Positions 1-64,000 of a DNA stretch of 64,000 bases are shown here, piece by piece. The stretch spans positions 2,728,001-2,792,000 of the forward strand of contig NC_043014.1 in the NCBI RefSeq assembly GCF_006345805.1. The letters are read 5' to 3'. Both the position numbers and the translations under genes were made by a program. This stretch comes from Octopus sinensis. Lineage: Eukaryota. Positions within the stretch are counted from its first letter, which is position 1, and every line of letters starts with the position of its first letter. The notes beneath the pieces were generated by a model that was not told where the DNA came from, did not search any database, and was given only the letters and a program-made list of their open reading frames with translations.

Positions 1-787
1 TCCAGCCATAGAAACACACAACAGGCACCTCAAGTTTGGACAGCTTCTTACTAACCAGTTCCATGTCAAACCGTCCAACCCATGGCATCATGGAAAGCGG
101 ATGCTAAGCGATGATGATGATGATGAAGAATTTTATATTGTGTATTAGTCAGAGTGGTGCCCTCATCCTGGTTGTTGCAATGGTAATGGTGGTGATGATG
201 ATGATGAGGAGGAGGAGGAGGAGATAAACGAACCAGTTGCTATTGTTGTTTGGAACCAAGTTAGCCCAGATCAAAGAACTTCCCTCCATGACCATCCCGT
301 ATTATTTCCTGATAGAACACTCTACGACTACATTGTCATACGATGTGTCTTTCCATCGTTGAATTAGTTCACATCAGAAAGTAATTTGAGGGAGATTTGG
401 TTGTTATTTCTAGCAGGGTCAGAGCCAGTGAACATGTTGAGGTGTATTTTTTGTCTCTCTCTTGGTCCAACGGTGGGCCTGTGTCCCCTGCATGTGACCC
501 CTAGGTCATGCGGGGGGTCTGCAAAATTAATCACCTTAATGTTTTTGATGCTACTTTTTAATAACAAAAAAATTGGAGAATTTTTTTTTTTGTTAAATAA
601 AAGTATTTTTGCTGAATATGGAAATCAGAATTGGAAGAGAAGTCAAAACAAAGAAAAACAAAAAACAACAAAGAAAAACAACAAATAACAAAAGAAACTT
701 GTTTTAATTTACAAAATATAATTAAAAAAAGGCTAGAATGACAGAGACTGAGAAACAGAAAGACGAAAAGAGATTGAATAGTAGGTG

Positions 788-944
788 GGTAGAGAGAGAG
801 AGAAATAGATAAGGAGAAGGAGGTAGATGGCAAGAGAGAGAGAGAGAGAGAGCAAGAGAGAGAGAAAGAGAGCAAGAGAGAGAGAAAGAGAGCAAGAGAG
901 AGAGAGAGCAAGAGAGAGAGAGAGCAAGAGAGAGAGAAAGAGAG

Positions 945-999
<55 letters not shown>

Positions 1000-1049
1000 A
1001 AGAGAGCAAGAGAGAGAGAAAGAGAGAAAGAGATAGATAGATAGATATG

Positions 1050-1085
<36 letters not shown>

Positions 1086-1142
1086 CAGACAGAGATAGAT
1101 AGAGAGAGAGATAGACAGACAGATAGATAGATAGATAGAAAG

Positions 1143-1210
<68 letters not shown>

Positions 1211-1258
1211 GGATAGACAGACAGACAGGTAGATTGGCAGATAGATAGATAGATAAAG

Positions 1259-1314
<56 letters not shown>

Positions 1315-1520
1315 GGATAGATGGATAGACAGACAGACAGGTAGATTGGCAGATAGATAGATAGATAAAGAGATAGATAGATAGATAGATAGATAGAGGG
1401 GAGAGAAACGGAACATAGAGAGCAAGTGTTAGATACAAACATACATACATAGAGAGATAAGAGACAGACAGATAGAAACAGAGATAGATAGATAAATAGA
1501 TAGATAGATAGAGGGGGGGG
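788..1520. repeat. Compound microsatellite, (AG)n/(AGAGC)-type followed by (AGAT)n/(AGAC)n
   Basis: Directly visible. It generates the spurious SIYL/SLSL ORFs at 558..1676. Confidence 0.97.
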
Positions 1521-1926
1521 GCTGAGAAAAGGCAAGACAGAAGGCAGATAAGAAACAAAGTAGTTTTTAAAACAAGAAAACCAGTCAAAGAATACATTTG
1601 GATGCCAATGGCAAATGAGAACACCAATGTAAAATGGAAATGGAAAAATGAAAACAGCATTGCTTATGGAAACCACACATCATTGACAATTTGTGCAATC
1701 ACAAAGGAAAAAGCACGAAAGTCCAAGAAGATTTTGATGAACTTTTAGTCTGAGACTAAAACACTGTTGAGGCTTCTCCGAAGGAAGCCACACAAGGAAT
1801 TGAAACTGAACTTAAAAGCAGCAAAGTACTACGGTTTGGAACCAAAAAATAAAACCATTTTATTCTATTCTGTGGAACCGGTTTACGGCTAGATGCACTG
1901 AGCTACTTGGAATTTAAATGTCTTGA

Positions 1927-2147
1927 CCCTTTGGCATTTAAACCAGTCGTGCCCGGCCCAAAATATCCAACCTGTTTTATGTCCAAAGTGGCCAGATCTG
2001 ACATGTCACACCTACCCTACAACACCATTCTGAGAATAAACAATCGCATCATCGAAACGACAAAGCTACAAGATAATACAAGATTAATTCAAAACAATGG
2101 GATTAAATAAGGATTACATTCAACAGAGTGATCTGAACACTAAAGGG
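1927..2147. mobile_element. piggyBac-like MITE (degenerate)
   Basis: Termini ccctttggca...cactaaaggg with degenerate TTAA flanks (ttga/tgaa). A related copy at 21426..21803 has intact TTAA on both sides. Confidence 0.6.
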
Positions 2148-2618
2148 TGAAATGTAGGCACAAAGTTTTGCTGGTGACTGGATTGGAACCGCTAACCTTT
2201 GAGTTGTCTGCTACACTATCCACTGAGTCATTCATACACAGTGTTTGTCTCAGTTTTCCGTCCGTCGACAGAACGGTTGGTTGGTTGGTTGGTTGTTGCA
2301 TTGAAGCAACTATATATAGAGCTAAAAGTTGGCCCCTTTTTTTTGGCCCCACCCGTTATAACTAACCACTTAACTAGGAAGTGTGAATAGCGTTTTGTGT
2401 TTTGTTTATTTTTGTTCCTATTTTTTTTATCTTATTTTGTTCGTTCAGGCAAATTGGAGCCAATCAGAATCCGGTGCCATGCTCAGAGACAGACTGTCAT
2501 GTCTATAAAAACATAACATCAGAATTTGCAATCACCTAATTTAGCCATAGACACCTTCATCTCACAGCCATTGGGCTCCCACTCTATATGAGGTAAATTT
2601 ATATCAGTACCAAATTCC

Positions 2619-3599
2619 CTAAGTGGCAAGATTCTTCTGTTTTGTCTTTGAGTCCCTGTTTCGGGATTCTCTGGGGTGTGTGCGGAGATGAACGCTTAAG
2701 GAACACTTGTGCTCAAAGACCTGGTCGCAGAACGGGCACTCCAAAGGACCGTTTTGTCCTTGGTTGTGAAACTTATGCTGCAGCAAGGTGCTGGCACGTG
2801 CAAAGTCCTTCAAGCAATGAGGACAATGGTAAGGACGTACGCCAGAGTGAGTCGCCATGTGTGACCTCAAGTTGCATGACTGGGAGAACATCTTGCCGCA
2901 GAGCTCGCACTCAAATGGCTTCTCACCTGTGTGCGTACGCATGTGCACTTTCCGCTGTCCAGCATCCGCAAATGCTTTACTACAGATGCAACATGCGTAA
3001 GGCTTCTCGCCAGTGTGTGTACGGATGTGCTTGATCAGGTTGTGAGAGCCGGAAAAAGCTTTATCACAGAACTTGCACTGATAAGGTCTCGTGCCATTGA
3101 TGGTGTGCGCACGTCGATGGATGGACAAGATGTGGGCATTTGGGAACTGTTTGCCACAGTGTTCGCAGACATACTGCAACACACTGCTGGCTTCTTCTGC
3201 TTCTTCTCTTACGATGACCCCTTCGCCGCCACCAATCTCACAACTGCCATTTTCTTCAGTAGCAGAGCGAAGGGCCAACGCTAAACTGAGGGCATCAGTA
3301 AACACGTCATTCTGGACAGAAACAGCCGTACTGGCAGCAGAATCGGCAGAGACAGGCGGAACAACGAAAGATGAAGAAGGTACAAAAGAAGAAGAAGAAA
3401 TAGTCGTAGCAGATGGAGGAAAAGAAGAAGTGAGAGAAGTGAAAGAAGGAGTTGAAGGGAAAGAAGAGAAGGTTTGAAAAGAAGAGGAAGCAGAAGGAGG
3501 AGAAGGAGGAGAGGAAGACGAGACAGTCACAGTATTACTGACTGGAAGAAGAGTGAAAAACGTGGCCTCGGAAGCGCTGGAAAGTTGTTCACACAACAT
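2619..3599 (-). CDS. C2H2 zinc-finger transcription factor, 326 aa, six fingers after a Ser/Thr/Pro-rich N-terminus
   Basis: Six CxxC...HxxxH-type fingers (YVCEHC, YQCKFC, YACCIC, FECELC, YHCPHC, LECPFC) with TGEKP/SGVRP linkers and no internal stops. An additional upstream exon cannot be excluded. Confidence 0.92.
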   Translation of the reverse strand: MLCEQLSSASEATFFTLLPVSNTVTVSSSSPPSPPSASSSFQTFSSFPSTPSFTSLTSSFPPSATTISSSSFVPSSSFVVPPVSADSAASTAVSVQNDVFTDALSLALALRSATEENGSCEIGGGEGVIVREEAEEASSVLQYVCEHCGKQFPNAHILSIHRRAHTINGTRPYQCKFCDKAFSGSHNLIKHIRTHTGEKPYACCICSKAFADAGQRKVHMRTHTGEKPFECELCGKMFSQSCNLRSHMATHSGVRPYHCPHCLKDFARASTLLQHKFHNQGQNGPLECPFCDQVFEHKCSLSVHLRTHPRESRNRDSKTKQKNLAT

Positions 3600-3657
3600 C
3601 GTTAATGAAGCACAATGGATGTATTGATCAACGGGTCTTCACACCACCAAATAATAA

Positions 3658-3703
<46 letters not shown>

Positions 3704-3847
3704 TTCAAAATTTTGCCTCTAATATCATTTGTTGAAATGTTCAAACGATATTGTTTGGTTCTTTTAAATTATTGAAAGGAAAAGAAAATTTATTCAATAT
3801 TTCTTCGCTTTTGTATTATTATTATTATTATTGTTGTTATTATTATT

Positions 3848-4065
3848 AGGGTCGCGAGCTGGCAGAATTGTTAGCTCGGCAGGCGAAATGCTTAGCGGTA
3901 TTTTGTTTGCCACAACACTATGAGTTCAAATCCTGCCAAGGTCAACTTTGCTTTTCATCTTTCAGAGTCGATTAAATAAATACCAGTTACACATTGAGGT
4001 TGATGTAATCAACTTAATCCCTTCCTTCAAATTTGAGGCCTTATGCTTCCAGAAGAAAGGATTAT
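3848..4065 (+). mobile_element. tRNA-headed SINE family B (gcgagctggcagaatcgttagc...gagttcaaattcc...gtcgataaattaagtaccag)
   Basis: A/B-box-like head, sits in (TTA)n. Other copies at about 5863..6085, 25003..25220, 40918..41390, 50785..51455 and 62080..62230. Confidence 0.85.
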
Positions 4066-5511
4066 TGTTATTATTATTACTAACGATTATAATTATGTTG
4101 TTTTGATTATTAAGCAACAAAAAAAACAAAGAAGACAAACAGTAAGAGTAGTAAGTGACTCTTACACAAAAAAAATAATAAAATAAAAAGCAGGCCAGAA
4201 TATTAACCAATGATATGGCCTCAGATGTAAGCAAGACTATGAAAGTCCCGCAGTGAATATCAATAACAACAATGAAAAATAATTAAACAAACACAAGTAA
4301 AAAATATAATACAAATTATTACATTCTTAGTTATCTACTTCAAATGGATTTTCCAGTGTATATCTATGGGTGGGCCAAAATGGAAAATGGATATCAAAGA
4401 ATGACGTAATGAAGATATGTGTATATATGTATGTATGTGAAGTTTGAGAAGCCTCGATAAAGCAGAAATTTTCTTCCTTCCAATTTCTATTCTTCTGTAT
4501 GTTAAGCACACATTTATGCTCCTAGTAAGGTAAATCTATATTGAGCCTTTTGAGGTAATTTTTTTCTCTTTGAAAGACAGTTTCGTTTGATTGGCTGTGA
4601 AATGTATCTGTTTTGCTGCACATTTGTCTGTTTGAGGATAGTATCACATCTAACATCACACATGTGGTAGCATTACATTGCTGGTTATAAAAAAATTCTC
4701 TGCCGTTTACACTGCCTGATGAGACACACAGTCCATGAAACAGAACACTCTGTAGTGGAAGACTTGCTACAAGGTACAATCATAAGCGGATAATTGACAT
4801 GCATCTGCCAATCAGAGGATGGCTTTTTCTTTATTTTTCACTCTAAAGGCTTAACTTTATAGCCCAAAATAATTCATAGATTAAAGAAACATTTGTTGAG
4901 TATTCTCAGTGAAAAATAGTTCACCACAACCAATCATAGCATATCCATTGATATTCTATCCCAGATCTGTAAATATCAGATGAGATAAAGGATAAAAACC
5001 AAAAATAGTCTTTTTAGCAATAATCAAAAGAACCCTCTCATTCATAAGGATGCAGAGAATGCAATGTTGTGATGTTCATCCCTTTCTTCAGAATAAGATG
5101 AATCTCCTCTTTTTTGTAATTATTTTATTTTTGTTGTCTTTTTGGTTCCTTGAAAGTCTGGAATTTCTTTTTCTTTCTGGAACTTTCCAAAATGATTCAA
5201 AGCATTCTGATTGTTCTCTGAAAAATAAAGACATGAAAATATATGAAAACACATGACTGACAACGAAGTACTATTGATGTCTTCAGAACATTTTCTAAAA
5301 CAATAGCACATACAAAACCAAGGTACAGGGAACACAAACCCTTCTCACTGAACTGCATTCTTCCCCAAAAAAACAGGACATTTATCAACCATCTTAAGAC
5401 ATAATCCCCACAGTACTTATAACTTGCTGCCCCTTGAGGTCTCTGGATGAGACTTGGACTCCACTTATACAAACATAAAGTAAAATTGTCATTATTATTA
5501 TTATTATTATT

Positions 5512-5830
5512 CAGTAGTTTTATTTTTATAGCGTGCTTTCACTTCACTACCGAGCGCAGCTCTGTGTGCCTTAGGTATGTGCTGTGATGGTTATTGTATG
5601 GAAAGTGTTCTGCGTAGGATGTGTGCAGTGCCTAGTAGTGCAATTTTCTGTATGTTATATGTGTTTGTAAGTCCTGGTGTTTTTGTTATGTATTTGTCTG
5701 AATATTTTTTTATCATGCCTAATGCACCCACTATGATAGGAATTGTTTCTGTTTTTAGATTCCACATTCTGGTTACCTCTATTTCCAGGTCTTTGTATTT
5801 TGAAAGTCCTGGAAATAGAAGTAACTCGAA
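5512..5830 (-). mobile_element. 5'-truncated R4/Dong-like non-LTR retrotransposon 3' end (restriction-like endonuclease C-terminus)
   Basis: Minus strand reads SKYKDLEIEVTRMWNLKTETIPIIVGALGMIKK...QKIALLGTAHILRRTLSIQ*, then a short 3' UTR. (TAA)n flanks both sides. Confidence 0.75.
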
Positions 5831-5861
<31 letters not shown>

Positions 5862-6252
5862 TAAGGCAGTCAGTGAGTTGGCAGAATCGTTAGCATACTG
5901 AATGAAATGCTTAGCAGTATTTCACACATTGCTACGTTCTGAGTTCAAATTCCACCAAGGTCAACTTTGCCTTTCATACTTTCAGGGTCAATAAAATAAG
6001 TACCAGTCGTGTGCCAGGGTCCGATGTAATCAACTTACCCACTCTCCAGAAATTGCTGGCTTTGTGCCAAAATTTGAATCCAATATTTATTACTCATCCA
6101 CAACGCATGTTCCAATATCACACTGTCCAAGGGAAGTAACCTCATCTTGACTTTGTTAATCACATTTACAGCAGTGAAACAATAAAACGGGGAGAAAAGA
6201 GGTCAAGTACAATGGAGGGGTCAACAGAAACGGGGGAAGGGGGGGTATCCTT

Positions 6253-6645
6253 TCGTTCTTTCACTTGTTTCAGTCATTTGACTGCGGCCATGCTGGAGCA
6301 CCGCCTTTAGTCGACCGAATCGACCCCAGGACTTATTCTTTGTAAACCTAGTACTTACTCTATCGGTCTCTTTTGCCAAACTACTAAGCTTATGGGGACG
6401 TAATCACACCAACATCGGTTGTCAAGCAATAGTGGGGGACAAACACAGATACACAAATACATACATATATATATATTTTAAATATAGGATAAAATCTTTA
6501 TAAGAGTTTATCAAGTAGTTAGTGTGAAAAACCTCATAAGGGAAAAATTTATTAATTATTCCCTATAAATATATTTATTTATGTTAAGGGCATTACTATA
6601 CATAAATGCCTCATGCTAGAAGGGACTCATAAAGTCAAAACTACC

Positions 6646-6689
<44 letters not shown>

Positions 6690-7265
6690 TATATACATCT
6701 CTCTCTATATAAACGGCAGTTTGTCTGTCTGCGTGTCTGTGTGTCTGTCAGGTTGTACCCTCACCCTGACCACGGCTTTCAACCGATTCTGATGAAACTT
6801 GACACACACACATAGCCCAATGTCATAATTCAAAACTAACGCAGCGAAAATTTTGGAAAGTTCCCCCAGTTCTGAAAAAAATCGATAAATTCGACATGGG
6901 GTCGAGAATCAGAAACCCAAACCACAGACCGTCTAGGGGACGCAACTCCACCTTTTTTAACTCTCAAAAAAATTTACCATCATTTTTTTTCCATTTTTTT
7001 GCTATTTTTTGGCTATAACTCTCTAAAAATGCTTTATAGTTATTTCCCTTACAAACCTGAGCAACGCCGGGCGATACTGCTAGTATATATATATATATAC
7101 ATATATACGACGGGCTTCTTTCAGTTTTCGTCTACCAAATCCACCCACAAAGCTTTGGTCGGCCCGAAGCTATAGTAGAAGACACTTGCTCAAAGTACCA
7201 CACAGTGGGACTGAACCTGGAACCATGTGGTTGGGAAGCAAACTTCTTACCACACAGCCACACCT
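6253..7265 (-). mobile_element. SINE family A copy split by nested insertions in its internal (TA)n microsatellite
   Basis: Tail half at 6253..6475 and head half at 7090..7265 of the family ggcgcaggagtggctgtgtggtaagtagc...gactgaaacaagtaaaagag. Confidence 0.85.
6698..7083 (+). mobile_element. Non-autonomous Helitron
   Basis: 5' TC after A, GC-rich 3' subterminal motif cctgagcaacgccggg, CTAG end followed by T, no TSD. Confidence 0.8.
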
Positions 7266-7299
7266 GCACAGGTGTTAGTTGTCAAAATTTATGTGCAAT

Positions 7300-7480
7300 A
7301 AAGTGTGCAAGTACTCAGTTCACTCTGCTGGGTGGTTGGCATCTGGAAGGGCATCCAGCTGTAAAAACATTGCCAAAACAGCCACAGAAGTCTGGTGCAG
7401 GTTCCTATCTGGGTGGCTCCTGTCAAACCGTCCAACCCATGCCAGCATGGAAGGCAGATGTTAAATGATGATGATGATGA
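7300..7480 (+). mobile_element. SINE family C (Nin/Deu-like core ggaagggcatccagctgtaaaa, (GAT)n tail)
   Basis: Core motif and aaccgtccaacccatgc...gatgatg tail. Other copies at 1..125, 8125..8225, 20410..20700, 21170..21310, 25399..25590, 33635..34095, 34590..35320 and 44340..44605. Confidence 0.75.
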
Positions 7481-8735
7481 GGAGGAGGAGGAGGAGGAGG
7501 AGGAATACACAAAACACTTAAATTTTTTACACAGAAGAAAATTTAACAATAGAAATACAACAGGATTTGGTTTAAAGATTGAATGGCTGAGTGGTGGGGA
7601 GGGGTCTGTCACCAAAGTGAAAATAGTAACCAAAGGGACCCCTAAGTAAGAAATGAGAAACACTAGTTTCATCAGATAAATTGACCCCAGAGTTATTTTT
7701 AAAGCTTGGTACTTATTCTGTCAGACTCTTTTACCAGACCACCAAGTTATGGGATGTAAACAAACCACCACCAAGTTATGGGATGTAAACAAACCACCAC
7801 CAGTTGTAAAGTGGTAGCAGAAAGGAAAAAAAAAAACCGAAAGACATACACACACTTATGCCAGGCTTCAACACAGTTTCCAATCTACCAAATTCATTCA
7901 CAAGGCATTGGTTGCCCCAGTTCTATAGAAGACAATTTGGACAATGTGCTGCACAGTGGGACTGAACCCAAAACCGCATGGTTGCAAAACAAGCTTCCTT
8001 GACCACACAGCCAGGCCTCACAGGATATTCTTTTAGGTATTCCACTCTTGACCATCCCATCTTTTACTTTTAGGTCTTATTTAAGATAATGCTTGAGTTT
8101 CAATATTTCAACTGATTTAAAGCAATGTTTCTACAGCTGGATGCCCTTCCTAATGCCAACCACTCCGAGAGTGTAGTGGGTGCTTTTTACGTGCCACCAG
8201 CACAGGAGGCAGTCAGGGGGTACTGGCATATATATATATATATTTGCAGGTGTGGTTGTGTGCTAAGAAGCTTGCTTCCCAACCACATGGTTCCGTGTTC
8301 AGTCCCACTTCGTAGCACTTTGGGCAAGCATCCTTAATAAACAGCCTCGGGGGCGACCAAAGCCCTGTGAGTGGATCCGGCAGATGGAAACTGAAAGAAG
8401 CCCGTCACACACATATATGAATATATGACAGGCTCCTTTCAGTTTCCATCTACGAAACCCATTCACAAGGCTTTGATCAGCCTGGGGCTACGGTAGAAGA
8501 TACTTGCCCATGGTGCTGTGCAGTGGGACTGAACCTGAAACGATGTGGTCAGGAAGCAAACATCTTAACCACACATTCCTAACTGATACTATTTATCATC
8601 AACATCAAAGTGGTAACTAAGATGAAGAAAATATTCAAGCATACATTAAGTCATCTACAACACAGACTGAAACTTATAACAATCATGAAAACATCAATAA
8701 ACAAGCTTTACTATACAATGTATATTCTTAGTATT

Positions 8736-9130
8736 ATAGGCGCAGGAGTGGCTGTGTGGTAAGTAGCTTGCTAACCAGCCACATGGTTCCGGGTTCAGTC
8801 CCACTGCGTGGCATCTTGGGCAAGTGTCTTCTGCTAGAGCCCCGGGCCGACCAAAGCCTTGTGAGTGGATTTGGTAGACGGAAACTGAAAGAAGCCCGTC
8901 GTATATATGTATATATATGCTTGTGTGTCTGTGTTTGTCCCCCTAGCATTGCTTGACAACCGATGCTGGTGTGTTTACATCCCCGTCATTTAGCGGTTCA
9001 GCAAAAGAGACCGATAGAATAAGTACTGGGCTTATAAAGAATAAGTCCCGGGGTCGATTTGCTCGACTAAAGGCGGTGCTCCAGCATGGCCACAGTCAAA
9101 TGACTGAAACAAGTAAAAGAGTAAAAAGAG
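8736..9130 (+). mobile_element. Full-length SINE family A
   Basis: tRNA-like head with B box ggttcagtccc, CORE-like gtggcatcttgggcaagtgtctt, internal (TA)/(TG) microsatellite, gtaaaagag repeat tail. Roughly 20 whole or partial copies in the window (e.g. 14396..14797, 30480..30870, 36813..37215, 44800..45205, 47440..47830, 51583..52005). Confidence 0.9.
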
Positions 9131-10764
9131 TAAACGTGTAGCTTGTAACGTAACCATTCCACTTTTTGTAACAATCATGAACAAGTTATGGGGCATAACT
9201 GCAGTTTAATGCCCCACAATGTTACTGTCTCATAATTTTCTGAATAACAGCATAATTTTTGAAGAAATATTACAGAGATGTGTTCCCAAATGTGCAGATT
9301 CAAATTACGCTACATGAAATGCTTTGCAGCATTTCGTCAATCTTCACATTCTGAGTTCAAATTCCATCAAGGTTGACTTTGCCTTTTAAACTAAATACCA
9401 GTTGCGAACTGGGATCGATGTAATTGACTTGTCCCTTCACCTAATTTGAATACTTATTATCATGAGTTTCAGATCATTCTCCCCAACTCCCGGGTAAACA
9501 AAGGCATTGTAAGTTGGTACCAATTTATAGTTATACCAGTTACTGAGAAGTTAATACAAAGTACGGACTTGTTTTTTGATTGCATCAACATAAATGTAAT
9601 CTATATTTTCGTAAACAAATTTCTGTAAAATTTCATTTAAAAATATATATTAAAAAGATTAAAAAATAAGCTATGAAGAAACAAATTTAAATGGGGCCCT
9701 AAACTATAGGTATGCCGATACAAATTCGAAGGGAGGCCTAAACTGTAGTTCTACCAAAATAGTTTATTTTTTTCATGTCAGAAATTTTTCAGTGTCACAT
9801 TTTGAAGATTTTGTTTTTCTTTTATTAATGCCAGGTCATTGACAAGCTTTTCAAATATTACGCAGACATAACAGTGTGGAAAGAAGTTTGCTTCCCAACC
9901 ATACCGTTCCAGGTTCAGTCCCACTGTGTGGTACCGTGAGCAAGTGTTTTCGGCACTACTTAAATACAGAGGTCCCAATGCATCTATGCAATGATATGTT
10001 TTTACAGTGCACACTGGTTAGGGTTCAGGATTAGGATTTAGGGTTATTTTTAGCGTTAGGGTTACACAGATGCGTCGGGACCGCTGTATTTAAGTAGTAT
10101 TATGTTTTTTACAATAGCCGCAGCGACCAAATCCCAGGAAGTGAATTTGGTGAACGGAAAATCAAAGATCGTCGTGTATATGTGTGTGTGTGTCTTTATG
10201 TTTGTCCTCCACCACCACCGCTTGACAACCAGTGTCGGTTTGTTTACGTCCCTGTCACGTAGCGGTTCCGCATATGGGATCGACAGAATAAGTACCAGGC
10301 GTTATATAAAAAAAAATGATAATAAATAATTAAATACTGGGGTCGATTCGTTCGGCTAAACCCTTCAAGGCAGTGCTCCAGCATGGCCAGAGACCACCGA
10401 CTGGAACAAATAAACGATAAGAAGTATTTTGAAATTAGGAAGCAACACTTGAAAAGCTGACGATGCAGTTCGGTTCCGTTGCCAAATAATAAAATTCACC
10501 GTTTTTGAAACCATTTTTCTTAAACGTTATGCGTCGGGTTTTATTCTTCCGAAGAAAGGAACCATTTAACCATTTTGATGTCCCTGAAACCACCTCTGCT
10601 TTCCTGACCCCAACATTTTGTTTTTAAATTATCAAAACTCAAGACAATCCAGCAATTATCTCATGCTAATTTATGTTCCTGACACCGGATTAATAATGGT
10701 AAACGTTGCCTTAATGAATTTTACTAAATTCTTCATTATTTCCAAAAGTAATTGAAAAAGGAAT

Positions 10765-11236
10765 GGTACTACTTGAGAATAGTGGTCCCGGTGCGCGCAC
10801 ACGCGCATCCGCGCTAGCTAGTCGTAAATAGTCGATCCTATAATGACTACCTAGCAAAGTAAATAAAGGTACTACTAGCGAACAGTGGTCCCGGCGCTCC
10901 TCCTCGCGCGGCCGCGCTAGCTAGTCATGACTAGTCGATCCTTACTTTGTGTTTTATTTACTTTGTTTAACAAAAATTATTTATTTTGTGTTTTATTTAC
11001 GGTACTACTAGCGAACAGTGGTCCCGGTGCGCGCACACGCGCATCCGCACTAGCTAGTCGTAAGTAGTCGATCCTACAACGACTACCTAGAAAAGTAAAT
11101 AAAACACAAAATAAATAATTTCTGTTAAACAAAGTAAATAAAACACAAAAAACACAAAGTAAGGATCGACTAGTCATGACTAGCTGGTGCGGATGCGCGA
11201 CTGCGCTCACCGGGACCACTGTTCGCTAGTAGTACC
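10765..11236. mobile_element. Cluster of three MITE family M1 units (GGTACTACT termini): two truncated and one complete (11001..11236)
   Basis: Termini ggtactact start at 10765, 10868 and 11001. The complete unit ends ...gttcgctagtagtacc at 11236 and has about 70-bp CpG-rich TIRs. Confidence 0.85.
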
Positions 11237-11778
11237 AAATAAATAGCGTATGTAGTTCAATAGAAATAGAGTAAAACAAGGGTTAAAGGACGTGGAACAA
11301 TTAAATATAAGAATGAAAGGAGAGATGTTCCGAAAGGGCATCGAGGGAGCCTTTTGTCTTTGACAGAGCACAATGTCAATGACGGTAAAGCCGTGGACCC
11401 TTCAAACCCAACATCTATCGAACGACTGAGTCGGTTGCATGCATAAAATGTCAAGTCATCACTGATACATGAATAGATATAAAAGAAAATATATTTATTT
11501 ATACAGAAATATAAATAAATATATATTTTTTAAAAGGAATCCTACCTAAAAGCCAGCGGCATCGGGTTCCCAGTGACTGAAGCAAAAGAGTTCCGAAGTA
11601 AGGGAGTTTACTCTCATACAACTTCCGTCAAATTTTTGCTGTTTTTATTCTTCATTAAAGTCTTAGTGGTTAGCCATATTGAGAAAGTCTTTTGATTCTT
11701 CTGAAAAAATTCTGAGACCGCGATGTGTTTCCAATACCATAAGGAAACCTTTTTCTGGTCACCTAATATTTCTAATGC

Positions 11779-12186
11779 GGATCTTTTCGGTTTGAACGGC
11801 AGTTTTTTCTAGCGGTGTCATATGAAATTGTCACCTATAATTGTAACCCTAGTATCGATCTATTGCATTTTAATCTGTTTTAGGGTTAGGGGGAAGGGTA
11901 TCTTTTTTTCTTCTCAAATGTAAATAAACCCAATCTGTTTCTTAAACGAGAGACATATTCATACGGCACAGAATGTTTTTCACCTCAATAGACGTCATTG
12001 ATTGGTTGAAATTGCAGAAGTTGAAGAAAAAAAAAACAACAAATATCTTACAAACCATAGAATTTTCTCAATAAAGCCAAGAGAAAAAGGTGTTTTATAA
12101 ACACATTCTACCAGTATACGAAGTTTAAAAGTGTTTAGTTACGTGGAAATTATTTTTAAAAACTGCCGTTCAAACCGAAAAGATCC
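11779..12186 (+). mobile_element. MITE family M2 (GGATCTTTTCGGTTTGAACGGCAG TIR), Merlin-like
   Basis: About 29-bp TIRs, exact 8-bp TSD tctaatgc (11771..11778 / 12187..12194), internal ttagggttaggg. Confidence 0.88.
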
Positions 12187-12251
12187 TCTAATGCTTTTGA
12201 GAAAGCTGTGAACGTAATATCTATATATACCTACGCAACTGTGCCTCCACC

Positions 12252-12990
12252 TCGACTTTGTTTCCTCATAACTATCAGAAAATGGATATTTTTCAGTGAA
12301 ATTTTCTACAAATACCTTTTGGATGGTGTAGATCTTTTCGGTGTGGGATCTTTTCGGTTTGAACGGCAGTTTTTTAAAATAATTTCCACGTAACTAAACA
12401 CTTTTAAACTTCGTATACTGGTAGAATGTGTTTATAAAACATCTTTTTCTCTTGGCTTTATTGAGAAAATTCTATAGTTTGTAAGATATTTGTTGTTTTT
12501 TTTTCTTCAATTTCAACCAATCAATGACGTCTATTGAGGTGAAAACATTATATGCCGTATGAATATGTCCCTCGTTTAAGAAACAGATTAGGTTTATTTA
12601 CATTTCTGAAGAAAAAAAAGATACCCTTCTCCCCACCCTTAACCCTAACCCTAAAACAGATTGAAATGCAATAGATCGATACTAGGGTCATAGTTATGGG
12701 TGACAATTTCATATGACACTGCTAGAAAAAACTGCCGTTCAAACCGAAAAGATCCAAAATTAGTTGGCGAAAACATACACACTGACACATCACAAATATA
12801 TTCAAAATGAAACTTAAGATTTTGAAATAAAATTCTGATGTGCATCAGTATATTTATGTGCGCATCCATCATTTTTGGGGTTTTTTTAGCATTAAATTAT
12901 AATCGCAATCTACACCATCTGAAAGGTACTTATTGACAATTTAACTGAAAAATACTGATTTTTCAGAGAGTTATGAGGAAACAAAGTCGA
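12252..12990. mobile_element. Older inverted-repeat element (tcgactttgtttcctcataact arms) hosting an M2 MITE
   Basis: 12252..12333 is an imperfect reverse complement of 12908..12990. The same ttgtttcctcataact motif recurs near 9225, 59920, 60105, 60375, 60535 and 63925. Confidence 0.55.
12346..12755 (-). mobile_element. MITE family M2, inverted relative to 11779..12186
   Basis: Same TIRs and same internal sequence in reverse orientation. No clear TSD. Confidence 0.85.
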
Positions 12991-13340
12991 TATGGGGGTT
13001 CACTTGTATAGATATGCCTATAAAATAATCAGATTTTGGCGTAACTTCCGTATAAGTACCGGATACATTTCAAGAAAGTGTTTTTTTTATATATGTGGGG
13101 TGGGGTTAGTGTTAGGGGTGGGAGAAAAGGGGTTTCTGTTATCTTCAGAAATGTAAACAAAGCCACTTACGGTACTTATAACGAAGGATCGCCCGGATTT
13201 TTTACTATGCACACAGAATAGGGTTAGTGCTAGGGTCAGTTTTAGGGTTAGGGTTAGGTGGTGTGCTTTACCTTCGCCCATTTTATGATGTGATATTTCC
13301 CGTTCAGACACAAAATTTGACAATAATAGTATATAGATAC

Positions 13341-13450
13341 AAGGGGCAGCCAATATCGTCTGCGAATTGTAAGAAGACCGTTTCACATTCTTTTTCTTAA
13401 AAGACAGTTCATAACTAATAACAATAATAATATACAATAATTTCATTATT

Positions 13451-13503
<53 letters not shown>

Positions 13504-13505
13504 CA

Positions 13506-13539
<34 letters not shown>

Positions 13540-13595
13540 AACTAATAATAATAATAATATACAATAATTTCATTATTATTATCATTATCATTATT

Positions 13596-13630
<35 letters not shown>

Positions 13631-13637
13631 CATTATT

Positions 13638-13710
<73 letters not shown>

Positions 13711-13785
13711 GCTAATAACTGTCTTTTAAGAAAAAGATTGTGAAACGGTCTTCTTATATTTCGCAGACGATATTGGCGGACCCCT
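13341..13785. repeat. (ATT/ATC)n microsatellite of about 300 bp enclosed by about 70-bp inverted repeats
   Basis: gccaatatcgtctgcgaa...aagaagaccgtttcaca.tctttttcttaaaagacagtt on the left matches the reverse complement of 13718..13785. Confidence 0.75.
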
Positions 13786-14069
13786 TATTAATAATATCTG
13801 ACTGATAAAAGTAAGTTACCGTCAGACATGATCGTTTATATTCGCGAATGCCCGTTTCCCGTATTTTACTTTTTAGTATAAAATATTTTAAAATAGATGA
13901 GTCTTCCTAATTTTTTGCACACTTTATTTTGGATATATTTCCCATTTTCGTAACTTTTTTGGCAAGTAAGCGTCATCTTCTTGGAGAGGTGCGCTTCTGA
14001 AGAAGCGCAAACTTTTCTTTTCTCCCCTGAGGCACGGGCCTTCGAAGCACAGCCATTCCAAAACTCTGC

Positions 14070-14293
14070 GGTACTACTTAAGAAGAGTGGTCCCGGTGCG
14101 CGCACTCGCGCATCCGCGCTAACAATCGTGACTAGTCGATCCTACAACGACTACCTAGCAAAGTAAATAAAACACAAAGTAAATAATTTTTTAAACAAAG
14201 TACATAAAACACAAAGTAAGGATCGACTGGTCACGACTAGCTAGTGCGGATGCGCGAGTGCGCGCACCGGGACCACTCTTCTTAAGTAGTACC
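14070..14293. mobile_element. Complete MITE family M1 (224 bp), Merlin-like
   Basis: GGTACTAC...GTAGTACC termini, long TIRs, exact 8-bp TSD aactctgc (14062..14069 / 14294..14301). Confidence 0.9.
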
Positions 14294-15279
14294 AACTCTG
14301 CCATACTCAGTGCTTGATAGCTATTTTATTTTATCGACTCAGAAAGAGTGAAAGGAAAAGTCTACTGAGATTGGATTTGAAATCAAAATGTAAATGGCGC
14401 AGGAGTGGCTGTGTGGTAAGTAGCTTGCTAACCAACCACATGGTTCCGGGTTCAGTCCCACTGCGTGGCATCTTGGGCAAATGTCTTCTGCTATAGCCCC
14501 GGGCCGACCAATGCCTTGTGAGTGGATTTGGTAGACGGAAACTGAAAGAAGCCCGTCGTATATATGTATATGTATGTATGTGTTTGTGTTTCTGTGTTTG
14601 TCCCCCTAGCATTGCTTGACAACCGATGCTGGTGTGTTTACGTCCCCGTCACTTAGCGGTTCGGCAAAAGGAGACCGATAGAATAAGTACTGGGCTTACA
14701 AAAGAATAAGTCCCCGGGGTCGATTTGCTCGACTAAAAGGCGGTGCTCCAGCATGGCCGCAGTCAAATGACTGAAACAAGTAAAAGAGTAAAAGAGTAAG
14801 CCGAAAAAAAATTTTAAAGAAGCCTTCCTCTCCGACTACTTTCGCTTTCCCTCCAAGACATTCCTTATAAAGTCAAGGAGTTTAGCTGGTAGGGATGGGA
14901 GATAACTCATACAAGATCAACATTTAGATTCCAGTCTTTCCTCTAGAATGGTGAACAATGGCTTTTGTTAATTAAAAGAATGCGTTGTAAAACACTTAAA
15001 AAATATTCCAAAGTGTCTATTAATTAATTAATTTATTTATTTATTTGCACGTTTCGATAATTAAAGAAAACTATGTTATGTTTTTTTGGAAATGTTAGTT
15101 TCATTTTTGATTACATTTCTTTCATACAAAAATTACTGATAAAAAAAGGATAGATGCATATTATGTAAGAAGAATTTTAAGTTCTGTTATATGAAGAAGG
15201 AAAGTTCTTTTTTTTTCTTTCTTTCTTTCTAAAAACCAATTTTTTATTCCAAAATTCCAAAAAAGACAATTCGAAATAA

Positions 15280-15289
15280 ACCGGAAGTG
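15280..15289 (+). promoter_or_regulatory. ETS-family site ACCGGAAGTG, probable TATA-less promoter of DNAJC16
   Basis: Perfect ETS consensus about 200 bp upstream of the DNAJC16 ATG, at the edge of a locally CpG-containing segment. Confidence 0.55.
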
Positions 15290-15492
15290 ACCTGGTGAGA
15301 AGAACTGGTAACTAAGGGCAGATAACTGACTTTTACTTTGAATCGATTGTTGATATTTCCCCTCCTCCGCTGGAATTTAAATGTCATCAGCCACCTCGGG
15401 TACTTTGGACGGGGTATTCGCCAGTTTAACAGCTTCGAAACACAGAGGTACTGTACTATACGAGTATATTTTATAAGAAAAACTCAAACACG

Positions 15493-17766
15493 ATGAAGAA
15501 AATATTGGTTTCCCTCATGTTTTTACCGCTGATGATCGTAATTATTTCGAGTTTTGGTTCTGCTGATAATCCGTACGATGTGCTCGGAGTAAACAGACAC
15601 GCGAGCAACCAAGACATCAGGAAGGCTTATAAGTACCTGGTGAAGATGTGGCACCCTGACAAGAACAAAGATCCTGCTGCTGTGTTTAGATTTACCAAAA
15701 TCAACGAGGCGTACCAAACGTTAGGCCATCCGGAACGGCGGTCGATCTACGACCAACACGGTTACGTAGCATCTCATGACAATCACATACAAAGGAACTA
15801 CGCCAGGTATCAGAAACCGGGGCCACCTGGATCTCGGGTGTTCAATTTTGGAGCTGAATCGATTATCGATAAACACATGATAACCCACGAGTTCTATGAT
15901 GTCCGAATTCTTCCAGAAAGCTATCGAAGACCTTATTTTCTTTATGCATATGGTGACACTTGCCACATCTGTCGACATATCGAGCCTTTGATCGAAAAAT
16001 TTATCAAAGACCAAGAACAACTTGGAATTGGAGTAGGAACCATCCATGTGACATCGAACCGTGTGCTGGGCAGTAATTTGCGTATCCATGAAATTCCTCA
16101 GATCATGGCTATTGTCAATGGTCGGGTAACTTACTTTAAGGGCCACGTTACCAAACAAGCACTTCGCGACTTTGTTCGAAATCTGTTTGAACCTCCGAAA
16201 ACCTTGAAAACACTGAGCGATAATAACTTCAAAGATTTCCTGCTCGGGTGGTCTGATAACCGAATGAGAGCCTTATTTTTCGCCCCGAAAGAGAAACCGC
16301 CGTTGAGGTTCTTAATGTCGGCTTTCGCCCACCGTGAGAAAATCGCATCCGGTTATGTCAACACCCGAAGCTCTAATGTTTTAGGAATACTGGATCGTTT
16401 TAATGTAAACAAGGCTAAAGAAAGTCTTTTGATGGTTGGTGAAGACAGTAACACGAGTGTTGCAATTGTCACGATGAATACTTTGTCTTCGGACAGCATC
16501 AACGAAGTGATGGATGCTAACCAATACCTCACTTTACCTCGCCTCTCGTCGCAAATATTCTTTGATGAATTGTGTCCCATTGAGATCAGACCCAAACGTC
16601 GAAAACTGTGTGTGATTCTAGTCAGCAAGAAGACCGACGAACATAACAGGTACCGTTCACAGTTTCGAAACTACGTCGAGCGGGCTCCGACTTTCGAAAA
16701 CAAGGTGAAATTCATGTACCTCTACGAAGAAACACAGCGCCGTTTCGTCAGCGCCCTCATGGATGGGAACCAAACGCATTCAAACCCTTCGACACTGAAG
16801 CTGGCCATTCTGTGGCGCATGGACAAACACCACATGAACTATGAATGGGTGGAACCTGGATGGAGTGGTAACGACATCCATAACCAGATAACATGCCAGA
16901 ACCTTGAGAAACGTCTAGAAGAGTTGTTTGCCAGTTCTAATATTCTACACTACACTGCTACCTTGCCTGACTTCCACAATGAACACACGTTGAGTCTAAT
17001 GGTAAGAATCCTTCACAAGTTTTTCGACTGGTTTAATCGCCTGCTAAGCTATTTCAAACATTATGATTTCACGACATGGTTCAGCATTGTTATTGCTCTT
17101 CTCTCTGTCTTTTTTGTCGGATTGTTGATGCGTCGGATGCTTAACACGGAAATGGAAAAAGTGATGCAGCAACAGCCCAAAATAAGGCCTAGACCACTGT
17201 ACATCAAAAACAAGAGACTGGCTTTAAAAAGCCCCGACAACACTATGGTTCTTTATGAACTCTGTCCCGAGACCTACGACATGCTTGTCAAAGATACTGA
17301 TCCAGGTTTCACCATACTTGTACTTCTGGCAGATGATGACAAGGAAGATATATTGAATTCCTTCCGGAAGCTAATGAGAGAATATTCTCATTCCAACGTG
17401 CTGACTTTCTCTTATTTAGATCTCGACCAATATTTAGCATGGTACCGACACTTACTTGAAGAAAGCATTGACAACCGAGTTCAACTTTGTAACATTAACA
17501 TTCGCAACTGCATCGGCACGGTGTTGGCCATTAACGGTTACCGCCAGTACTATTACATCTACCATGCAAAGAGCACATCCAGAGGCTTACAACAGCTGCA
17601 TGGCACCGCCACAGAATCGGAAAGCGAGAAAGAACATAATGAATTAATTGTTAAACCACTTCTAGAAGGTGGACCTCTGCAAGGTTTGGATCGTTGGCTT
17701 TTGAAGTTATTTGATAGTAAACTACGCAAGATCCATGTCTCTTTTTGGCCTGACTTTGATTCATAA
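15493..17766 (+). CDS. DNAJC16: DnaJ homolog subfamily C member 16 (ERdj8-like), intronless, 757 aa
   Basis: Signal peptide, J domain with HPD (WHPDKN), thioredoxin-like domain with CxxC (CHIC-RHIEP), a TM segment near residues 530-550, and C-terminal GTVLAING similarity to DNAJC16. One open frame with no stops. Confidence 0.92.
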   Translation: MKKILVSLMFLPLMIVIISSFGSADNPYDVLGVNRHASNQDIRKAYKYLVKMWHPDKNKDPAAVFRFTKINEAYQTLGHPERRSIYDQHGYVASHDNHIQRNYARYQKPGPPGSRVFNFGAESIIDKHMITHEFYDVRILPESYRRPYFLYAYGDTCHICRHIEPLIEKFIKDQEQLGIGVGTIHVTSNRVLGSNLRIHEIPQIMAIVNGRVTYFKGHVTKQALRDFVRNLFEPPKTLKTLSDNNFKDFLLGWSDNRMRALFFAPKEKPPLRFLMSAFAHREKIASGYVNTRSSNVLGILDRFNVNKAKESLLMVGEDSNTSVAIVTMNTLSSDSINEVMDANQYLTLPRLSSQIFFDELCPIEIRPKRRKLCVILVSKKTDEHNRYRSQFRNYVERAPTFENKVKFMYLYEETQRRFVSALMDGNQTHSNPSTLKLAILWRMDKHHMNYEWVEPGWSGNDIHNQITCQNLEKRLEELFASSNILHYTATLPDFHNEHTLSLMVRILHKFFDWFNRLLSYFKHYDFTTWFSIVIALLSVFFVGLLMRRMLNTEMEKVMQQQPKIRPRPLYIKNKRLALKSPDNTMVLYELCPETYDMLVKDTDPGFTILVLLADDDKEDILNSFRKLMREYSHSNVLTFSYLDLDQYLAWYRHLLEESIDNRVQLCNINIRNCIGTVLAINGYRQYYYIYHAKSTSRGLQQLHGTATESESEKEHNELIVKPLLEGGPLQGLDRWLLKLFDSKLRKIHVSFWPDFDS

Positions 17767-18193
17767 TCCAACCATGAAAAAACATTTTCTTCCATAACTA
17801 GTCATAATCCATGCTTAACAAAGAAGAATCCTGTTCCTCTGATCCGAAGCTCCGAAACACGCATAAGTTGGATTGCCTTCTTGGATGTCAAAATTTTTAT
17901 CTCACAAAAGTATTCTCTTTAACTTGTATATTGTTGATAACCGAATCTCATTCACCTTTTATATGTGTGTGTGCATGTCTATATATGTATACATAATGTG
18001 AACAGTTGTATTTACAAATGGGGGTAGGTACTCAATACATGAAGGAGAGTATGTGTATTTTAACGGATGCTGGAATTTCTTAAATTGTAACTCTGAGTTT
18101 TAAGTTTCTGATTGTTCGAATGATTCAAAAACTCAACGTTACAAATCAAGGAGCTTCAGTTTCTAATAATATATACATGTGTGTATGTGTATG

Positions 18194-18272
<79 letters not shown>

Positions 18273-18855
18273 TAGACACACAAACATACATACATGCATA
18301 TATAATATATATATATGTGCATGCATACATACAATGATATATATATTATTATTAAGCAAGAATGTCGTTGACAGTAACTTCAAAGGTTCAACCAGCTAAG
18401 TCATTGTCGGATGATGGCTTAGCTGGCCGAAACATCGGAGTCACTATCAACAACATTCTTGCTTAAGAATGATAAATCTATTCTCTAAAAAAGTATAGAG
18501 TAACCCATCAGATTAATGTAAAATTGTTTTTATCATAACTGAACAAATATATAATATATAATATATATATATATATAATTAAAATAAGCAACAAGTATAT
18601 CTTAGGTAATTTGGTATGATCGTTTCATGCTACTTCATTTTATTAAACATTGTAAGTATTGAAGTTGGATGAAACGATCGTACCAAATTGCCTAAGATAT
18701 ACTTGTTGCTTATTTTGATTATAATCACTCCTTGGATTTATATGGATAATACCATACAAAATTCTGCTGCCTCTGACTTAAGTACCATATTCATTTGAAT
18801 CTAAATTTTGCTGAACTTACATAAATATATATATACACACATATATGTGTGTATT

Positions 18856-18910
<55 letters not shown>

Positions 18911-21425
18911 ATGTATGCACATACACACAGGCACACACATATCCATGTATATATATTTATATATATACATACATACATGCATACTCATGTATATGTGTGT
19001 CTATAAAAAATGTTGTTAATATTACCGTTTGTATTAATTAAGATGCTTGATTAGCAGACTCTGTAAAATTGTTCCAGAGTTAATTTGGGCCTTCGTCCTT
19101 CCAAGGGAGACAAATATTTTAGTTTCCCCTATCCTAACACAAAGATCCACTTCACAGCACTGTCCAGAAACATGTCTGGCCTCGTGCCGGTGTTAGAAGA
19201 CAGTGGACAACAGAATCACCTGCGGAGGAATGGACAGAGTACCTTACAGGATTCTGTTACACATCTCCTTACATGATCTGAGTTCATATCCTGCTGGGAT
19301 CGACTTCAATTTTCATTCTTCTTCTTCTTCCTCTTCTTCTTTGGATCTTATCTCGTCGTTTAAATACCACTCCTCAATTCTGTGGTCCTGCACCTGTCTA
19401 TCTTCTGACTTTACCTGTTGGTCTGTGACCATACTGGAGCACTGCTTTGGTAGGTTAGCCCAAACAAATCAATGCCAGTACTTTTTTTTTTAAAGCCTGA
19501 TTCTTATTCTGTTGGTCTCTTTTGCTGAGCCACCAAGTTACATGGACATAAACAAACCAACACCGATTATCAAGCATTGGTGGGTAACAAATGCAGACAG
19601 TCCTTACACTCATTTATATACATACTCAACAGGCTTCCACACAGTTTCCATCTACCAATTCATTTGCAAGGCAAGCTTCTCAACCACACCATCAAAGGTA
19701 TTAAGGTGAACTCACAGAATGAAAAGAAAATCAGAGAAAAAGCTTTATGAAATTTCTTCCAAACCTTTACATTCTGAGTTCAAATCTTGCCACGGTCAAC
19801 TTTACCTTTCATCCCTCCTGGCCCAGTGAAACAACATACCAGTCGAGTCTTGAGGTCGATGGCTTCGATTAACCCCATAACCACCACCCCCACCAAAATT
19901 GCTGGCCTTGTGCCTGAATCAGAAACCATTGTTATTGTGAAAGAACAGTGGGTTGGCAGAATTGGTAGATCATCAAGCAAAATTCCCTGTGGCATTTATT
20001 CCTGTTCTTTACATTCTGGGTTCAACTCCTGCCAAGGTCATCTTTCAGTTTTTATCCTTTCAGGGGTCAATAAAATTAAGTATCAGTCAAAGTTGCCGGG
20101 ATTGATGACATATAATCCCCAGCCCTCAGAATTGCTGGCTTTGTGCCTAAATTGGAAATGCTTCTTCTGCTTCTTCCATTGCATATAGTGAGGAACCAGC
20201 AGAATCATTAGGGCGTCAGTAAAAATGTCTGATGCCATTCCTTTCAGTTCTTCATGTTCTGAGATCAACTTTGCCTTTCATCCCTCCAAGATCGATAAAA
20301 TAAATTACCAGTCATGTGCTGGGGTCAGTGATATTGATTAACCTGTTCTCTTCCATGTAAGACTTAGAAAATATATTAAAAATATATTTTACACTGTGTA
20401 AACATTATTTGACCACCACCACCATTTAACATCTGCTTTTCATGCTGGCATGAGTTGGACAGTTTGACGGACTGGCAAGGCTGGATGGCTGTACCAGGCT
20501 CCAGTTGTCTGATTCAGTATTGTTTCTGTTACTGGAAGCTCTTCCTAATGTGAACCACTCTACAGAGTGCACTGGGCGCTTTTTATGTGATTCTGGCACA
20601 GGTGCCTTTCATGTGTGCCAGCATGGGTGCTTTTTACATGGTGCAAATAAAGGCCCTTTTATATGTGGCACCAGTATGGCTGATAAAGAATTCAATTTGC
20701 TGGACAGGGGGGACAAATATGTTTATTATATCAATTGCCAACAGTCAACAGTTTCACCCCGGGTGGGCTGAACATGACTCTGAAGGAGACTACATTGTTT
20801 GCAGCTTATATAAAGGGTTCTTGTCTGTCAACATGGTAAATTTTCCATCTGACTATTCTTATAAAATGCTCTCTCATCATCATCTAAAATCTGCTTTCCA
20901 TTCTGGCATAGGTCAGGAGATGGCAAATCAGAAGACTACGCCAACCCCTACTGTCTGTTGTCACATAGTTTCTATGGCTGGAGGCTCTTCTTAACACCAA
21001 CCACTTTACATAGTGTACAGGATGTTTTCTTTTGTTTTTTTTTTTACATAGCATGGAGTAACTATTATCTGTGGTATAAGCTTGTTTCTCATGGGATTGA
21101 ACCTAAAACAACATGGTTGGGAAATAAAATTTCTTAACCACACACCCATACCTAAGAGACATAATGACTAATCATCATCGTTTAATGTCTGCCTTCCATG
21201 CTGGATGGTTTGACCGGAACTGGCCAGGCAGGAGCCTGCACCAGACTTCTGTGTGTATTTTGGCAGGGGTCTTTACGGCTGGACACCCTTCCTAACACCA
21301 TCCACCCAGCAGAGTTTGTAGTAAAATTATATTTTACATAATGGAAGCATTGTCTGACATGGAACTTAATATGGGTTTATTAGAAGAGTGAGATGGGAAA
21401 TTTACCTTCAAGATATACCCCTTAA

Positions 21426-21803
21426 CCCTATAGCATTTGATCTGGCCATATCTGACCCAAATATGTTCTGACCAGTCAGATCTGGCACCTCACACCTCCC
21501 CTACAATGTCATTCTAAAAATATACAATCATCATCATTCAAATGTCTGTTTTCCATGCTGGCATGTCAGGCGCTGGATAGCCAAAGAACTGCACTTGGTT
21601 CCAGTTGTCTGTTTTGGCAATTTTTCTACAACTGGATACCCTTCCTGTTGCCAACCTCTTTACAGGGGGTACTGGGTGTCTTTTATGTGTCACCGGCATG
21701 TTATTGAAATCCTGAAAGTCTGAGATAATGCATGATTAATTCAAAACAATGTAAATGAATAAATAAGCTTTACATTTGACAAAGTGATCTGAAAGCTAAA
21801 GGA
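21426..21803. mobile_element. piggyBac-like MITE interrupted by a family C SINE fragment
   Basis: ttaa|ccctatagcatt...gctaaagga|ttaa. Internal similarity to 1927..2147. Confidence 0.7.
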
Positions 21804-22118
21804 TTAACGATGATTTTCTATCACAGTTTCTGCTTCTTTTAATTAGTTTTCAAAGATATCACCATCCCCACCTCCAATCCATACATATTCTTATGTCAAC
21901 TGCAAGCAAGTTTTTCTGGCCCGCAATCACAAATAGCCTAGCCTGGGTATAAAACTCTAAGTAGACTGTCAACTTTTGATATAATTAAACATGTCTGTCA
22001 ACTCTATCCAGCACATTGAGTTCTACTATTGATAACTTTTACACAATGTAAAATATATTTTGAATATATTTTACAACTCTTACACATCAACAGATATATA
22101 TGTGTACTCGTATGCATG

Positions 22119-22149
<31 letters not shown>

Positions 22150-22151
<2 letters not shown>

Positions 22152-22490
22152 GATGGCCGTCCACTTGTGACTGAGGAAGACCATTGCTGACCTTCAGGAA
22201 CATTGTCCACTCTAGGACTAACTTATATTTTGCATTTGCGGATCCGTTGGTGGCTAATGAGCCCTGCTCTTGACAAGCATACATGATTGTAAACATTGCA
22301 GACCAAGCTTTCCCCATTCACTACACCAACTGTGTGCTTTTGAGCAGCATGCTTCAATTCTCCATGCAGAAGATGTGCTCTCTCAAAGGAGTCGACCCCC
22401 TCCTTAACCTGCTTCCTCCATCTGTGGCGATGACAGGTATTGCTCCCCCAGTAGGTCTCCTGCATATCACAGGCATTTAATCAGCACATG
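22150..22490 (-). mobile_element. RTE-clade LINE 3' end (decayed)
   Basis: Minus strand WRKQVKEGVDSFE...LVCNVYNHVCLSRAGLISHQR matches the RTE ORF C-terminal C2H2-like motif. Confidence 0.7.
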
Positions 22491-23445
22491 ATTAATCATT
22501 AAATTGCAGCCTTGGTTTCTGCCGGGGTCTCTTTCCATTAAGAAGTTCCCCATATAACATGTTTAGGGATCCTGCTATCTTTTCAATAAGGGTATAATCG
22601 AACATGCTAAATTTGTTTGTTTCTACAAAATACACTTTGAAAATAGGGGTTGCAGCTTATACGCTAGCAAATAGGGTAGTTTTGAAAATAATAAAGAATT
22701 TAGTGAGATAAGTTTGCCATCATTTAAACTGGTGTTTAGAAAATGAGTTGACATGAAATTTTGGTTGAAGGTTTTTAGAACCCAGGGGAGGTCTCAGGTG
22801 TTGGAATCGAAGGACCTTCAGATGAAAAAAATAAGGAAGAGGCAGGTGTCTTATATTTATCATTGATTAATTAAAGAATGAAACACGTGGGAGAGGAAGG
22901 GGTACTTTACATGCGTTGAAGCATCTTCTAACTTAAGGACAAGAATATAGAGTTGGGTACTCTGTTTGTATTTTGGGGATCTTTTGGCTGATTCTGATGA
23001 TGAAAAATAAATAAAGAGGGAATGGTACCTTGCATGGGTTTTCAGAATCTTTTTGCACTTGGGTAACTGGGTAACTCAACTTTGGCGTTTAAAAACAATT
23101 TTAATAAAGAATTTTTTTTTTTCTGTTTTTAAAAATGTACCATCACCACCACTGTTCCAAAAATCCACTTCTGGTACTACAAAAGCATGCGTCTACCAGT
23201 CTGTTTGTCCTGATGTTACCTGTAATTATGAATTTTACCTGTGGGTTGTTTATAACTGGGTTATTGTTTTTTTTTTTTGAGGGGGGCAGGGTTTGTCTGG
23301 TGAAGACAAACAAAAACACTCATTCAAACAAATGTATTTATTTAAAGCTATGAAGTTTTTGTGCTGCTATTTAATTATATATATATATATTTTTTTTGTT
23401 TGTTTTTGATAAGTATGAACACATACATACTCATACACACACACA

Positions 23446-23752
23446 GTGGAGGCACATGGCCTAGTGGTTAGAGCAGTGGACTCGCAGTCAAGGGATCGCA
23501 GGTTCAAATCTCAGGCCGGGCGATGTGTGTGTTTATGAGCGAAAACACCTAAGCTCCACGCGGCTCCGACAGGAAGTAATGGCGAAACTTCTGCTGACTC
23601 TTTCGTCACAACTCTCTCTCACTCTTTCCTCCTGCATCTTGCAGCTTACCTGCGACGGACCGGTGTCCCGTCCAGGTGGGGAACCTATACGCCAAGAAAC
23701 CGGGAAACCGGACCTTATGAGCCAGGCATGGCTCAAGAAGGAACAAACATAC
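23446..23752 (+). mobile_element. tRNA-derived SINE family D (V/Meta-like central domain cctgcgacggaccggtgtcccgtccagg)
   Basis: A box tggcctagtgg, B box ggttcaaatc, (AAC) tail. Second copy at 43428..43703. Confidence 0.8.
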
Positions 23753-25585
23753 ACACACACACACACACTACATATATTTAAACTAGGAATTATTTTCCTG
23801 ATTTATAAAAATCATTTTAGTGGAACAAGCAGGAACACAAACACACATAATCTTTCTGTCTCATATTTATATATTTAATATATTTATGTAAATTATGGTA
23901 TTTTCTATTTATTTAAATTATGTATTTATTTAAAATATATTTTTATTTAAAATGTATTTAAATTATCTATTCATCTTAATTAAATATTCATTTAAATTAT
24001 TTATTTCAATTATATATTTATTCAAAATGTATTAAATTATATTTTTATTTTAAATATAATTCAAATGTATTTCAATCATGTGTTTAAAATGTATTTAACT
24101 AAATAATGTATTTATTTCAATTATATATTTATTTCAAATAAATTTATTTAAATTATATCTTTCAAAGCTGTGCCCCAGCATGGCACAGTCCAATGAATGA
24201 AGAAACTAAAAGATATAAGATTTATTTAAAATGTATTTATTTAAATTATATATTTATTTTGACATTTTCACAGAATTTTTTTTTTCTATTTTATGTCGTT
24301 TTGTGACAAAATGTACCAACATATACAAAACATTTAATCAAAGTGAGTTTTTTCACCAAAATTTTTGAAAAAGTTTTTTGGTGGAAGGATCAGAGGACAC
24401 ACAGACAGAAAAAATCTTTCTGACCATTTGGATCAAACCAAATTCTATTTCAGAGAGATTTCCGTTTCAATATTCTCAATGTCACTTTTTTTTTTTCCTT
24501 CTGTTGTTTTGGCCATGCATAAGTCTACAGATTACTGTTGCTCCAGCATGAGCTTAGCCTTGATGAATAAAACAAACAGAAAAGACACACACACACACAC
24601 ACACATTTATTTATTTATTCATCTATTTGACTGTCAAATTTTTTTTGGTAATTTACCAAAATATTTCAATTTTTACCAAAAATTTCCATTTTACTCACCC
24701 GCACACCCCCTTGCCACCCCCACCCCCATCATGATCACCACTACTCGTGTGGGTGGAGGGGTGGGTGTTTTTTTATTGAACTGATTGATCTGATATTGTT
24801 CTATGGTTATACTATCTAATTAATTCAAATCGGTTAAAATTTAATTAACCAAATACTTTGAATTTGTTTGGATTTTTTTTCTAAAAAACAAAAATAAGCT
24901 GTTTTCCACTCTCACCCTACCCCCATCCCTGATCCACCCCTGCACCCTGTTCCATGTTTCTGTTGTTGTTATTATTATTATTATATTATTATTATTATTA
25001 TTAAGGTGGTGAGCTGGCAGAAATGTTAGCATGGTGGGCGAAATGCTTAGCGGCATTTCCTCTGCCTTCACGTTCTGAGTTCAAATTCCACTGAGGTCAA
25101 CTTTGCCTTTCATCCTTTCGGGGTCGATAAATTAAGTACCAGTGAAACTCTGGGGTTGGTGTAATCAGCTAGACCCCTCCCCCAAAATTTCAGGCCTTGT
25201 GCCTATCGTAGAAAGAATTGTTGTTGATGTTTTGTTATTGTTATTATCTCTTGTCTTTCAAAATGAATTGACTCCACACACAAGTGACAAGCATGGACTT
25301 CAGCACCAAACACATATGTAAATGCATGTATGTGTGTGTATATATATATATGTATATATATATATATGTATATATATATATGTATATATATATGTATATC
25401 ATCATCATCATCGTTTAACGTCCGTTCTCCATGCTAGCATGGGTTGGACGGTTCGACCGGGGATCTGGGAAGCCAGAAGGCTGCACCAGGCTCCAGTCTG
25501 ATCTGGCAATGTTTCTACAGCTGGATGCCCTTCCTAACGCCAACCACTCCGTGAGTGTAGTGGGTGCTTTTTACGTGCCACCCGC

Positions 25586-25925
25586 ACATATATGTATATA
25601 TATATACATATATGTATGTATATACATATATGTATGTATATACATATATGTATGTATATACATATATGTATGTATATACATATATGTATGTATATACATA
25701 TATGTATGTATATACATATATGTATGTATATACATATATGTATGTATATATATATATATATGTATATATGTATATATATATATGTATATATGTATATATA
25801 TATATGTATATGTATATATATGTATATGTATATATATGTATATGTATATATATGTATATATATATGTATATATATGTATATATATGTATATATATATATG
25901 TGTATGTATATATATATATATATAT
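25586..25925. repeat. Compound (TA)n microsatellite with an 18-bp periodic unit tatatgtatgtatataca
   Basis: Directly visible. It produces the spurious YIYV ORFs. Confidence 0.95.
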
Positions 25926-26288
25926 ACGCGCGTGTATGTAGTTGCACATTCGTGTGTTTCCTTGCTAAAACCAGTATTTTGTGGAACAGGGTCAACGTTA
26001 ACTGTGAAACCTCAATTACCCCACCCCCTTGCTCCCTCACCCCTCACCCAATCACTTGATCTAATGGCGTGAAAGAAAATAAAAAATAAAATGATAAAAA
26101 AAAAACACTAGAAGCTTGTGTTTTGTTCGGAATGAATCTGGTGCAAATATTTCAATATTTGAATTTATAATTTATATTTTACATTTGTTAAAGAATAAAA
26201 AAAAAAAACATACTAAATCACTGTTGTTTTTATTCTTCTTTTTTTTTGCAAACAAAATCTTTCCTTTGTTTTAAATTCTGTCATCGTC

Positions 26289-26750
26289 GCCAGACGCCGG
26301 AGCTTCAGTGAATCCATGCCCAGGGAAACAAGGCGCTCAGAGTCAGACACCTACCATACTCTGAGCGCCTTGTTTCCCTGGGCATGGATTCACTGAAGCT
26401 CCGGCGTCTGGCAACGGACTTGGTAAACACCCACAAAGTTATCAACCACCTCACCAACAACACTGAACACCTTTTTGATCTCCATGTGTCTAACACACGT
26501 GGACATGCCTACAAAGTCAGAACACAACACAGCTCCCATGACTTTCGGAAACATTTCTTCACGCTCAGAGTTGCTGAAGCATAGAATAAACTGCCTGCGT
26601 CAGTTGTTGACTGCCATGACACTGCATCCTTTAAGGCCCTCATGCTTTCCGAAATCCGCCGAAACTACACCTGATTATATATACACTTTAGATGAGTTGT
26701 AGTGCACCTGAGCACTGTACACAATGTTTTTTATTATTTTATTATTATTA
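26289..26750 (+). mobile_element. 5'-truncated CR1-type LINE 3' end with fold-back 5' inversion
   Basis: LPYSERLVSLGMDSLKLRRL...TRGHAYKV...RKHFFTLRVAEA*NKLP is the CR1 ORF2 C-terminus. 3' stem-loop agtgc-acctga-gcact and (ATT)n tail. Confidence 0.85.
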
Positions 26751-27199
26751 TCATCATCATCATCATCACCATTTGATGTCCACTTGTCCACGTTGTTCCT
26801 GTCTCCAACCTTCACTTGTTTCTGAGTAAGGAAATAGCCGCCCCACAAGGCCAGACATGTTTTCACGGAAGACTGCAAACAAGAGGACACCTCTTGCACG
26901 ACAGGGATGCTCGTTTACAATCGTCACCAGATATCAAGGTAAGGTAACAGTAACACACAAACACGCACACACACACACATGTACAAAGAACTTCTCAGCT
27001 TCTGTCTACCGAATCCACTCGTCCAAGGCACTTTGCCCAAAGTACTAAGCAGCAGGGATCAACCCAGAGCCATATTTTTTTACTCGTCTCAGTTATTACA
27101 CGACGGCCATTCTGGGGTGCAAGGCCTTGAATTGACCCCAGTAATCTGTTTTTTTATTTATTTTAAAGCCTGGCACCTTACTCTATTGGTTTATTTTGC

Positions 27200-27632
27200 T
27201 TCCCTGGGCATGGATACATTGAAACTCCGACGTCTGGCAGCTGACTTGGCAGACACCCATAAAATTATCAACCATCTTACAAACAATAACTCTGAGCACC
27301 TTTTCAAACTCCACCCGTCTAACACCCGTGGACATATTTACAAAGTCAGAAAACAGCACAGCTCCCATGACTTCAGGAAACATTTTTTCACGCTGAGAGT
27401 TGCTGAAGCATGGAACAAACTGCCGGCATCAGTTGTTAGTCGTTGGAGCACTGCATCCTTGCCAACACTACACCTGATCTTCTCCCCTCCATACACACAC
27501 AGGCATGTATCTGACTCATACACTGTTCGCTTTCCAGACATTTGTACATTACTGCATATGCTTTATATGCACTTTTCACAAGTTGTGGTGCACCTGAGCA
27601 CTGTATACAATAATTTCATTATTATTATTATT
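27200..27632 (+). mobile_element. Second 5'-truncated copy of the same CR1 family
   Basis: SLGMDTLKLRRL...RKHFFTLRVAEAWNKLP, same 3' stem-loop and (ATT)n tail, longer 3' UTR than the first copy. Confidence 0.85.
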
Positions 27633-28419
27633 TTGCTAAACTGTTAAATTATGGGGACATAAACACACCAACACCAATTGTCAAGCAGCATGGGGAGGAG
27701 GGACAAACAAACACACGCACACACACATATATATATTCTTTTACTTGTTTCAGTCATTTGACTGGCCATGCTGGAGCAGTGCCTTCAGTTGAAGGCATGA
27801 ACCCCAGGACTTATTCTTTATAAGCCTAGCACTTATCCTATAGGTGTCTTTTGCCGAACCACTTAGTTATGGGAACGTAAACACACCAACATCAGTTGTC
27901 AAGCATATACATACATACATACATATATATATATGATGGGCTTCTTTCAGTTTCCATCTACCAAATCAACTCACAAAGCTTTGAACAGCCTGAAGCTATA
28001 GTAGAAGACACTTGCCCAAGGTGTCACACAGTGGGACTGAACCTAGAACCATGTGGTTGGGAAGCAAGCTTCTTACCACACAGATATGCCTATGCCTATA
28101 TATATGATGGGCTTCTTTCAGTTTCTGTCTACCAAATCTACTGACAAGGCTTTGGTTGGCCCCAGGCTATAGTAGAAGACACTTGTCCAAGGTGCCATGC
28201 AGTTGGGAAATAAACCTCTCACCCCACAGCCACCCCTGCACCAATGCTCTAATCTATATTTCATTGTTTATTTTATTTCCCCTTACTTCTGGTCTTGGAG
28301 AAGGGGTCAGTCAGATATACAAACCTCACCAGTACAAATTCAATTCAATAAAGTTCAAGGATTTGCATCTTAGTTTACGCTGCCAAAGTTTGGCGCTTGC
28401 CTAAGATCTATTCCTGGAC

Positions 28420-29017
28420 CGACGGTCATTCAGAATGCTCACAGCAGCCATATTCCTACCGCTCTATGTCACACTGGTAAGACCCATATTGGAGTACGGG
28501 ATTCAAGCCTCTTCTCCTTATCTCCTCAAAGACATACAGCATCTCGAAAGAGTCCAGAAGCTGGCTACCCGCATGGTTCTTGGTCTCAAGCATTTGTCTT
28601 ATGAAGAAAGGCTGAGGATGCTCGACCTTTATTCTCTAGAAAAACGACAACGCCGTGGAGATCTCATTCTTGCTCACAACATCATAAGCGGAAAGTGTAA
28701 CCTCTCGAAAGAGCTGTTCTTCACTCCTGCTCCAGAGTGTTGGCTGCGGGGTCAGTCCGAAAAGCTCTATCTGCGACGATTTCATCTCAATCGAAGGAGA
28801 GGGGCTTTCTCCGTCCAGGTTGCGGATCCGTGGAATAAGCTGCCGGACAAGATAGTGAAGATGCCGACGACCGCTCGGTTTAAAGTCTCCCTTAACCACA
28901 AGTGGCCTGAACTCTTTACATGAACACCACCCTGTACATAACTCCATGTCCCCCTACATGGCCTTGCTTTTTTGCTTTTTGAGCCAAAAATTAACTAACT
29001 AACTAACTAACTAACTA
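28420..29017 (+). mobile_element. 5'-truncated CR1 LINE of a different family
   Basis: LYVTLVRPILEYG...LERVQKLATRM...YEERL...LEKRQRRGDLI...WNKLP, 3' hairpin ccatgt-cccct-acatgg, (AACT)n tail. Confidence 0.88.
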
Positions 29018-29384
29018 AAATCTCTCAGATACAATAGCCACTAATTTTTCTCCCTTTCATTCCAGAGAGTAAGAAATTTTAAAGTGCTCGACCTCTCCCT
29101 GTGGTTTAGCTGCTGCAAGGAACCTATCTCCAAGGTCTTCAGTGGGCCCCACACTATGACGGGTCCAGATTAAGAACTAAAGTCTTCTATGAGGCAAACT
29201 TTGGTTTCCTGTTCCATGTCAGTTGTCTTCTTGCAGTCCCAGGATCACAAAAGCATTGGGAGTGGATTTGGTGGACAGAAACTGAAAGAGGGCTATTGTG
29301 TGTGTGCTTGTGCTTTTCTTGACATCACATGACATTTTGCAAAAAGCCTGGCACCAATGGAATAGCAACAGCAAAAGCAAAATT

Positions 29385-30115
29385 AGACTAGCAACAACAT
29401 GAGATAGCAATGGCAAACTGCAGTGATAACATCAAGGATAGCAACAACATTGGCTAAACTAGATTAGCAACAACATCTGAGATAGCAATGGCAAGCTGCA
29501 GTAATAACATCAGGGATAGCAACAACATTGGCTAAACTAAATTAGCAACAACATCTGAGGTAGCAATGGCAAACTGCAGTGATAACATCAGGGATAGCAA
29601 CAACATTGGCTAAACTAGATTAGCAACAACATCTGAGATAGCAATGGCAAGCTGCAGTAATAACATCAGGGATAGCAACAACATTGGCTAAACTAAATTA
29701 GCAACAACATCTGAGATAGCAATGGCAAACTGCAGTGATAACATCAGGGATAGCAACAACATTGGCTAAACTAGATTAGCAACAACATCTGAGATAGCAA
29801 TGGCAAGCTGCAGTAATAACATCAGGGATAGCAACAAGATTGGCTAAACTAAATTAGCAACAACATCTGAGATAGCAATGGCAAACTGCAGTAATAACAT
29901 CAGGGATAGCAACAACATTGGCTAAGCTAGATTAGCAACAACATCTGAGATAGCAATGGCAAGCTGCAGTAATAACATCAGGGATAGCAACAACATTGGC
30001 TAAGCTAGATTAGCAACAACATATGAGATAGCAATGGCAAGCTGCAGTAATAACATCAGGGATAGCAACAACATTGGCTAAACTAAATTAGCAACAACAT
30101 CTGAGATAGCAATGA
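29385..30115. repeat. 78-bp minisatellite, about 9.5 copies, with degenerate tagcaacaac-rich extension to about 30440
   Basis: gctaa unit starts at 29453, 29531, 29609, 29687, 29765, 29843, 29921, 29999 and 30077 (exact 78-bp period). Confidence 0.95.
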
Positions 30116-31179
30116 CATAAATTGTGAAGGGAACACATCTGGGATAGCAACAACGCAACTGAGTTGGCAACAATATCTGATGAGAAAGCAACAAGTATCT
30201 GCAATAGCAACAACATATCCTGAATTTTGGATAATAACACAGTGGAGATAGTAACAGCAATGGACTGATATATCAACAACAGGAGTGGATTAGCAACAAC
30301 AATGACAAAAGTGGGTTAGCAACATCTGTGAAAGCACTGATACAAACTGGGAGAATTGCAACACATCTGGGTTAGCAACAACACAACCAAGAAAGCAACA
30401 AACATCTAAGATAGCAACAGCACATCTGAGCAATAGCAACAAAACCACAGTGAATTAAGTTGAAAATTATCAAAATAGTAGGTGTAGGAGTGGCTGTGTG
30501 GTAAGTAGCTTGCTTACGAACCACATGGTTCCAGATTCAGTCCCACTGCGTGGCACCTTGGGCAAGTGTCTTCTACTATAGCCTCAGGCCGACCAAAGCC
30601 TTGTGAGTGGATTTGGTAGACAGAAACTGAAAGAAGCCCGTCGTATATATGTATGTGTGTGTGTGTTTGTGTTTGTCCCCCCAACATCGCTTGACAATCG
30701 ATGGTGGTGTGTTTACATCCCTGTAACTTAGCAGTTCGGCAAAAGAGACAGATAGAACAAGTACTAGGCTTACAAAGAATAAGTCCTGGGGTCGATTTGC
30801 TCGACTAAAAGCGGTGCTCCAGCATGGCCACAGTCAAATGACTGAAACAATTAAGAGAGTAAAAGAGAATTAAATACACTGATTTCAAGACCCACCTATT
30901 TGTGGGAAGGCCACGGTCAAGTAAACCAACCATTACGTTTTGACGACCCCAGGAGATTAAAAAGGAAGAGTTATTCCTGGGGTATTTGAACTCAGAAACG
31001 TCACACAACATAATGATATTAAAATAATTTATTGACAAAAGAATGATATGTGCATGTACATACATAATTGTGTATGTTTGTATATATGTATTGAGTGTGT
31101 ATCTTTATATGCATGTGTGCGTGAATGTGTGTATAAACATTTTAGTGTGCATGTCTAAGCTGATATAAATACATGTGTG

Positions 31180-31211
<32 letters not shown>

Positions 31212-31224
<13 letters not shown>

Positions 31225-31415
31225 TTAGAGACAAAACCACTATTTTGCAAATCAAACAAAGAAAGACTTAATCCAATACATAAAAAAATTTTAATATAAA
31301 TTAAATAAAATTATAATTTTATTTAATTTATATTAAAATTTTTTTATGTATTGGATTAAGTCTTTCTTTGTTTGATTTGCAAAATAGTGGTTTTGTCTCT
31401 AATTAATATTATATA
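31212..31415. repeat. Perfect 204-bp spacerless palindrome
   Basis: 31212..31313 is the exact reverse complement of 31314..31415, centred on aaaattataatttt. Confidence 0.9.
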
Positions 31416-31729
31416 ATATTTTACTATAAAATTGGATTCAATCCTAAATCTGATTTTCCCTGTAAATTTGGATTTATTCCCTAATATTTATTATTATATA
31501 TATATATATATATATACAAATGTAAATCTATGTGTGTCTCTAGTCAAATGTATTTACAAAGAGTTAAGAGAACAGATGAATGGACAAGAGGAGACAACTC
31601 TGTCAATTGGTAACTAGTTAGAAACGGTAACATGACAGTTGAAAATTATTACTGTAATGGTCACCCAGAGCAGTAAAGAACAGAAAGGCACTTGACATCT
31701 TCCAAGGTAATGTAGCATCATTTTATATA

Positions 31730-33043
31730 TTAAACACCTGCATATTCAGTTTCCTGGTTTAGCTTCTTGAATTCCACAACTCGCAGGAAGATATATTCCA
31801 GTATATGTTTGGCATCTTTCGATTCTGAAGAGAGTTTAGTGGTCACCCCTAAAATATCTCCACACTCTCGTATGTAATACTCAAGGTCAGAGTCTGTGCA
31901 CTTATTTGTGAGTTGGGCCAGACGAGCCTTCTCCGACGAGAATTGCTCGTCGAGGTCAAACAGATCCAAACTGGGGGCAGGCAGTTCCCGAAGAGCCAAC
32001 GGGAAAACAGCCGGCTGGAGTGGACTGAGAGGGGTTTCAAACTGTGGGGTGATCAGTGCAAGGGTGTCATGCTTCACATGCAGTTCGTTGTAGGCCCGAA
32101 TCGCTGTGGGGATGAGGGACGTGTCCAGTTTGTACAGAGAGTTGTCAAACAGGGAGGCAATGTCGCGAGGAATGTCGTCCGTTTCCTGCAAACAAGTCTT
32201 CAGTTCTTCAGACAAGGTGGACATTTGTGGCAGCATGTTGTAGTCAGATATGTCTGGGTCATCGGCATCGATCTGGTTCAGTTTGATGTTGTTTGTGGTG
32301 AGAAATTTCAGCAGAACTTCCAGGATCTTCAGATTCTCTTCTTTCTCTAAGTAAGTATCGTTAAACATATGTACAGAACCGAGAACGGCGAGTTTGCCTT
32401 TGCTTTGCTGGCTGGAATACAGGGCACACACTGGACGGTTGAGTGGGAACGACACAGTGCCTGACGACAAGATGGACACAGCTGGAGCAATGACATTCAG
32501 GGTCGCACCAAAAGGATACAGAAACGAGAGTGCTTGTGCATTGTTCCCACCATCAGAATCACTGATCAGTCCTGAGTTCAGCTTCCCTGCTGCTTGGCTG
32601 ATGGCTCTGTTCAGGACCCCATTCTGTACCAACACTTCTTTAGGGTGGAAATACTTGTGATAAGATGTCCTCACAACAGAGTCGCTGTTTATCATAATAC
32701 CATATTCTTCAAGCAGGAAGTTGATGTTGTTTTCGTATCGGTCTTCTCCGCCTTCACCCAGCATCACAAATATATTGCCGCCCTTGGCAACGTAGTGTTT
32801 CATGACATTGAACTCATCCTGAGTGAATTTCTCGCGGGGAGCCGCCAGGACAAACACACGGGCACTGGCGAGCTTCTCCTCGGTAATCGAGTCCTTGTTG
32901 TTTTGGAATCTCCAGTCAGACCGAAGTTTACGACTGAAGGTTTTGAAACCTCGACCCAGGGAGAACAACTCGTTTTTGCAAGTATTAAAAAGTATCAAGT
33001 TACCAGGATTCCCACCTTCAACGCCTTCTGTGACAGGTGCCAT
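31730..33043 (-). CDS. IFT52: Intraflagellar transport protein 52, intronless CDS, 437 aa
   Basis: GIFT-domain motifs (PREKFT.DEF, VMLGEGGE, INFLLEEYGI, YHKYFHPKE, YPFGATL, FPLNRP) and C-terminal LPQ/ITPQFETPL...LFDLDEQFSSEK. Full length with no stops. Confidence 0.96.
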   Translation of the reverse strand: MAPVTEGVEGGNPGNLILFNTCKNELFSLGRGFKTFSRKLRSDWRFQNNKDSITEEKLASARVFVLAAPREKFTQDEFNVMKHYVAKGGNIFVMLGEGGEDRYENNINFLLEEYGIMINSDSVVRTSYHKYFHPKEVLVQNGVLNRAISQAAGKLNSGLISDSDGGNNAQALSFLYPFGATLNVIAPAVSILSSGTVSFPLNRPVCALYSSQQSKGKLAVLGSVHMFNDTYLEKEENLKILEVLLKFLTTNNIKLNQIDADDPDISDYNMLPQMSTLSEELKTCLQETDDIPRDIASLFDNSLYKLDTSLIPTAIRAYNELHVKHDTLALITPQFETPLSPLQPAVFPLALRELPAPSLDLFDLDEQFSSEKARLAQLTNKCTDSDLEYYIRECGDILGVTTKLSSESKDAKHILEYIFLRVVEFKKLNQETEYAGV

Positions 33044-33075
33044 GTTTCTGGAATGTTTTAGATATCAACCCACTT

Positions 33076-33100
33076 CTGAAAGAAAAAAAACAGAGAAATA
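33076..33100 (-). promoter_or_regulatory. 3' splice acceptor of a putative 5'-UTR intron of IFT52
   Basis: Minus strand tttctctgttttttttctttcag|aagtgg, a strong polypyrimidine tract plus CAG, about 32 nt before the ATG. Confidence 0.6.
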
Positions 33101-33144
33101 GATATATAACTTATATATAAGTAGATAAGTATGTATATATATAT

Positions 33145-33350
33145 ATATATATAGTTAATCCAAACAAGAAAGCACAAAAAAACACAACGTGAGGACATGG
33201 AACAAATATAGTATTATTGGACGCTCAGGAAAGAAGGAGGGTTTAACGTTTCAAGCGGAGCTCTTCGTCGGAAACATAGAAGGAAAGATCCAGAGAAGGG
33301 AAGACAGAGGAAAAAAATCGCCAACGGTACAAACGCGGTCACATTTTGAA
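33145..33350 (-). mobile_element. Penelope-like pseudo-LTR fragment in (TA)n
   Basis: Flanked by (TA)n and contains ccgacgaagagc..gcttgaaacgt, a PLE/hammerhead-like motif. Similar fragments at about 35340..35530 and 54150..54340. Confidence 0.45.
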
Positions 33351-33561
33351 TGTATATATATATAAATTAGAAAAAAAACCCACCTTTCATCAATTCAATA
33401 ATGAAAAATTAAATTATACCATTTAGAAAAATTACATATTATAGAAAGATTAAATATAAATATATAAATTATATATATATATATATATTATATTTTGTGA
33501 AATTTGATTTAGTATTTCTAAATTGAATTTTTCCCTCTAAGTTTGGAATAATATTCCCTCA

Positions 33562-33595
<34 letters not shown>

Positions 33596-33634
33596 ATATA
33601 TCAGTGGAAATTGCAGCTGTGGTTAAGCGAACCA

Positions 33635-34095
33635 TCCGATCGTGGTCGTTGCCGGCGCCACCCCGTCTGGCCTCCATGCCGGTGGGACGTAAAAGCACCA
33701 TCCATTCGTGTCCGCTGCTAGCCTCGCCTGGCTCCCGTGCTGGTGGCACGTAAAAGCACCATCTGTTCGTGGCCGTTGTCAGCCTCGCCTGGCCCCGTGC
33801 CGGTGGCATGTAAAAGCACCATCTGCTCGTGTCCGTTGCCAGCCTCGCGTGGCACGTAAAAGCACTATCCGTTCGTGGCCGTTTGCCAGCTCCGTCTGGC
33901 ACCTGTGCGGGTGGCACGTAAAAAGCACCCACTACACTCACGGAGTGGTTGGCGTTAGGAAGGGCATCCAGCCGTAGAAACACTGCCAGATCTGACTGGG
34001 CCTGATGCAGCCTTCCGGCTTCACAGACCCCAGTTGAACCGTCCAACCCATGCTAGCATGGAAAGCAGACGCTAAATGATGATGATGATGATGAT
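33635..34095 (+). mobile_element. SINE family C with an internal array of about six imperfect 40-50-bp repeats (ggtggcacgtaaaagcaccatc...)
   Basis: Tandem subunits at 33640..33930, then the ggaagggcatccagccgtagaaac core and (GAT)n tail. Confidence 0.8.
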
Positions 34096-34097
34096 GA

Positions 34098-34139
<42 letters not shown>

Positions 34140-34409
34140 TGTCAAAGGGAAATGGAATTTAATTAAAATCAAAACATTCAATCAAAAATTTACATTTCCA
34201 GTGGTCTAACGTGCAAAAATAAAATTAGTCAAGAAGACTATATATTAGTCATATGATATAGTGTGTATTTATACACATAAGGAATCCACTTAACGTGAAT
34301 TCAACACATTAGAAAGAACAGCTAGGTTTACAGAACCTAGCTGTTCTTTCTAATGTGTTCAATTTCACGTAAAGTGGATTCCTTATGTGTATAAATATAC
34401 ACTATATCG

Positions 34410-34442
<33 letters not shown>

Positions 34443-35023
34443 TCACACATTTATATATGTATATATATATATATATTAATAAATACATTAAAGAAGCGCC
34501 AATCTCTAACTGTGGTGGGAAGACATGGGATGAAGTAATGAAGCATGGTCTTCAAACGTTGGCCCTCCCAAGGGCAAATGGCTAATGACAGAGACTGTTG
34601 ACGCTAAGCTGTGCTTGAGAAGGTCCATCAAGCCAAGTGAAATTGTAGTCGTGGCCAATGCTGGGGTCACGTAACTGGCACCCATGCTGGTTGCACAAAA
34701 AACACACTTTTTGAGCGTTGGGCCTCACGGAGGCAATGTGGATGATGTCAGTGACATGTAAAAAGTAGCTTTCGAGTATTTGGGCCTCACAGAGGCAATG
34801 ACAAATTACCGAAACCTTTGGCATTATGCTGGGCTTGAGAAGAAGACCCATCAAGCCAAGTGAAATAGGGGTTGTAGCAGATATTGGTGTCACACAGCTG
34901 GCACTTAAAAGCACTCATTACATTCTCTGGAGTGGTTGGCATTAGGAAGGGCATCCAGTTGTAGAAACCATGCCAATTCAGACTAGAGTCTGGTGCAGCC
35001 GCTCAGCTTACTAGCCCTTAACC

Positions 35024-35243
35024 CAGTGCTTTTCAGCCTTTTTTGCTGGAGCGGAACCCGAAGGAAACATTCCACTGGCTCGAGGAACCCCTGTGTAACA
35101 ATTTAATATTCTTATGCACAAATATCTGCACAGGAGAATTAAAAATTACTGCCGATTTTAGCAGTTTTGTAACATCTTGCGGAACCCCTGGACTGTACTG
35201 GCGGAACCCTAAGGTTCCGCGGAACCCTGGTTGAAAACCACTG
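35024..35243. mobile_element. hAT (Charlie-like) MITE inserted in a family C SINE
   Basis: TIRs cagtgcttttcagcc / ggttgaaaaccactg. Flanks ccttaacc / atttaacc (6 of 8 match). Confidence 0.7.
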
Positions 35244-36079
35244 ATTTAACCAAACCATCCAACCCATGCCAGCATGGATAATGGATGTTAAATGATGATG
35301 ACATATATAAATACATACACATATTTATATATAAATACATAACGGAGTAAACACATAAATGTGAAACAAGGTGGAAAAAGAGTACTCAAATACCAGTGGT
35401 AGAGTAATATGCTTTAGTTAAAAGCAGCAGAAAATTTTGCTAGAATTCTAGCAAAAACTGTCCAACGAACGGGAACGTGAAACTCAGAGTAACAGGTTTT
35501 GTTGAATTTTCTGCTGCTTTTAAATAAAGTATATAAATACATAGAAATACACACATATATATACTAATGTGAAAAGAATTCGTAAATATAATTAAAAAAT
35601 TAAATTCCTGTAGAATAAAAAAAAAGAGGGGGGGGTTGTATGTTGATATTTGCTGTGGGAATTGGTTCGCAAATGAAAATGCCAGAATTCTGGTTTAAGC
35701 TCCCCAAAACGTTTATATTTTTTGTTATTTTCAGAAAATTTTTGCGGGAATTCATACGATTATGGAAAAAGTTTTTCATTTTTTTAAACCCCACTATAAA
35801 CACTATAAACCCTAAATGGTCCACACTTTTTCGATTTTTTTCTTCTTTGAAACCAGAGTTTAAAATACGGACGGTCCGACCTCTTTGCTTAAATACCCCA
35901 CAGTGGACCACCCCTGGGTGCATCCTCATTCCATTAAACGTTTTTATGGAGTGGAAAATTTTGAAAAACGTGGAATTTTCAGAAAAATTTGGCGAATTTG
36001 TGTTCTGCTAGTCTTATAGTCTTTTATTTGTTGCAGTCGTTTGGCTACAGCCATGCTGTAACGTTCACAAGTTATACCA

Positions 36080-36200
36080 TTCCTGTATCCTTTTGCTGCG
36101 ACATTGAATGTCATTGCTCCAGCTGTATCTATCTGGGACAGTTTCGTTCCCACTCAACCGTCCCGTACGTACCCTGTATTATTCCAGCCAGCAAAACAAA
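36080..36200 (+). pseudogene. IFT52: Decayed IFT52 fragment, inverted relative to the intact gene
   Basis: Aligns to IFT52 32524..32399 (FLYPFGATLNVIAPAVSI...GTVSFPLNRPV..LYSSQQ.K) with 15 substitutions, an 8-nt frameshifting deletion and a 3-nt insertion. Confidence 0.9.
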
Positions 36201-36973
36201 AGTTTAAAGTTTTCGAAATTTTTTTTAAATCACAGTCCAAATTCTTTTCTTTTTCTTTTTTCTTTTACTTGTTTCAGTCATTTGACTGCGGCCATGCTGG
36301 AGCACCGCCTTTTAGTCGAGTAAATCAACCCGGGACTTATTCTTTGTAAGCCCAGTACTTATTCTATCGGTCTCTTTTGCCGAACCGCTAAGTTACGGGG
36401 ACGTAAACACACCAGCATCGGTTGTCAAGCGATGCTGGGGGACAAACACAGACACACAAACACACACATATACATATATACGACAGGCTTCTTTCAGTTT
36501 CCATCTACCAAATCCACTCACAAGGCATTGGTCGGCCCGGGGCTATAGCAGAAGACACTTGCCCAAGATTCCACGCAGTGGGACTGAACCCAGAACCATG
36601 TGGTTGGTTAGCAAGCTACTTACCACACAGCCACTCCTGCGCCTATTCTTGGCTTAAATCCCAAAACAGACGATTAAATGTGTTTATGGGAAGAAAGATA
36701 TTGAAAGACATCAATATATCAGAGAGATAAACAAACGAAGTCGGTATGAGGTGGTCGTGAGATGTGCTAAAAATAACGGCTAAATACTGCTTAAATCACA
36801 TTTTTTTTTGCATAGGCGTAGGAGTAGCTGTGTGGTAAGTAGCTTGCTTACCAACCATATGGTTCCGGGTTCAGTCCCACTATGTGGCACCTTGGGCAAG
36901 TGTCTTCTACTATAGCCTCGGGCTGACCAAAGCCTTGTAGACGGAAACTGAAAGAAGCATGTCGTATATATGC

Positions 36974-37009
<36 letters not shown>

Positions 37010-38264
37010 TTGTGTGTCTGTGTTTGTCCCCCTAGCATTGCTTGACAACTGATGCTGGTGCGTTTACGTTCCCGTCACTTAGCGGTTCGGCAAAAGAGAC
37101 CGATAGAATAAGTACTAGGCTTACAAAGAATGAGTCCCGGGGTCGATTTGCTCGACTAAAGGCGGTGCTCCAGCATGGCCGCAGTCAAATGCCTCAAACA
37201 AGTAAAAGAGTAAAACGAGTCGTATAAATTCCGGTGTGTATAACATAAATTCATTAACAAATTTCTGAGTTATGAAAAAACAAACCGGGGTGGAGAGAGA
37301 CACATTTATATAGGGAAATATTGTAATAAAAATGTATTTGTTAGAAAATTATGTAGAAACAAAGTCGGAGGTAGGGTGTCACACAATTGCGGTTTTGCTG
37401 ATTAAAATGAAATTTCTTCAAAATTGTTTCGCTCTCAGAGAAGCCCCCAGGAGCGGCTGTGTGGTAAGTAGCTTGTTTACAAACCACATGGTTCCGGGTT
37501 CAGTCCCACTGCGTGGCACCTTGGGCAAGTGTCTTCTACTACCAAAGCCTTGTGAGTGGATTTGGTAGACGGAAACTGAAAGAAGCCCGTCGTATATATG
37601 TATATATATATATATATATGCATGTGTGTGTGTTTGTGTGTCTGTGTTTGTCCCCCTAGCATTGCTTGACAACCGATGCTGGTGTGTTTACGTCCCCGTA
37701 ACTTAGCGGTTCGCCAAAAGAGACCGATAGAATAAGTACTGGGCTTACAAAAAATAAATCCCGGGTCGATTTACTCGATTAAAAAGGCGGTGCTCCAGCA
37801 TGGCCGCAGTCAAATGACTGAAACAAGTAAAAGAGAGTAAACCGCCCCCTAAATCTGGATTAAATAACAACTTACCATTTAATATTGGCCCTGATGTTTC
37901 GCCATTACGGCACAGAATGCTGTAAATGAATGTCTTAGATGAAGTTTTGACCCATAAACCACAATTCGATTCACTAGATCAATACCAATAAGCTATTGAT
38001 AGTTTGGAGGTGAATATAAAGAAGATAACGTTGTCAACGGAGGAGTTTGATTACAACATGGCGTTTATTGCCTTGGAGACAGTCGTCACCGGTGTCCACG
38101 GTTAATTAACAAAAAAATCTCTTCTGTAAATTTATTCCATATAATTTCCCTCTCGTTTTCTCTTTATTTTTCTTCTCCCCGCCTCTCTCTCTCTTCGAAA
38201 AATTAAACTACATTAAATTTACAAATTACAATTTTCTCAAGAAAGCCAAGAGAAAAAAAATGTT

Positions 38265-38611
38265 GGCGATCTTTCGTCTCTAGTAGACCTCTCCGTCGAT
38301 TTCCGTAAAAAATTTTTTTTTTTACATATGGGCTTGCGGGAACTTTTGAAGTAATGAGAGCGAAAGAGACTAAGAGAAAGCGATTTTATGACGAGGGAAG
38401 TTCACACACACACACACACACGCGCACACACACACATGTACATCAATGCTTTCCATGCACGATAACTTCAAAAGAACTTCCCTCGTCATACAATCGCTTT
38501 CTCTTAGTCTCTTTCGCTCTCATTACTTCAAAAGTTCCCGCAAGCCCATATGTAAAAAAAAAAATTTTTACGGAAATCGACGGAAAGGTCTACTAGAGAC
38601 GAAAGATTGCC
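38265..38611. mobile_element. MITE family M3 (GGCGATCTTTCGTC termini, about 138-bp near-perfect TIRs) nested in an M2 remnant
   Basis: Exact 8-bp TSD aaaatgtt (38257..38264 / 38612..38619). The host M2 sequence continues to its terminus at 38712. Confidence 0.88.
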
Positions 38612-39516
38612 AAAATGTTTTATTTTGACACATTCTACCAGTATACGAAGTTTAAAAGTGTTTAGTTAACAAAAAATTGTGTTGAAAACTGCCGTTCAAA
38701 AGGAAAAGATCCCTCTCTTTCTTCCTTTCTGTTTACCTCTCTTTCCTCCCATGGCCCTCCCTTTCATAATCCTCTTCCTCTCCCTCTTTCTGCTTACTGT
38801 TCTCTTCTTTCTCTCTTTTTTCTTATATATCTCCCTTCTTTCTCTCTCTCTCTCTTTCTCTCTCCCTTTCTCTTTATCTCTGCTCTTTCTGTCTCCCTCT
38901 TCTCTCATTCTTCGTCTTCCTTCTTCTCTTTCATCAACTCTCCATCACTCTCTGCTCCTTCTCCCTTCTCTCCATAGCCCTTCCTCTCCCTTCCATTCCG
39001 TCTCCTCCCAGCCTCAACAGCAATTAGATATACTAAAACTCTTTCCGTGTCTACCAAACTTTAGAGGTAACCTTATATAATCAACAGAAATTTCACGAAG
39101 TCATCTTTCTCCACCGAAAAACATCCCAATACACGATACAACATCAAACACTATGGATGCTCACAATGCAATAATTATTTTAAATTTCGTTTTCAGACAA
39201 GGAAGAACAGTTTCTTCGTTTTTCAGGGTCAGACGGGTGGAAACAATACACTCTGTACCCACGTCAAATAATTGTAGGTCAATGTCTGCTGCGAACATGT
39301 ATATAGTGCAGTCATAGCTGAGTATTTAAGACGTTCACTTCACTGCCACGTTGATGTGGGTTCGATCTCAACTCGCAGCCCAGTGTGTTTCTTAAAACTT
39401 TTTTCTTTTCTCTTTTTTGTTGTGTGGGATTGTGAAGAGGCCAGTCGATAGAAGAAGAGGTTGTAAAAGCCTTACAAACCTACTCAGACGTTTCTGACCG
39501 ACAGGTACCAACCGGT

Positions 39517-40131
39517 GGATCTTTACCTTTTGACCGACAGATTTTTTAAATAATTTTTTGTAACTTAACACTTTCAAACTTCGGACACTGGTAGAATGTG
39601 TCATTTAAAATATCTTTCACTCTTAGCATTTTTGAGAAAAGCTTATATTTAGGAAGTTATTTCACGTTAAAGCTGTCGTATTTCGGTAATTTCAACCAAT
39701 CAATGACGTGTATTCTGCTGAATAAAATTACTGCTGTTGTTTGTCAACAAGAACTTCCTGCGGCGTATATTTCGTTTGTCACTGTTATTTATGACAACCC
39801 TAACCCTAAACCTAAAACCCTAACCCTAACCCTAAAACCAGTACAGACGCACGAACGATATCATAAATAACAGTGTCAAACGAAAAATACACTGCCGATA
39901 GTTGTTGTTAACAAACAACGGCTGTAATTTTATTGTTGAATACACGTCATTGATTGGTTGAAATTACCGAAATACGACAACTTTAACGTGAAATAACTTC
40001 GTAAATATAAGTTTTTCTCAAAAATGCTAGGAATAAAAGATATTTTAAATGACACATTCTAACAGTGTCCTATGTTTGAAAGTGTTACAAAAAAATATTT
40101 TTTTAATCTGTCAGTCAAAAGTTAAAGATCC
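39517..40131. mobile_element. M2-related fold-back MITE with about 270-bp TIRs and a central (CCCTAA)-like array
   Basis: GGATCTTT...AAAGATCC termini. The arms are imperfect reverse complements. The TSD is degenerate (caaccggt / cagctgga). Confidence 0.75.
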
Positions 40132-40423
40132 CAGCTGGATTTCCCGAATGTGCCAGTGTGGACATGGACAAACCACATCGGGTCATCGAGATAATATATC
40201 GATAGAGTATTCTGTAAGCCAAGTAGACAGGAATAATTATAAGCTGCCTTTAATTTGAAATTGTCGGCTGTGGTTTTGTGGTAAGAGGTTTGCTTCCCAA
40301 CCACATGGTTCCGAGTTCAGTTCCTTTGCGTGGCACCTTGGGCAAATGACTTCTACTATAGCTTCGGGGCCGACCAAAGCCTTGTGTGTGGATTTGGTGG
40401 ACGCAAACTGAAAGAAGCATGTC

Positions 40424-40460
<37 letters not shown>

Positions 40461-40917
40461 TGTGTGTCTGTGTGCCCCACGCGTGCACGTGTGATGATTT
40501 CCTTGTTTGTGCCCCACCACTGCTTGACAACCGATGTTGGTATGTTTACGTCCCCATAACATAGCGGTTCATCAAAAGAGAATGACAGAAAAAGTACCAA
40601 GCTTAACCAAAAAAGTCCTGGGGTCGATTCGTTCGACTAAAAATTCTTCAAGGTGGTGCCCCAGCATGGCCGCAGTCTAATAACTAAAACAGGTAAGAGA
40701 TAAAAGATGAAAAAAAAAGATATACAAACGTCCGTTTCATACATTTCTTTCGGCCGTTTACGTTCTTAGTTCAAATCCCGCCGAGGTCAGCCTTACCTTT
40801 TTATCTTTTCAGGTTTGATCAAATGAAGTAATCGTCGATGATATCGATTAAAACCCCCGTCCTTGTGCCTCAAAATTGTTGGCTTTGCGCTTTAATCAGA
40901 GGCAATTATTATAATTA

Positions 40918-41390
40918 GCGAGCTGGCAGAATCGTTAGCATGCCGGGCGAAATGCGTAGCGGTATTTCGTCTGCCGTTACATTCTGAGTTCAAATTCCGC
41001 CGAGGTTGACTTTGCCTTTCATCCTTTCGGAGTCGATTAAATAAGTACCAGTTACGCACTGAGGTCGATATAATCGACTTAATCCGTTTGTCTGTCCTTG
41101 TTTGTCCCCTCTGTTTTTAGCCCCTTGAGGGTAGTAAAGAAATAGGTATTTCGTCTGCCGTTACATTCTGAGTTCAAATTCCGCCGAGGTCGACTTTGCC
41201 TTTCATCCTTTCGGGGTCGATAAATTAAGTACCAGTTACGCACTGGGGTCGATGTAATCGACTTAATCCGTTCGTCTATCCTTGTTTGTCCTCTCTGTGT
41301 TTAGCTCCTTGTGGGTAGTAAAAAAAATGGGTATTTTTAACGTCTCTCTGCATACTGAGTTCAAATCCCATCGAGATCCACTTTGCCTTT
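40918..41390 (+). mobile_element. SINE family B with internal tandem duplication (about 2.3 units of about 185 bp)
   Basis: ggtatttcgtctgccgttacattctgagttcaaattccgccgagg occurs at about 40960 and 41146, with a third partial unit near 41330. Confidence 0.8.
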
Positions 41391-42490
41391 CGTCATTCCA
41401 AACAGAAACTTTCGTCCTCAGTCAAGCCCTCATTGACTCCATTTGAAAAATAGCAAGATGAGGGTTGCGAAGGATGTGTTGCCCTTCCCCTCCCCATCGC
41501 TTCAGTAAATTTATTGAAAGATGGGTGGATGAGACGTGTATGGTTCGAGTAAGTGGGCCAGCTATAAACTGGCGCCAGTAGCCTGAGGAGTAAGGAGGAG
41601 AGAGGAGCAGTTTCCATGGTACGCCTAGTAAGTAGAGGGTCTCGTGATCAGGAGACTCTTTGGTTGCCACTGGGTGGCATTTTTGCCCCTATTGAGGAAT
41701 TTCTTTGTTAGAAAAAACTTTGGATCTTTTCGCTTTGACCGGCAGATTTTTAAAATAATTTCTTTGTAACTAAACACTTTTAAACTTCGTATACTGGTAG
41801 AATGAGTTCATAAAACATCTTTTTCTCTTGGCTTTCTTCAGAAAATTCTGTAGTTTGTAAGCTATTTGTTCTTTAATTTCTTGCATTTTGGCAATTTCAA
41901 CCAATCAATGACGTCTATTGAGGTGCGGTTACGTTCGTATTTACCTTTCATTTGCCTTTCATCTTTTCGGGGTCGATAAATTAAGTACCAGTTGCGTACT
42001 GGGGTCGATCTAATCGACTGACCCCCTACCCCAAAATTTCGGGCCTTGTGCCTAGTAGAAAAGATTATCGTATCTTCTTTTGTATTTTTTTTGGGGGGGG
42101 GCAGCTTCGTGTATACTCATTCTCAATATACCATACAGTCTCACCTTTATCTCTGTACAACCTGCTCTTGTCACTTATTAAAAGCAAAGTGTTGGCAGAA
42201 AATTAGGATTGCTGAACAATGGGGTTTTTTTTTTTCCTTGAAACCAGTTGTGTTTGTTAATCTATATGCGAATTTCAATATGGCGACCGTAAAACCGCCA
42301 GGAAAAAGAATCTAAAAGGCAAAAAAAAAATACTAGAAAAATATATAAAAAAGGAAAAAAACCTCATTTGCATATATGAATATTATCAATTTATTCTTTA
42401 CTCAACTCATCATGAATTCCCACCGAATTGTTTAGTTGTCTTTTTTGATATTCACTCATTGAGTATATTAAACTACAGCTGCATGTGTAT

Positions 42491-43177
42491 CAGTGGCGTG
42501 TAGCTAATAGGAGAACAAGAGGGGCGACCGCTCCCCATGGATACATTTTTCTAAACTTGCGTTGCGCCTTTTAAACAATTTAAAAAAAAACCCTTTTGTT
42601 CATTTGTATGATAAAAGTCGATCATCTCCTCGCTCTCTCTCTCTCTCTCTGTTAATCGTATGTCCTTCCAAGATCCTTCTGAAGTCTTAACTTTATGTAA
42701 CCAATTACTTGTGCTTTTGAACTGTCTGATCTATGTAACCAATTACTTGTGCTTTTGAACTGGCTGATCTATGTATCAAATTACTTGTGCTTCTGAACTG
42801 TCTGATCTATGTAACCAATTACTTGTGCTTTTGAACTGTCTGGTCAATCTTCTCTGATACGTTGGTGGCCGCTAACGTCTTAAAAATCAGTACAAACCCT
42901 GCCGTCATAATCTCTCAACAACGGACGGTCCTGTGGAGTTTCCTCTTTTCCTCCTCACACCTCTATCAGTAATTACAAGTTTCATACATAATAACAATGT
43001 TGCTGAAACATGGAATTAATGAATGCAGAATGCAATTAAGTATATTGTAATTAATAAAATATTTGATGTAAGAGAAGTGAGTTAAAACTGTTTGGTACGT
43101 GTCTATAAGCTCGCTTTTTCTATAAGCTTTTTCTATAAGCTCGCTCCCACTGACTTTAGAACCTGGTTACGCTACTG
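42491..43177. mobile_element. Non-autonomous hAT-like element carrying a 41-bp tandem repeat
   Basis: Termini cagtggcgtgtagc / ggttacgctactg, flanks atgtgtat / atgcgtgt. About 3.5 copies of tgtctgatctatgtaaccaattacttgtgcttttgaac at 42696..42842. Confidence 0.6.
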
Positions 43178-43204
43178 ATGCGTGTGTGTGAGTGTGTGTT
43201 ATGA

Positions 43205-43420
43205 CCTGATGTCATCTTGGGTTACGAGGCAACCAGACAGCTACTCCTAGTGGAGTTAACTGTGCTCTGGGATGAGAGGGTAGAGAAAATGCAAATGAAG
43301 GAGAGCTCAAATAAGGAGATCTGAAATTAGGGGCTGGTAGAAGAATGCTGCAAGAATTGGTGGAAAGCAGGATGTTTGCCAGTGGACGTTTGCTGTTGAG
43401 GATTTGCAGATCGTACTCTG
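43205..43420 (+). mobile_element. HERO/R2-superfamily LINE remnant (REL endonuclease), truncated by a family D SINE
   Basis: PDVILGYEATRQLLLVELTVLWDERVE...VEECCKNWWKAGCLPVDVCC*GFA resembles the PD...ELTVPWE...VEVGCRGF motif of HERO-like elements. Confidence 0.65.
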
Positions 43421-44108
43421 AGTAAAGTGGAGGCACATGGCCTAGTAGTTAGAGCAGCGGACTCGCGGTCGAGAGATCGCGGGTTCGAATCTCAGACCGG
43501 GTGGTGTTTATGTTTATGAGCGAAACACCTAAGCTCCACGCGGCTCTGGTAGAAGGTAATGGCGAACTTCTGCTGACTCTTCCGCCACAACTTTCTCTCA
43601 CTCTTTCCTCCTTCATCTAGCAGCTCACCGACGACGGAGCGGCGATGAAACCGGGAAACCGGCCCTCATGAACCAGGCATGGCTCGAGAAGGAACAAACA
43701 ACAATATCCTGAATAAAGCCTATTGAATTCTGAATATTTTAGGAATGAGCAGAAGAAGAGTCGTCAAGAACAACGTAGAGGCTACTGAGAAAGCGTTTAG
43801 AAGGTTCTGTTTGAAAAGAGGTAATGGACAGAGCCAAAAGAATATCCTTCGGACACAAGTCTAGGCTTAAATAACCGAAAATGGAACGCCTGTACAAGAG
43901 GGTACGCTGTAAGACCCGATCCACCTAATGAGCCCAAGACACAACTCTGGCGAGGTGTCCAAGTATTGCATCTGCAGATGTTGAACTTTTTCCTCTCTCG
44001 GTATGTAGCAATCGCCTGTTCTCTGCTGCCACCACATTGCTGAAGCTTTTATTTCATTTCTGTATTTCTTCCTGGTTCTCATTAAAAGTTTTACTGCTTC
44101 CAATCTTT

Positions 44109-44169
<61 letters not shown>

Positions 44170-44640
44170 TTCCCTTTATTTCTCTTTTTCATTTACAGTA
44201 TCTCTTTCTTTCTCTTCCATTCTTATCACTGTACTACAGTTAAATCCTCTTCCTCCCCCCTGCCTCTCTATATCTCTTCTTTTTGTCTCCTCATATCTTT
44301 TTTCCCATGTCTCACTTTCACTGCCTTTTCTTTCTTTCCCTAGCCTCGCCTGGCCCCCGTGCCGGTGGCACGTAAAAAGCACCATCCGATCGTGGCCGTT
44401 TGCCAGCCTTGCCTGGCCTCCGTGCCGGTGGCACGTAAAAAGCACCCACTACACTCACGGAGTGGTTGGCGTTAGGAAGAGCATCCAGCCGTAGAAACAT
44501 TGCCAGATCAGACTGGAGCCTGGCGAAGCCTTCTGGCTTCCCAGACCCCAGTTGAACCGTCCAACCCATGCTAGCATGGAAAGCGGAAGCTAAACGACGA
44601 CGACGATCTCTATTACCATCACTTACTTCCCCTTACTTGA

Positions 44641-44687
<47 letters not shown>

Positions 44688-45894
44688 TTTCCAATTCTCT
44701 TCACTTTCACTTTCTCTCTCGCTTCCCACGTCCTTCACTCGTTCTTCCTGTCGCCTTTTCTTTCAGTTTCTTTCCCACCCACAATTTTTTTTACATTTCT
44801 TTTTCTCTTTTACTTGTTTCAGTCATTTGACTGTGGCCATGCTGGAGCACCGCCTTTAGTCGAGCAAATCGACCCCGGGACTTATTCTTTGTAAGCCCAG
44901 TACTTATTTTATCGGTCTCTTTTGCCGAACCGCTAAGTAACGGGGACATAAACACACCAGCATCGGTTGTCAAGCAATGCTAGAGGGACGAACACAGACA
45001 CACAAACACACACACATACACACACATATATATATACATATATACGACGGGCTTCTTTCAGTTTCCATCTACCAAATCCACTCACAAGGCTTTTGTCGGC
45101 CCGAGGCTATAGTAGAAGACACTTGCCCAAGATGCCACGCAGTGGGACTGAACCCGGAACCATGTGGTTGGTTAGCAAGCTACTTATCACAGCCACTCCT
45201 GCGCCTGTTCACATCTCTTGTTTCTTCATGCTTATGCTGTTCATAGTATCATTTACGCCTTTTTTTAAACCTTGCAATTGTATTTCTATTTTAAATCACA
45301 TTTCTTTAATTTCTCCTTAAATTACTAATCGCATTTTTATTAATTTCTGCCGAATAACTCAAAACAGAGACGACTACATTTCTTTGTGCCGCCACTTGTC
45401 CTAGAATTCATGAAATTCAACTCCCCTTTAATTTCATTTAAATCAACTATTTTAAGTTATTTTAAGTAATTGACTCACTTTATCAGCAGCAGTACCAGCC
45501 GTCCAAGAATTTGGACCTGGAGATCTCCATTTCCAGCGACTTCGAGGCCACCTCCAAGTGGTGTCGGGCGTCAACGAAGAGCCCTCGACTACAACAAGAC
45601 GACCAAAGTTTTTTTTTCCAAGGTCTGGGGTCTCCCGCCTCTAAGCCCAAGGGCCACCTCTCAGTGGTGTCGGACGTCAACGAAGAGCCCTCGACTACAA
45701 CAAGACGACCCAAGATTTTTTTTCTTTCCAAGCTCTGGGGTCTCCCGCCCCTAAGTCCTAGACCATCACCTAATCACCCTTACCCATCTTGTTGCTTAAC
45801 AACAACAACAACAACAGCAGCAGCAACACCAGTAAAGTTTCGTGTTCGCGAGTTCAAATGACGGTCAAGACTAAATGTGGTCTTTTGTGTTCAA

Positions 45895-46292
45895 CTAGCA
45901 GTATCGCCCGGCGTTGCTCGGGTTTGTAAGGGAAATAACTATATAAGCATTTTTAGAGATGTAAAGTATAATAGCCATCTCAATATGGCTAACCACAAAG
46001 GGGGGGAGGTGTTACTGTAGCTTTTTACGTTCTGAGATTTAATAATAAATTTTTAGAGAGTTAATTCCCTTATATATGCCAAAAATGCATTAAAAATGGG
46101 AAAAATTGATGGTAAATTATTTTTTAAATCGTAGACTCATCGTAGACGCGCGCTAATACCCAGAAGGGCTCGATATGAATCACGACTATAAGATACCCGG
46201 TTTTGGTTAAACTGCACCGCAAAATGTGGGAGTAGTTAGGAATCTAAATCGTAGGAGACAGACTCACACAACTACAGTTTTATATATAAAGA
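45895..46292 (-). mobile_element. Non-autonomous Helitron, sharing its 3' end with 6698..7083
   Basis: Minus strand starts TCtttatatataaaa after A and ends cccgagcaacgccgggcgatactgCTAG followed by T. Confidence 0.8.
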
Positions 46293-46319
46293 TTATCTAC
46301 AAAAAGCTGATCCCGTCAA

Positions 46320-46550
46320 TAACACCACAATCACTTTGGAATAAAATAGCTCGGATCAAATTCTTCAAAATCTGTCTGATATACGACGGCCTAAGTCTCC
46401 ACTGTTCAAGACAATTCATTCAGCCTGTTGCATCATCAAAGTCGAACTCTTCCGACCATTTTACAGAGGAAATGCTTTCTGGGGGGAAGACATCGATTGT
46501 GTGTTACACAAGAACACATCAAAAAGACTTGATGGTAGACTCTTATGTAC
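46320..46550 (+). mobile_element. Possible heavily decayed RTE-type LINE fragment
   Basis: Broken frames give LW...IKFFKIC and SKRLDG, weakly like the RTE ORF C-terminal region. Confidence 0.3.
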
Positions 46551-48224
46551 AGCTTGTTTACCAACCACATGGTTCCGGGTTCAGTCCCACTGCGTGGCAC
46601 CTTGGGCAAGTGTCTTCTACTATAGCCTCAGGCCAACCAAAGCCTTGTGAGTGGATCTGGTAGACGGAAACTGAAAGAAGCCCGTCGTATATATGTATAT
46701 ATATGTATGCATGTGTGTGTTTGTGTGCCTGTGGTAGGGTGTCACACAATTGAGGTTTTGCTGATTAAAATGAAATTTCTTCAAAATTGTTTCGCTCTCA
46801 GAGAAGGCCCCAGGAGCGGCTGTGTGGTAAGTAGCTTGGCACCTTGGGCAAGTGTCTTCTGCTATAGTCTCAGGCCGACCAAAGCCTTGTGAGTGGATTT
46901 GGTAGACGGAAACTGAAAAGAAGCCCGTCGTATATATGTATATATGTATATATATATATATATGTGTGTGTGTTTGTGTGTCTGTGTTTGTACCCCCTAG
47001 CATTGCTTGACAACCGATGCTGGTGTGTTTACGTCCCCGTTACTTAGCGGTTCGGCAAAAGAGACCCGATAGAATAAGTACTGGGCTTACAAAAAGAATA
47101 TGTCCCGGGGTCGATTCGCTCGATTAAAGGCGGTGCTCCAGCATGGCCGCAGTCAAATGACTGAAACAAGTAAAAGAGTAAAAGAGTTACGAGATGCAGT
47201 GAATTATGGTTGAGGTTTCGGAGAGTTTGGTCAGCTTCTCCCTCCTTCGCATACATTCTTCCTTTTTCTCTTTCTGAACATTCTCCCTTAATCTTATGTT
47301 TCTTTCTAATCGTTAAAAAGCTCCCTCCTACATTTGTCTTTAAACTTCCTCCCGCGCTCATGTTTAACTCTCTTCACGTGTAACTGCCAGCCTCCCGCAA
47401 ATTCTCTCTCTCGTTAAACTCTTGTCTTACACACTCTTTACTCTTTTACTTGTTTCAGTCATTTGACTGCGGCCATGCTGGAGCACCGCCTTTTAGTCGA
47501 GCAAATTGACCCCGGGACTTATTCTTTTGTAAGCCTAGTACTTATTCTATCGGTCTCTTTTGTCGAACCGCTAAGTTACGGGGACGTAAACACACCAGCA
47601 TCGGTTGTCAAGCAATGCTAGGGAGACAATCACAGACGCACAAACACATACACTTATATATATATGCGACAGGCTTCTTTCAGTTTCCGTCTACCAAATC
47701 CACTCACAAGGCATTGGTCGGCCAGAGGCTATAGTAGAAGACACTTGCCCAAGATGCCACGCAATGGGACTGAATCTGGAACCATGTGGTTGGTTAGCAA
47801 GCTACTTACCACACAGCCACTCCTGCACCTATAATCGCTATATTTTCTATACATCATTTGTCTCCTTGTGAAATCTTTGTAGATTCTGAGTTCAAATACC
47901 GCCGTGGTCAACTGCCCCTTTTTTTAACCCCCTCCGACGATAAAATAAAATTCCCAGTCAAGTACTGGGGTCGATTAGATTGATTAACCGCCCCCCTCCA
48001 CCATCCTCTCAAAACCGCTTGGCCTTGTCCTAATTCAGAAGCCATTATATTTCGCTAATCTCTCTCCCTCGCCTCGTGTTCTGCTCTCTTTTCGCCATTT
48101 CTTGTCTTTCTTCTCATACAAACCAAAACACACACACACACTAACCCACAACACTCTCTTTCTCCCCTTTTATCTAGCTTAGCTGTCGATCGCACAGCCT
48201 TTATATCAATCTATCTGTCTAGCC

Positions 48225-48356
48225 ACATCTCTCTTTATCTAACTATCTATCTATCTGTCTCTATCTATCTATCTCTCCGTCTGTCTCTATCTATCTATCT
48301 ATCTCTATCTATCTATCTACCTACCTATCTATCTATTTATCTATCTACCTACCTAC

Positions 48357-48401
<45 letters not shown>

Positions 48402-48470
48402 ATCACTCTGTCTATCTATCTATCTATTTATCTATCTACCTACCTACCTACCTATCTATCTATCACTCTG

Positions 48471-48520
<50 letters not shown>

Positions 48521-48545
48521 ACTCTGTCTATCTATCTATCTCTCC
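48225..48545. repeat. (CTAT)n/(CTAC)n tetranucleotide array
   Basis: Directly visible. Confidence 0.95.
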
Positions 48546-49991
48546 CTCCCTCAAGCTAGCTCGCTCTCCCTTTCAATTCTCTGCCTCTCCTTCACTCTTA
48601 CTCTCTCACACCTTCCACTCCACCTTCCTACACACACATACCACTCCCCGTTTCCCTCTCTATCAATCACCCTCCCTCTCTCTTCTTTCCCTCTCACTCT
48701 ATTCATCTAACCTTCTCTATTTCTACACTCAACCGTTTCTGGCGCCGACTTCCAGTCAGTGAAGCTGACAGAACCAAACCGCCATACGACCATTCTCTCT
48801 CTCTGCCTCTCTCTCACTCCCCTCTCTCTCTCAGCACTGCCATTGGTACATTCTACCCGCTTCTTCCAAATATGGGTACCTCTGCTGGGAACTTACTTTG
48901 ACTTCTTCTTGTTCTTCGACGTCTTTGTTCTTCGCTTCCTTCTTTTATCTTTCTCATTTCAACCTCGACATCTTTTAACGCCGAGTCTTTTAGAAATTAG
49001 AGAACCCCCCCCTTTATTATCTATCCAATGCACGCACCTTCGTGCAACCCCCACCCACGTGTGTGTATGTGTGCATGTATGTATAAATATATAAATCTAT
49101 ATTAACCAATGATATATGTATATTATACACATATATATATGTATATATATGAATCTATCAATCAACGTGAGTCAGTTTGTGTATAATATACAGATATCAT
49201 TGGTTAATATACATTTATATATTTATACATACATGCACACATACACACTCACATGGGTGGGGGTTGCGCGAAGATGCATGTAAATTTTACTTGTTTCAGT
49301 CATTTGACAGTGGCCATGCTGGAGCACTGCCTTTAGTCGAGCAAATCGACTCCAGGACTTAATCTTTGTAAGCCTAGTACTTATTCAATCAGTCTCTTTT
49401 GCCGAACCACTAGGTTACGGGGGCGTAAACAATACACACACACGTATATAGGTTTGATAAGTACTAACGCACAAAACTCTCGGACCTTGAGTGTGTATGT
49501 GTGCATGTATGTAAATATATATATATTAAACTTTTAATACTTTTGATATATATTTAAAATAATATAAATTAATTAATTTTATGTATTGGCTTATGTTTTT
49601 CATTGTTTGATTTGCCTAATAGTGGTTTTATCTCTAATTTAATATTATATATATATATATATATACATACACACATACATGTGTAAATATACGTATATAT
49701 TTTTTATTAATATTTAGCAGGAGTGACTCAAGGTACAAGAGTTTTGTGCGTTAGTACTTATCAAACCTATATACGTGTGTGTGTGTGTATTGTTTACGTC
49801 CCCGTAACCTAGTGGTTCGGCAAAAGAGACCGATTGAATAAGTACTAGGCTTACAAAGAATAAGTCCTGGGGTCGATTTGCTCGACTAAAAGTGGTGCTC
49901 CAGCATGGCCACTGTCAAATGACTGAAACAAGTAAAAGAGTATATATATATATATATATATAATATATATATATATACTATATATATATAT

Positions 49992-50072
<81 letters not shown>

Positions 50073-50336
50073 AGATATGTATATATGTATGTATATAACC
50101 GAAAGAAGAAGCACACTTTAAGATGTAGAGCTGTATATATTAAACATGGGGAAGACCGGTTTATGGGATTACCTTAGGTTTCCCGTCCGTGAAGGGTTTA
50201 GCTTTATGGCGTATCGTCAGATGGGCCAACAGGTTTTGGGATCTGACGATATACCATACAGCTACACCCTTTAGAAAAAAGTTCGGTTTTGGGGGCTTTC
50301 TGGATTTTAGATTTCCGGTTAAAGGATTGAGTAAGG

Positions 50337-50670
50337 GTAAAGACCCCCTTCGGTCATGAATGACCATGGGATTGCACCTAGAAAGTTACCCTCCTAGACA
50401 CAAGTCCGGGCAAGGTTGTTTATGGAAGGCCAGCAGTCGCCCATGCATACTGGCCTCCCCTCTCCACGCCACCAGTGTTATCCAAGGGAAAGGCAAAGGG
50501 GCCGATACAGCTTGGCACCTGTGACGTCGCAACTCATTTCTACAGCTGAGTGAACTGGAGCAACGTGAAATAAAGTGCCTTGCTCGAGAACACAACACGC
50601 AGCCCGGTCCGGGATTCGAGCTCACAACCTCACGATCGTAAGCTCGACGCTCTAACCACTGAGCCATGCG
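50337..50670 (-). mobile_element. tRNA-derived CORE-like SINE family E
   Basis: Head gcatggctcagtggttagagcg...ctcgaatcccgg, CORE-like gttctcgagcaaggcactttatttcac...cagctgtagaaatg. A headless copy lies at 53432..53702 (+). Confidence 0.8.
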
Positions 50671-50920
50671 TACCTGTATTAATATTTCATCCTTTCGGGG
50701 TCGGTAAGATAACTGGGGGTTGATGTAATCGACTTAACCCTTCCCCCGAAATTGCTGGCCTTGTGCCAAAATTTGAAATCAAATGGTAGCAAGCTGGCAG
50801 AATCGTTAGCGTGACGGGCAAAATGCTTGGCGGCATTTCGTCCGTCTTTACGCTTTGAGTTCAAATTCCGCCCAGGTGGACTTTGCCTTTCATTCCTTTG
50901 GAGTCGATAAAGCAAGTACC

Positions 50921-51359
50921 GGATCTTTTCGGTTTGAACGGCAGTTTTTTTCTAGCGGTGTCATATGAAATTGTCACCCATAATTATGACCCTAGTATCG
51001 ATCTATTGCATTTCAATCTGTTTTAGGGTTAGGGTTAGTTAGGGTTTGGGTTAAGGTTAGGGGTGGGGGAAGGTATCTTTTTTCTTCACAAATGTAAATA
51101 AACCCAATCTGTTTCTTAAACGAGGGACATATTCATACGGCGCAGAATGTTTTTTTTTACCTCAATAGACGTCAGTGATTGGTTGAAATTGCAGAAATTG
51201 TAGAACAAAACAATAAATATCTTACAAACTATAGAATTTTCTCAATAAAGCCAAGAGAAAAAGATGTTTTATAGACACATTCTTCCAGTATACGAAGTTT
51301 ATAATTTTTTAGTCACCTAGAAATTATGTTAAAAACTGCCGGTCAAACCGAAAAGATCC
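50921..51359 (+). mobile_element. Complete MITE family M2 inserted in a family B SINE
   Basis: Exact 8-bp TSD caagtacc (50913..50920 / 51360..51367), TIRs GGATCTTTTCGG / CCGAAAAGATCC, TTAGGG-like core at 51021..51065. Confidence 0.9.
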
Positions 51360-52060
51360 CAAGTACCAGTTGAGTACTGGAGTCGATCTAATCGACTTAC
51401 TCCTCCGCCGAAATTGCTGGCCTTGTGCAAAAATTTGAAACCAATATTTATATTCATAAAATATATTTCCGTTGTTGTAATGAAACATGTGTAACACAGA
51501 ATTAAAATAGTATCACAAATCTCAGTCTTCGTTTTAATACGTACTTTCTCTGCGAATATAATACACCAAGAATTTCAACTTCTAGGCGTAGGAGTGGCTG
51601 TGTGGTAAGTAGCTTGCTTACCAACCACACGGTTCCGGGTTCAGTCCCACTGCGTTGCACCTTGGGCAAGTGTTTTCTACAATAGCCTCGGGCCGACCAA
51701 AGCCTTATGAGTGGATTTGGTAGACGGTAACTGAAAGAAGCCCATCGTATATATGTATATATATATATGTATTATGTGTGTGTATATGTTTGTGTGTCTG
51801 TGTTTGCCCCCCCCCCCAACATCGCTTGACAACCGATGCTGGTGTGTTTACGTCCCCGTAACTCAGCAGTTCGGCAAAAACGACCGATAGAATTAGTACT
51901 AGGCTTGCAAAGAATAAGTCCTGGGGTCGATTTGCTCGACTAAAGGCGGTGCTCCAGCATGGCCACAGTCAAATGACTGAAACAAATAAAAGAGTAAAAG
52001 AGTAAGAGTGACTTATAATGTATGATTTTTGCCATTTAAAACAAAATATCTACATACATG

Positions 52061-52894
52061 CAGGGTGTTTGGACTAAATTTGACGATTTTGTACGTTTTT
52101 TTTTCTGGAACAGCTTGTTGTAGTGGTGGGTAGTCAACGGCGCTGGAGAGCATAAAGATTGAAGCTGTAGTTGGGGAAAAGGCTGAAATGGAGGACTGGA
52201 AACCACCTGAATAATGGAGAAGAGTTAACAATATCATGATTGCCGCTCAATGGTCTTTGAGCCTTTGTAAAGACTGTAAGACGTGACATGGACAGCTGCA
52301 ACGGAGACTACGAAGCCGTGGTCAGCATGAAAGGACTTCGCAGGCGTTTCGACTGCGTCCACACGCCAGACCTCATCCAACAACTGATGAAGAGAACCTT
52401 AGGCCCAATTCAGACGGCTGTATGAAGCTGCTGGACACTGTGATCGAACCCTAACTGAAGAGGGTTTCTGCTGGAAGGCAGCAGGATTCGGCTTCTTGCC
52501 ATACCTCCAGAGAGAGCCAGAAGTGGTCGTTGGAGAATTTCTACGACTTCACTAACCCCGGTTTCTGACCGTCTCATGTCCCCGATTGTATTCCTACAGG
52601 TTACTATGTATGGGTCGTGGTTGAGAAAGACCGACTGCTCTCTCCGCAACCCCAAGATCAAGGCGGTGTTTGAGGATCTTCCTAAGGACACAGCGAGGAA
52701 TGCATGTGCCAGGTTCTGGAACCGTCTTGATGCAGTGGTGACAGTTGAGGACGACTGCTTTTGGTAAAGTGTTATCTCCCAGCCACAATCTAGTTGATAT
52801 GTTTGGTTTTTCTAAAATACTTCTTATCTTTGGATGAGATATTCTATTTCGTTTTCTCTTTTATTCAAACTGTCAAATTTATCCGAACAACCAG
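52061..52894 (+). mobile_element. Internally deleted, decayed Tc1/mariner-superfamily transposon
   Basis: TIRs cagggtgtttggactaaatttgac / gtcaaatttatccgaacaaccag. Broken frames read QQDSASCHTS...PDCIPTGYYVWVVVEKD...NACARFWNRLDAVV, the DD-D/E C-terminal region. Confidence 0.8.
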
Positions 52895-52956
52895 AGCATT
52901 TGATTACTGGAATATGCAGATATGTTTCACGAGGACACAGCTTAAATAATCTGTCC

Positions 52957-53015
<59 letters not shown>

Positions 53016-53757
53016 CGCGCACGAGTGAGTCAACAAACCAAAGTAACACTGAACAAATTTGATAGGAGCTATGTATTTTTCATAACAGCTGAACTCAGCT
53101 TCGCATGACTTGAAGTTTCGTTGGCGCGTAGAGCGCACTCATCTCATCAGATGCTAGGACACTGATGAGATTGACGTGTCCTGCGCCTACGAGACTTTAA
53201 GTCAAATACACTGACTCAAACTGTTACACACACACACACACACTTTATTGTGTTTTCATCCAAGTTAAAACGAATACCAACTGTTCCATGCAATAGGGTC
53301 GATAATTGTTAAGTAATATATCTCTATTAATATGAAACCATTGGGTGCTTTGTCACTCTACAAATAAAGAATATTTATCCACCAATGCAGAGTTGAGAAC
53401 ACTTCACTGTTCAATATTAACGTATATTAACGGGCTGCGTGTTGTGTTCTTGAGCAAGACACTTTATTTCACGTTGCTCCAGTTCACTCAGCTGTAGAAA
53501 TGAGTTGCGACGTCACAGGTGCCAAGCTGTATCGACCTTTGTCTTTCCCTTGGATAACACTGGTGGCGTGGAGAGGAGAGGCTGGTATGCATGGGCGACT
53601 GCTAGCCTTCCATAAACAACCTTGCCCGGACTTGTGTCTAGGAGGGTAACTTTCTAGGTGCAATCCCATGGTCATTCATGACCGAAGGGGGTCTTTACCC
53701 CCTTTTACAACACACACACACACATATATCTATAATATATTATATATATATAATATA

Positions 53758-53795
<38 letters not shown>

Positions 53796-53796
53796 T

Positions 53797-53873
<77 letters not shown>

Positions 53874-54331
53874 CACAATAAAAGGCTACAAACATCCTCA
53901 AGGGATAGCAAACCCTATGAAAGTACTGCTTAGTTACCTTTACAAAGAATATTGAGCAATTAACATTTAATACTCAACTGCAAGGTAACTATATAAACTG
54001 TGCTTTAAATATATTTATTTATTATTATAATAAGATGAGAAAATAGAGAGAAAAATTGAATAATATCCCTTACAGTTGTTTCGATTCTGGACCTTCAGAA
54101 AATTAATTTAAAATTATTTACCTTTGTCCAGCCAGCCGCCCTGATTGACCGCTAGCTCCAAAAGTTTTCGTTTTATTCTCTCTCTGTTTATTTCCCCGTG
54201 TTCCTTTCTGTTGAAGAGCGTAGGCTCGAAATGTAAAAGACTTTCTCTCCTTCCCGAGCGTTTAACTAATACACCTGTTTGTTGTTTATACACCTGTCTT
54301 CTTCGTCCTTTGTTTTTCTGTAAATTTCAAC

Positions 54332-54403
<72 letters not shown>

Positions 54404-55299
54404 TGTGTGTTTATGTATGTATGTATGTATTTGTGTGTATCTTTTGCTTCAGTCATCTTGACTGCAGCCATGCTGGAGCACCGCCTTGAGTCGAACAAAT
54501 CGACCCCAGGACTTATTCTTTGTAAGCCTAGTACTTATTCTTTCGGTGTCTTTTGCCTAACCGCTAAGTTACGGGGACGTAAACACACTAACATCGGTTG
54601 TGAAGCGATGGTTTGGGGGACAAATGCATACATACAATTTGTATGTATGTATTTGTCCTATAAAGATTAAGTCCTGGGGTCGATTTGTTCGACTCAAGGC
54701 GGTGCTCCAGCATGGCCGCAGTCAAGATGACTGAAGCAAAAGATTAAAAGAATATACATGTGTGTGTGTGTGTGTGTAAATAATAAGCAGAGCTTACATA
54801 GGCGCAGGAATGGCTGTGTGGTAAGTAGTTTGCTTACCAGCCACATGGTTCCGGGTTCAGTCGCACTGCGTGGCATCTTGGGCAAGTGTCTTCTGCTATA
54901 GCCCCGGGCTGACCAAAGCCTTGTGAGTGGATTTGGTAGACGGAAACTGAAAGAAGCCCGTTGTATATATGTATAAATATATGCGTGTGTGTGTTGTGTG
55001 TCTGTTTGTTCCCCTAGCATTGCTTGACAACCGATGCTGGTGTGTTTATGTCCCCGTTACTTAGCGGTTCGGCAAAAGCGACCGATAGAATAAGTACTGG
55101 GCTTACAAAAGAATAAGTCCCGCGGTCGGTCGAGTTTGCTCGACTCAAGGCGGTGCTCCAGCATGGCCGCAGTCAAATGACTGAAACAAGTAAAAGAGTA
55201 AAAAAAGAGTGATGCAAGGGCTGCGAGTTTCGTGTACGGCACTCATTAAAACTTTCCAGACGACACACAGACACACACGCGCGCGCTCTATGCCTTGTC

Positions 55300-58140
55300 T
55301 TATCTCATTTTTTCACTTACACCTCCTTTCTCGTTTCGCTATTGTCCACTTTCTCATTTTCGACTTTTCATTCTTATTTTCCACTCTCCTAATTATCACA
55401 TCTTTCTCTCCATATTCCCCCCCCCCGTCTCCTGCGCTATAATTAACTTTTCATCGCCCCTATCTCCCTCATTTACTCTCTCTCTCTCTTCCTACTCGCC
55501 ATTTCTTTCCCCTTTCTCCATCCATACCCACACACTCTGCTTCACATTGTTACTGTAGCCCTCCCCCTCTCTCGCTTTCTCTCCTTATGACCCTTCATTT
55601 CACTCCCTCTTTCCCTCTCTCTATTTTATCATTTATCTCCTTCACTTTCCTCTTCTCTATATCCATACGCTTTCCTCTCTTTCTACTCCACTCCTTTACC
55701 CTCCTACTTCCACCATGCATCTCTCTCTCTCTCTCTCTTTTTCTCTCTGACTCTTTCTTTATCCCCTCATCTTTTCCCCTTGCTCTTACCCTCTTTCTCT
55801 CTCCGCCTGTCAAATGCCAAATCACATGACATTCATGTATCTTATCTCTTCCCTCTCTCTCTCTCATATATTCTCCCTCTCTCTCACTCCCCTTCATATA
55901 CACTCCTACTCGCTACCGCACTTGCATACACTCTGTCCCCTACTACAACTTCCACTCTCACTCACCCTCTCTCATATCTTATAATATCTCTATTCACACT
56001 TACCAACTACTTCACACTCTTCTTACTCGTTTACATTCTCTCTCTCCTATATTTTCTGACCCTCCCTTATATTCTCTTACCCTCTCTTTTACATCCTCTC
56101 ATCTCTCCCTTTCACATTACTTTCCCTTTCTTTGACATTATCATCCTTTCTCTTATATTCTCTAACCTTTCCCTTTGACATTCTGCAACCATTTCTTTTT
56201 TCATCATCTCTCCTCTTCCTCTCACTCTCTCTCTTTTTCTCATCCTCTCTTTATCGTTTTACATACCCCCTCCTCTATCTTCTATTCTATCAGCCTCTCT
56301 CTTACATCCTCACCCTGTCTCTTATAATCTCTCACCTCTCCCTTTTCATTCTCCTACCCTCTCTTTTGCATACGTTCTCCCTCTCTCCTACAATCCACCA
56401 CCCTCTGTCACATATCACATAATCTCTCACCAATCCCTTTTTACAATTCCTCCCCCTCCCTCATATTTATACAGATTCCTTTACACTCTTTCACCTTTCA
56501 TATTCTTTACAGACTTCCATATTTTCTTTTCCCTCTTTCAATATCCAAACCTTATTTTCTCTTCTCTCCTGTCTTCCATTCTCTCATTCACTTACTCCCT
56601 TCCCCCCCCCCATTCTTTCTCTGAAACTGCTTTCATGTTTCCTTCATATCATTTTTCAACTTTCTCACTCCTTTGTTTTTCCTTTGTCTTATATATTCTC
56701 TACAATTTTTCTCTCAACATCCGTCTTCCTTCATTTCGCCACTTGTCACTTTTCTTAGAATTTATCTGCCTATCTTTCTTCGCCAACAATAAATCAATGC
56801 TGATTTCACAGAGGGAAACTGAAAGAAGCCTGTTATATATATGGCGATCCATCGATATTGGTCTCCAAAGTGTCAGTATAAGGAGACGACGTCTTTCACC
56901 CTCTTCAGCCTAGTTTCTTTATATCATGGGGGTTTGTGTGGATAAATCTCTATTGAGATATATCTTTGCCTTTCATCCTTTCGGGGTCGATAAATTAAGT
57001 ACCAGTTACGCACTGGGGTCGATGTAATCGACTTAATCCCTTTGTCTGTCCCCTCTGTATTTAACCCCTTGTGGGTAGTAAAGAAATATATATATATATA
57101 TATATACTCACAGAGGAAGAAACAGATAGATAAAATGACAGAGGGGCCCATTTTATGTGGGAACAACGGAAGGAAGGGACTCAAAGTATGATAACAAAAA
57201 AATAGGGAGAGAAAACAAGTAGCAAAACGTATCACAGAAGTGGTAGAACAAGACCTGAGGGACCGGAAACTAAGAAAGACCCCCTCCCCTTTTTTTATTC
57301 TTCTTGTCTTCAAGAACATGCTCTCACTCACCCCTTTCTCTCTCTCTCTCTCTCTTGCCCACATCAACAGCTTTCCAACTCTCCCCTCATTCGTTTCTTA
57401 GCATTTCTTTCCCTCGTCTCTTGCGGAGAGAAAGAGAGAGACAAATAGAGGGGGGTAGACAGAGAGAGAGAAAGAGAAGAAGAAACAGATAGAGAGATAG
57501 AAAGAGAAAATCAAATAGACAGAGGGAGGGACTAACAGATAGATATAGACAGATACAGAGAAGCAGATAAACAGAGAGAGAAAGAGATGGATAGAGAGAA
57601 AGAGAGACAAATGGATAGATAGAAAATAAGAGAGAGAGAGAGAAAGAGGAACAGAGGCTGTTCTTTAGATTTGTTAATTTGTGTTTGACTTTAAATTTGT
57701 TCTAAAAGTTTACTTTTCATCTGTGATTGCAGATCAGTAGCTGTTAATAAATTGCTATCTTTATTAACTACATTGATTAATTAGTACAGTTTACTAACTT
57801 AATAAATTAGGAGTGCGTGAGTGAAGGAAGAAAATTATACCAAAGATGAAATGAAATACGATAGAAAGAAAGAGTGTGTGGGTGAAATAGATATACAGAC
57901 AGACTGAGAGAGTGGGAGAGAACGAGAGAGGTATATATATAGAGAGAGTGTGTGATAGATACACGTATAAATGCAGAGAGAGGGAGTGAGAGGGAGTGCA
58001 AGATATAGATAGATACAGAGAATAAAGCAATTGATATACAGATAGATAAGAGTGAGTGAGTGCTATGGATAGAAAGGTTGATACAGAGAGAGTTGCAGGA
58101 GGAAGGGGAGGAGAAAAGTTATGAAGTTTTTTAGTGGCTT
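55300..58140. repeat. Long low-complexity polypyrimidine (55300..56760) and polypurine (57400..58140) tracts
   Basis: CT-rich then GA-rich sequence. The ORFs here are compositional artefacts. Confidence 0.8.
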
Positions 58141-59055
58141 TTTGCTTCTTCATTGGATTATTCGATGTGAATTTCGTTAGGTTAAATTCACTTTTACTTT
58201 AAAGTATCTGCGAACAGATACGTATTTATTTTTATATTTTCTCTCTTTTTCAACTCTCCAAGTCAATAATTAATGTATCTATATATTTATTTACCTAATT
58301 ATTCAAGCGTGAAGAAAGAAAAAGAGAAAAAAAAAACGGAGTCTCAGGGTAAGTGCGAGAGAGAAAGAGAGAGAGATGGATGAAGTTTGAGAAGTTCAAA
58401 ACTTAGTTCCTGTTGATTTCGAAGACTTTGTGTGTTTATAGTCCCACGTATTCCTCATTTAAAAAAAAGACAGACCAAACCTTATATTTTTTTAATTCAC
58501 AGATGAGAGCCCCACAACCTCGACATACCCCAAACTTGTTGCATTCATAAGCAAAGATGTTTCTTTTTAAATATATTTTTCTTTTTACCTTCCAGTATTT
58601 ATTGTAATCAAGAATCTAAATCGAACCTTATTAAAAGAAAAGAAAGAAAAAAGCAAAAAAGAAAAGGAAAAGAATCTTGTGTGTCTTTCCCCTCTCTTCG
58701 ACAAATTCTTCATTTATATTTCTAAACCAAGTCGGTCGGTCGACTTGGTATTCTTTCTGTCTGTGAAAGAAATAAAAATGGGATGGAGAGCCTCCTTGCC
58801 TGCTTTTTTGGCTTGTGTTTGTCTGCCCGCTTCCTTATTTTGCATCGCTTAACTAACTTTTGGATGCAAAAACTCCAAGATACTTTTGTTGAAGTCGGAA
58901 TTCTTCAACATTTCGCCATTCTTGGGACTGGCTTCACCTACAATCAATTTCATTTTCTAAGAACACCCGTTATATTATATGGCGGTGCCGTAGTCGAACA
59001 TTGAGATCAGTAAAATAGTTATATATATATATACATACATACATACATCATATAT

Positions 59056-59088
<33 letters not shown>

Positions 59089-59174
59089 TATTGTGTGTAT
59101 GTGTGTATAATTTGTATGTTGTGTACGATGTAATGTTTCAAGGCTTTGGTCTCTATCCAAGGAAATAAATATGA

Positions 59175-59191
59175 GGCGATCTTTCGTCGCC
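59175..59191. mobile_element. 17-bp collapsed remnant of MITE family M3
   Basis: ggcgatctttcgtcgcc is flanked by the exact direct repeat aaatatga. Its first 14 nt are identical to the M3 left TIR. Confidence 0.7.
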
Positions 59192-60015
59192 AAATATGAA
59201 TATATCCCTCATAACCAGATCCCTCGGTTCCACTCCTTCCTTATTCCATTCCCAGATTCACTTTTGTAGACCATTCCGTTACTGCTTTTGGGTGGTCCTA
59301 ACTTCAAATAACGCGCCTTACACGTATTTTTGTCTCTACATCATTTTCGGACCTTGACTCCCGCCACCTCTATATATTTATACATTTCCTGGGTTAATAC
59401 AATTAAAGTTAGTTACCAAAGCACCGGTCATATGAAGACGAGAAATTGTTTTTCCCGTCTTCTTCATCTAACCTTTGTCTGAACCCTGTAAATAAAGTAG
59501 AAGAATGACATATATATATATATACATATATATATAAATCTATGACACTCATGTTTATTTTGGGTTGACGCTTCTTCAGGAAGGCCTAAATGTCAAACAT
59601 ATATTTCTGGTTTTTGCTGTGGGGGCATTTTATATCAGCACTGGTATCAATAAGTTAGTTTATTTTTCCTTGTAGATTTCTTCCCATGCGATAAAAATAT
59701 GTACCAGTAAGTACCTCGGGTCGATTAAACTGAAGCCAACTCTATTACATCCCTCCTTTCACAAAACTATGACCTCGTGCTTATCGAAGAAATTATCACC
59801 ATTATTATTAAGTGTCAATGAGTACCAGCTTTCATCTTTCTGAAGTTATAGGTGTTGACGGAAGATACAGTAAGCAAAGCATAGGCATATCTACACATTA
59901 GGGCCCCACGCTCCATAACTTTGTTCCCTTTATAACTTTCTAAATATTATTATTATTTATGTCATTGAGTACTTACCACCTTTCGTCTAAGAGTTTGGTG
60001 GGGTGTTATTGATTG

Positions 60016-60047
<32 letters not shown>

Positions 60048-62225
60048 CACATACACATACGCACACTAATCAGAGCATAACTGCACATTGGTGACCCCTC
60101 CCCCCTAACTTTGTTCTCATAATTTTCTGAGAGATGTATATTTTTAATTGAAATTTTACAGAGATAAGTTGTTGGCAGTGTCAATACAATTATGATGGTA
60201 AAAACTTTGGAAAACAAAAACAGTCTCTCTCTCCAAAGTTGACTTTGTTGGAACCAATTTCCGTTAACTTCAACATTTTCACTTTCTATTTAGATTTATA
60301 TATCTGAAACGTGACCATTACGTTTCAAATCCTCGAAAACATTTCTGCAAAATATTAAAAATATCCAATTTAGAGAGAGAGTTATGAAGAGACAAAATCG
60401 GAAAGAGGGAAGTGCTAATGATAACAAAACTCCTAACAATTTTGTCTTTTAATGTTATCAACACAATCGTAATTTACACCCGCGAAAATGTATCTGCGAA
60501 GTTTCGTTTTTAAAATATGTAGTTTTCAAAAAGTTATGAGGAAACAAATTTAGTGGGGCATCAATCTGTAGTTAGGCCCATGTCAATTACTGCAACTGTA
60601 TTCTTCACAAACGTGGGCCTTGTATCTACTGTCAAAGACCATCGGATAAAATGGCTTAACGACATTTCTTCCGACTTCTTACGTCCTGAGTACAAACCAC
60701 GCTGAGGCTAACTCTGCCTTTCATCCTTTTGGGGTCGATAACAAGAGGAATTCTGAGGAATCCCAACTACGTTTCGTGGTTCGCTACCTCAACAGTTCCT
60801 TTATAGGATCCAGTGCCTAAAGACATCATCAGGAGGAACCACGTCCGGTTTCGGTCCCTTCTCCTCTACCGTTTTCGACGTGTCGCCACCGCACTTTGGT
60901 AGGTGTCTTCAGCTCTGGTGTAGGGTCCATTTCTTCTTTCTCCTTTTTTTTGGCATTTTGTTCTTTGCTTTCTTCGATGCTGCATCAACGAATGGCAGCG
61001 GGGTCGATAACATATAGTATCAGTCAAGTACCGAGCATCGATGTAAACGACTCGCCCCTTCTCGACGTCAAAATGTCAGGCTTTTGGACCTATCTTAGAC
61101 AGAATTACTATTATTATTAAATATGATGATGGAATCGGTAAAACGAAGAGCTAAATGGTGTATTACAAGCTTAAAACCGTGCCAATTTCAAGGTCGATAA
61201 AATCTCCCCGTCATTTACTAGAACCCACTATAGTCGATTGAGTATCGAACAAACGTGCTTTTTGAGTTCGAATCCCGCTGAGGTCAACTTTACCATTCTA
61301 ACAATGAGTCGGTTTATTTTTTCTATAAAGAATCTTGGATATGAATGTAATTATAACACAAGAACTGTTGCATCTCTTCATAAAATAATAGCCTTGGAAT
61401 CGTCTTTGATATAGTGCGCCAGTGGACGTGTGGTATTCCCGCTAAACTGAGAGACAGATGATGTTCCAATCCCGGATTAAAAGGCTTTTGCCATATCGGT
61501 TTCCTCGTCAACGTATTTAGGGAAATGCTTGAACATCACAACATCCATTTTCTCCTCATGTGTCCAGTCAAAATAAACCATTAATACCTTCATCAGCATC
61601 ACCCGTTATCGTCGTGGTGGTCGTCATCATCATCATTATTTTATAATTTACTAAATTGCCGGTTGTCTTTGGACAAGTTCTCATTTTTGTGACCCTTACA
61701 TGTCCTTGGAAAAGGCATGAATATAACCACATCACAATTACTAAACTATACTTTATTTTATTCATATTACACTACTGCTGTTTTCTCATCTATCGCCCTT
61801 GTGGCAAGTAATTAAGAAAAGGGTTAATTACCACGGCCATTAAAACAATTATTATTATTAGTGTTGGTTGCCGTAATAATGGAACTTTTAGCCCAAGGCC
61901 AGAAATTCAACTGGTATTTATTTTATCCTAGTCATAATAATGTACATTTTTGAGTTTTTTAAAAATCCCGAGGTCAATTTTGTATTTTTATTCTTATGGG
62001 GTCGGTAAGATAGTACAAGTTTGTACTTGTGCTGATATAATCAATTCTTTCCCCCAAGATTTGTGACCTTGAGGACAGAGGATTTAGCAGAATCATTAGA
62101 ACATTAGCATTTGTTACCATTCTTTACGTTCTGAGTTCAAATCCAGCCGAGGTCAATTTTGCCTTCCTTCCAAGCTCGATAAAAAAAAGTACCAGTCAGA
62201 TATTGAAGTCGATTTAATCGACTAG

Positions 62226-62262
<37 letters not shown>

Positions 62263-62867
62263 AACTAACGGCAATTAAGAAGTAATTGTTATCATTAATT
62301 AGGGCAGTCACTTAGCTGAATTAATTGGGGTCTCGGACAAAATGCCTTGTGGTATTTTATTTAGGGCTTTTACGTTCTAAGTTCCATTCTATTCAAGAGT
62401 CAAGTCAGTACTACTCATGTGATTGTTCACCCTTTAATGGCCTAATTTATACTTAAAAGAAATGAAAAGGCCTGAAGGCAAAATAATTAACTGACTTTAT
62501 TAGTAAGAATTTTACATAATCTAATCCCCAAAACCTAGTCTTCGACCACACCATGAAGTGGACGAAAGAAAAACGCAATTAAATCGGTATTCCTGTATAT
62601 TTATGTGTGTGTGTCAGCATTTATTAACCCTTCGTCGGGAGTCGTCTCCACCCCCTTTCTCTTCAAATGTCTCACTATGTAAGGAAGAAGTTCTATGTTC
62701 TTCAACGTCGCCATTCTACTACACACGTGTTGCCGCCTTCTCGCAGACATGGCCATCAGACGGAATTCTTTTTTCTGATTGGCATTTGGAGGCTTACAGC
62801 ATGTGTGTGTGTGTGTGTCTGTGTGTTTATACACGTTTTTTCTTTTACAACGTGCGTGTATGTATTA

Positions 62868-62913
<46 letters not shown>

Positions 62914-64000
62914 CGTTCTCTCTCTCTCTCTAGAGACTACTACGGGTAACTGCATATCATATATAAGAAATCACATGCATATACGCATAGATACACGTCA
63001 TATTGAATGCCATACCATAAACTATATGCGTGTGATTGTCTTTGAAAACTTTTATCAAAGTTTTACATGTTTCGTTAGATTTTCTTAAACAAAAAAAACC
63101 ATTTTCTCATTCTCTCTCTCTCTCTCACAACCTCATCTCGTCTATTTACATCAAAATTGTGAACTTGACTTTCCCTTTACTTCCTTCCATATATATTTTA
63201 ACGCTCCTTGTCCTCACAACACACACACACACACCTCTTCGTCTCTCTCTCTTCTATAACCCTGACCCTTTCTCTCCCTCACACACATTCCCTTTCTTCC
63301 CCTCTCTGTCCCCCACCTTCATGCACACTATCCCTTTCTCCTTTATACACGTTCTTCCTCTCCTTTTCTCTTTCACATGCGCACTTTCTCTCCTCTCTCT
63401 CTCTATCACGCCCTGTTCCCCCTTTCTCTCCATCTTCTGCTCCTTTTACACAATCCCTTTCTCTTTCACACACGCCTCTCCCTTTATATCTGTATCCTTT
63501 TCTCGTATCCACTTCATTCTTTTCTCCGTCACATGCAATATCCCCTTTTTCTCACAATATCTTCTTTCTCAAACACACGCATTCTGTTTTGATAAAGCAT
63601 AAATGATATATCCTGAACACACAGACACACACACACCTTGCCTTCTGTATTATGGACTGGCTACTCTTTCTAACCATTCGAGCGACCACGTAGTGGATTC
63701 CTCATTAACACGGTTTCTGTTTTTCATTTCTTACATTTGACTTTAACTTGAGGAAGGAAATAAGGAAGTGAATACAAATTCGAGACCTTGCAACAGAATG
63801 GGCTTTTGCTAAAAGTACCCGAAGGACCAGGTCGTGGTTTTAAACAAACCCCAGTTGGACTATCAACGAAGAACAGCTGGCTGGCCTGACTACGGTTTGG
63901 CGTCACTGCCTTCCCCTATCAAACTTTTGTTTCCTCATAACTTTCTGAAAGATTCATATTTTTAAAATTAAAAAGTGCCGAGATGGCAGGCATGGCTTTG

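What the first reader, a model, noticed from the sequence alone, without database searches (positions are those of the whole stretch)
15493..33043. Two normally intron-rich housekeeping genes (DNAJC16, IFT52) both intronless and intact within 14 kb
Seen: both CDSs are full length, single-frame and stop-free (2274 and 1314 nt), and the neighbouring ZNF ORF also appears single-exon. Established: vertebrate DNAJC16 and IFT52 are each spread over many exons. No poly(A) remnant or TSD is visible next to either ORF, so these are either old retrogenes or cases of in-place cDNA-mediated intron loss. A local cluster points to a retroposition or intron-purging hotspot, or to a lineage-wide replacement of parental genes, in a genome full of LINE reverse transcriptases.
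Basis: partly seen in the sequence, partly recalled or inferred. Interest (0 to 1): 0.7.

Follow-up and report, generated by a model that had tools for sequence, protein, structure and literature searches.

The report
Ancient neighbouring retrogenes in octopus: IFT52, DNAJC16
In octopuses, argonauts and cuttlefish the cilium gene IFT52 and a DNAJC16 chaperone gene each have an unbroken coding sequence and sit tail to tail, most likely because spliced-mRNA copies replaced the original many-exon genes before these groups split; it is a new example of a known process.

Summary
Window 15493-17766 (+) encodes a complete 757-aa DNAJC16-type protein, and 31730-33043 (-) a complete 437-aa IFT52. The window is Octopus sinensis chromosome CM016876.1.

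- **Conservation:** the same convergent pair, with unbroken coding sequences, occurs in O. vulgaris, O. bimaculoides, Argonauta hians and on one 65.6-kb cuttlefish-like contig. It therefore predates the octopod/decapod split.
- **Outgroups:** Patella IFT52 has at least 13 coding exons and Pinctada DNAJC16 has 13. In eight other molluscs and a nemertean the two genes lie on different chromosomes.
- **Function:** both are under strong purifying selection (dN/dS 0.03-0.09), and IFT52 is transcribed in Sepia.
- **Parents:** no second IFT52 appears in annotated octopod proteomes, which fits retrogene replacement. DNAJC16 forms a cephalopod-only family of three clades. Clades A and B are both intronless; the structure of clade C is unknown.
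- **Correction:** only the coding sequence lacks introns. IFT52 has a 5'UTR intron.

Best reading: ancient retroposition with loss of the parents. A "hotspot" is not shown, since about a quarter of squid gene models are single-exon. This is a new member of a known kind, of moderate interest.

The parts
15493..17766 (+). Complete single-exon CDS of DNAJC16 paralogue 'A' (757 aa). It has a signal peptide, a J domain with HPD, a thioredoxin-like domain with CHIC, and a C-terminal transmembrane segment.
   Evidence: ORF. Pfam DnaJ and Thioredoxin. DNAJC16-specific Pfam domains precomputed for this gene. Collinear with no gaps in Argonauta and O. bimaculoides. dN/dS 0.09 against Argonauta.
15280..15326 (+). 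Upstream block about 170-210 nt before the ATG. It holds an ETS-like CCGGAAGTG (15281-15289) and a 17-nt motif AACTAAGGGCAGATAAC (15310-15326) that is also present upstream of the Argonauta orthologue. Putative core promoter or 5'UTR (inferred).
   Evidence: Direct reading. No expression data for Octopus.
17767..18560 (+). 3' flank of DNAJC16-A, probably the 3'UTR. It belongs to a 93%-identical block shared with O. bimaculoides.
   Evidence: blastn of window 16017-18560 against L001.
17767..31729 (.). 14-kb intergenic spacer between the two convergent genes. It holds microsatellites, a 78-bp x 9.7 tandem repeat (29362-30114), SINE copies and three related LINE-tail-like ORF fragments (26336-28923). 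No other Pfam-recognisable ORF was found.
   Evidence: The spacer is 8.3 kb in O. bimaculoides, 6.6 kb in Argonauta and 35 kb in the sepiid contig.
30868..31729 (-). IFT52 3'UTR region. AATAAA lies at 31028-31033. A lineage-specific perfect 204-nt palindrome lies at 31212-31415.
   Evidence: Sequence. 94% blocks shared with O. bimaculoides on either side of the palindrome. Palindrome, also present in O. vulgaris.
31730..33043 (-). Complete single-exon CDS of IFT52 (437 aa).
   Evidence: ORF. Three IFT52 Pfam domains. 97% aa identity to O. bimaculoides, 90% to Argonauta, 79% to Sepia. dN/dS 0.03-0.05.
33044..33096 (-). Short 5'UTR part of the coding exon (33044-75), preceded by a candidate 3' splice site (AG at 33076-77, polypyrimidine tract 33078-96). 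Predicted end of a 5'UTR intron.
   Evidence: Sequence. Equivalent acceptor 35 nt upstream of the ATG in the Argonauta gene model. Acceptor 13 nt upstream shown in Sepia by spliced RNA contigs against genomic sequence.
36064..36211 (+). 143-nt inverted partial copy of the IFT52 CDS (nt 503-645), frameshifted here.
   Evidence: tblastn, HMM, blastn and alignment. Present in O. bimaculoides and O. vulgaris, not found in Argonauta.
2619..3599 (-). 326-aa C2H2 zinc-finger ORF, the 'neighbouring ZNF'.
   Evidence: Pfam zf-H2C2_2 6.9e-36 and zf-C2H2 6.7e-28.

Best explanation
Both genes descend from reverse-transcribed, fully spliced mRNAs that were inserted into the genome of a cephalopod ancestor before octopods and decapods split. 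The copies became the working genes.

- **IFT52:** the copy picked up an upstream non-coding exon and promoter, which explains the 5'UTR intron. It took over the function, and the 13-14-exon parent was lost. This is retrogene replacement, also called an 'orphan retrogene'.
- **DNAJC16:** an intronless copy, or several copies, gave rise to a cephalopod-only family. Clades A and B occur in octopods and decapods; clade C was found only in decapods. The window holds clade A. No intron-bearing DNAJC16 was found in octopods.
- **Adjacency:** the tail-to-tail arrangement has been kept since that ancestor. It most likely reflects two independent insertions, or a later rearrangement, into a region that permits transcription, rather than one event.

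Shown: the structures, the conservation, the selection, the multi-exon outgroups, and the lack of linkage in outgroups. Inferred: retroposition as the mechanism, loss of the parents, and recruitment of the promoter.
For: 1. The coding sequences are unbroken in O. sinensis, O. vulgaris, O. bimaculoides and Argonauta and on sepiid contig ctg95807l.
2. The outgroups are multi-exon: Pinctada DNAJC16 has 13 coding exons over 33 kb, and Patella IFT52 has at least 13 over 20 kb.
3. Every coding intron is missing at once, including the one after codon 6 that Patella has.
4. IFT52 and DNAJC16 lie on contigs of different length, hence different chromosomes, in Pinctada, Gigantopelta, Babylonia, Dreissena, Biomphalaria, Mactra, Sinanodonta and Lineus. 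At least one gene must have moved to create the coleoid pair.
5. DNAJC16 clades A, B and C group together with 100% NJ bootstrap, apart from all other molluscs. A has 100% support and B 89%, and each holds both octopods and decapods.
6. Clade B is also intronless, on another chromosome, in O. bimaculoides and the sepiid. This is the expected outcome of RNA-based duplication.
7. Only one IFT52 from each octopod appears among the best 120 hits, which reach down to 60% identity.
8. dN/dS is 0.03-0.05 for IFT52 and 0.09 for DNAJC16-A. Spliced Sepia RNA contigs show that IFT52 is expressed and has a new 5' non-coding exon.
9. Patella shows no acceptor upstream of its ATG, so the coleoid 5'UTR intron looks derived.
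10. A later 143-nt IFT52 CDS fragment, with a SINE-like head and an A-rich end, may also derive from IFT52 mRNA within Octopus; this is suggestive only.
Against: - No poly(A) tail or target-site duplication was seen. This is expected at this age, but it means the mechanism is inferred and not seen directly.
- I could not search whole genomes for an intron-bearing parent or its relics. Absence rests on annotated proteomes and a word-indexed search.
- The structure of decapod clade C is unknown, because only RNA-like contigs were available. It could be a surviving parent.
- Nautilus was not available, so the event could be older than coleoids.
- Coleoid genomes are heavily rearranged, so lack of linkage in the outgroups does not strictly exclude in-place intron loss followed by translocation.
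- The 10-kb flanks of the Patella and Pinctada genes were too short for a real synteny test.
Confidence: 0.7

Rival explanations
1. In-place intron loss. Each gene stayed at its ancestral locus and lost all coding introns by recombination with its own full-length cDNA (the Fink-type model). The two loci were later brought together by the large-scale rearrangements of coleoid genomes.
For: - There are no retroposition hallmarks such as poly(A) or target-site duplications.
- IFT52 keeps one 5'-most intron, and cDNA-mediated loss typically spares 5' introns.
- Coleoid genomes are known to be strongly rearranged (my own knowledge).
Against: - All 12-13 coding introns are gone in both genes, including the ancestral first intron after codon 6.
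- The retained intron is in the 5'UTR, at a place where Patella shows no acceptor.
- DNAJC16 exists as at least two intronless copies on different chromosomes, which in-place loss does not explain.
- No exon of a Patella or Pinctada neighbour was found near the cephalopod genes (a weak test).
Confidence: 0.15
2. A retroposition hotspot or a single co-insertion. The two cDNAs entered the same locus because it is a preferred landing or survival site, or in one event. The block is kept together by shared regulation.
For: - Two unrelated converted housekeeping genes lie 6.6-35 kb apart and have stayed convergent since before the octopod/decapod split.
- All three recognisable genes in the window have a single coding exon.
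Against: - Template-switch chimeras would put both genes on the same strand, and twin priming would give a divergent pair, not a convergent one (established mechanism, my own knowledge).
- Single-exon models make up 24% of Euprymna gene models, so adjacency alone is weak evidence.
- No further converted genes were seen in 64 kb.
- C2H2 ZNF genes with a single finger-array exon are common in octopus (my own knowledge).
Confidence: 0.1
3. Artefact: cDNA contamination or a mis-assembly placed processed sequences in the assembly.
For: None beyond the absence of introns.
Against: The same arrangement, embedded in lineage-specific repeats, occurs in five independent assemblies: O. sinensis, O. vulgaris, O. 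bimaculoides, A. hians and an ENA long-read contig.
Confidence: 0.01

Closest known systems
Retrogene replacement, as in amphioxus SYCP1 (Garstang & Ferrier 2018, PMC5803294)
   Same: - A single coding exon where other animals have many exons.
- No parental copy found.
- Conserved across the clade.
- A non-coding 5' exon or promoter recruited at the new site.
- The gene remains functional.
   Different: - Here two unrelated genes of this kind lie side by side.
- One of them (DNAJC16) has further intronless paralogues.
- Loss of the parent is inferred from proteomes, not from a genome-wide search.
'Orphan' retrogenes of the human genome (Ciomborowska et al. 2013, PMC3548309)
   Same: Ancient intronless genes whose intron-bearing parent has disappeared, recognised by comparison with multi-exon orthologues in outgroups. 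The hallmarks have eroded.
   Different: A different lineage (coleoid cephalopods) and different genes. IFT52 and DNAJC16 are multi-exon in vertebrates.
Reverse-transcriptase-mediated in-place intron loss (Fink model; intron-poor yeasts)
   Same: Precise removal of introns through a cDNA intermediate, with possible survival of a 5' intron.
   Different: That model keeps the gene at its locus and usually removes 3' introns piecemeal. Here every coding intron is gone, at least one gene has changed chromosomal neighbourhood, and DNAJC16 has dispersed intronless paralogues.
Canonical IFT52 (IFT-B core subunit) and DNAJC16/ERdj8 genes of other animals
   Same: Full domain sets and strong purifying selection, so presumably the same cellular roles (cilium assembly; ER J-domain co-chaperone).
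   Different: - The gene structure differs: 1 coding exon against about 13-14.
- Cephalopods have 2-3 DNAJC16 paralogues. Only one DNAJC16 per other mollusc appeared in the hit lists.

Membership tests
Retrogene replacement / orphan retrogene | Single coding exon where orthologues in outgroups are multi-exonic | tested here: met
   Unbroken CDS in five cephalopod assemblies. Patella IFT52 has at least 13 coding exons and Pinctada DNAJC16 has 13.
Retrogene replacement / orphan retrogene | Located at a locus unrelated to the ancestral one | tested here: inconclusive
   The two genes are on different chromosomes in eight other molluscs and a nemertean but adjacent in coleoids, so at least one moved. 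No Patella or Pinctada neighbour exons were found near the cephalopod genes, but only 10-kb flanks were available.
Retrogene replacement / orphan retrogene | No intron-bearing parental copy left in the genome | tested here: inconclusive
   IFT52: one protein per octopod among the best 120 hits, which reach down to 60% identity. DNAJC16: octopods have only the intronless clades A and B. A whole-genome tBLASTn was not possible. The structure of decapod clade C is unknown.
Retrogene replacement / orphan retrogene | Retroposition hallmarks (poly(A) tract, target-site duplications) | tested here: not met
   None seen in the IFT52 3' flank or 5' flank, or in the DNAJC16 5' flank; the DNAJC16 3' flank was not read. 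Their absence is expected for an insertion older than the octopod/decapod split, where synonymous sites are saturated.
Retrogene replacement / orphan retrogene | The copy is functional (constrained and expressed) | tested here: met
   dN/dS 0.03-0.09. Spliced RNA contigs of Sepia IFT52 from several runs. Octopus expression was not examined.
IFT52 (IFT-B core) | GIFT, central and C-terminal IFT52 domains at full length | tested here: met
   PF23355 2.8e-117, PF23352 2.1e-35, PF21178 1.6e-29. 65-70% identity to other lophotrochozoan IFT52 proteins.
DNAJC16 / ERdj8 | J domain plus thioredoxin-like domains plus DJC16 C-terminal domain | tested here: met
   DnaJ 1.6e-23 and Thioredoxin 3.4e-08. PF26973, PF26968 and PF26976 precomputed for this gene. 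The HPD motif can be read directly in the translation.
In-place cDNA-mediated intron loss | The gene remains at its ancestral locus with its ancestral neighbours | tested here: inconclusive
   The outgroup genes are unlinked, which argues against it for at least one gene. A proper synteny comparison was not possible.

The most novel reading that the evidence does not exclude
The pair is a visible trace of a wider wave of retrogene replacement on the coleoid stem. Many conserved multi-exon genes would have been swapped for processed copies at new sites. This would contribute to the well-known scrambling of ancestral gene order in coleoid genomes, and some landing regions, such as this one, would act as long-lived 'nurseries' kept together by shared regulation.
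Probability: 0.12. Interest if true: 0.7.

Novelty: new member of a known kind. Interest (0 to 1): 0.42.

Why it matters
IFT52 is a core, normally single-copy cilium-assembly gene. If every coleoid runs on a processed copy of it, that is a clean, datable case of an essential gene being replaced by its own retrocopy.

DNAJC16 shows the same process producing a small, lineage-specific family of ER co-chaperones.

Together they give two ready-made markers for two questions:
- How much did RNA-mediated gene movement contribute to the loss of ancestral synteny in cephalopods?
- When did it happen relative to Nautilus?

On its own, the case is an ordinary instance of a known mechanism. It is not evidence of a hotspot.

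Tried and rejected
1. **Relic exon of the parental IFT52.** The IFT52-like piece at 36064-36211 covers nearly the same residues (168-215) as one Patella exon (about 170-212). I rejected this reading for four reasons. The piece is 81-88% identical in DNA to the intronless gene, closer than the Octopus and Argonauta CDSs are to each other (79%). It extends past the exon ends. It is absent from Argonauta. No other relic exon was found by a profile search of the six-frame translations.

2. **One chimeric insertion by template switching or twin priming.** Rejected because the genes are convergent.

3. **cDNA contamination or mis-assembly.** Rejected by five independent assemblies.

4. **P0126 as a pseudogene.** It seemed to have five in-frame stops. 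In fact the ENA gene caller read TGA as Trp. The true ORF is 775 aa and intact.

5. **Search for shared neighbour exons** between the Patella or Pinctada flanks and the cephalopod loci. It found nothing, and the flanks are too short for the result to be informative.

6. **Six-frame Pfam scan by DNA reference.** 20 further window ORFs (110-372 aa) and one O. bimaculoides ORF were scanned instead: only the ZNF matched in the window, and the O. bimaculoides ORF matched IFT52_GIFT.

7. **Literature searches** for retrogenes, intron loss or single-exon genes in cephalopods, and for IFT52 or DNAJC16 retrogenes. None reported this case.

8. **Clade C transcripts (L014, L015).** They could not show gene structure, because they look like RNA assemblies.


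Full report
**1. What is there**

The window has only two long ORFs. One is 15493-17766 (+), 757 aa. The other is 31730-33043 (-), 437 aa. The next longest ORF is 372 aa.

Pfam calls the first a DnaJ plus thioredoxin protein, and the second IFT52 with all three of its domains. The precomputed annotation of the first gene adds the three DNAJC16-specific domains.

Exact-protein look-ups place the window on Octopus sinensis chromosome CM016876.1 (GCA_006345805.1), at about 2.73-2.79 Mb. The identical IFT52 protein is also encoded in O. vulgaris.

The two genes are convergent, with 14 kb of repeats between their stop codons. The spacer holds microsatellites, a 78-bp tandem array, SINEs and LINE-tail-like ORF fragments.

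**2. How widely the structure is shared**

| Assembly | Structure | Spacer |
|---|---|---|
| O. sinensis (window) | both CDSs unbroken, convergent | 14 kb |
| O. bimaculoides (L001) | IFT52 unbroken; DNAJC16 model single-exon (its 5' end lies beyond L001), convergent | 8.3 kb |
| Argonauta hians (L002) | both CDSs unbroken, convergent | 6.6 kb |
| Sepiid-like contig ctg95807l, 65.6 kb | both CDSs without introns, convergent | 35 kb |

- On the sepiid-like contig (ENA sample ERZ21867824), DNAJC16-A lies at 20767-23077 (+) and IFT52 at 58195-59508 (-). This IFT52 is 94-95% identical to that of Sepia pharaonis.
- DNAJC16-A on that contig has no intron but has one frameshift near residue 265.
- The pair therefore existed before octopods and decapods diverged.
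- Synonymous sites between Octopus and the sepiid are saturated.

**3. The ancestral state**

- Pinctada DNAJC16 has 13 coding exons over 33 kb.
- Patella IFT52 has at least 13 coding exons over 20 kb. Its first intron comes after codon 6.
- From the contig lengths in the hit tables, the two genes lie on different chromosomes in Pinctada, Gigantopelta, Babylonia, Dreissena, Biomphalaria, Mactra, Sinanodonta and Lineus. Only in Owenia do the contig lengths coincide.
- So the coleoid adjacency is derived, and at least one of the two genes has moved.

**4. Parents and paralogues**

*IFT52.* The best 120 database hits reach down to 60% identity. They contain one protein each from O. bimaculoides and Argonauta, and one cluster each for two decapod lineages. 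No second, intron-type IFT52 is visible.

*DNAJC16.* Cephalopods have three clades, and the three together have 100% NJ bootstrap support against all other molluscs.

| Clade | Members | Support |
|---|---|---|
| A | window, O. bimaculoides, O. vulgaris, Argonauta, two decapods | 100% |
| B | O. bimaculoides P0129, Argonauta P0166, Sepia and others | 89% |
| C | two decapods only | 100% |

- Clade B is also intronless. It lies on another chromosome in O. bimaculoides (L003) and on a 110-kb sepiid contig (L004).
- The apparent 848-aa length of the sepiid clade B protein is a gene-caller artefact, because TGA was read as Trp. The real ORF is 775 aa.
- The structure of clade C could not be determined.

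**5. Function**

- dN/dS is 0.03-0.05 for IFT52 and 0.09 for DNAJC16-A.
- Sepia RNA contigs from several sequencing runs carry the full IFT52 CDS. One of them still has an Illumina adapter at its end, which marks it as read-derived.
- When compared with genomic sequence, those RNA contigs are spliced once, in the 5'UTR. The intron is about 820 nt, and its acceptor lies 13 nt before the ATG.
- The Argonauta gene model has a 5' exon 3.4 kb upstream, with an acceptor at -35.
- O. sinensis has ttttttttctttcag at -32.
- Patella has no acceptor upstream of its ATG.
- So 'intronless' applies to the CDS only. The 5' intron looks like a later acquisition, as is usual when a retrocopy recruits a promoter.
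- DNAJC16-A has a block about 170-210 nt upstream, containing CCGGAAGTG and a 17-nt motif shared with Argonauta. It may be a promoter (inferred).

**6. Mechanism**

Four observations point the same way:
- every coding intron was lost at once in both genes;
- at least one gene changed location;
- DNAJC16 has dispersed intronless paralogues;
- IFT52 has a derived 5' non-coding exon.

The best explanation is ancient retroposition followed by loss of the parental genes. This is retrogene replacement (concept and examples in PMC5803294 and PMC3548309).

No poly(A) tract or target-site duplication was seen in the IFT52 3' flank. That is expected at this age, but it leaves the mechanism inferred.

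In-place intron loss followed by rearrangement remains possible, at about 15%.

The 'hotspot' reading is not supported by the data in hand, for three reasons:
- the convergent orientation does not fit a single chimeric insertion;
- 24% of Euprymna gene models are single-exon (PMC10771462);
- nothing else in the 64 kb is a converted housekeeping gene, the third gene being an ordinary C2H2 ZNF.

**7. Side observation followed up**

A 143-nt inverted copy of IFT52 CDS nt 503-645 lies 3 kb upstream of the gene, at 36064-36211.
- It is shared with O. bimaculoides and O. vulgaris and was not found in Argonauta.
- In O. bimaculoides it sits inside a 227-aa ORF.
- It nearly coincides with one ancestral exon. 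However, it is too similar to the intronless gene (81-88% in DNA), and it overruns the exon ends.
- I therefore read it as a later partial copy of the processed gene, not as a relic of the parent.

**8. Verdict**

No paper in the library describes this case. It is a new member of a known kind, of moderate interest. Its main value is as a dated marker pair for asking how much RNA-mediated gene movement shaped coleoid genomes.

Noticed in passing
window 36064-36211 (+); L001 7644-7790 (-): A 143-nt inverted partial copy of the IFT52 coding sequence (nt 503-645) lies 3 kb upstream of the gene. It is preceded by SINE-head-like sequence and ends at an A-rich stretch. It is frameshifted in O. sinensis. 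In O. bimaculoides it is embedded in a 227-aa ORF that still scores as IFT52_GIFT (6e-12). It was not found in Argonauta.
   Followed up: partly
window 31212-31415: A perfect 204-nt palindrome (two 102-nt arms, no spacer) lies inside the IFT52 3'UTR, flanked by (TA)n runs. It is present in the independent O. vulgaris assembly and absent at the aligned place in O. bimaculoides. It may be a foldback element or an inverted duplication, and could affect the mRNA.
   Followed up: partly
window 29362-30114: A 78-bp unit is repeated 9.7 times at 94% match between the two genes. The array is also present at the syntenic place in O. bimaculoides.
   Followed up: no
window 26336-28923: Three mutually related ORF fragments (29-59% aa identity) look by eye like the C-terminal tail of LINE ORF2. 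None has a Pfam match. They are conserved in O. vulgaris.
   Followed up: partly
L004 10001-12547 (ENA ERZ21867824 ctg112063l): The public gene call on this cephalopod contig read TGA as Trp, which inflates the DNAJC16-B protein from 775 to 848 aa. Other proteins from this sample may be over-extended in the same way.
   Followed up: yes
L013 9019-11329 (ENA ERZ21867824 ctg95807l): The sepiid DNAJC16-A orthologue is split into two ORFs by a single frameshift near residue 265. It is either an assembly indel or a real inactivation in that species. A related decapod protein (P0123) is intact.
   Followed up: no
L016 2145-4750: LINE ORFs (endonuclease plus reverse transcriptase) lie upstream of the sepiid IFT52, ending about 0.4 kb before its 5' non-coding exon (5144-5295) and 1.4 kb before its coding exon.
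   Followed up: no
window 2619-3599 (-): A 326-aa C2H2 zinc-finger ORF, typical of the expanded octopus ZNF family. Its conservation was not examined.
   Followed up: no

What the first reader, a model, noticed from the sequence alone, without database searches (positions are those of the whole stretch)
32399..36200. Inverted, selection-scarred IFT52 fragment upstream of IFT52 that could fold back onto the coding sequence
Seen: 36080..36200 (+) aligns to IFT52 CDS 32524..32399 (-) with 15 substitutions, 11 synonymous and 4 non-synonymous, plus an 8-nt deletion and a 3-nt insertion. The synonymous excess suggests the fragment came from a separate IFT52 copy that was once under coding constraint (perhaps the parental locus), not from a recent neutral duplication. 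On the IFT52-transcribed strand the fragment is antisense, and a splice acceptor 32 nt before the ATG implies transcription starts further upstream. If the 5'-UTR intron spans 36080..36200, the pre-mRNA could form a duplex of about 120 bp with its own CDS, in which 6 of the 15 mismatches become G-U wobbles. Established: coleoids recode mRNAs extensively by ADAR editing, which needs such complementary elements. Inference: a pseudogene relic may have been co-opted as an editing-complementary or regulatory sequence.
Basis: partly seen in the sequence, partly recalled or inferred. Interest (0 to 1): 0.8.

Follow-up and report, generated by a model that had tools for sequence, protein, structure and literature searches.

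The report
Decaying inverted IFT52 fragment in intron
A 137-base inverted copy of part of the octopus IFT52 coding sequence lies in what is probably the gene's own 5'UTR intron and could pair with the exon in the unspliced RNA. Across three Octopus species it decays like ordinary non-coding DNA, so it is most likely a duplication relic and not a selected RNA-editing element.

Summary
Window 36064..36200 (+) is an inverted, degraded copy of IFT52 CDS nt 504-645 (window 32399..32540, -), with blastn E 1e-29. The window is Octopus sinensis. The same fragment sits at the orthologous site in O. vulgaris and O. bimaculoides. It was not found in the sequenced flanks of Argonauta or of a decapod.

The "selection scar / parental copy" reading fails. 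The fragment branches inside the Octopus IFT52 clade, and the CDS is already intronless in all coleoids examined. Polarised changes on the fragment side are 11 synonymous-like to 13 nonsynonymous-like, plus four lineage-specific indels.

The fragment diverges between species about as fast as its flanks. No compensatory pair changes are seen.

The structural premise holds up indirectly. A conserved block ends in the only positionally conserved G|GTAAGT donor (exon end 37876), which implies a 4.8-kb 5'UTR intron containing the fragment. The minimum-energy fold of that putative pre-mRNA pairs 121 fragment bases with the CDS.

Best reading: a neutral relic of a small inverted templated duplication. 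It may be an incidental ADAR substrate. No RNA data were reachable to test editing.

The parts
36064..36200 (+). Inverted IFT52 fragment. The + strand is the IFT52 sense strand. It is homologous to CDS nt 504-645 (codons 168-215), with an 8-nt deletion, a 3-nt TAT duplication and no intact frame.
   Evidence: Orthologous copies lie at L001 7221-7356 (O. vulgaris) and L003 7644-7789 (O. bimaculoides).
32399..32540 (-). Source and partner segment of the IFT52 coding sequence (CDS nt 504-645). It encodes a highly conserved stretch, ...QALSFLYPFGATLNVIAPAVSILSSGTVSFPLNRPVCALYSSQQSK.
   Evidence: Its divergence between O. sinensis and O. bimaculoides is 8/143, the same rate as the whole CDS at 74/1314.
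31730..33043 (-). IFT52 coding sequence: a single exon of 437 aa plus stop, 100% identical to the O. sinensis and O. vulgaris proteins.
   Evidence: Pfam IFT52_GIFT, IFT52_central, Itf52_C.
33044..33075 (-). 5'UTR part of exon 2 (32 nt). It is preceded by the acceptor ttttttttctttcag, with the AG at 33077-33076.
   Evidence: The acceptor is conserved in O. sinensis, O. vulgaris, O. bimaculoides, an unidentified octopodid (L005) and Argonauta.
33076..37875 (-). Inferred 5'UTR intron of 4800 nt, mostly SINEs, TA repeats and foldback elements. It contains the fragment.
   Evidence: Inference. The same arrangement is seen in O. vulgaris (4048 nt) and O. bimaculoides (2897 nt). The Argonauta gene model has a 3346-nt intron here.
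37876..38149 (-). Candidate promoter plus non-coding exon 1. This is a conserved block that ends at the donor AAATG|GTAAGT, with the last exon base at 37876. The TSS within the block was not determined.
   Evidence: Identity is 99.6% between O. sinensis and O. vulgaris and 92% between O. sinensis and O. bimaculoides. The CDS values are 99.5% and 94.4%. This is the only G|GTAAGT conserved in position in 10 kb upstream of all three species. An AG-rich tract lies upstream, as in Argonauta.
38067..38080 (-). X-box-like (RFX-type) motif GTCTCCAAGGCAAT, 204 nt upstream of the donor. It is identical in the three Octopus species.
   Evidence: This is weak evidence: the motif has one mismatch to the GTHNYYWWRRNAAC consensus recalled from memory, and no strict X-box was found.
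36020..36063 (+). About 44 nt of the 3' tail of an Octopus tRNA-derived SINE. It directly abuts the fragment, and the junction is shared by all three species.
   Evidence: (D20, I11, I12).

Best explanation
The fragment is a non-functional relic of one small inverted duplication.

Origin (shown). In the Octopus stem lineage, about 143 bp of the already intronless IFT52 coding sequence (nt 503-645) was copied in inverted orientation. This happened after the split from Argonauta and before the split of O. bimaculoides from O. vulgaris/O. sinensis.

Location (inferred). The copy landed a few kb upstream, inside what is most probably the gene's 5'UTR intron.

Mechanism (inferred). The most likely route is a DNA-level templated insertion, that is replication template switching or break repair using nearby sequence. 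Two features point this way: the copy is short, local and inverted, and four substitutions cluster at one junction.

Subsequent history (shown). The copy has since drifted. Each lineage has acquired its own indels and substitutions at about the rate of the surrounding intron.

Consequence (predicted, not observed). Because the copy is young it is still about 80-88% complementary to the exon. If the intron assignment is right, the pre-mRNA can transiently form a duplex of about 120-130 bp. That could make it an incidental ADAR substrate, in the way inverted repeats in introns are.
For: Single origin and orthology:
- The fragment lies in a collinear block in all three species, with the same SINE-tail junction.
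- A tree with independent origins costs 138 parsimony steps against 109-111 for a single origin.

Source is the Octopus intronless gene:
- The fragment joins at the base of the (O. bimaculoides,(O. sinensis,O. vulgaris)) CDS clade. Placing it outside Argonauta costs 8 extra steps.
- It shares the Octopus-specific codons for SSQQ(S/N)K.
- It overhangs the ancestral exon on both sides, with a perfect TTCACA match upstream, so the template had no introns.
- The CDS is intronless in four octopodids, Argonauta and a decapod.

Neutral decay:
- Changes on the fragment clade are 11 synonymous-like to 13 nonsynonymous-like, against 10:2 on the CDS clade.
- The neutral expectation for the synonymous fraction is 0.27-0.34, giving P = 0.04-0.17 for the fragment clade.
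- Indels are lineage-specific: an 8-nt deletion in O. sinensis and O. vulgaris, +3 nt in O. sinensis, +1 nt in O. vulgaris and +3 nt in O. bimaculoides.
- Fragment identity between O. sinensis and O. bimaculoides is 89.4% plus 14 gap columns. Flanks are 92.0% and 74-79%, and four-fold sites differ by 15.3%.
- None of 142 pairs shows a compensatory change, and covariation is not above shuffles.
- The CDS partner segment is no more constrained than the rest of the CDS.

Absence elsewhere: no copy is found in Argonauta (13.4 kb upstream covered) or in a decapod (6.1 kb upstream).
Against: - The O. sinensis path alone has 10 synonymous-like changes of 18 (P about 0.02-0.05, uncorrected), so a faint third-position excess remains in that lineage.
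- With three species, two of them nearly identical, the power to detect constraint or covariation is low.
- The near flank (window 35834-36023) and the fragment are both on the conserved side of the intron's range.
- The fragment's ends fall within 6-10 nt of an ancestral exon's ends. I treat this as coincidence, with a rough chance of a few percent.
- The adjacent SINE tail could instead point to an RNA-mediated origin.
- No RNA data were available, so a selected function cannot be excluded directly.
Confidence: 0.7

Rival explanations
1. Young editing-complementary or regulatory element. The intronic antisense fragment folds back on the exon in the pre-mRNA, recruits ADAR and drives recoding or hyper-editing of IFT52 codons 168-215, or causes nuclear retention. 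On this reading it is retained by selection.
For: - The fragment lies inside the inferred 5'UTR intron in all three species.
- The duplex energy is -198 to -226 kcal/mol, against -66 for shuffles.
- The MFE of the 5.75-kb putative pre-mRNA pairs 121 fragment nt with the CDS.
- 89% of pair cells are standard pairs, counting G-U.
- The fragment has persisted since before the split of O. bimaculoides from O. vulgaris.
- Coleoids edit extensively (established knowledge).
Against: - Between-species divergence equals that of the flanks, and lineage-specific indels bulge the duplex.
- There are no compensatory pairs. Of the 13 transitions that I sorted by hand from the substitution list, 8 preserve pairing, against about 50% expected.
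- The paired CDS segment shows no extra synonymous constraint.
- The fragment is absent from Argonauta and a decapod, although the peptide is identical or nearly so there.
- The target peptide is among the most conserved parts of IFT52, so promiscuous recoding would probably be harmful.
- The TSS and editing are unverified.
Confidence: 0.1
2. Relic exon of the ancestral intron-containing (parental) IFT52 gene, or of a second once-functional IFT52 copy, left next to the intronless gene.
For: - The fragment (CDS nt 503/504-645) nearly coincides with one exon of oyster IFT52, which corresponds to Octopus CDS nt 510 to about 636-639.
Against: - The CDS is intronless in both octopods and a decapod, so any parental copy diverged before the coleoid radiation. 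Four-fold sites are 61-71% different at that depth. The fragment is 84-88% identical to the Octopus CDS and shares Octopus-specific states, and placing it outside Argonauta costs 8 extra steps.
- The fragment continues 6-7 nt and 6-9 nt beyond the ancestral exon ends into sequence of the neighbouring exons, with no AG or GT at the ancestral boundaries.
- No other exon relics occur in 64 kb.
- The synonymous excess disappears when changes are polarised.
Confidence: 0.03
3. RNA-mediated origin. The fragment is a chimeric, 5'-truncated retrocopy made when a LINE reverse transcriptase copying a SINE tail switched template. The outcome is the same, a neutral relic, but the birth mechanism differs.
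For: - In all three species the fragment directly abuts about 44 nt of a SINE 3' tail.
- LINE ORFs and SINEs are abundant in these loci.
Against: - In the SINE's own orientation the attached piece is antisense IFT52. A template switch would therefore need an antisense IFT52 RNA.
- There is no poly(A), and I could not recognise target-site duplications.
- A source only 2-3 kb away in cis and in inverted orientation is the usual signature of DNA-level template switching (established knowledge).
Confidence: 0.12
4. Hairpin source of endogenous siRNAs. The exon-intron fold-back is diced and feeds back on IFT52 expression.
For: The same duplex potential as above.
Against: There are no small-RNA data, and the evolutionary pattern is the same neutral one. 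An intramolecular nuclear duplex that is removed by splicing is a poor Dicer substrate (inference).
Confidence: 0.03

Closest known systems
Small inverted segmental duplications or templated insertions that leave gene-fragment pseudogenes (replication template switching, FoSTeS/MMBIR-type, or filler DNA at repaired breaks)
   Same: The copy is short (about 143 bp), local (2-3 kb from its source), inverted and non-coding. It has clustered changes next to one junction (CDS nt 512-517) and then decays neutrally with indels.
   Different: The mechanism is inferred from anatomy only. Junction microhomology is minimal, at 1 nt or less by eye. A SINE tail sits at one junction, which is not a typical feature.
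Intronic editing-complementary sequences (ECS) of ADAR targets, e.g. the GluA2 Q/R-site ECS in the adjacent intron
   Same: This is an intronic sequence complementary to an exon of the same pre-mRNA, so it would have to act before splicing.
   Different: Classical ECS are conserved above background and pair over tens of bases around specific edited adenosines. This one is much longer and near-perfect, lies 3 kb upstream in a 5'UTR intron, evolves like its flanks and has no demonstrated editing.
Inverted repeat pairs (e.g. Alu-Alu in primates, SINE pairs in cephalopod introns) that form long dsRNA and are hyper-edited as a by-product
   Same: It is a long imperfect intramolecular duplex formed by two inverted copies in one primary transcript, and any editing would be promiscuous and non-adaptive. 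This is the behaviour I consider most likely if the duplex forms at all.
   Different: One arm is a conserved coding exon, not a second repeat copy. By-product editing would therefore recode a protein.
Pseudogene-derived or hairpin endo-siRNA loci (mouse oocytes, Drosophila hpRNAs)
   Same: An inverted gene-derived fragment is able to form dsRNA with the parent gene's sequence.
   Different: Those loci are defined by small-RNA output, and none is known here. The duplex here is intramolecular and would be destroyed by splicing.

Membership tests
Duplicated gene fragment (non-processed pseudogene fragment) | Significant nucleotide homology to a functional gene, restricted to part of it | tested here: met
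   blastn E = 1.4e-29 in O. sinensis and 6.7e-41 in O. bimaculoides. Only CDS nt 503-645 is copied.
Duplicated gene fragment (non-processed pseudogene fragment) | No maintained reading frame, with frame-breaking indels that differ between lineages | tested here: met
   There is an 8-nt deletion in O. sinensis and O. vulgaris, a 1-nt insertion in O. vulgaris, and 3-nt insertions in O. sinensis and O. bimaculoides.
Duplicated gene fragment (non-processed pseudogene fragment) | Neutral substitution pattern and rate after duplication | tested here: met
   Changes are 11 synonymous-like to 13 nonsynonymous-like, against a neutral expectation of 27-34% synonymous. Between-species identity is within the range of the flanks.
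ADAR editing-complementary sequence (ECS) | Lies in the same primary transcript as the edited exon | tested here: inconclusive
   A candidate exon 1 with a conserved donor lies upstream of the fragment in three species. No transcript evidence was reachable.
ADAR editing-complementary sequence (ECS) | Can base-pair with the exon | tested here: met
   duplexfold gives -198 to -226 kcal/mol against -66 +/- 6 for shuffles. 121 nt are paired in the MFE of the 5.75-kb putative pre-mRNA.
ADAR editing-complementary sequence (ECS) | Conserved above neutral background, with pairing maintained by compensatory change | tested here: not met
   Divergence equals that of the flanks. None of 142 pairs has changes on both sides, and the covariation score is not above shuffles. 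Power is low with three species.
ADAR editing-complementary sequence (ECS) | A-to-I editing observed at the paired exon sites | not testable with these tools
   No octopus RNA reads or transcript contigs are accessible. The stored part of the O. bimaculoides recoding table in PMC9989829 lists IFT88 but not IFT52, and the file is truncated.
Processed (retro) pseudogene | Poly(A) tract at the sense 3' end and target-site duplications | tested here: not met
   The sense 3' end reads ...CAAAACAAAAGTTTAAAGTTTTCGAAATTTTTTTT. There is no poly(A) and no recognisable TSD.
Relic exon of an intron-containing parental gene | Homology stops at the ancestral exon boundaries, and the fragment branches outside the clade of intronless copies | tested here: not met
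   The fragment overhangs the oyster exon boundaries by 6-7 nt and 6-9 nt. It nests within Octopus, and placement outside Argonauta costs 8 extra steps.

The most novel reading that the evidence does not exclude
The fragment is a snapshot of the birth of an editing-complementary sequence. An inverted self-duplication of a coding segment into the gene's own 5'UTR intron creates, in one step, a 120-130-bp exon-intron duplex. This duplex makes a deeply conserved part of IFT52 editable in Octopus but not in Argonauta or decapods. The editing may already be used or tolerated even though sequence constraint is not yet detectable.
Probability: 0.1. Interest if true: 0.7.

Novelty: new member of a known kind. 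Interest (0 to 1): 0.3.

Why it matters
As it stands, this is an ordinary gene-fragment relic. It also shows that a raw synonymous excess between a gene and its dead copy is not evidence that the copy was once constrained, because the living partner contributes only synonymous changes.

It would matter if public Octopus RNA-seq showed clustered A-to-G changes in IFT52 codons 168-215 only in species that carry the fragment. That would give a dated, natural example of how an ADAR substrate can arise by self-duplication. The origin of editing-complementary sequences is largely unknown.

The side observation may be of independent interest for cephalopod genome evolution: coleoid IFT52 has lost all coding introns but kept a 5'UTR intron.

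Tried and rejected
- Transcript evidence for the TSS. The exact-protein look-up returned only genome records. The Logan contigs L005-L007 are unspliced and genomic-like, from another octopodid, and differ only by C/T polymorphisms. An N-terminal protein search found no octopus partial transcripts.
- RFX X-box as a promoter marker. There are no strict matches in any locus and no conserved matches at 10 of 12 positions or better. Only a one-mismatch motif lies in the candidate promoter block.
- Sequence orthology between the Argonauta annotated exon 1 and the Octopus candidate exon 1. The local alignment score is at the null level. Only an AG-rich low-complexity tract is shared.
- CpG-rich windows as promoter candidates. 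The best one (window 40801-41300) is SINE-like sequence specific to the O. sinensis lineage.
- Published editing tables. PMC5499236 is not held. The PMC8382921 supplements have no IFT entries. The PMC9989829 table is truncated.
- Rfam scan of 30500-39500. No family was matched.
- Oyster microsynteny, to separate in-situ intron loss from retroposition. The neighbouring genes differ, so this is uninformative.
- Capture by a multi-copy transposon. The flanks of the fragment are single-copy within the window and the fetched loci. The whole genome could not be searched.


Full report
WHAT IS THERE. The window is Octopus sinensis. The 437-aa ORF at 31730..33043 (-) is IFT52 and matches GCA_006345805.1 exactly. 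Locus L002 from that assembly is 100% identical to the window over the CDS, and the fragment lies at the same offset. The claimed inverted repeat is real. Window 36080..36200 (+) aligns with the reverse complement of 32399..32524 at 80.6% identity over 129 columns (E 1.4e-29), with an 8-nt deletion and a 3-nt insertion. In O. bimaculoides the self-match is CDS nt 503-645 at 84% (E 7e-41). No other IFT52 piece occurs in the 64 kb.

RELATED SPECIES. The fragment is present at the orthologous place in O. vulgaris (L001 7221-7356) and O. bimaculoides (L003 7644-7789). It sits in a collinear block, and one end abuts the same ~44-nt SINE 3' tail in all three species. It was not found in Argonauta hians (13.4 kb upstream and 10 kb downstream covered) or in a decapod genomic contig. 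The IFT52 CDS is a single exon in all coleoid sequences obtained: three Octopus species, a fourth octopodid from a Logan assembly, Argonauta and a decapod. Oyster IFT52 has at least ten coding exons.

WHERE THE FRAGMENT CAME FROM. I ran parsimony on CDS nt 502-645 with the three fragments and six CDS sequences. Independent origins cost 138 steps against 109-111 for a single origin. The fragment clade attaches at the base of the (O. bimaculoides,(O. sinensis,O. vulgaris)) CDS clade. Placing it outside the fourth octopodid costs 3 extra steps, and placing it outside Argonauta costs 8. The fragment carries the Octopus-specific codons TCC AGC CAG CAA A(A/G)C AAA, where Argonauta and the decapod read quite differently. 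The source was therefore the intronless Octopus gene itself, copied after the Argonauta split and before the bimaculoides/vulgaris split. It was not an ancient parental locus, which would have to pre-date the coleoid radiation. Four-fold sites are 61-71% different at that depth.

One coincidence needs stating. The fragment nearly matches one ancestral exon; the oyster exon corresponds to Octopus nt 510 to about 636-639. However, the fragment continues beyond both boundaries into neighbouring-exon sequence. The match TTCACA is perfect upstream, and 8 of 9 bases match downstream. There is no AG or GT at the ancestral boundaries. The template therefore had no introns.

THE 'SELECTION SCAR'. I polarised changes with outgroups on the biologically consistent tree. 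The CDS clade has 10 synonymous and 2 nonsynonymous changes. The fragment clade has 11 synonymous-like and 13 nonsynonymous-like changes, plus four lineage-specific indels. Random mutation of the ancestral segment gives 27-34% synonymous under a range of transition, GC-to-AT and CpG biases. This gives P(>=11/24) = 0.04-0.17.
- Several of the differences are synonymous changes on the functional gene's side (nt 522, 543, 585, 588).
- The O. sinensis path happens to be synonymous-rich (10 of 18), while the O. bimaculoides path is synonymous-poor (3 of 13).

CONSTRAINT. Between O. sinensis and O. bimaculoides the fragment is 89.4% identical with 14 gap columns. The flanks are 92.0% (near side) and 74-79% (other flanks). 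Collinear intron blocks are 81-92% (mostly 81-88%), four-fold sites differ by 15.3%, and the CDS is 94.4% identical. Between O. sinensis and O. vulgaris the fragment is 96.2%, the near flank 95.3% and the CDS 99.5%. On an alignment of antisense fragment plus CDS segment from the three species, 142 pairs give 89.3% standard pairs. No pair has changes on both sides, and covariation is not above shuffles. Power is low with three sequences. Of the 13 transitions in the fragment clade, sorted by hand from the substitution list, 8 keep pairing, and about half are expected to. The only both-sides event in any species (nt 549 in O. sinensis) is a parallel CpG-to-TpG change. The CDS segment is no more conserved than the rest of the CDS (8/143 against 74/1314). 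All of this is what neutral decay predicts.

IS THE FRAGMENT TRANSCRIBED WITH IFT52? No transcript data could be reached.
- The acceptor 32 nt before the ATG is conserved in five octopod sequences. The Argonauta gene model splices a small upstream exon (ATGAACG|gtaagg) to the equivalent acceptor across 3.3 kb.
- In Octopus, a block at window 37873..38149 (-) is conserved like coding sequence: 99.6% between O. sinensis and O. vulgaris and 92% between O. sinensis and O. bimaculoides. It ends abruptly at AAATG|GTAAGT.
- This is the only G|GTAAGT conserved in position within 10 kb upstream in all three species. The other G|GTAAGT matches lie in SINE heads at non-orthologous sites.
- The block is preceded by an AG-rich tract, as in Argonauta. 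It contains a conserved X-box-like motif, GTCTCCAAGGCAAT, which is weak evidence.
- Splicing 37876 to 33075 gives a 4800-nt intron in O. sinensis, 4048 nt in O. vulgaris and 2897 nt in O. bimaculoides. The fragment lies inside it in each species.

I rate this gene structure at about 0.65. The Octopus block has no detectable sequence similarity to the Argonauta exon 1.

DUPLEX POTENTIAL. The sense CDS segment against the antisense fragment gives -201 kcal/mol (O. sinensis), -198 (O. vulgaris) and -226 (O. bimaculoides), against -66 +/- 6 for shuffles. In the MFE of the 5751-nt putative pre-mRNA (window 38000..32250, -), 121 fragment bases pair with 32397..32538. This is thermodynamics only. Kinetics, proteins and splicing timing are not modelled.

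VERDICT. The repeat is real and is orthologous in three species. It is probably intronic and antisense in the IFT52 pre-mRNA, so a fold-back is physically plausible. The evolutionary argument for a once-constrained separate copy is wrong, and the comparative data show no sign that the element is maintained. The most likely description is a neutral relic of a small inverted templated duplication. If the duplex forms it would behave like any intronic inverted repeat, as an incidental and probably low-level ADAR substrate. Whether it is edited is a cheap question for anyone with octopus RNA-seq. Until that is done the finding is of modest interest.

Noticed in passing
window 31730..33075 and 33076..37875; loci L001, L003, L004 (13390-14684), L005, L008 (6137-7450), L009: The IFT52 CDS is a single exon in every coleoid sequence obtained (four octopodids, Argonauta, one decapod), while oyster IFT52 has at least 10 coding exons. 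A 5'UTR intron seems to be retained. This pattern fits cDNA-mediated loss of all coding introns, or replacement by a retrogene that acquired a 5' exon. Oyster microsynteny did not discriminate between the two.
   Followed up: partly
window 36064..36200 versus L009 2567-2704: The fragment (CDS nt 503/504-645, about 143 nt, roughly nucleosome-sized) nearly coincides with one ancestral exon, which corresponds to Octopus CDS nt 510 to about 636-639. It overhangs that exon on both sides. I treat this as coincidence, but it is unexplained.
   Followed up: partly
window 36070..36078 (CDS nt 512-517 equivalent): Four substitutions (nt 512, 513, 514 and 517) are clustered on the fragment stem right next to the SINE-side junction, and all three species share them. 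This could be a footprint of error-prone synthesis at the duplication junction.
   Followed up: no
window 31212..31415: There is a perfect 204-nt AT-rich palindrome (two 102-nt arms, 100% complementary, no spacer) about 315 nt downstream of the IFT52 stop codon. It is present in O. vulgaris, and the corresponding stretch is missing from the O. bimaculoides alignment. It is probably a foldback element or MITE and possibly lies within the 3'UTR. If transcribed, it would be a far better dsRNA than the IFT52 fragment.
   Followed up: partly
window 35834..36023: This unique intronic block, next to the fragment on the gene-proximal side, is 92% identical between O. sinensis and O. bimaculoides. That is higher than most of the intron (81-88%). 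No function is assigned.
   Followed up: no
window 38067..38080 (-): The X-box-like motif GTCTCCAAGGCAAT is identical in three Octopus species and lies 204 nt upstream of the candidate exon-1 donor. It is compatible with RFX control of an IFT gene. It has one mismatch to the consensus, and about 3 such matches per 64 kb are expected by chance.
   Followed up: partly
L004 10001-10007 and 13354-13389; window 37876-37878 plus 33075..33044: The Argonauta gene model extends IFT52 by 14 residues from an ATG in a 7-nt initial coding exon. In Octopus an ATG also sits at the very end of the candidate exon 1, but after splicing it opens only a 6-codon uORF (ATG AAG TGG GTT GAT ATC TAA). The Argonauta extension may therefore be an annotation artefact of a conserved uATG.
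   Followed up: no
window 36261..36441 and about 38200..38710: A SINE copy about 60 nt beyond the fragment is present in O. sinensis but not at that site in O. vulgaris or O. bimaculoides. Separately, a ~500-nt insertion with long inverted arms splits the AG-rich tract upstream of the candidate exon 1 in O. sinensis and O. vulgaris only. Together these show rapid turnover of the intron and promoter surroundings.
   Followed up: no
window 33600..33930: Tandem ~60-nt GC-rich repeats (62% GC, CpG o/e about 1) lie inside the inferred intron, next to TE-like sequence.
   Followed up: no
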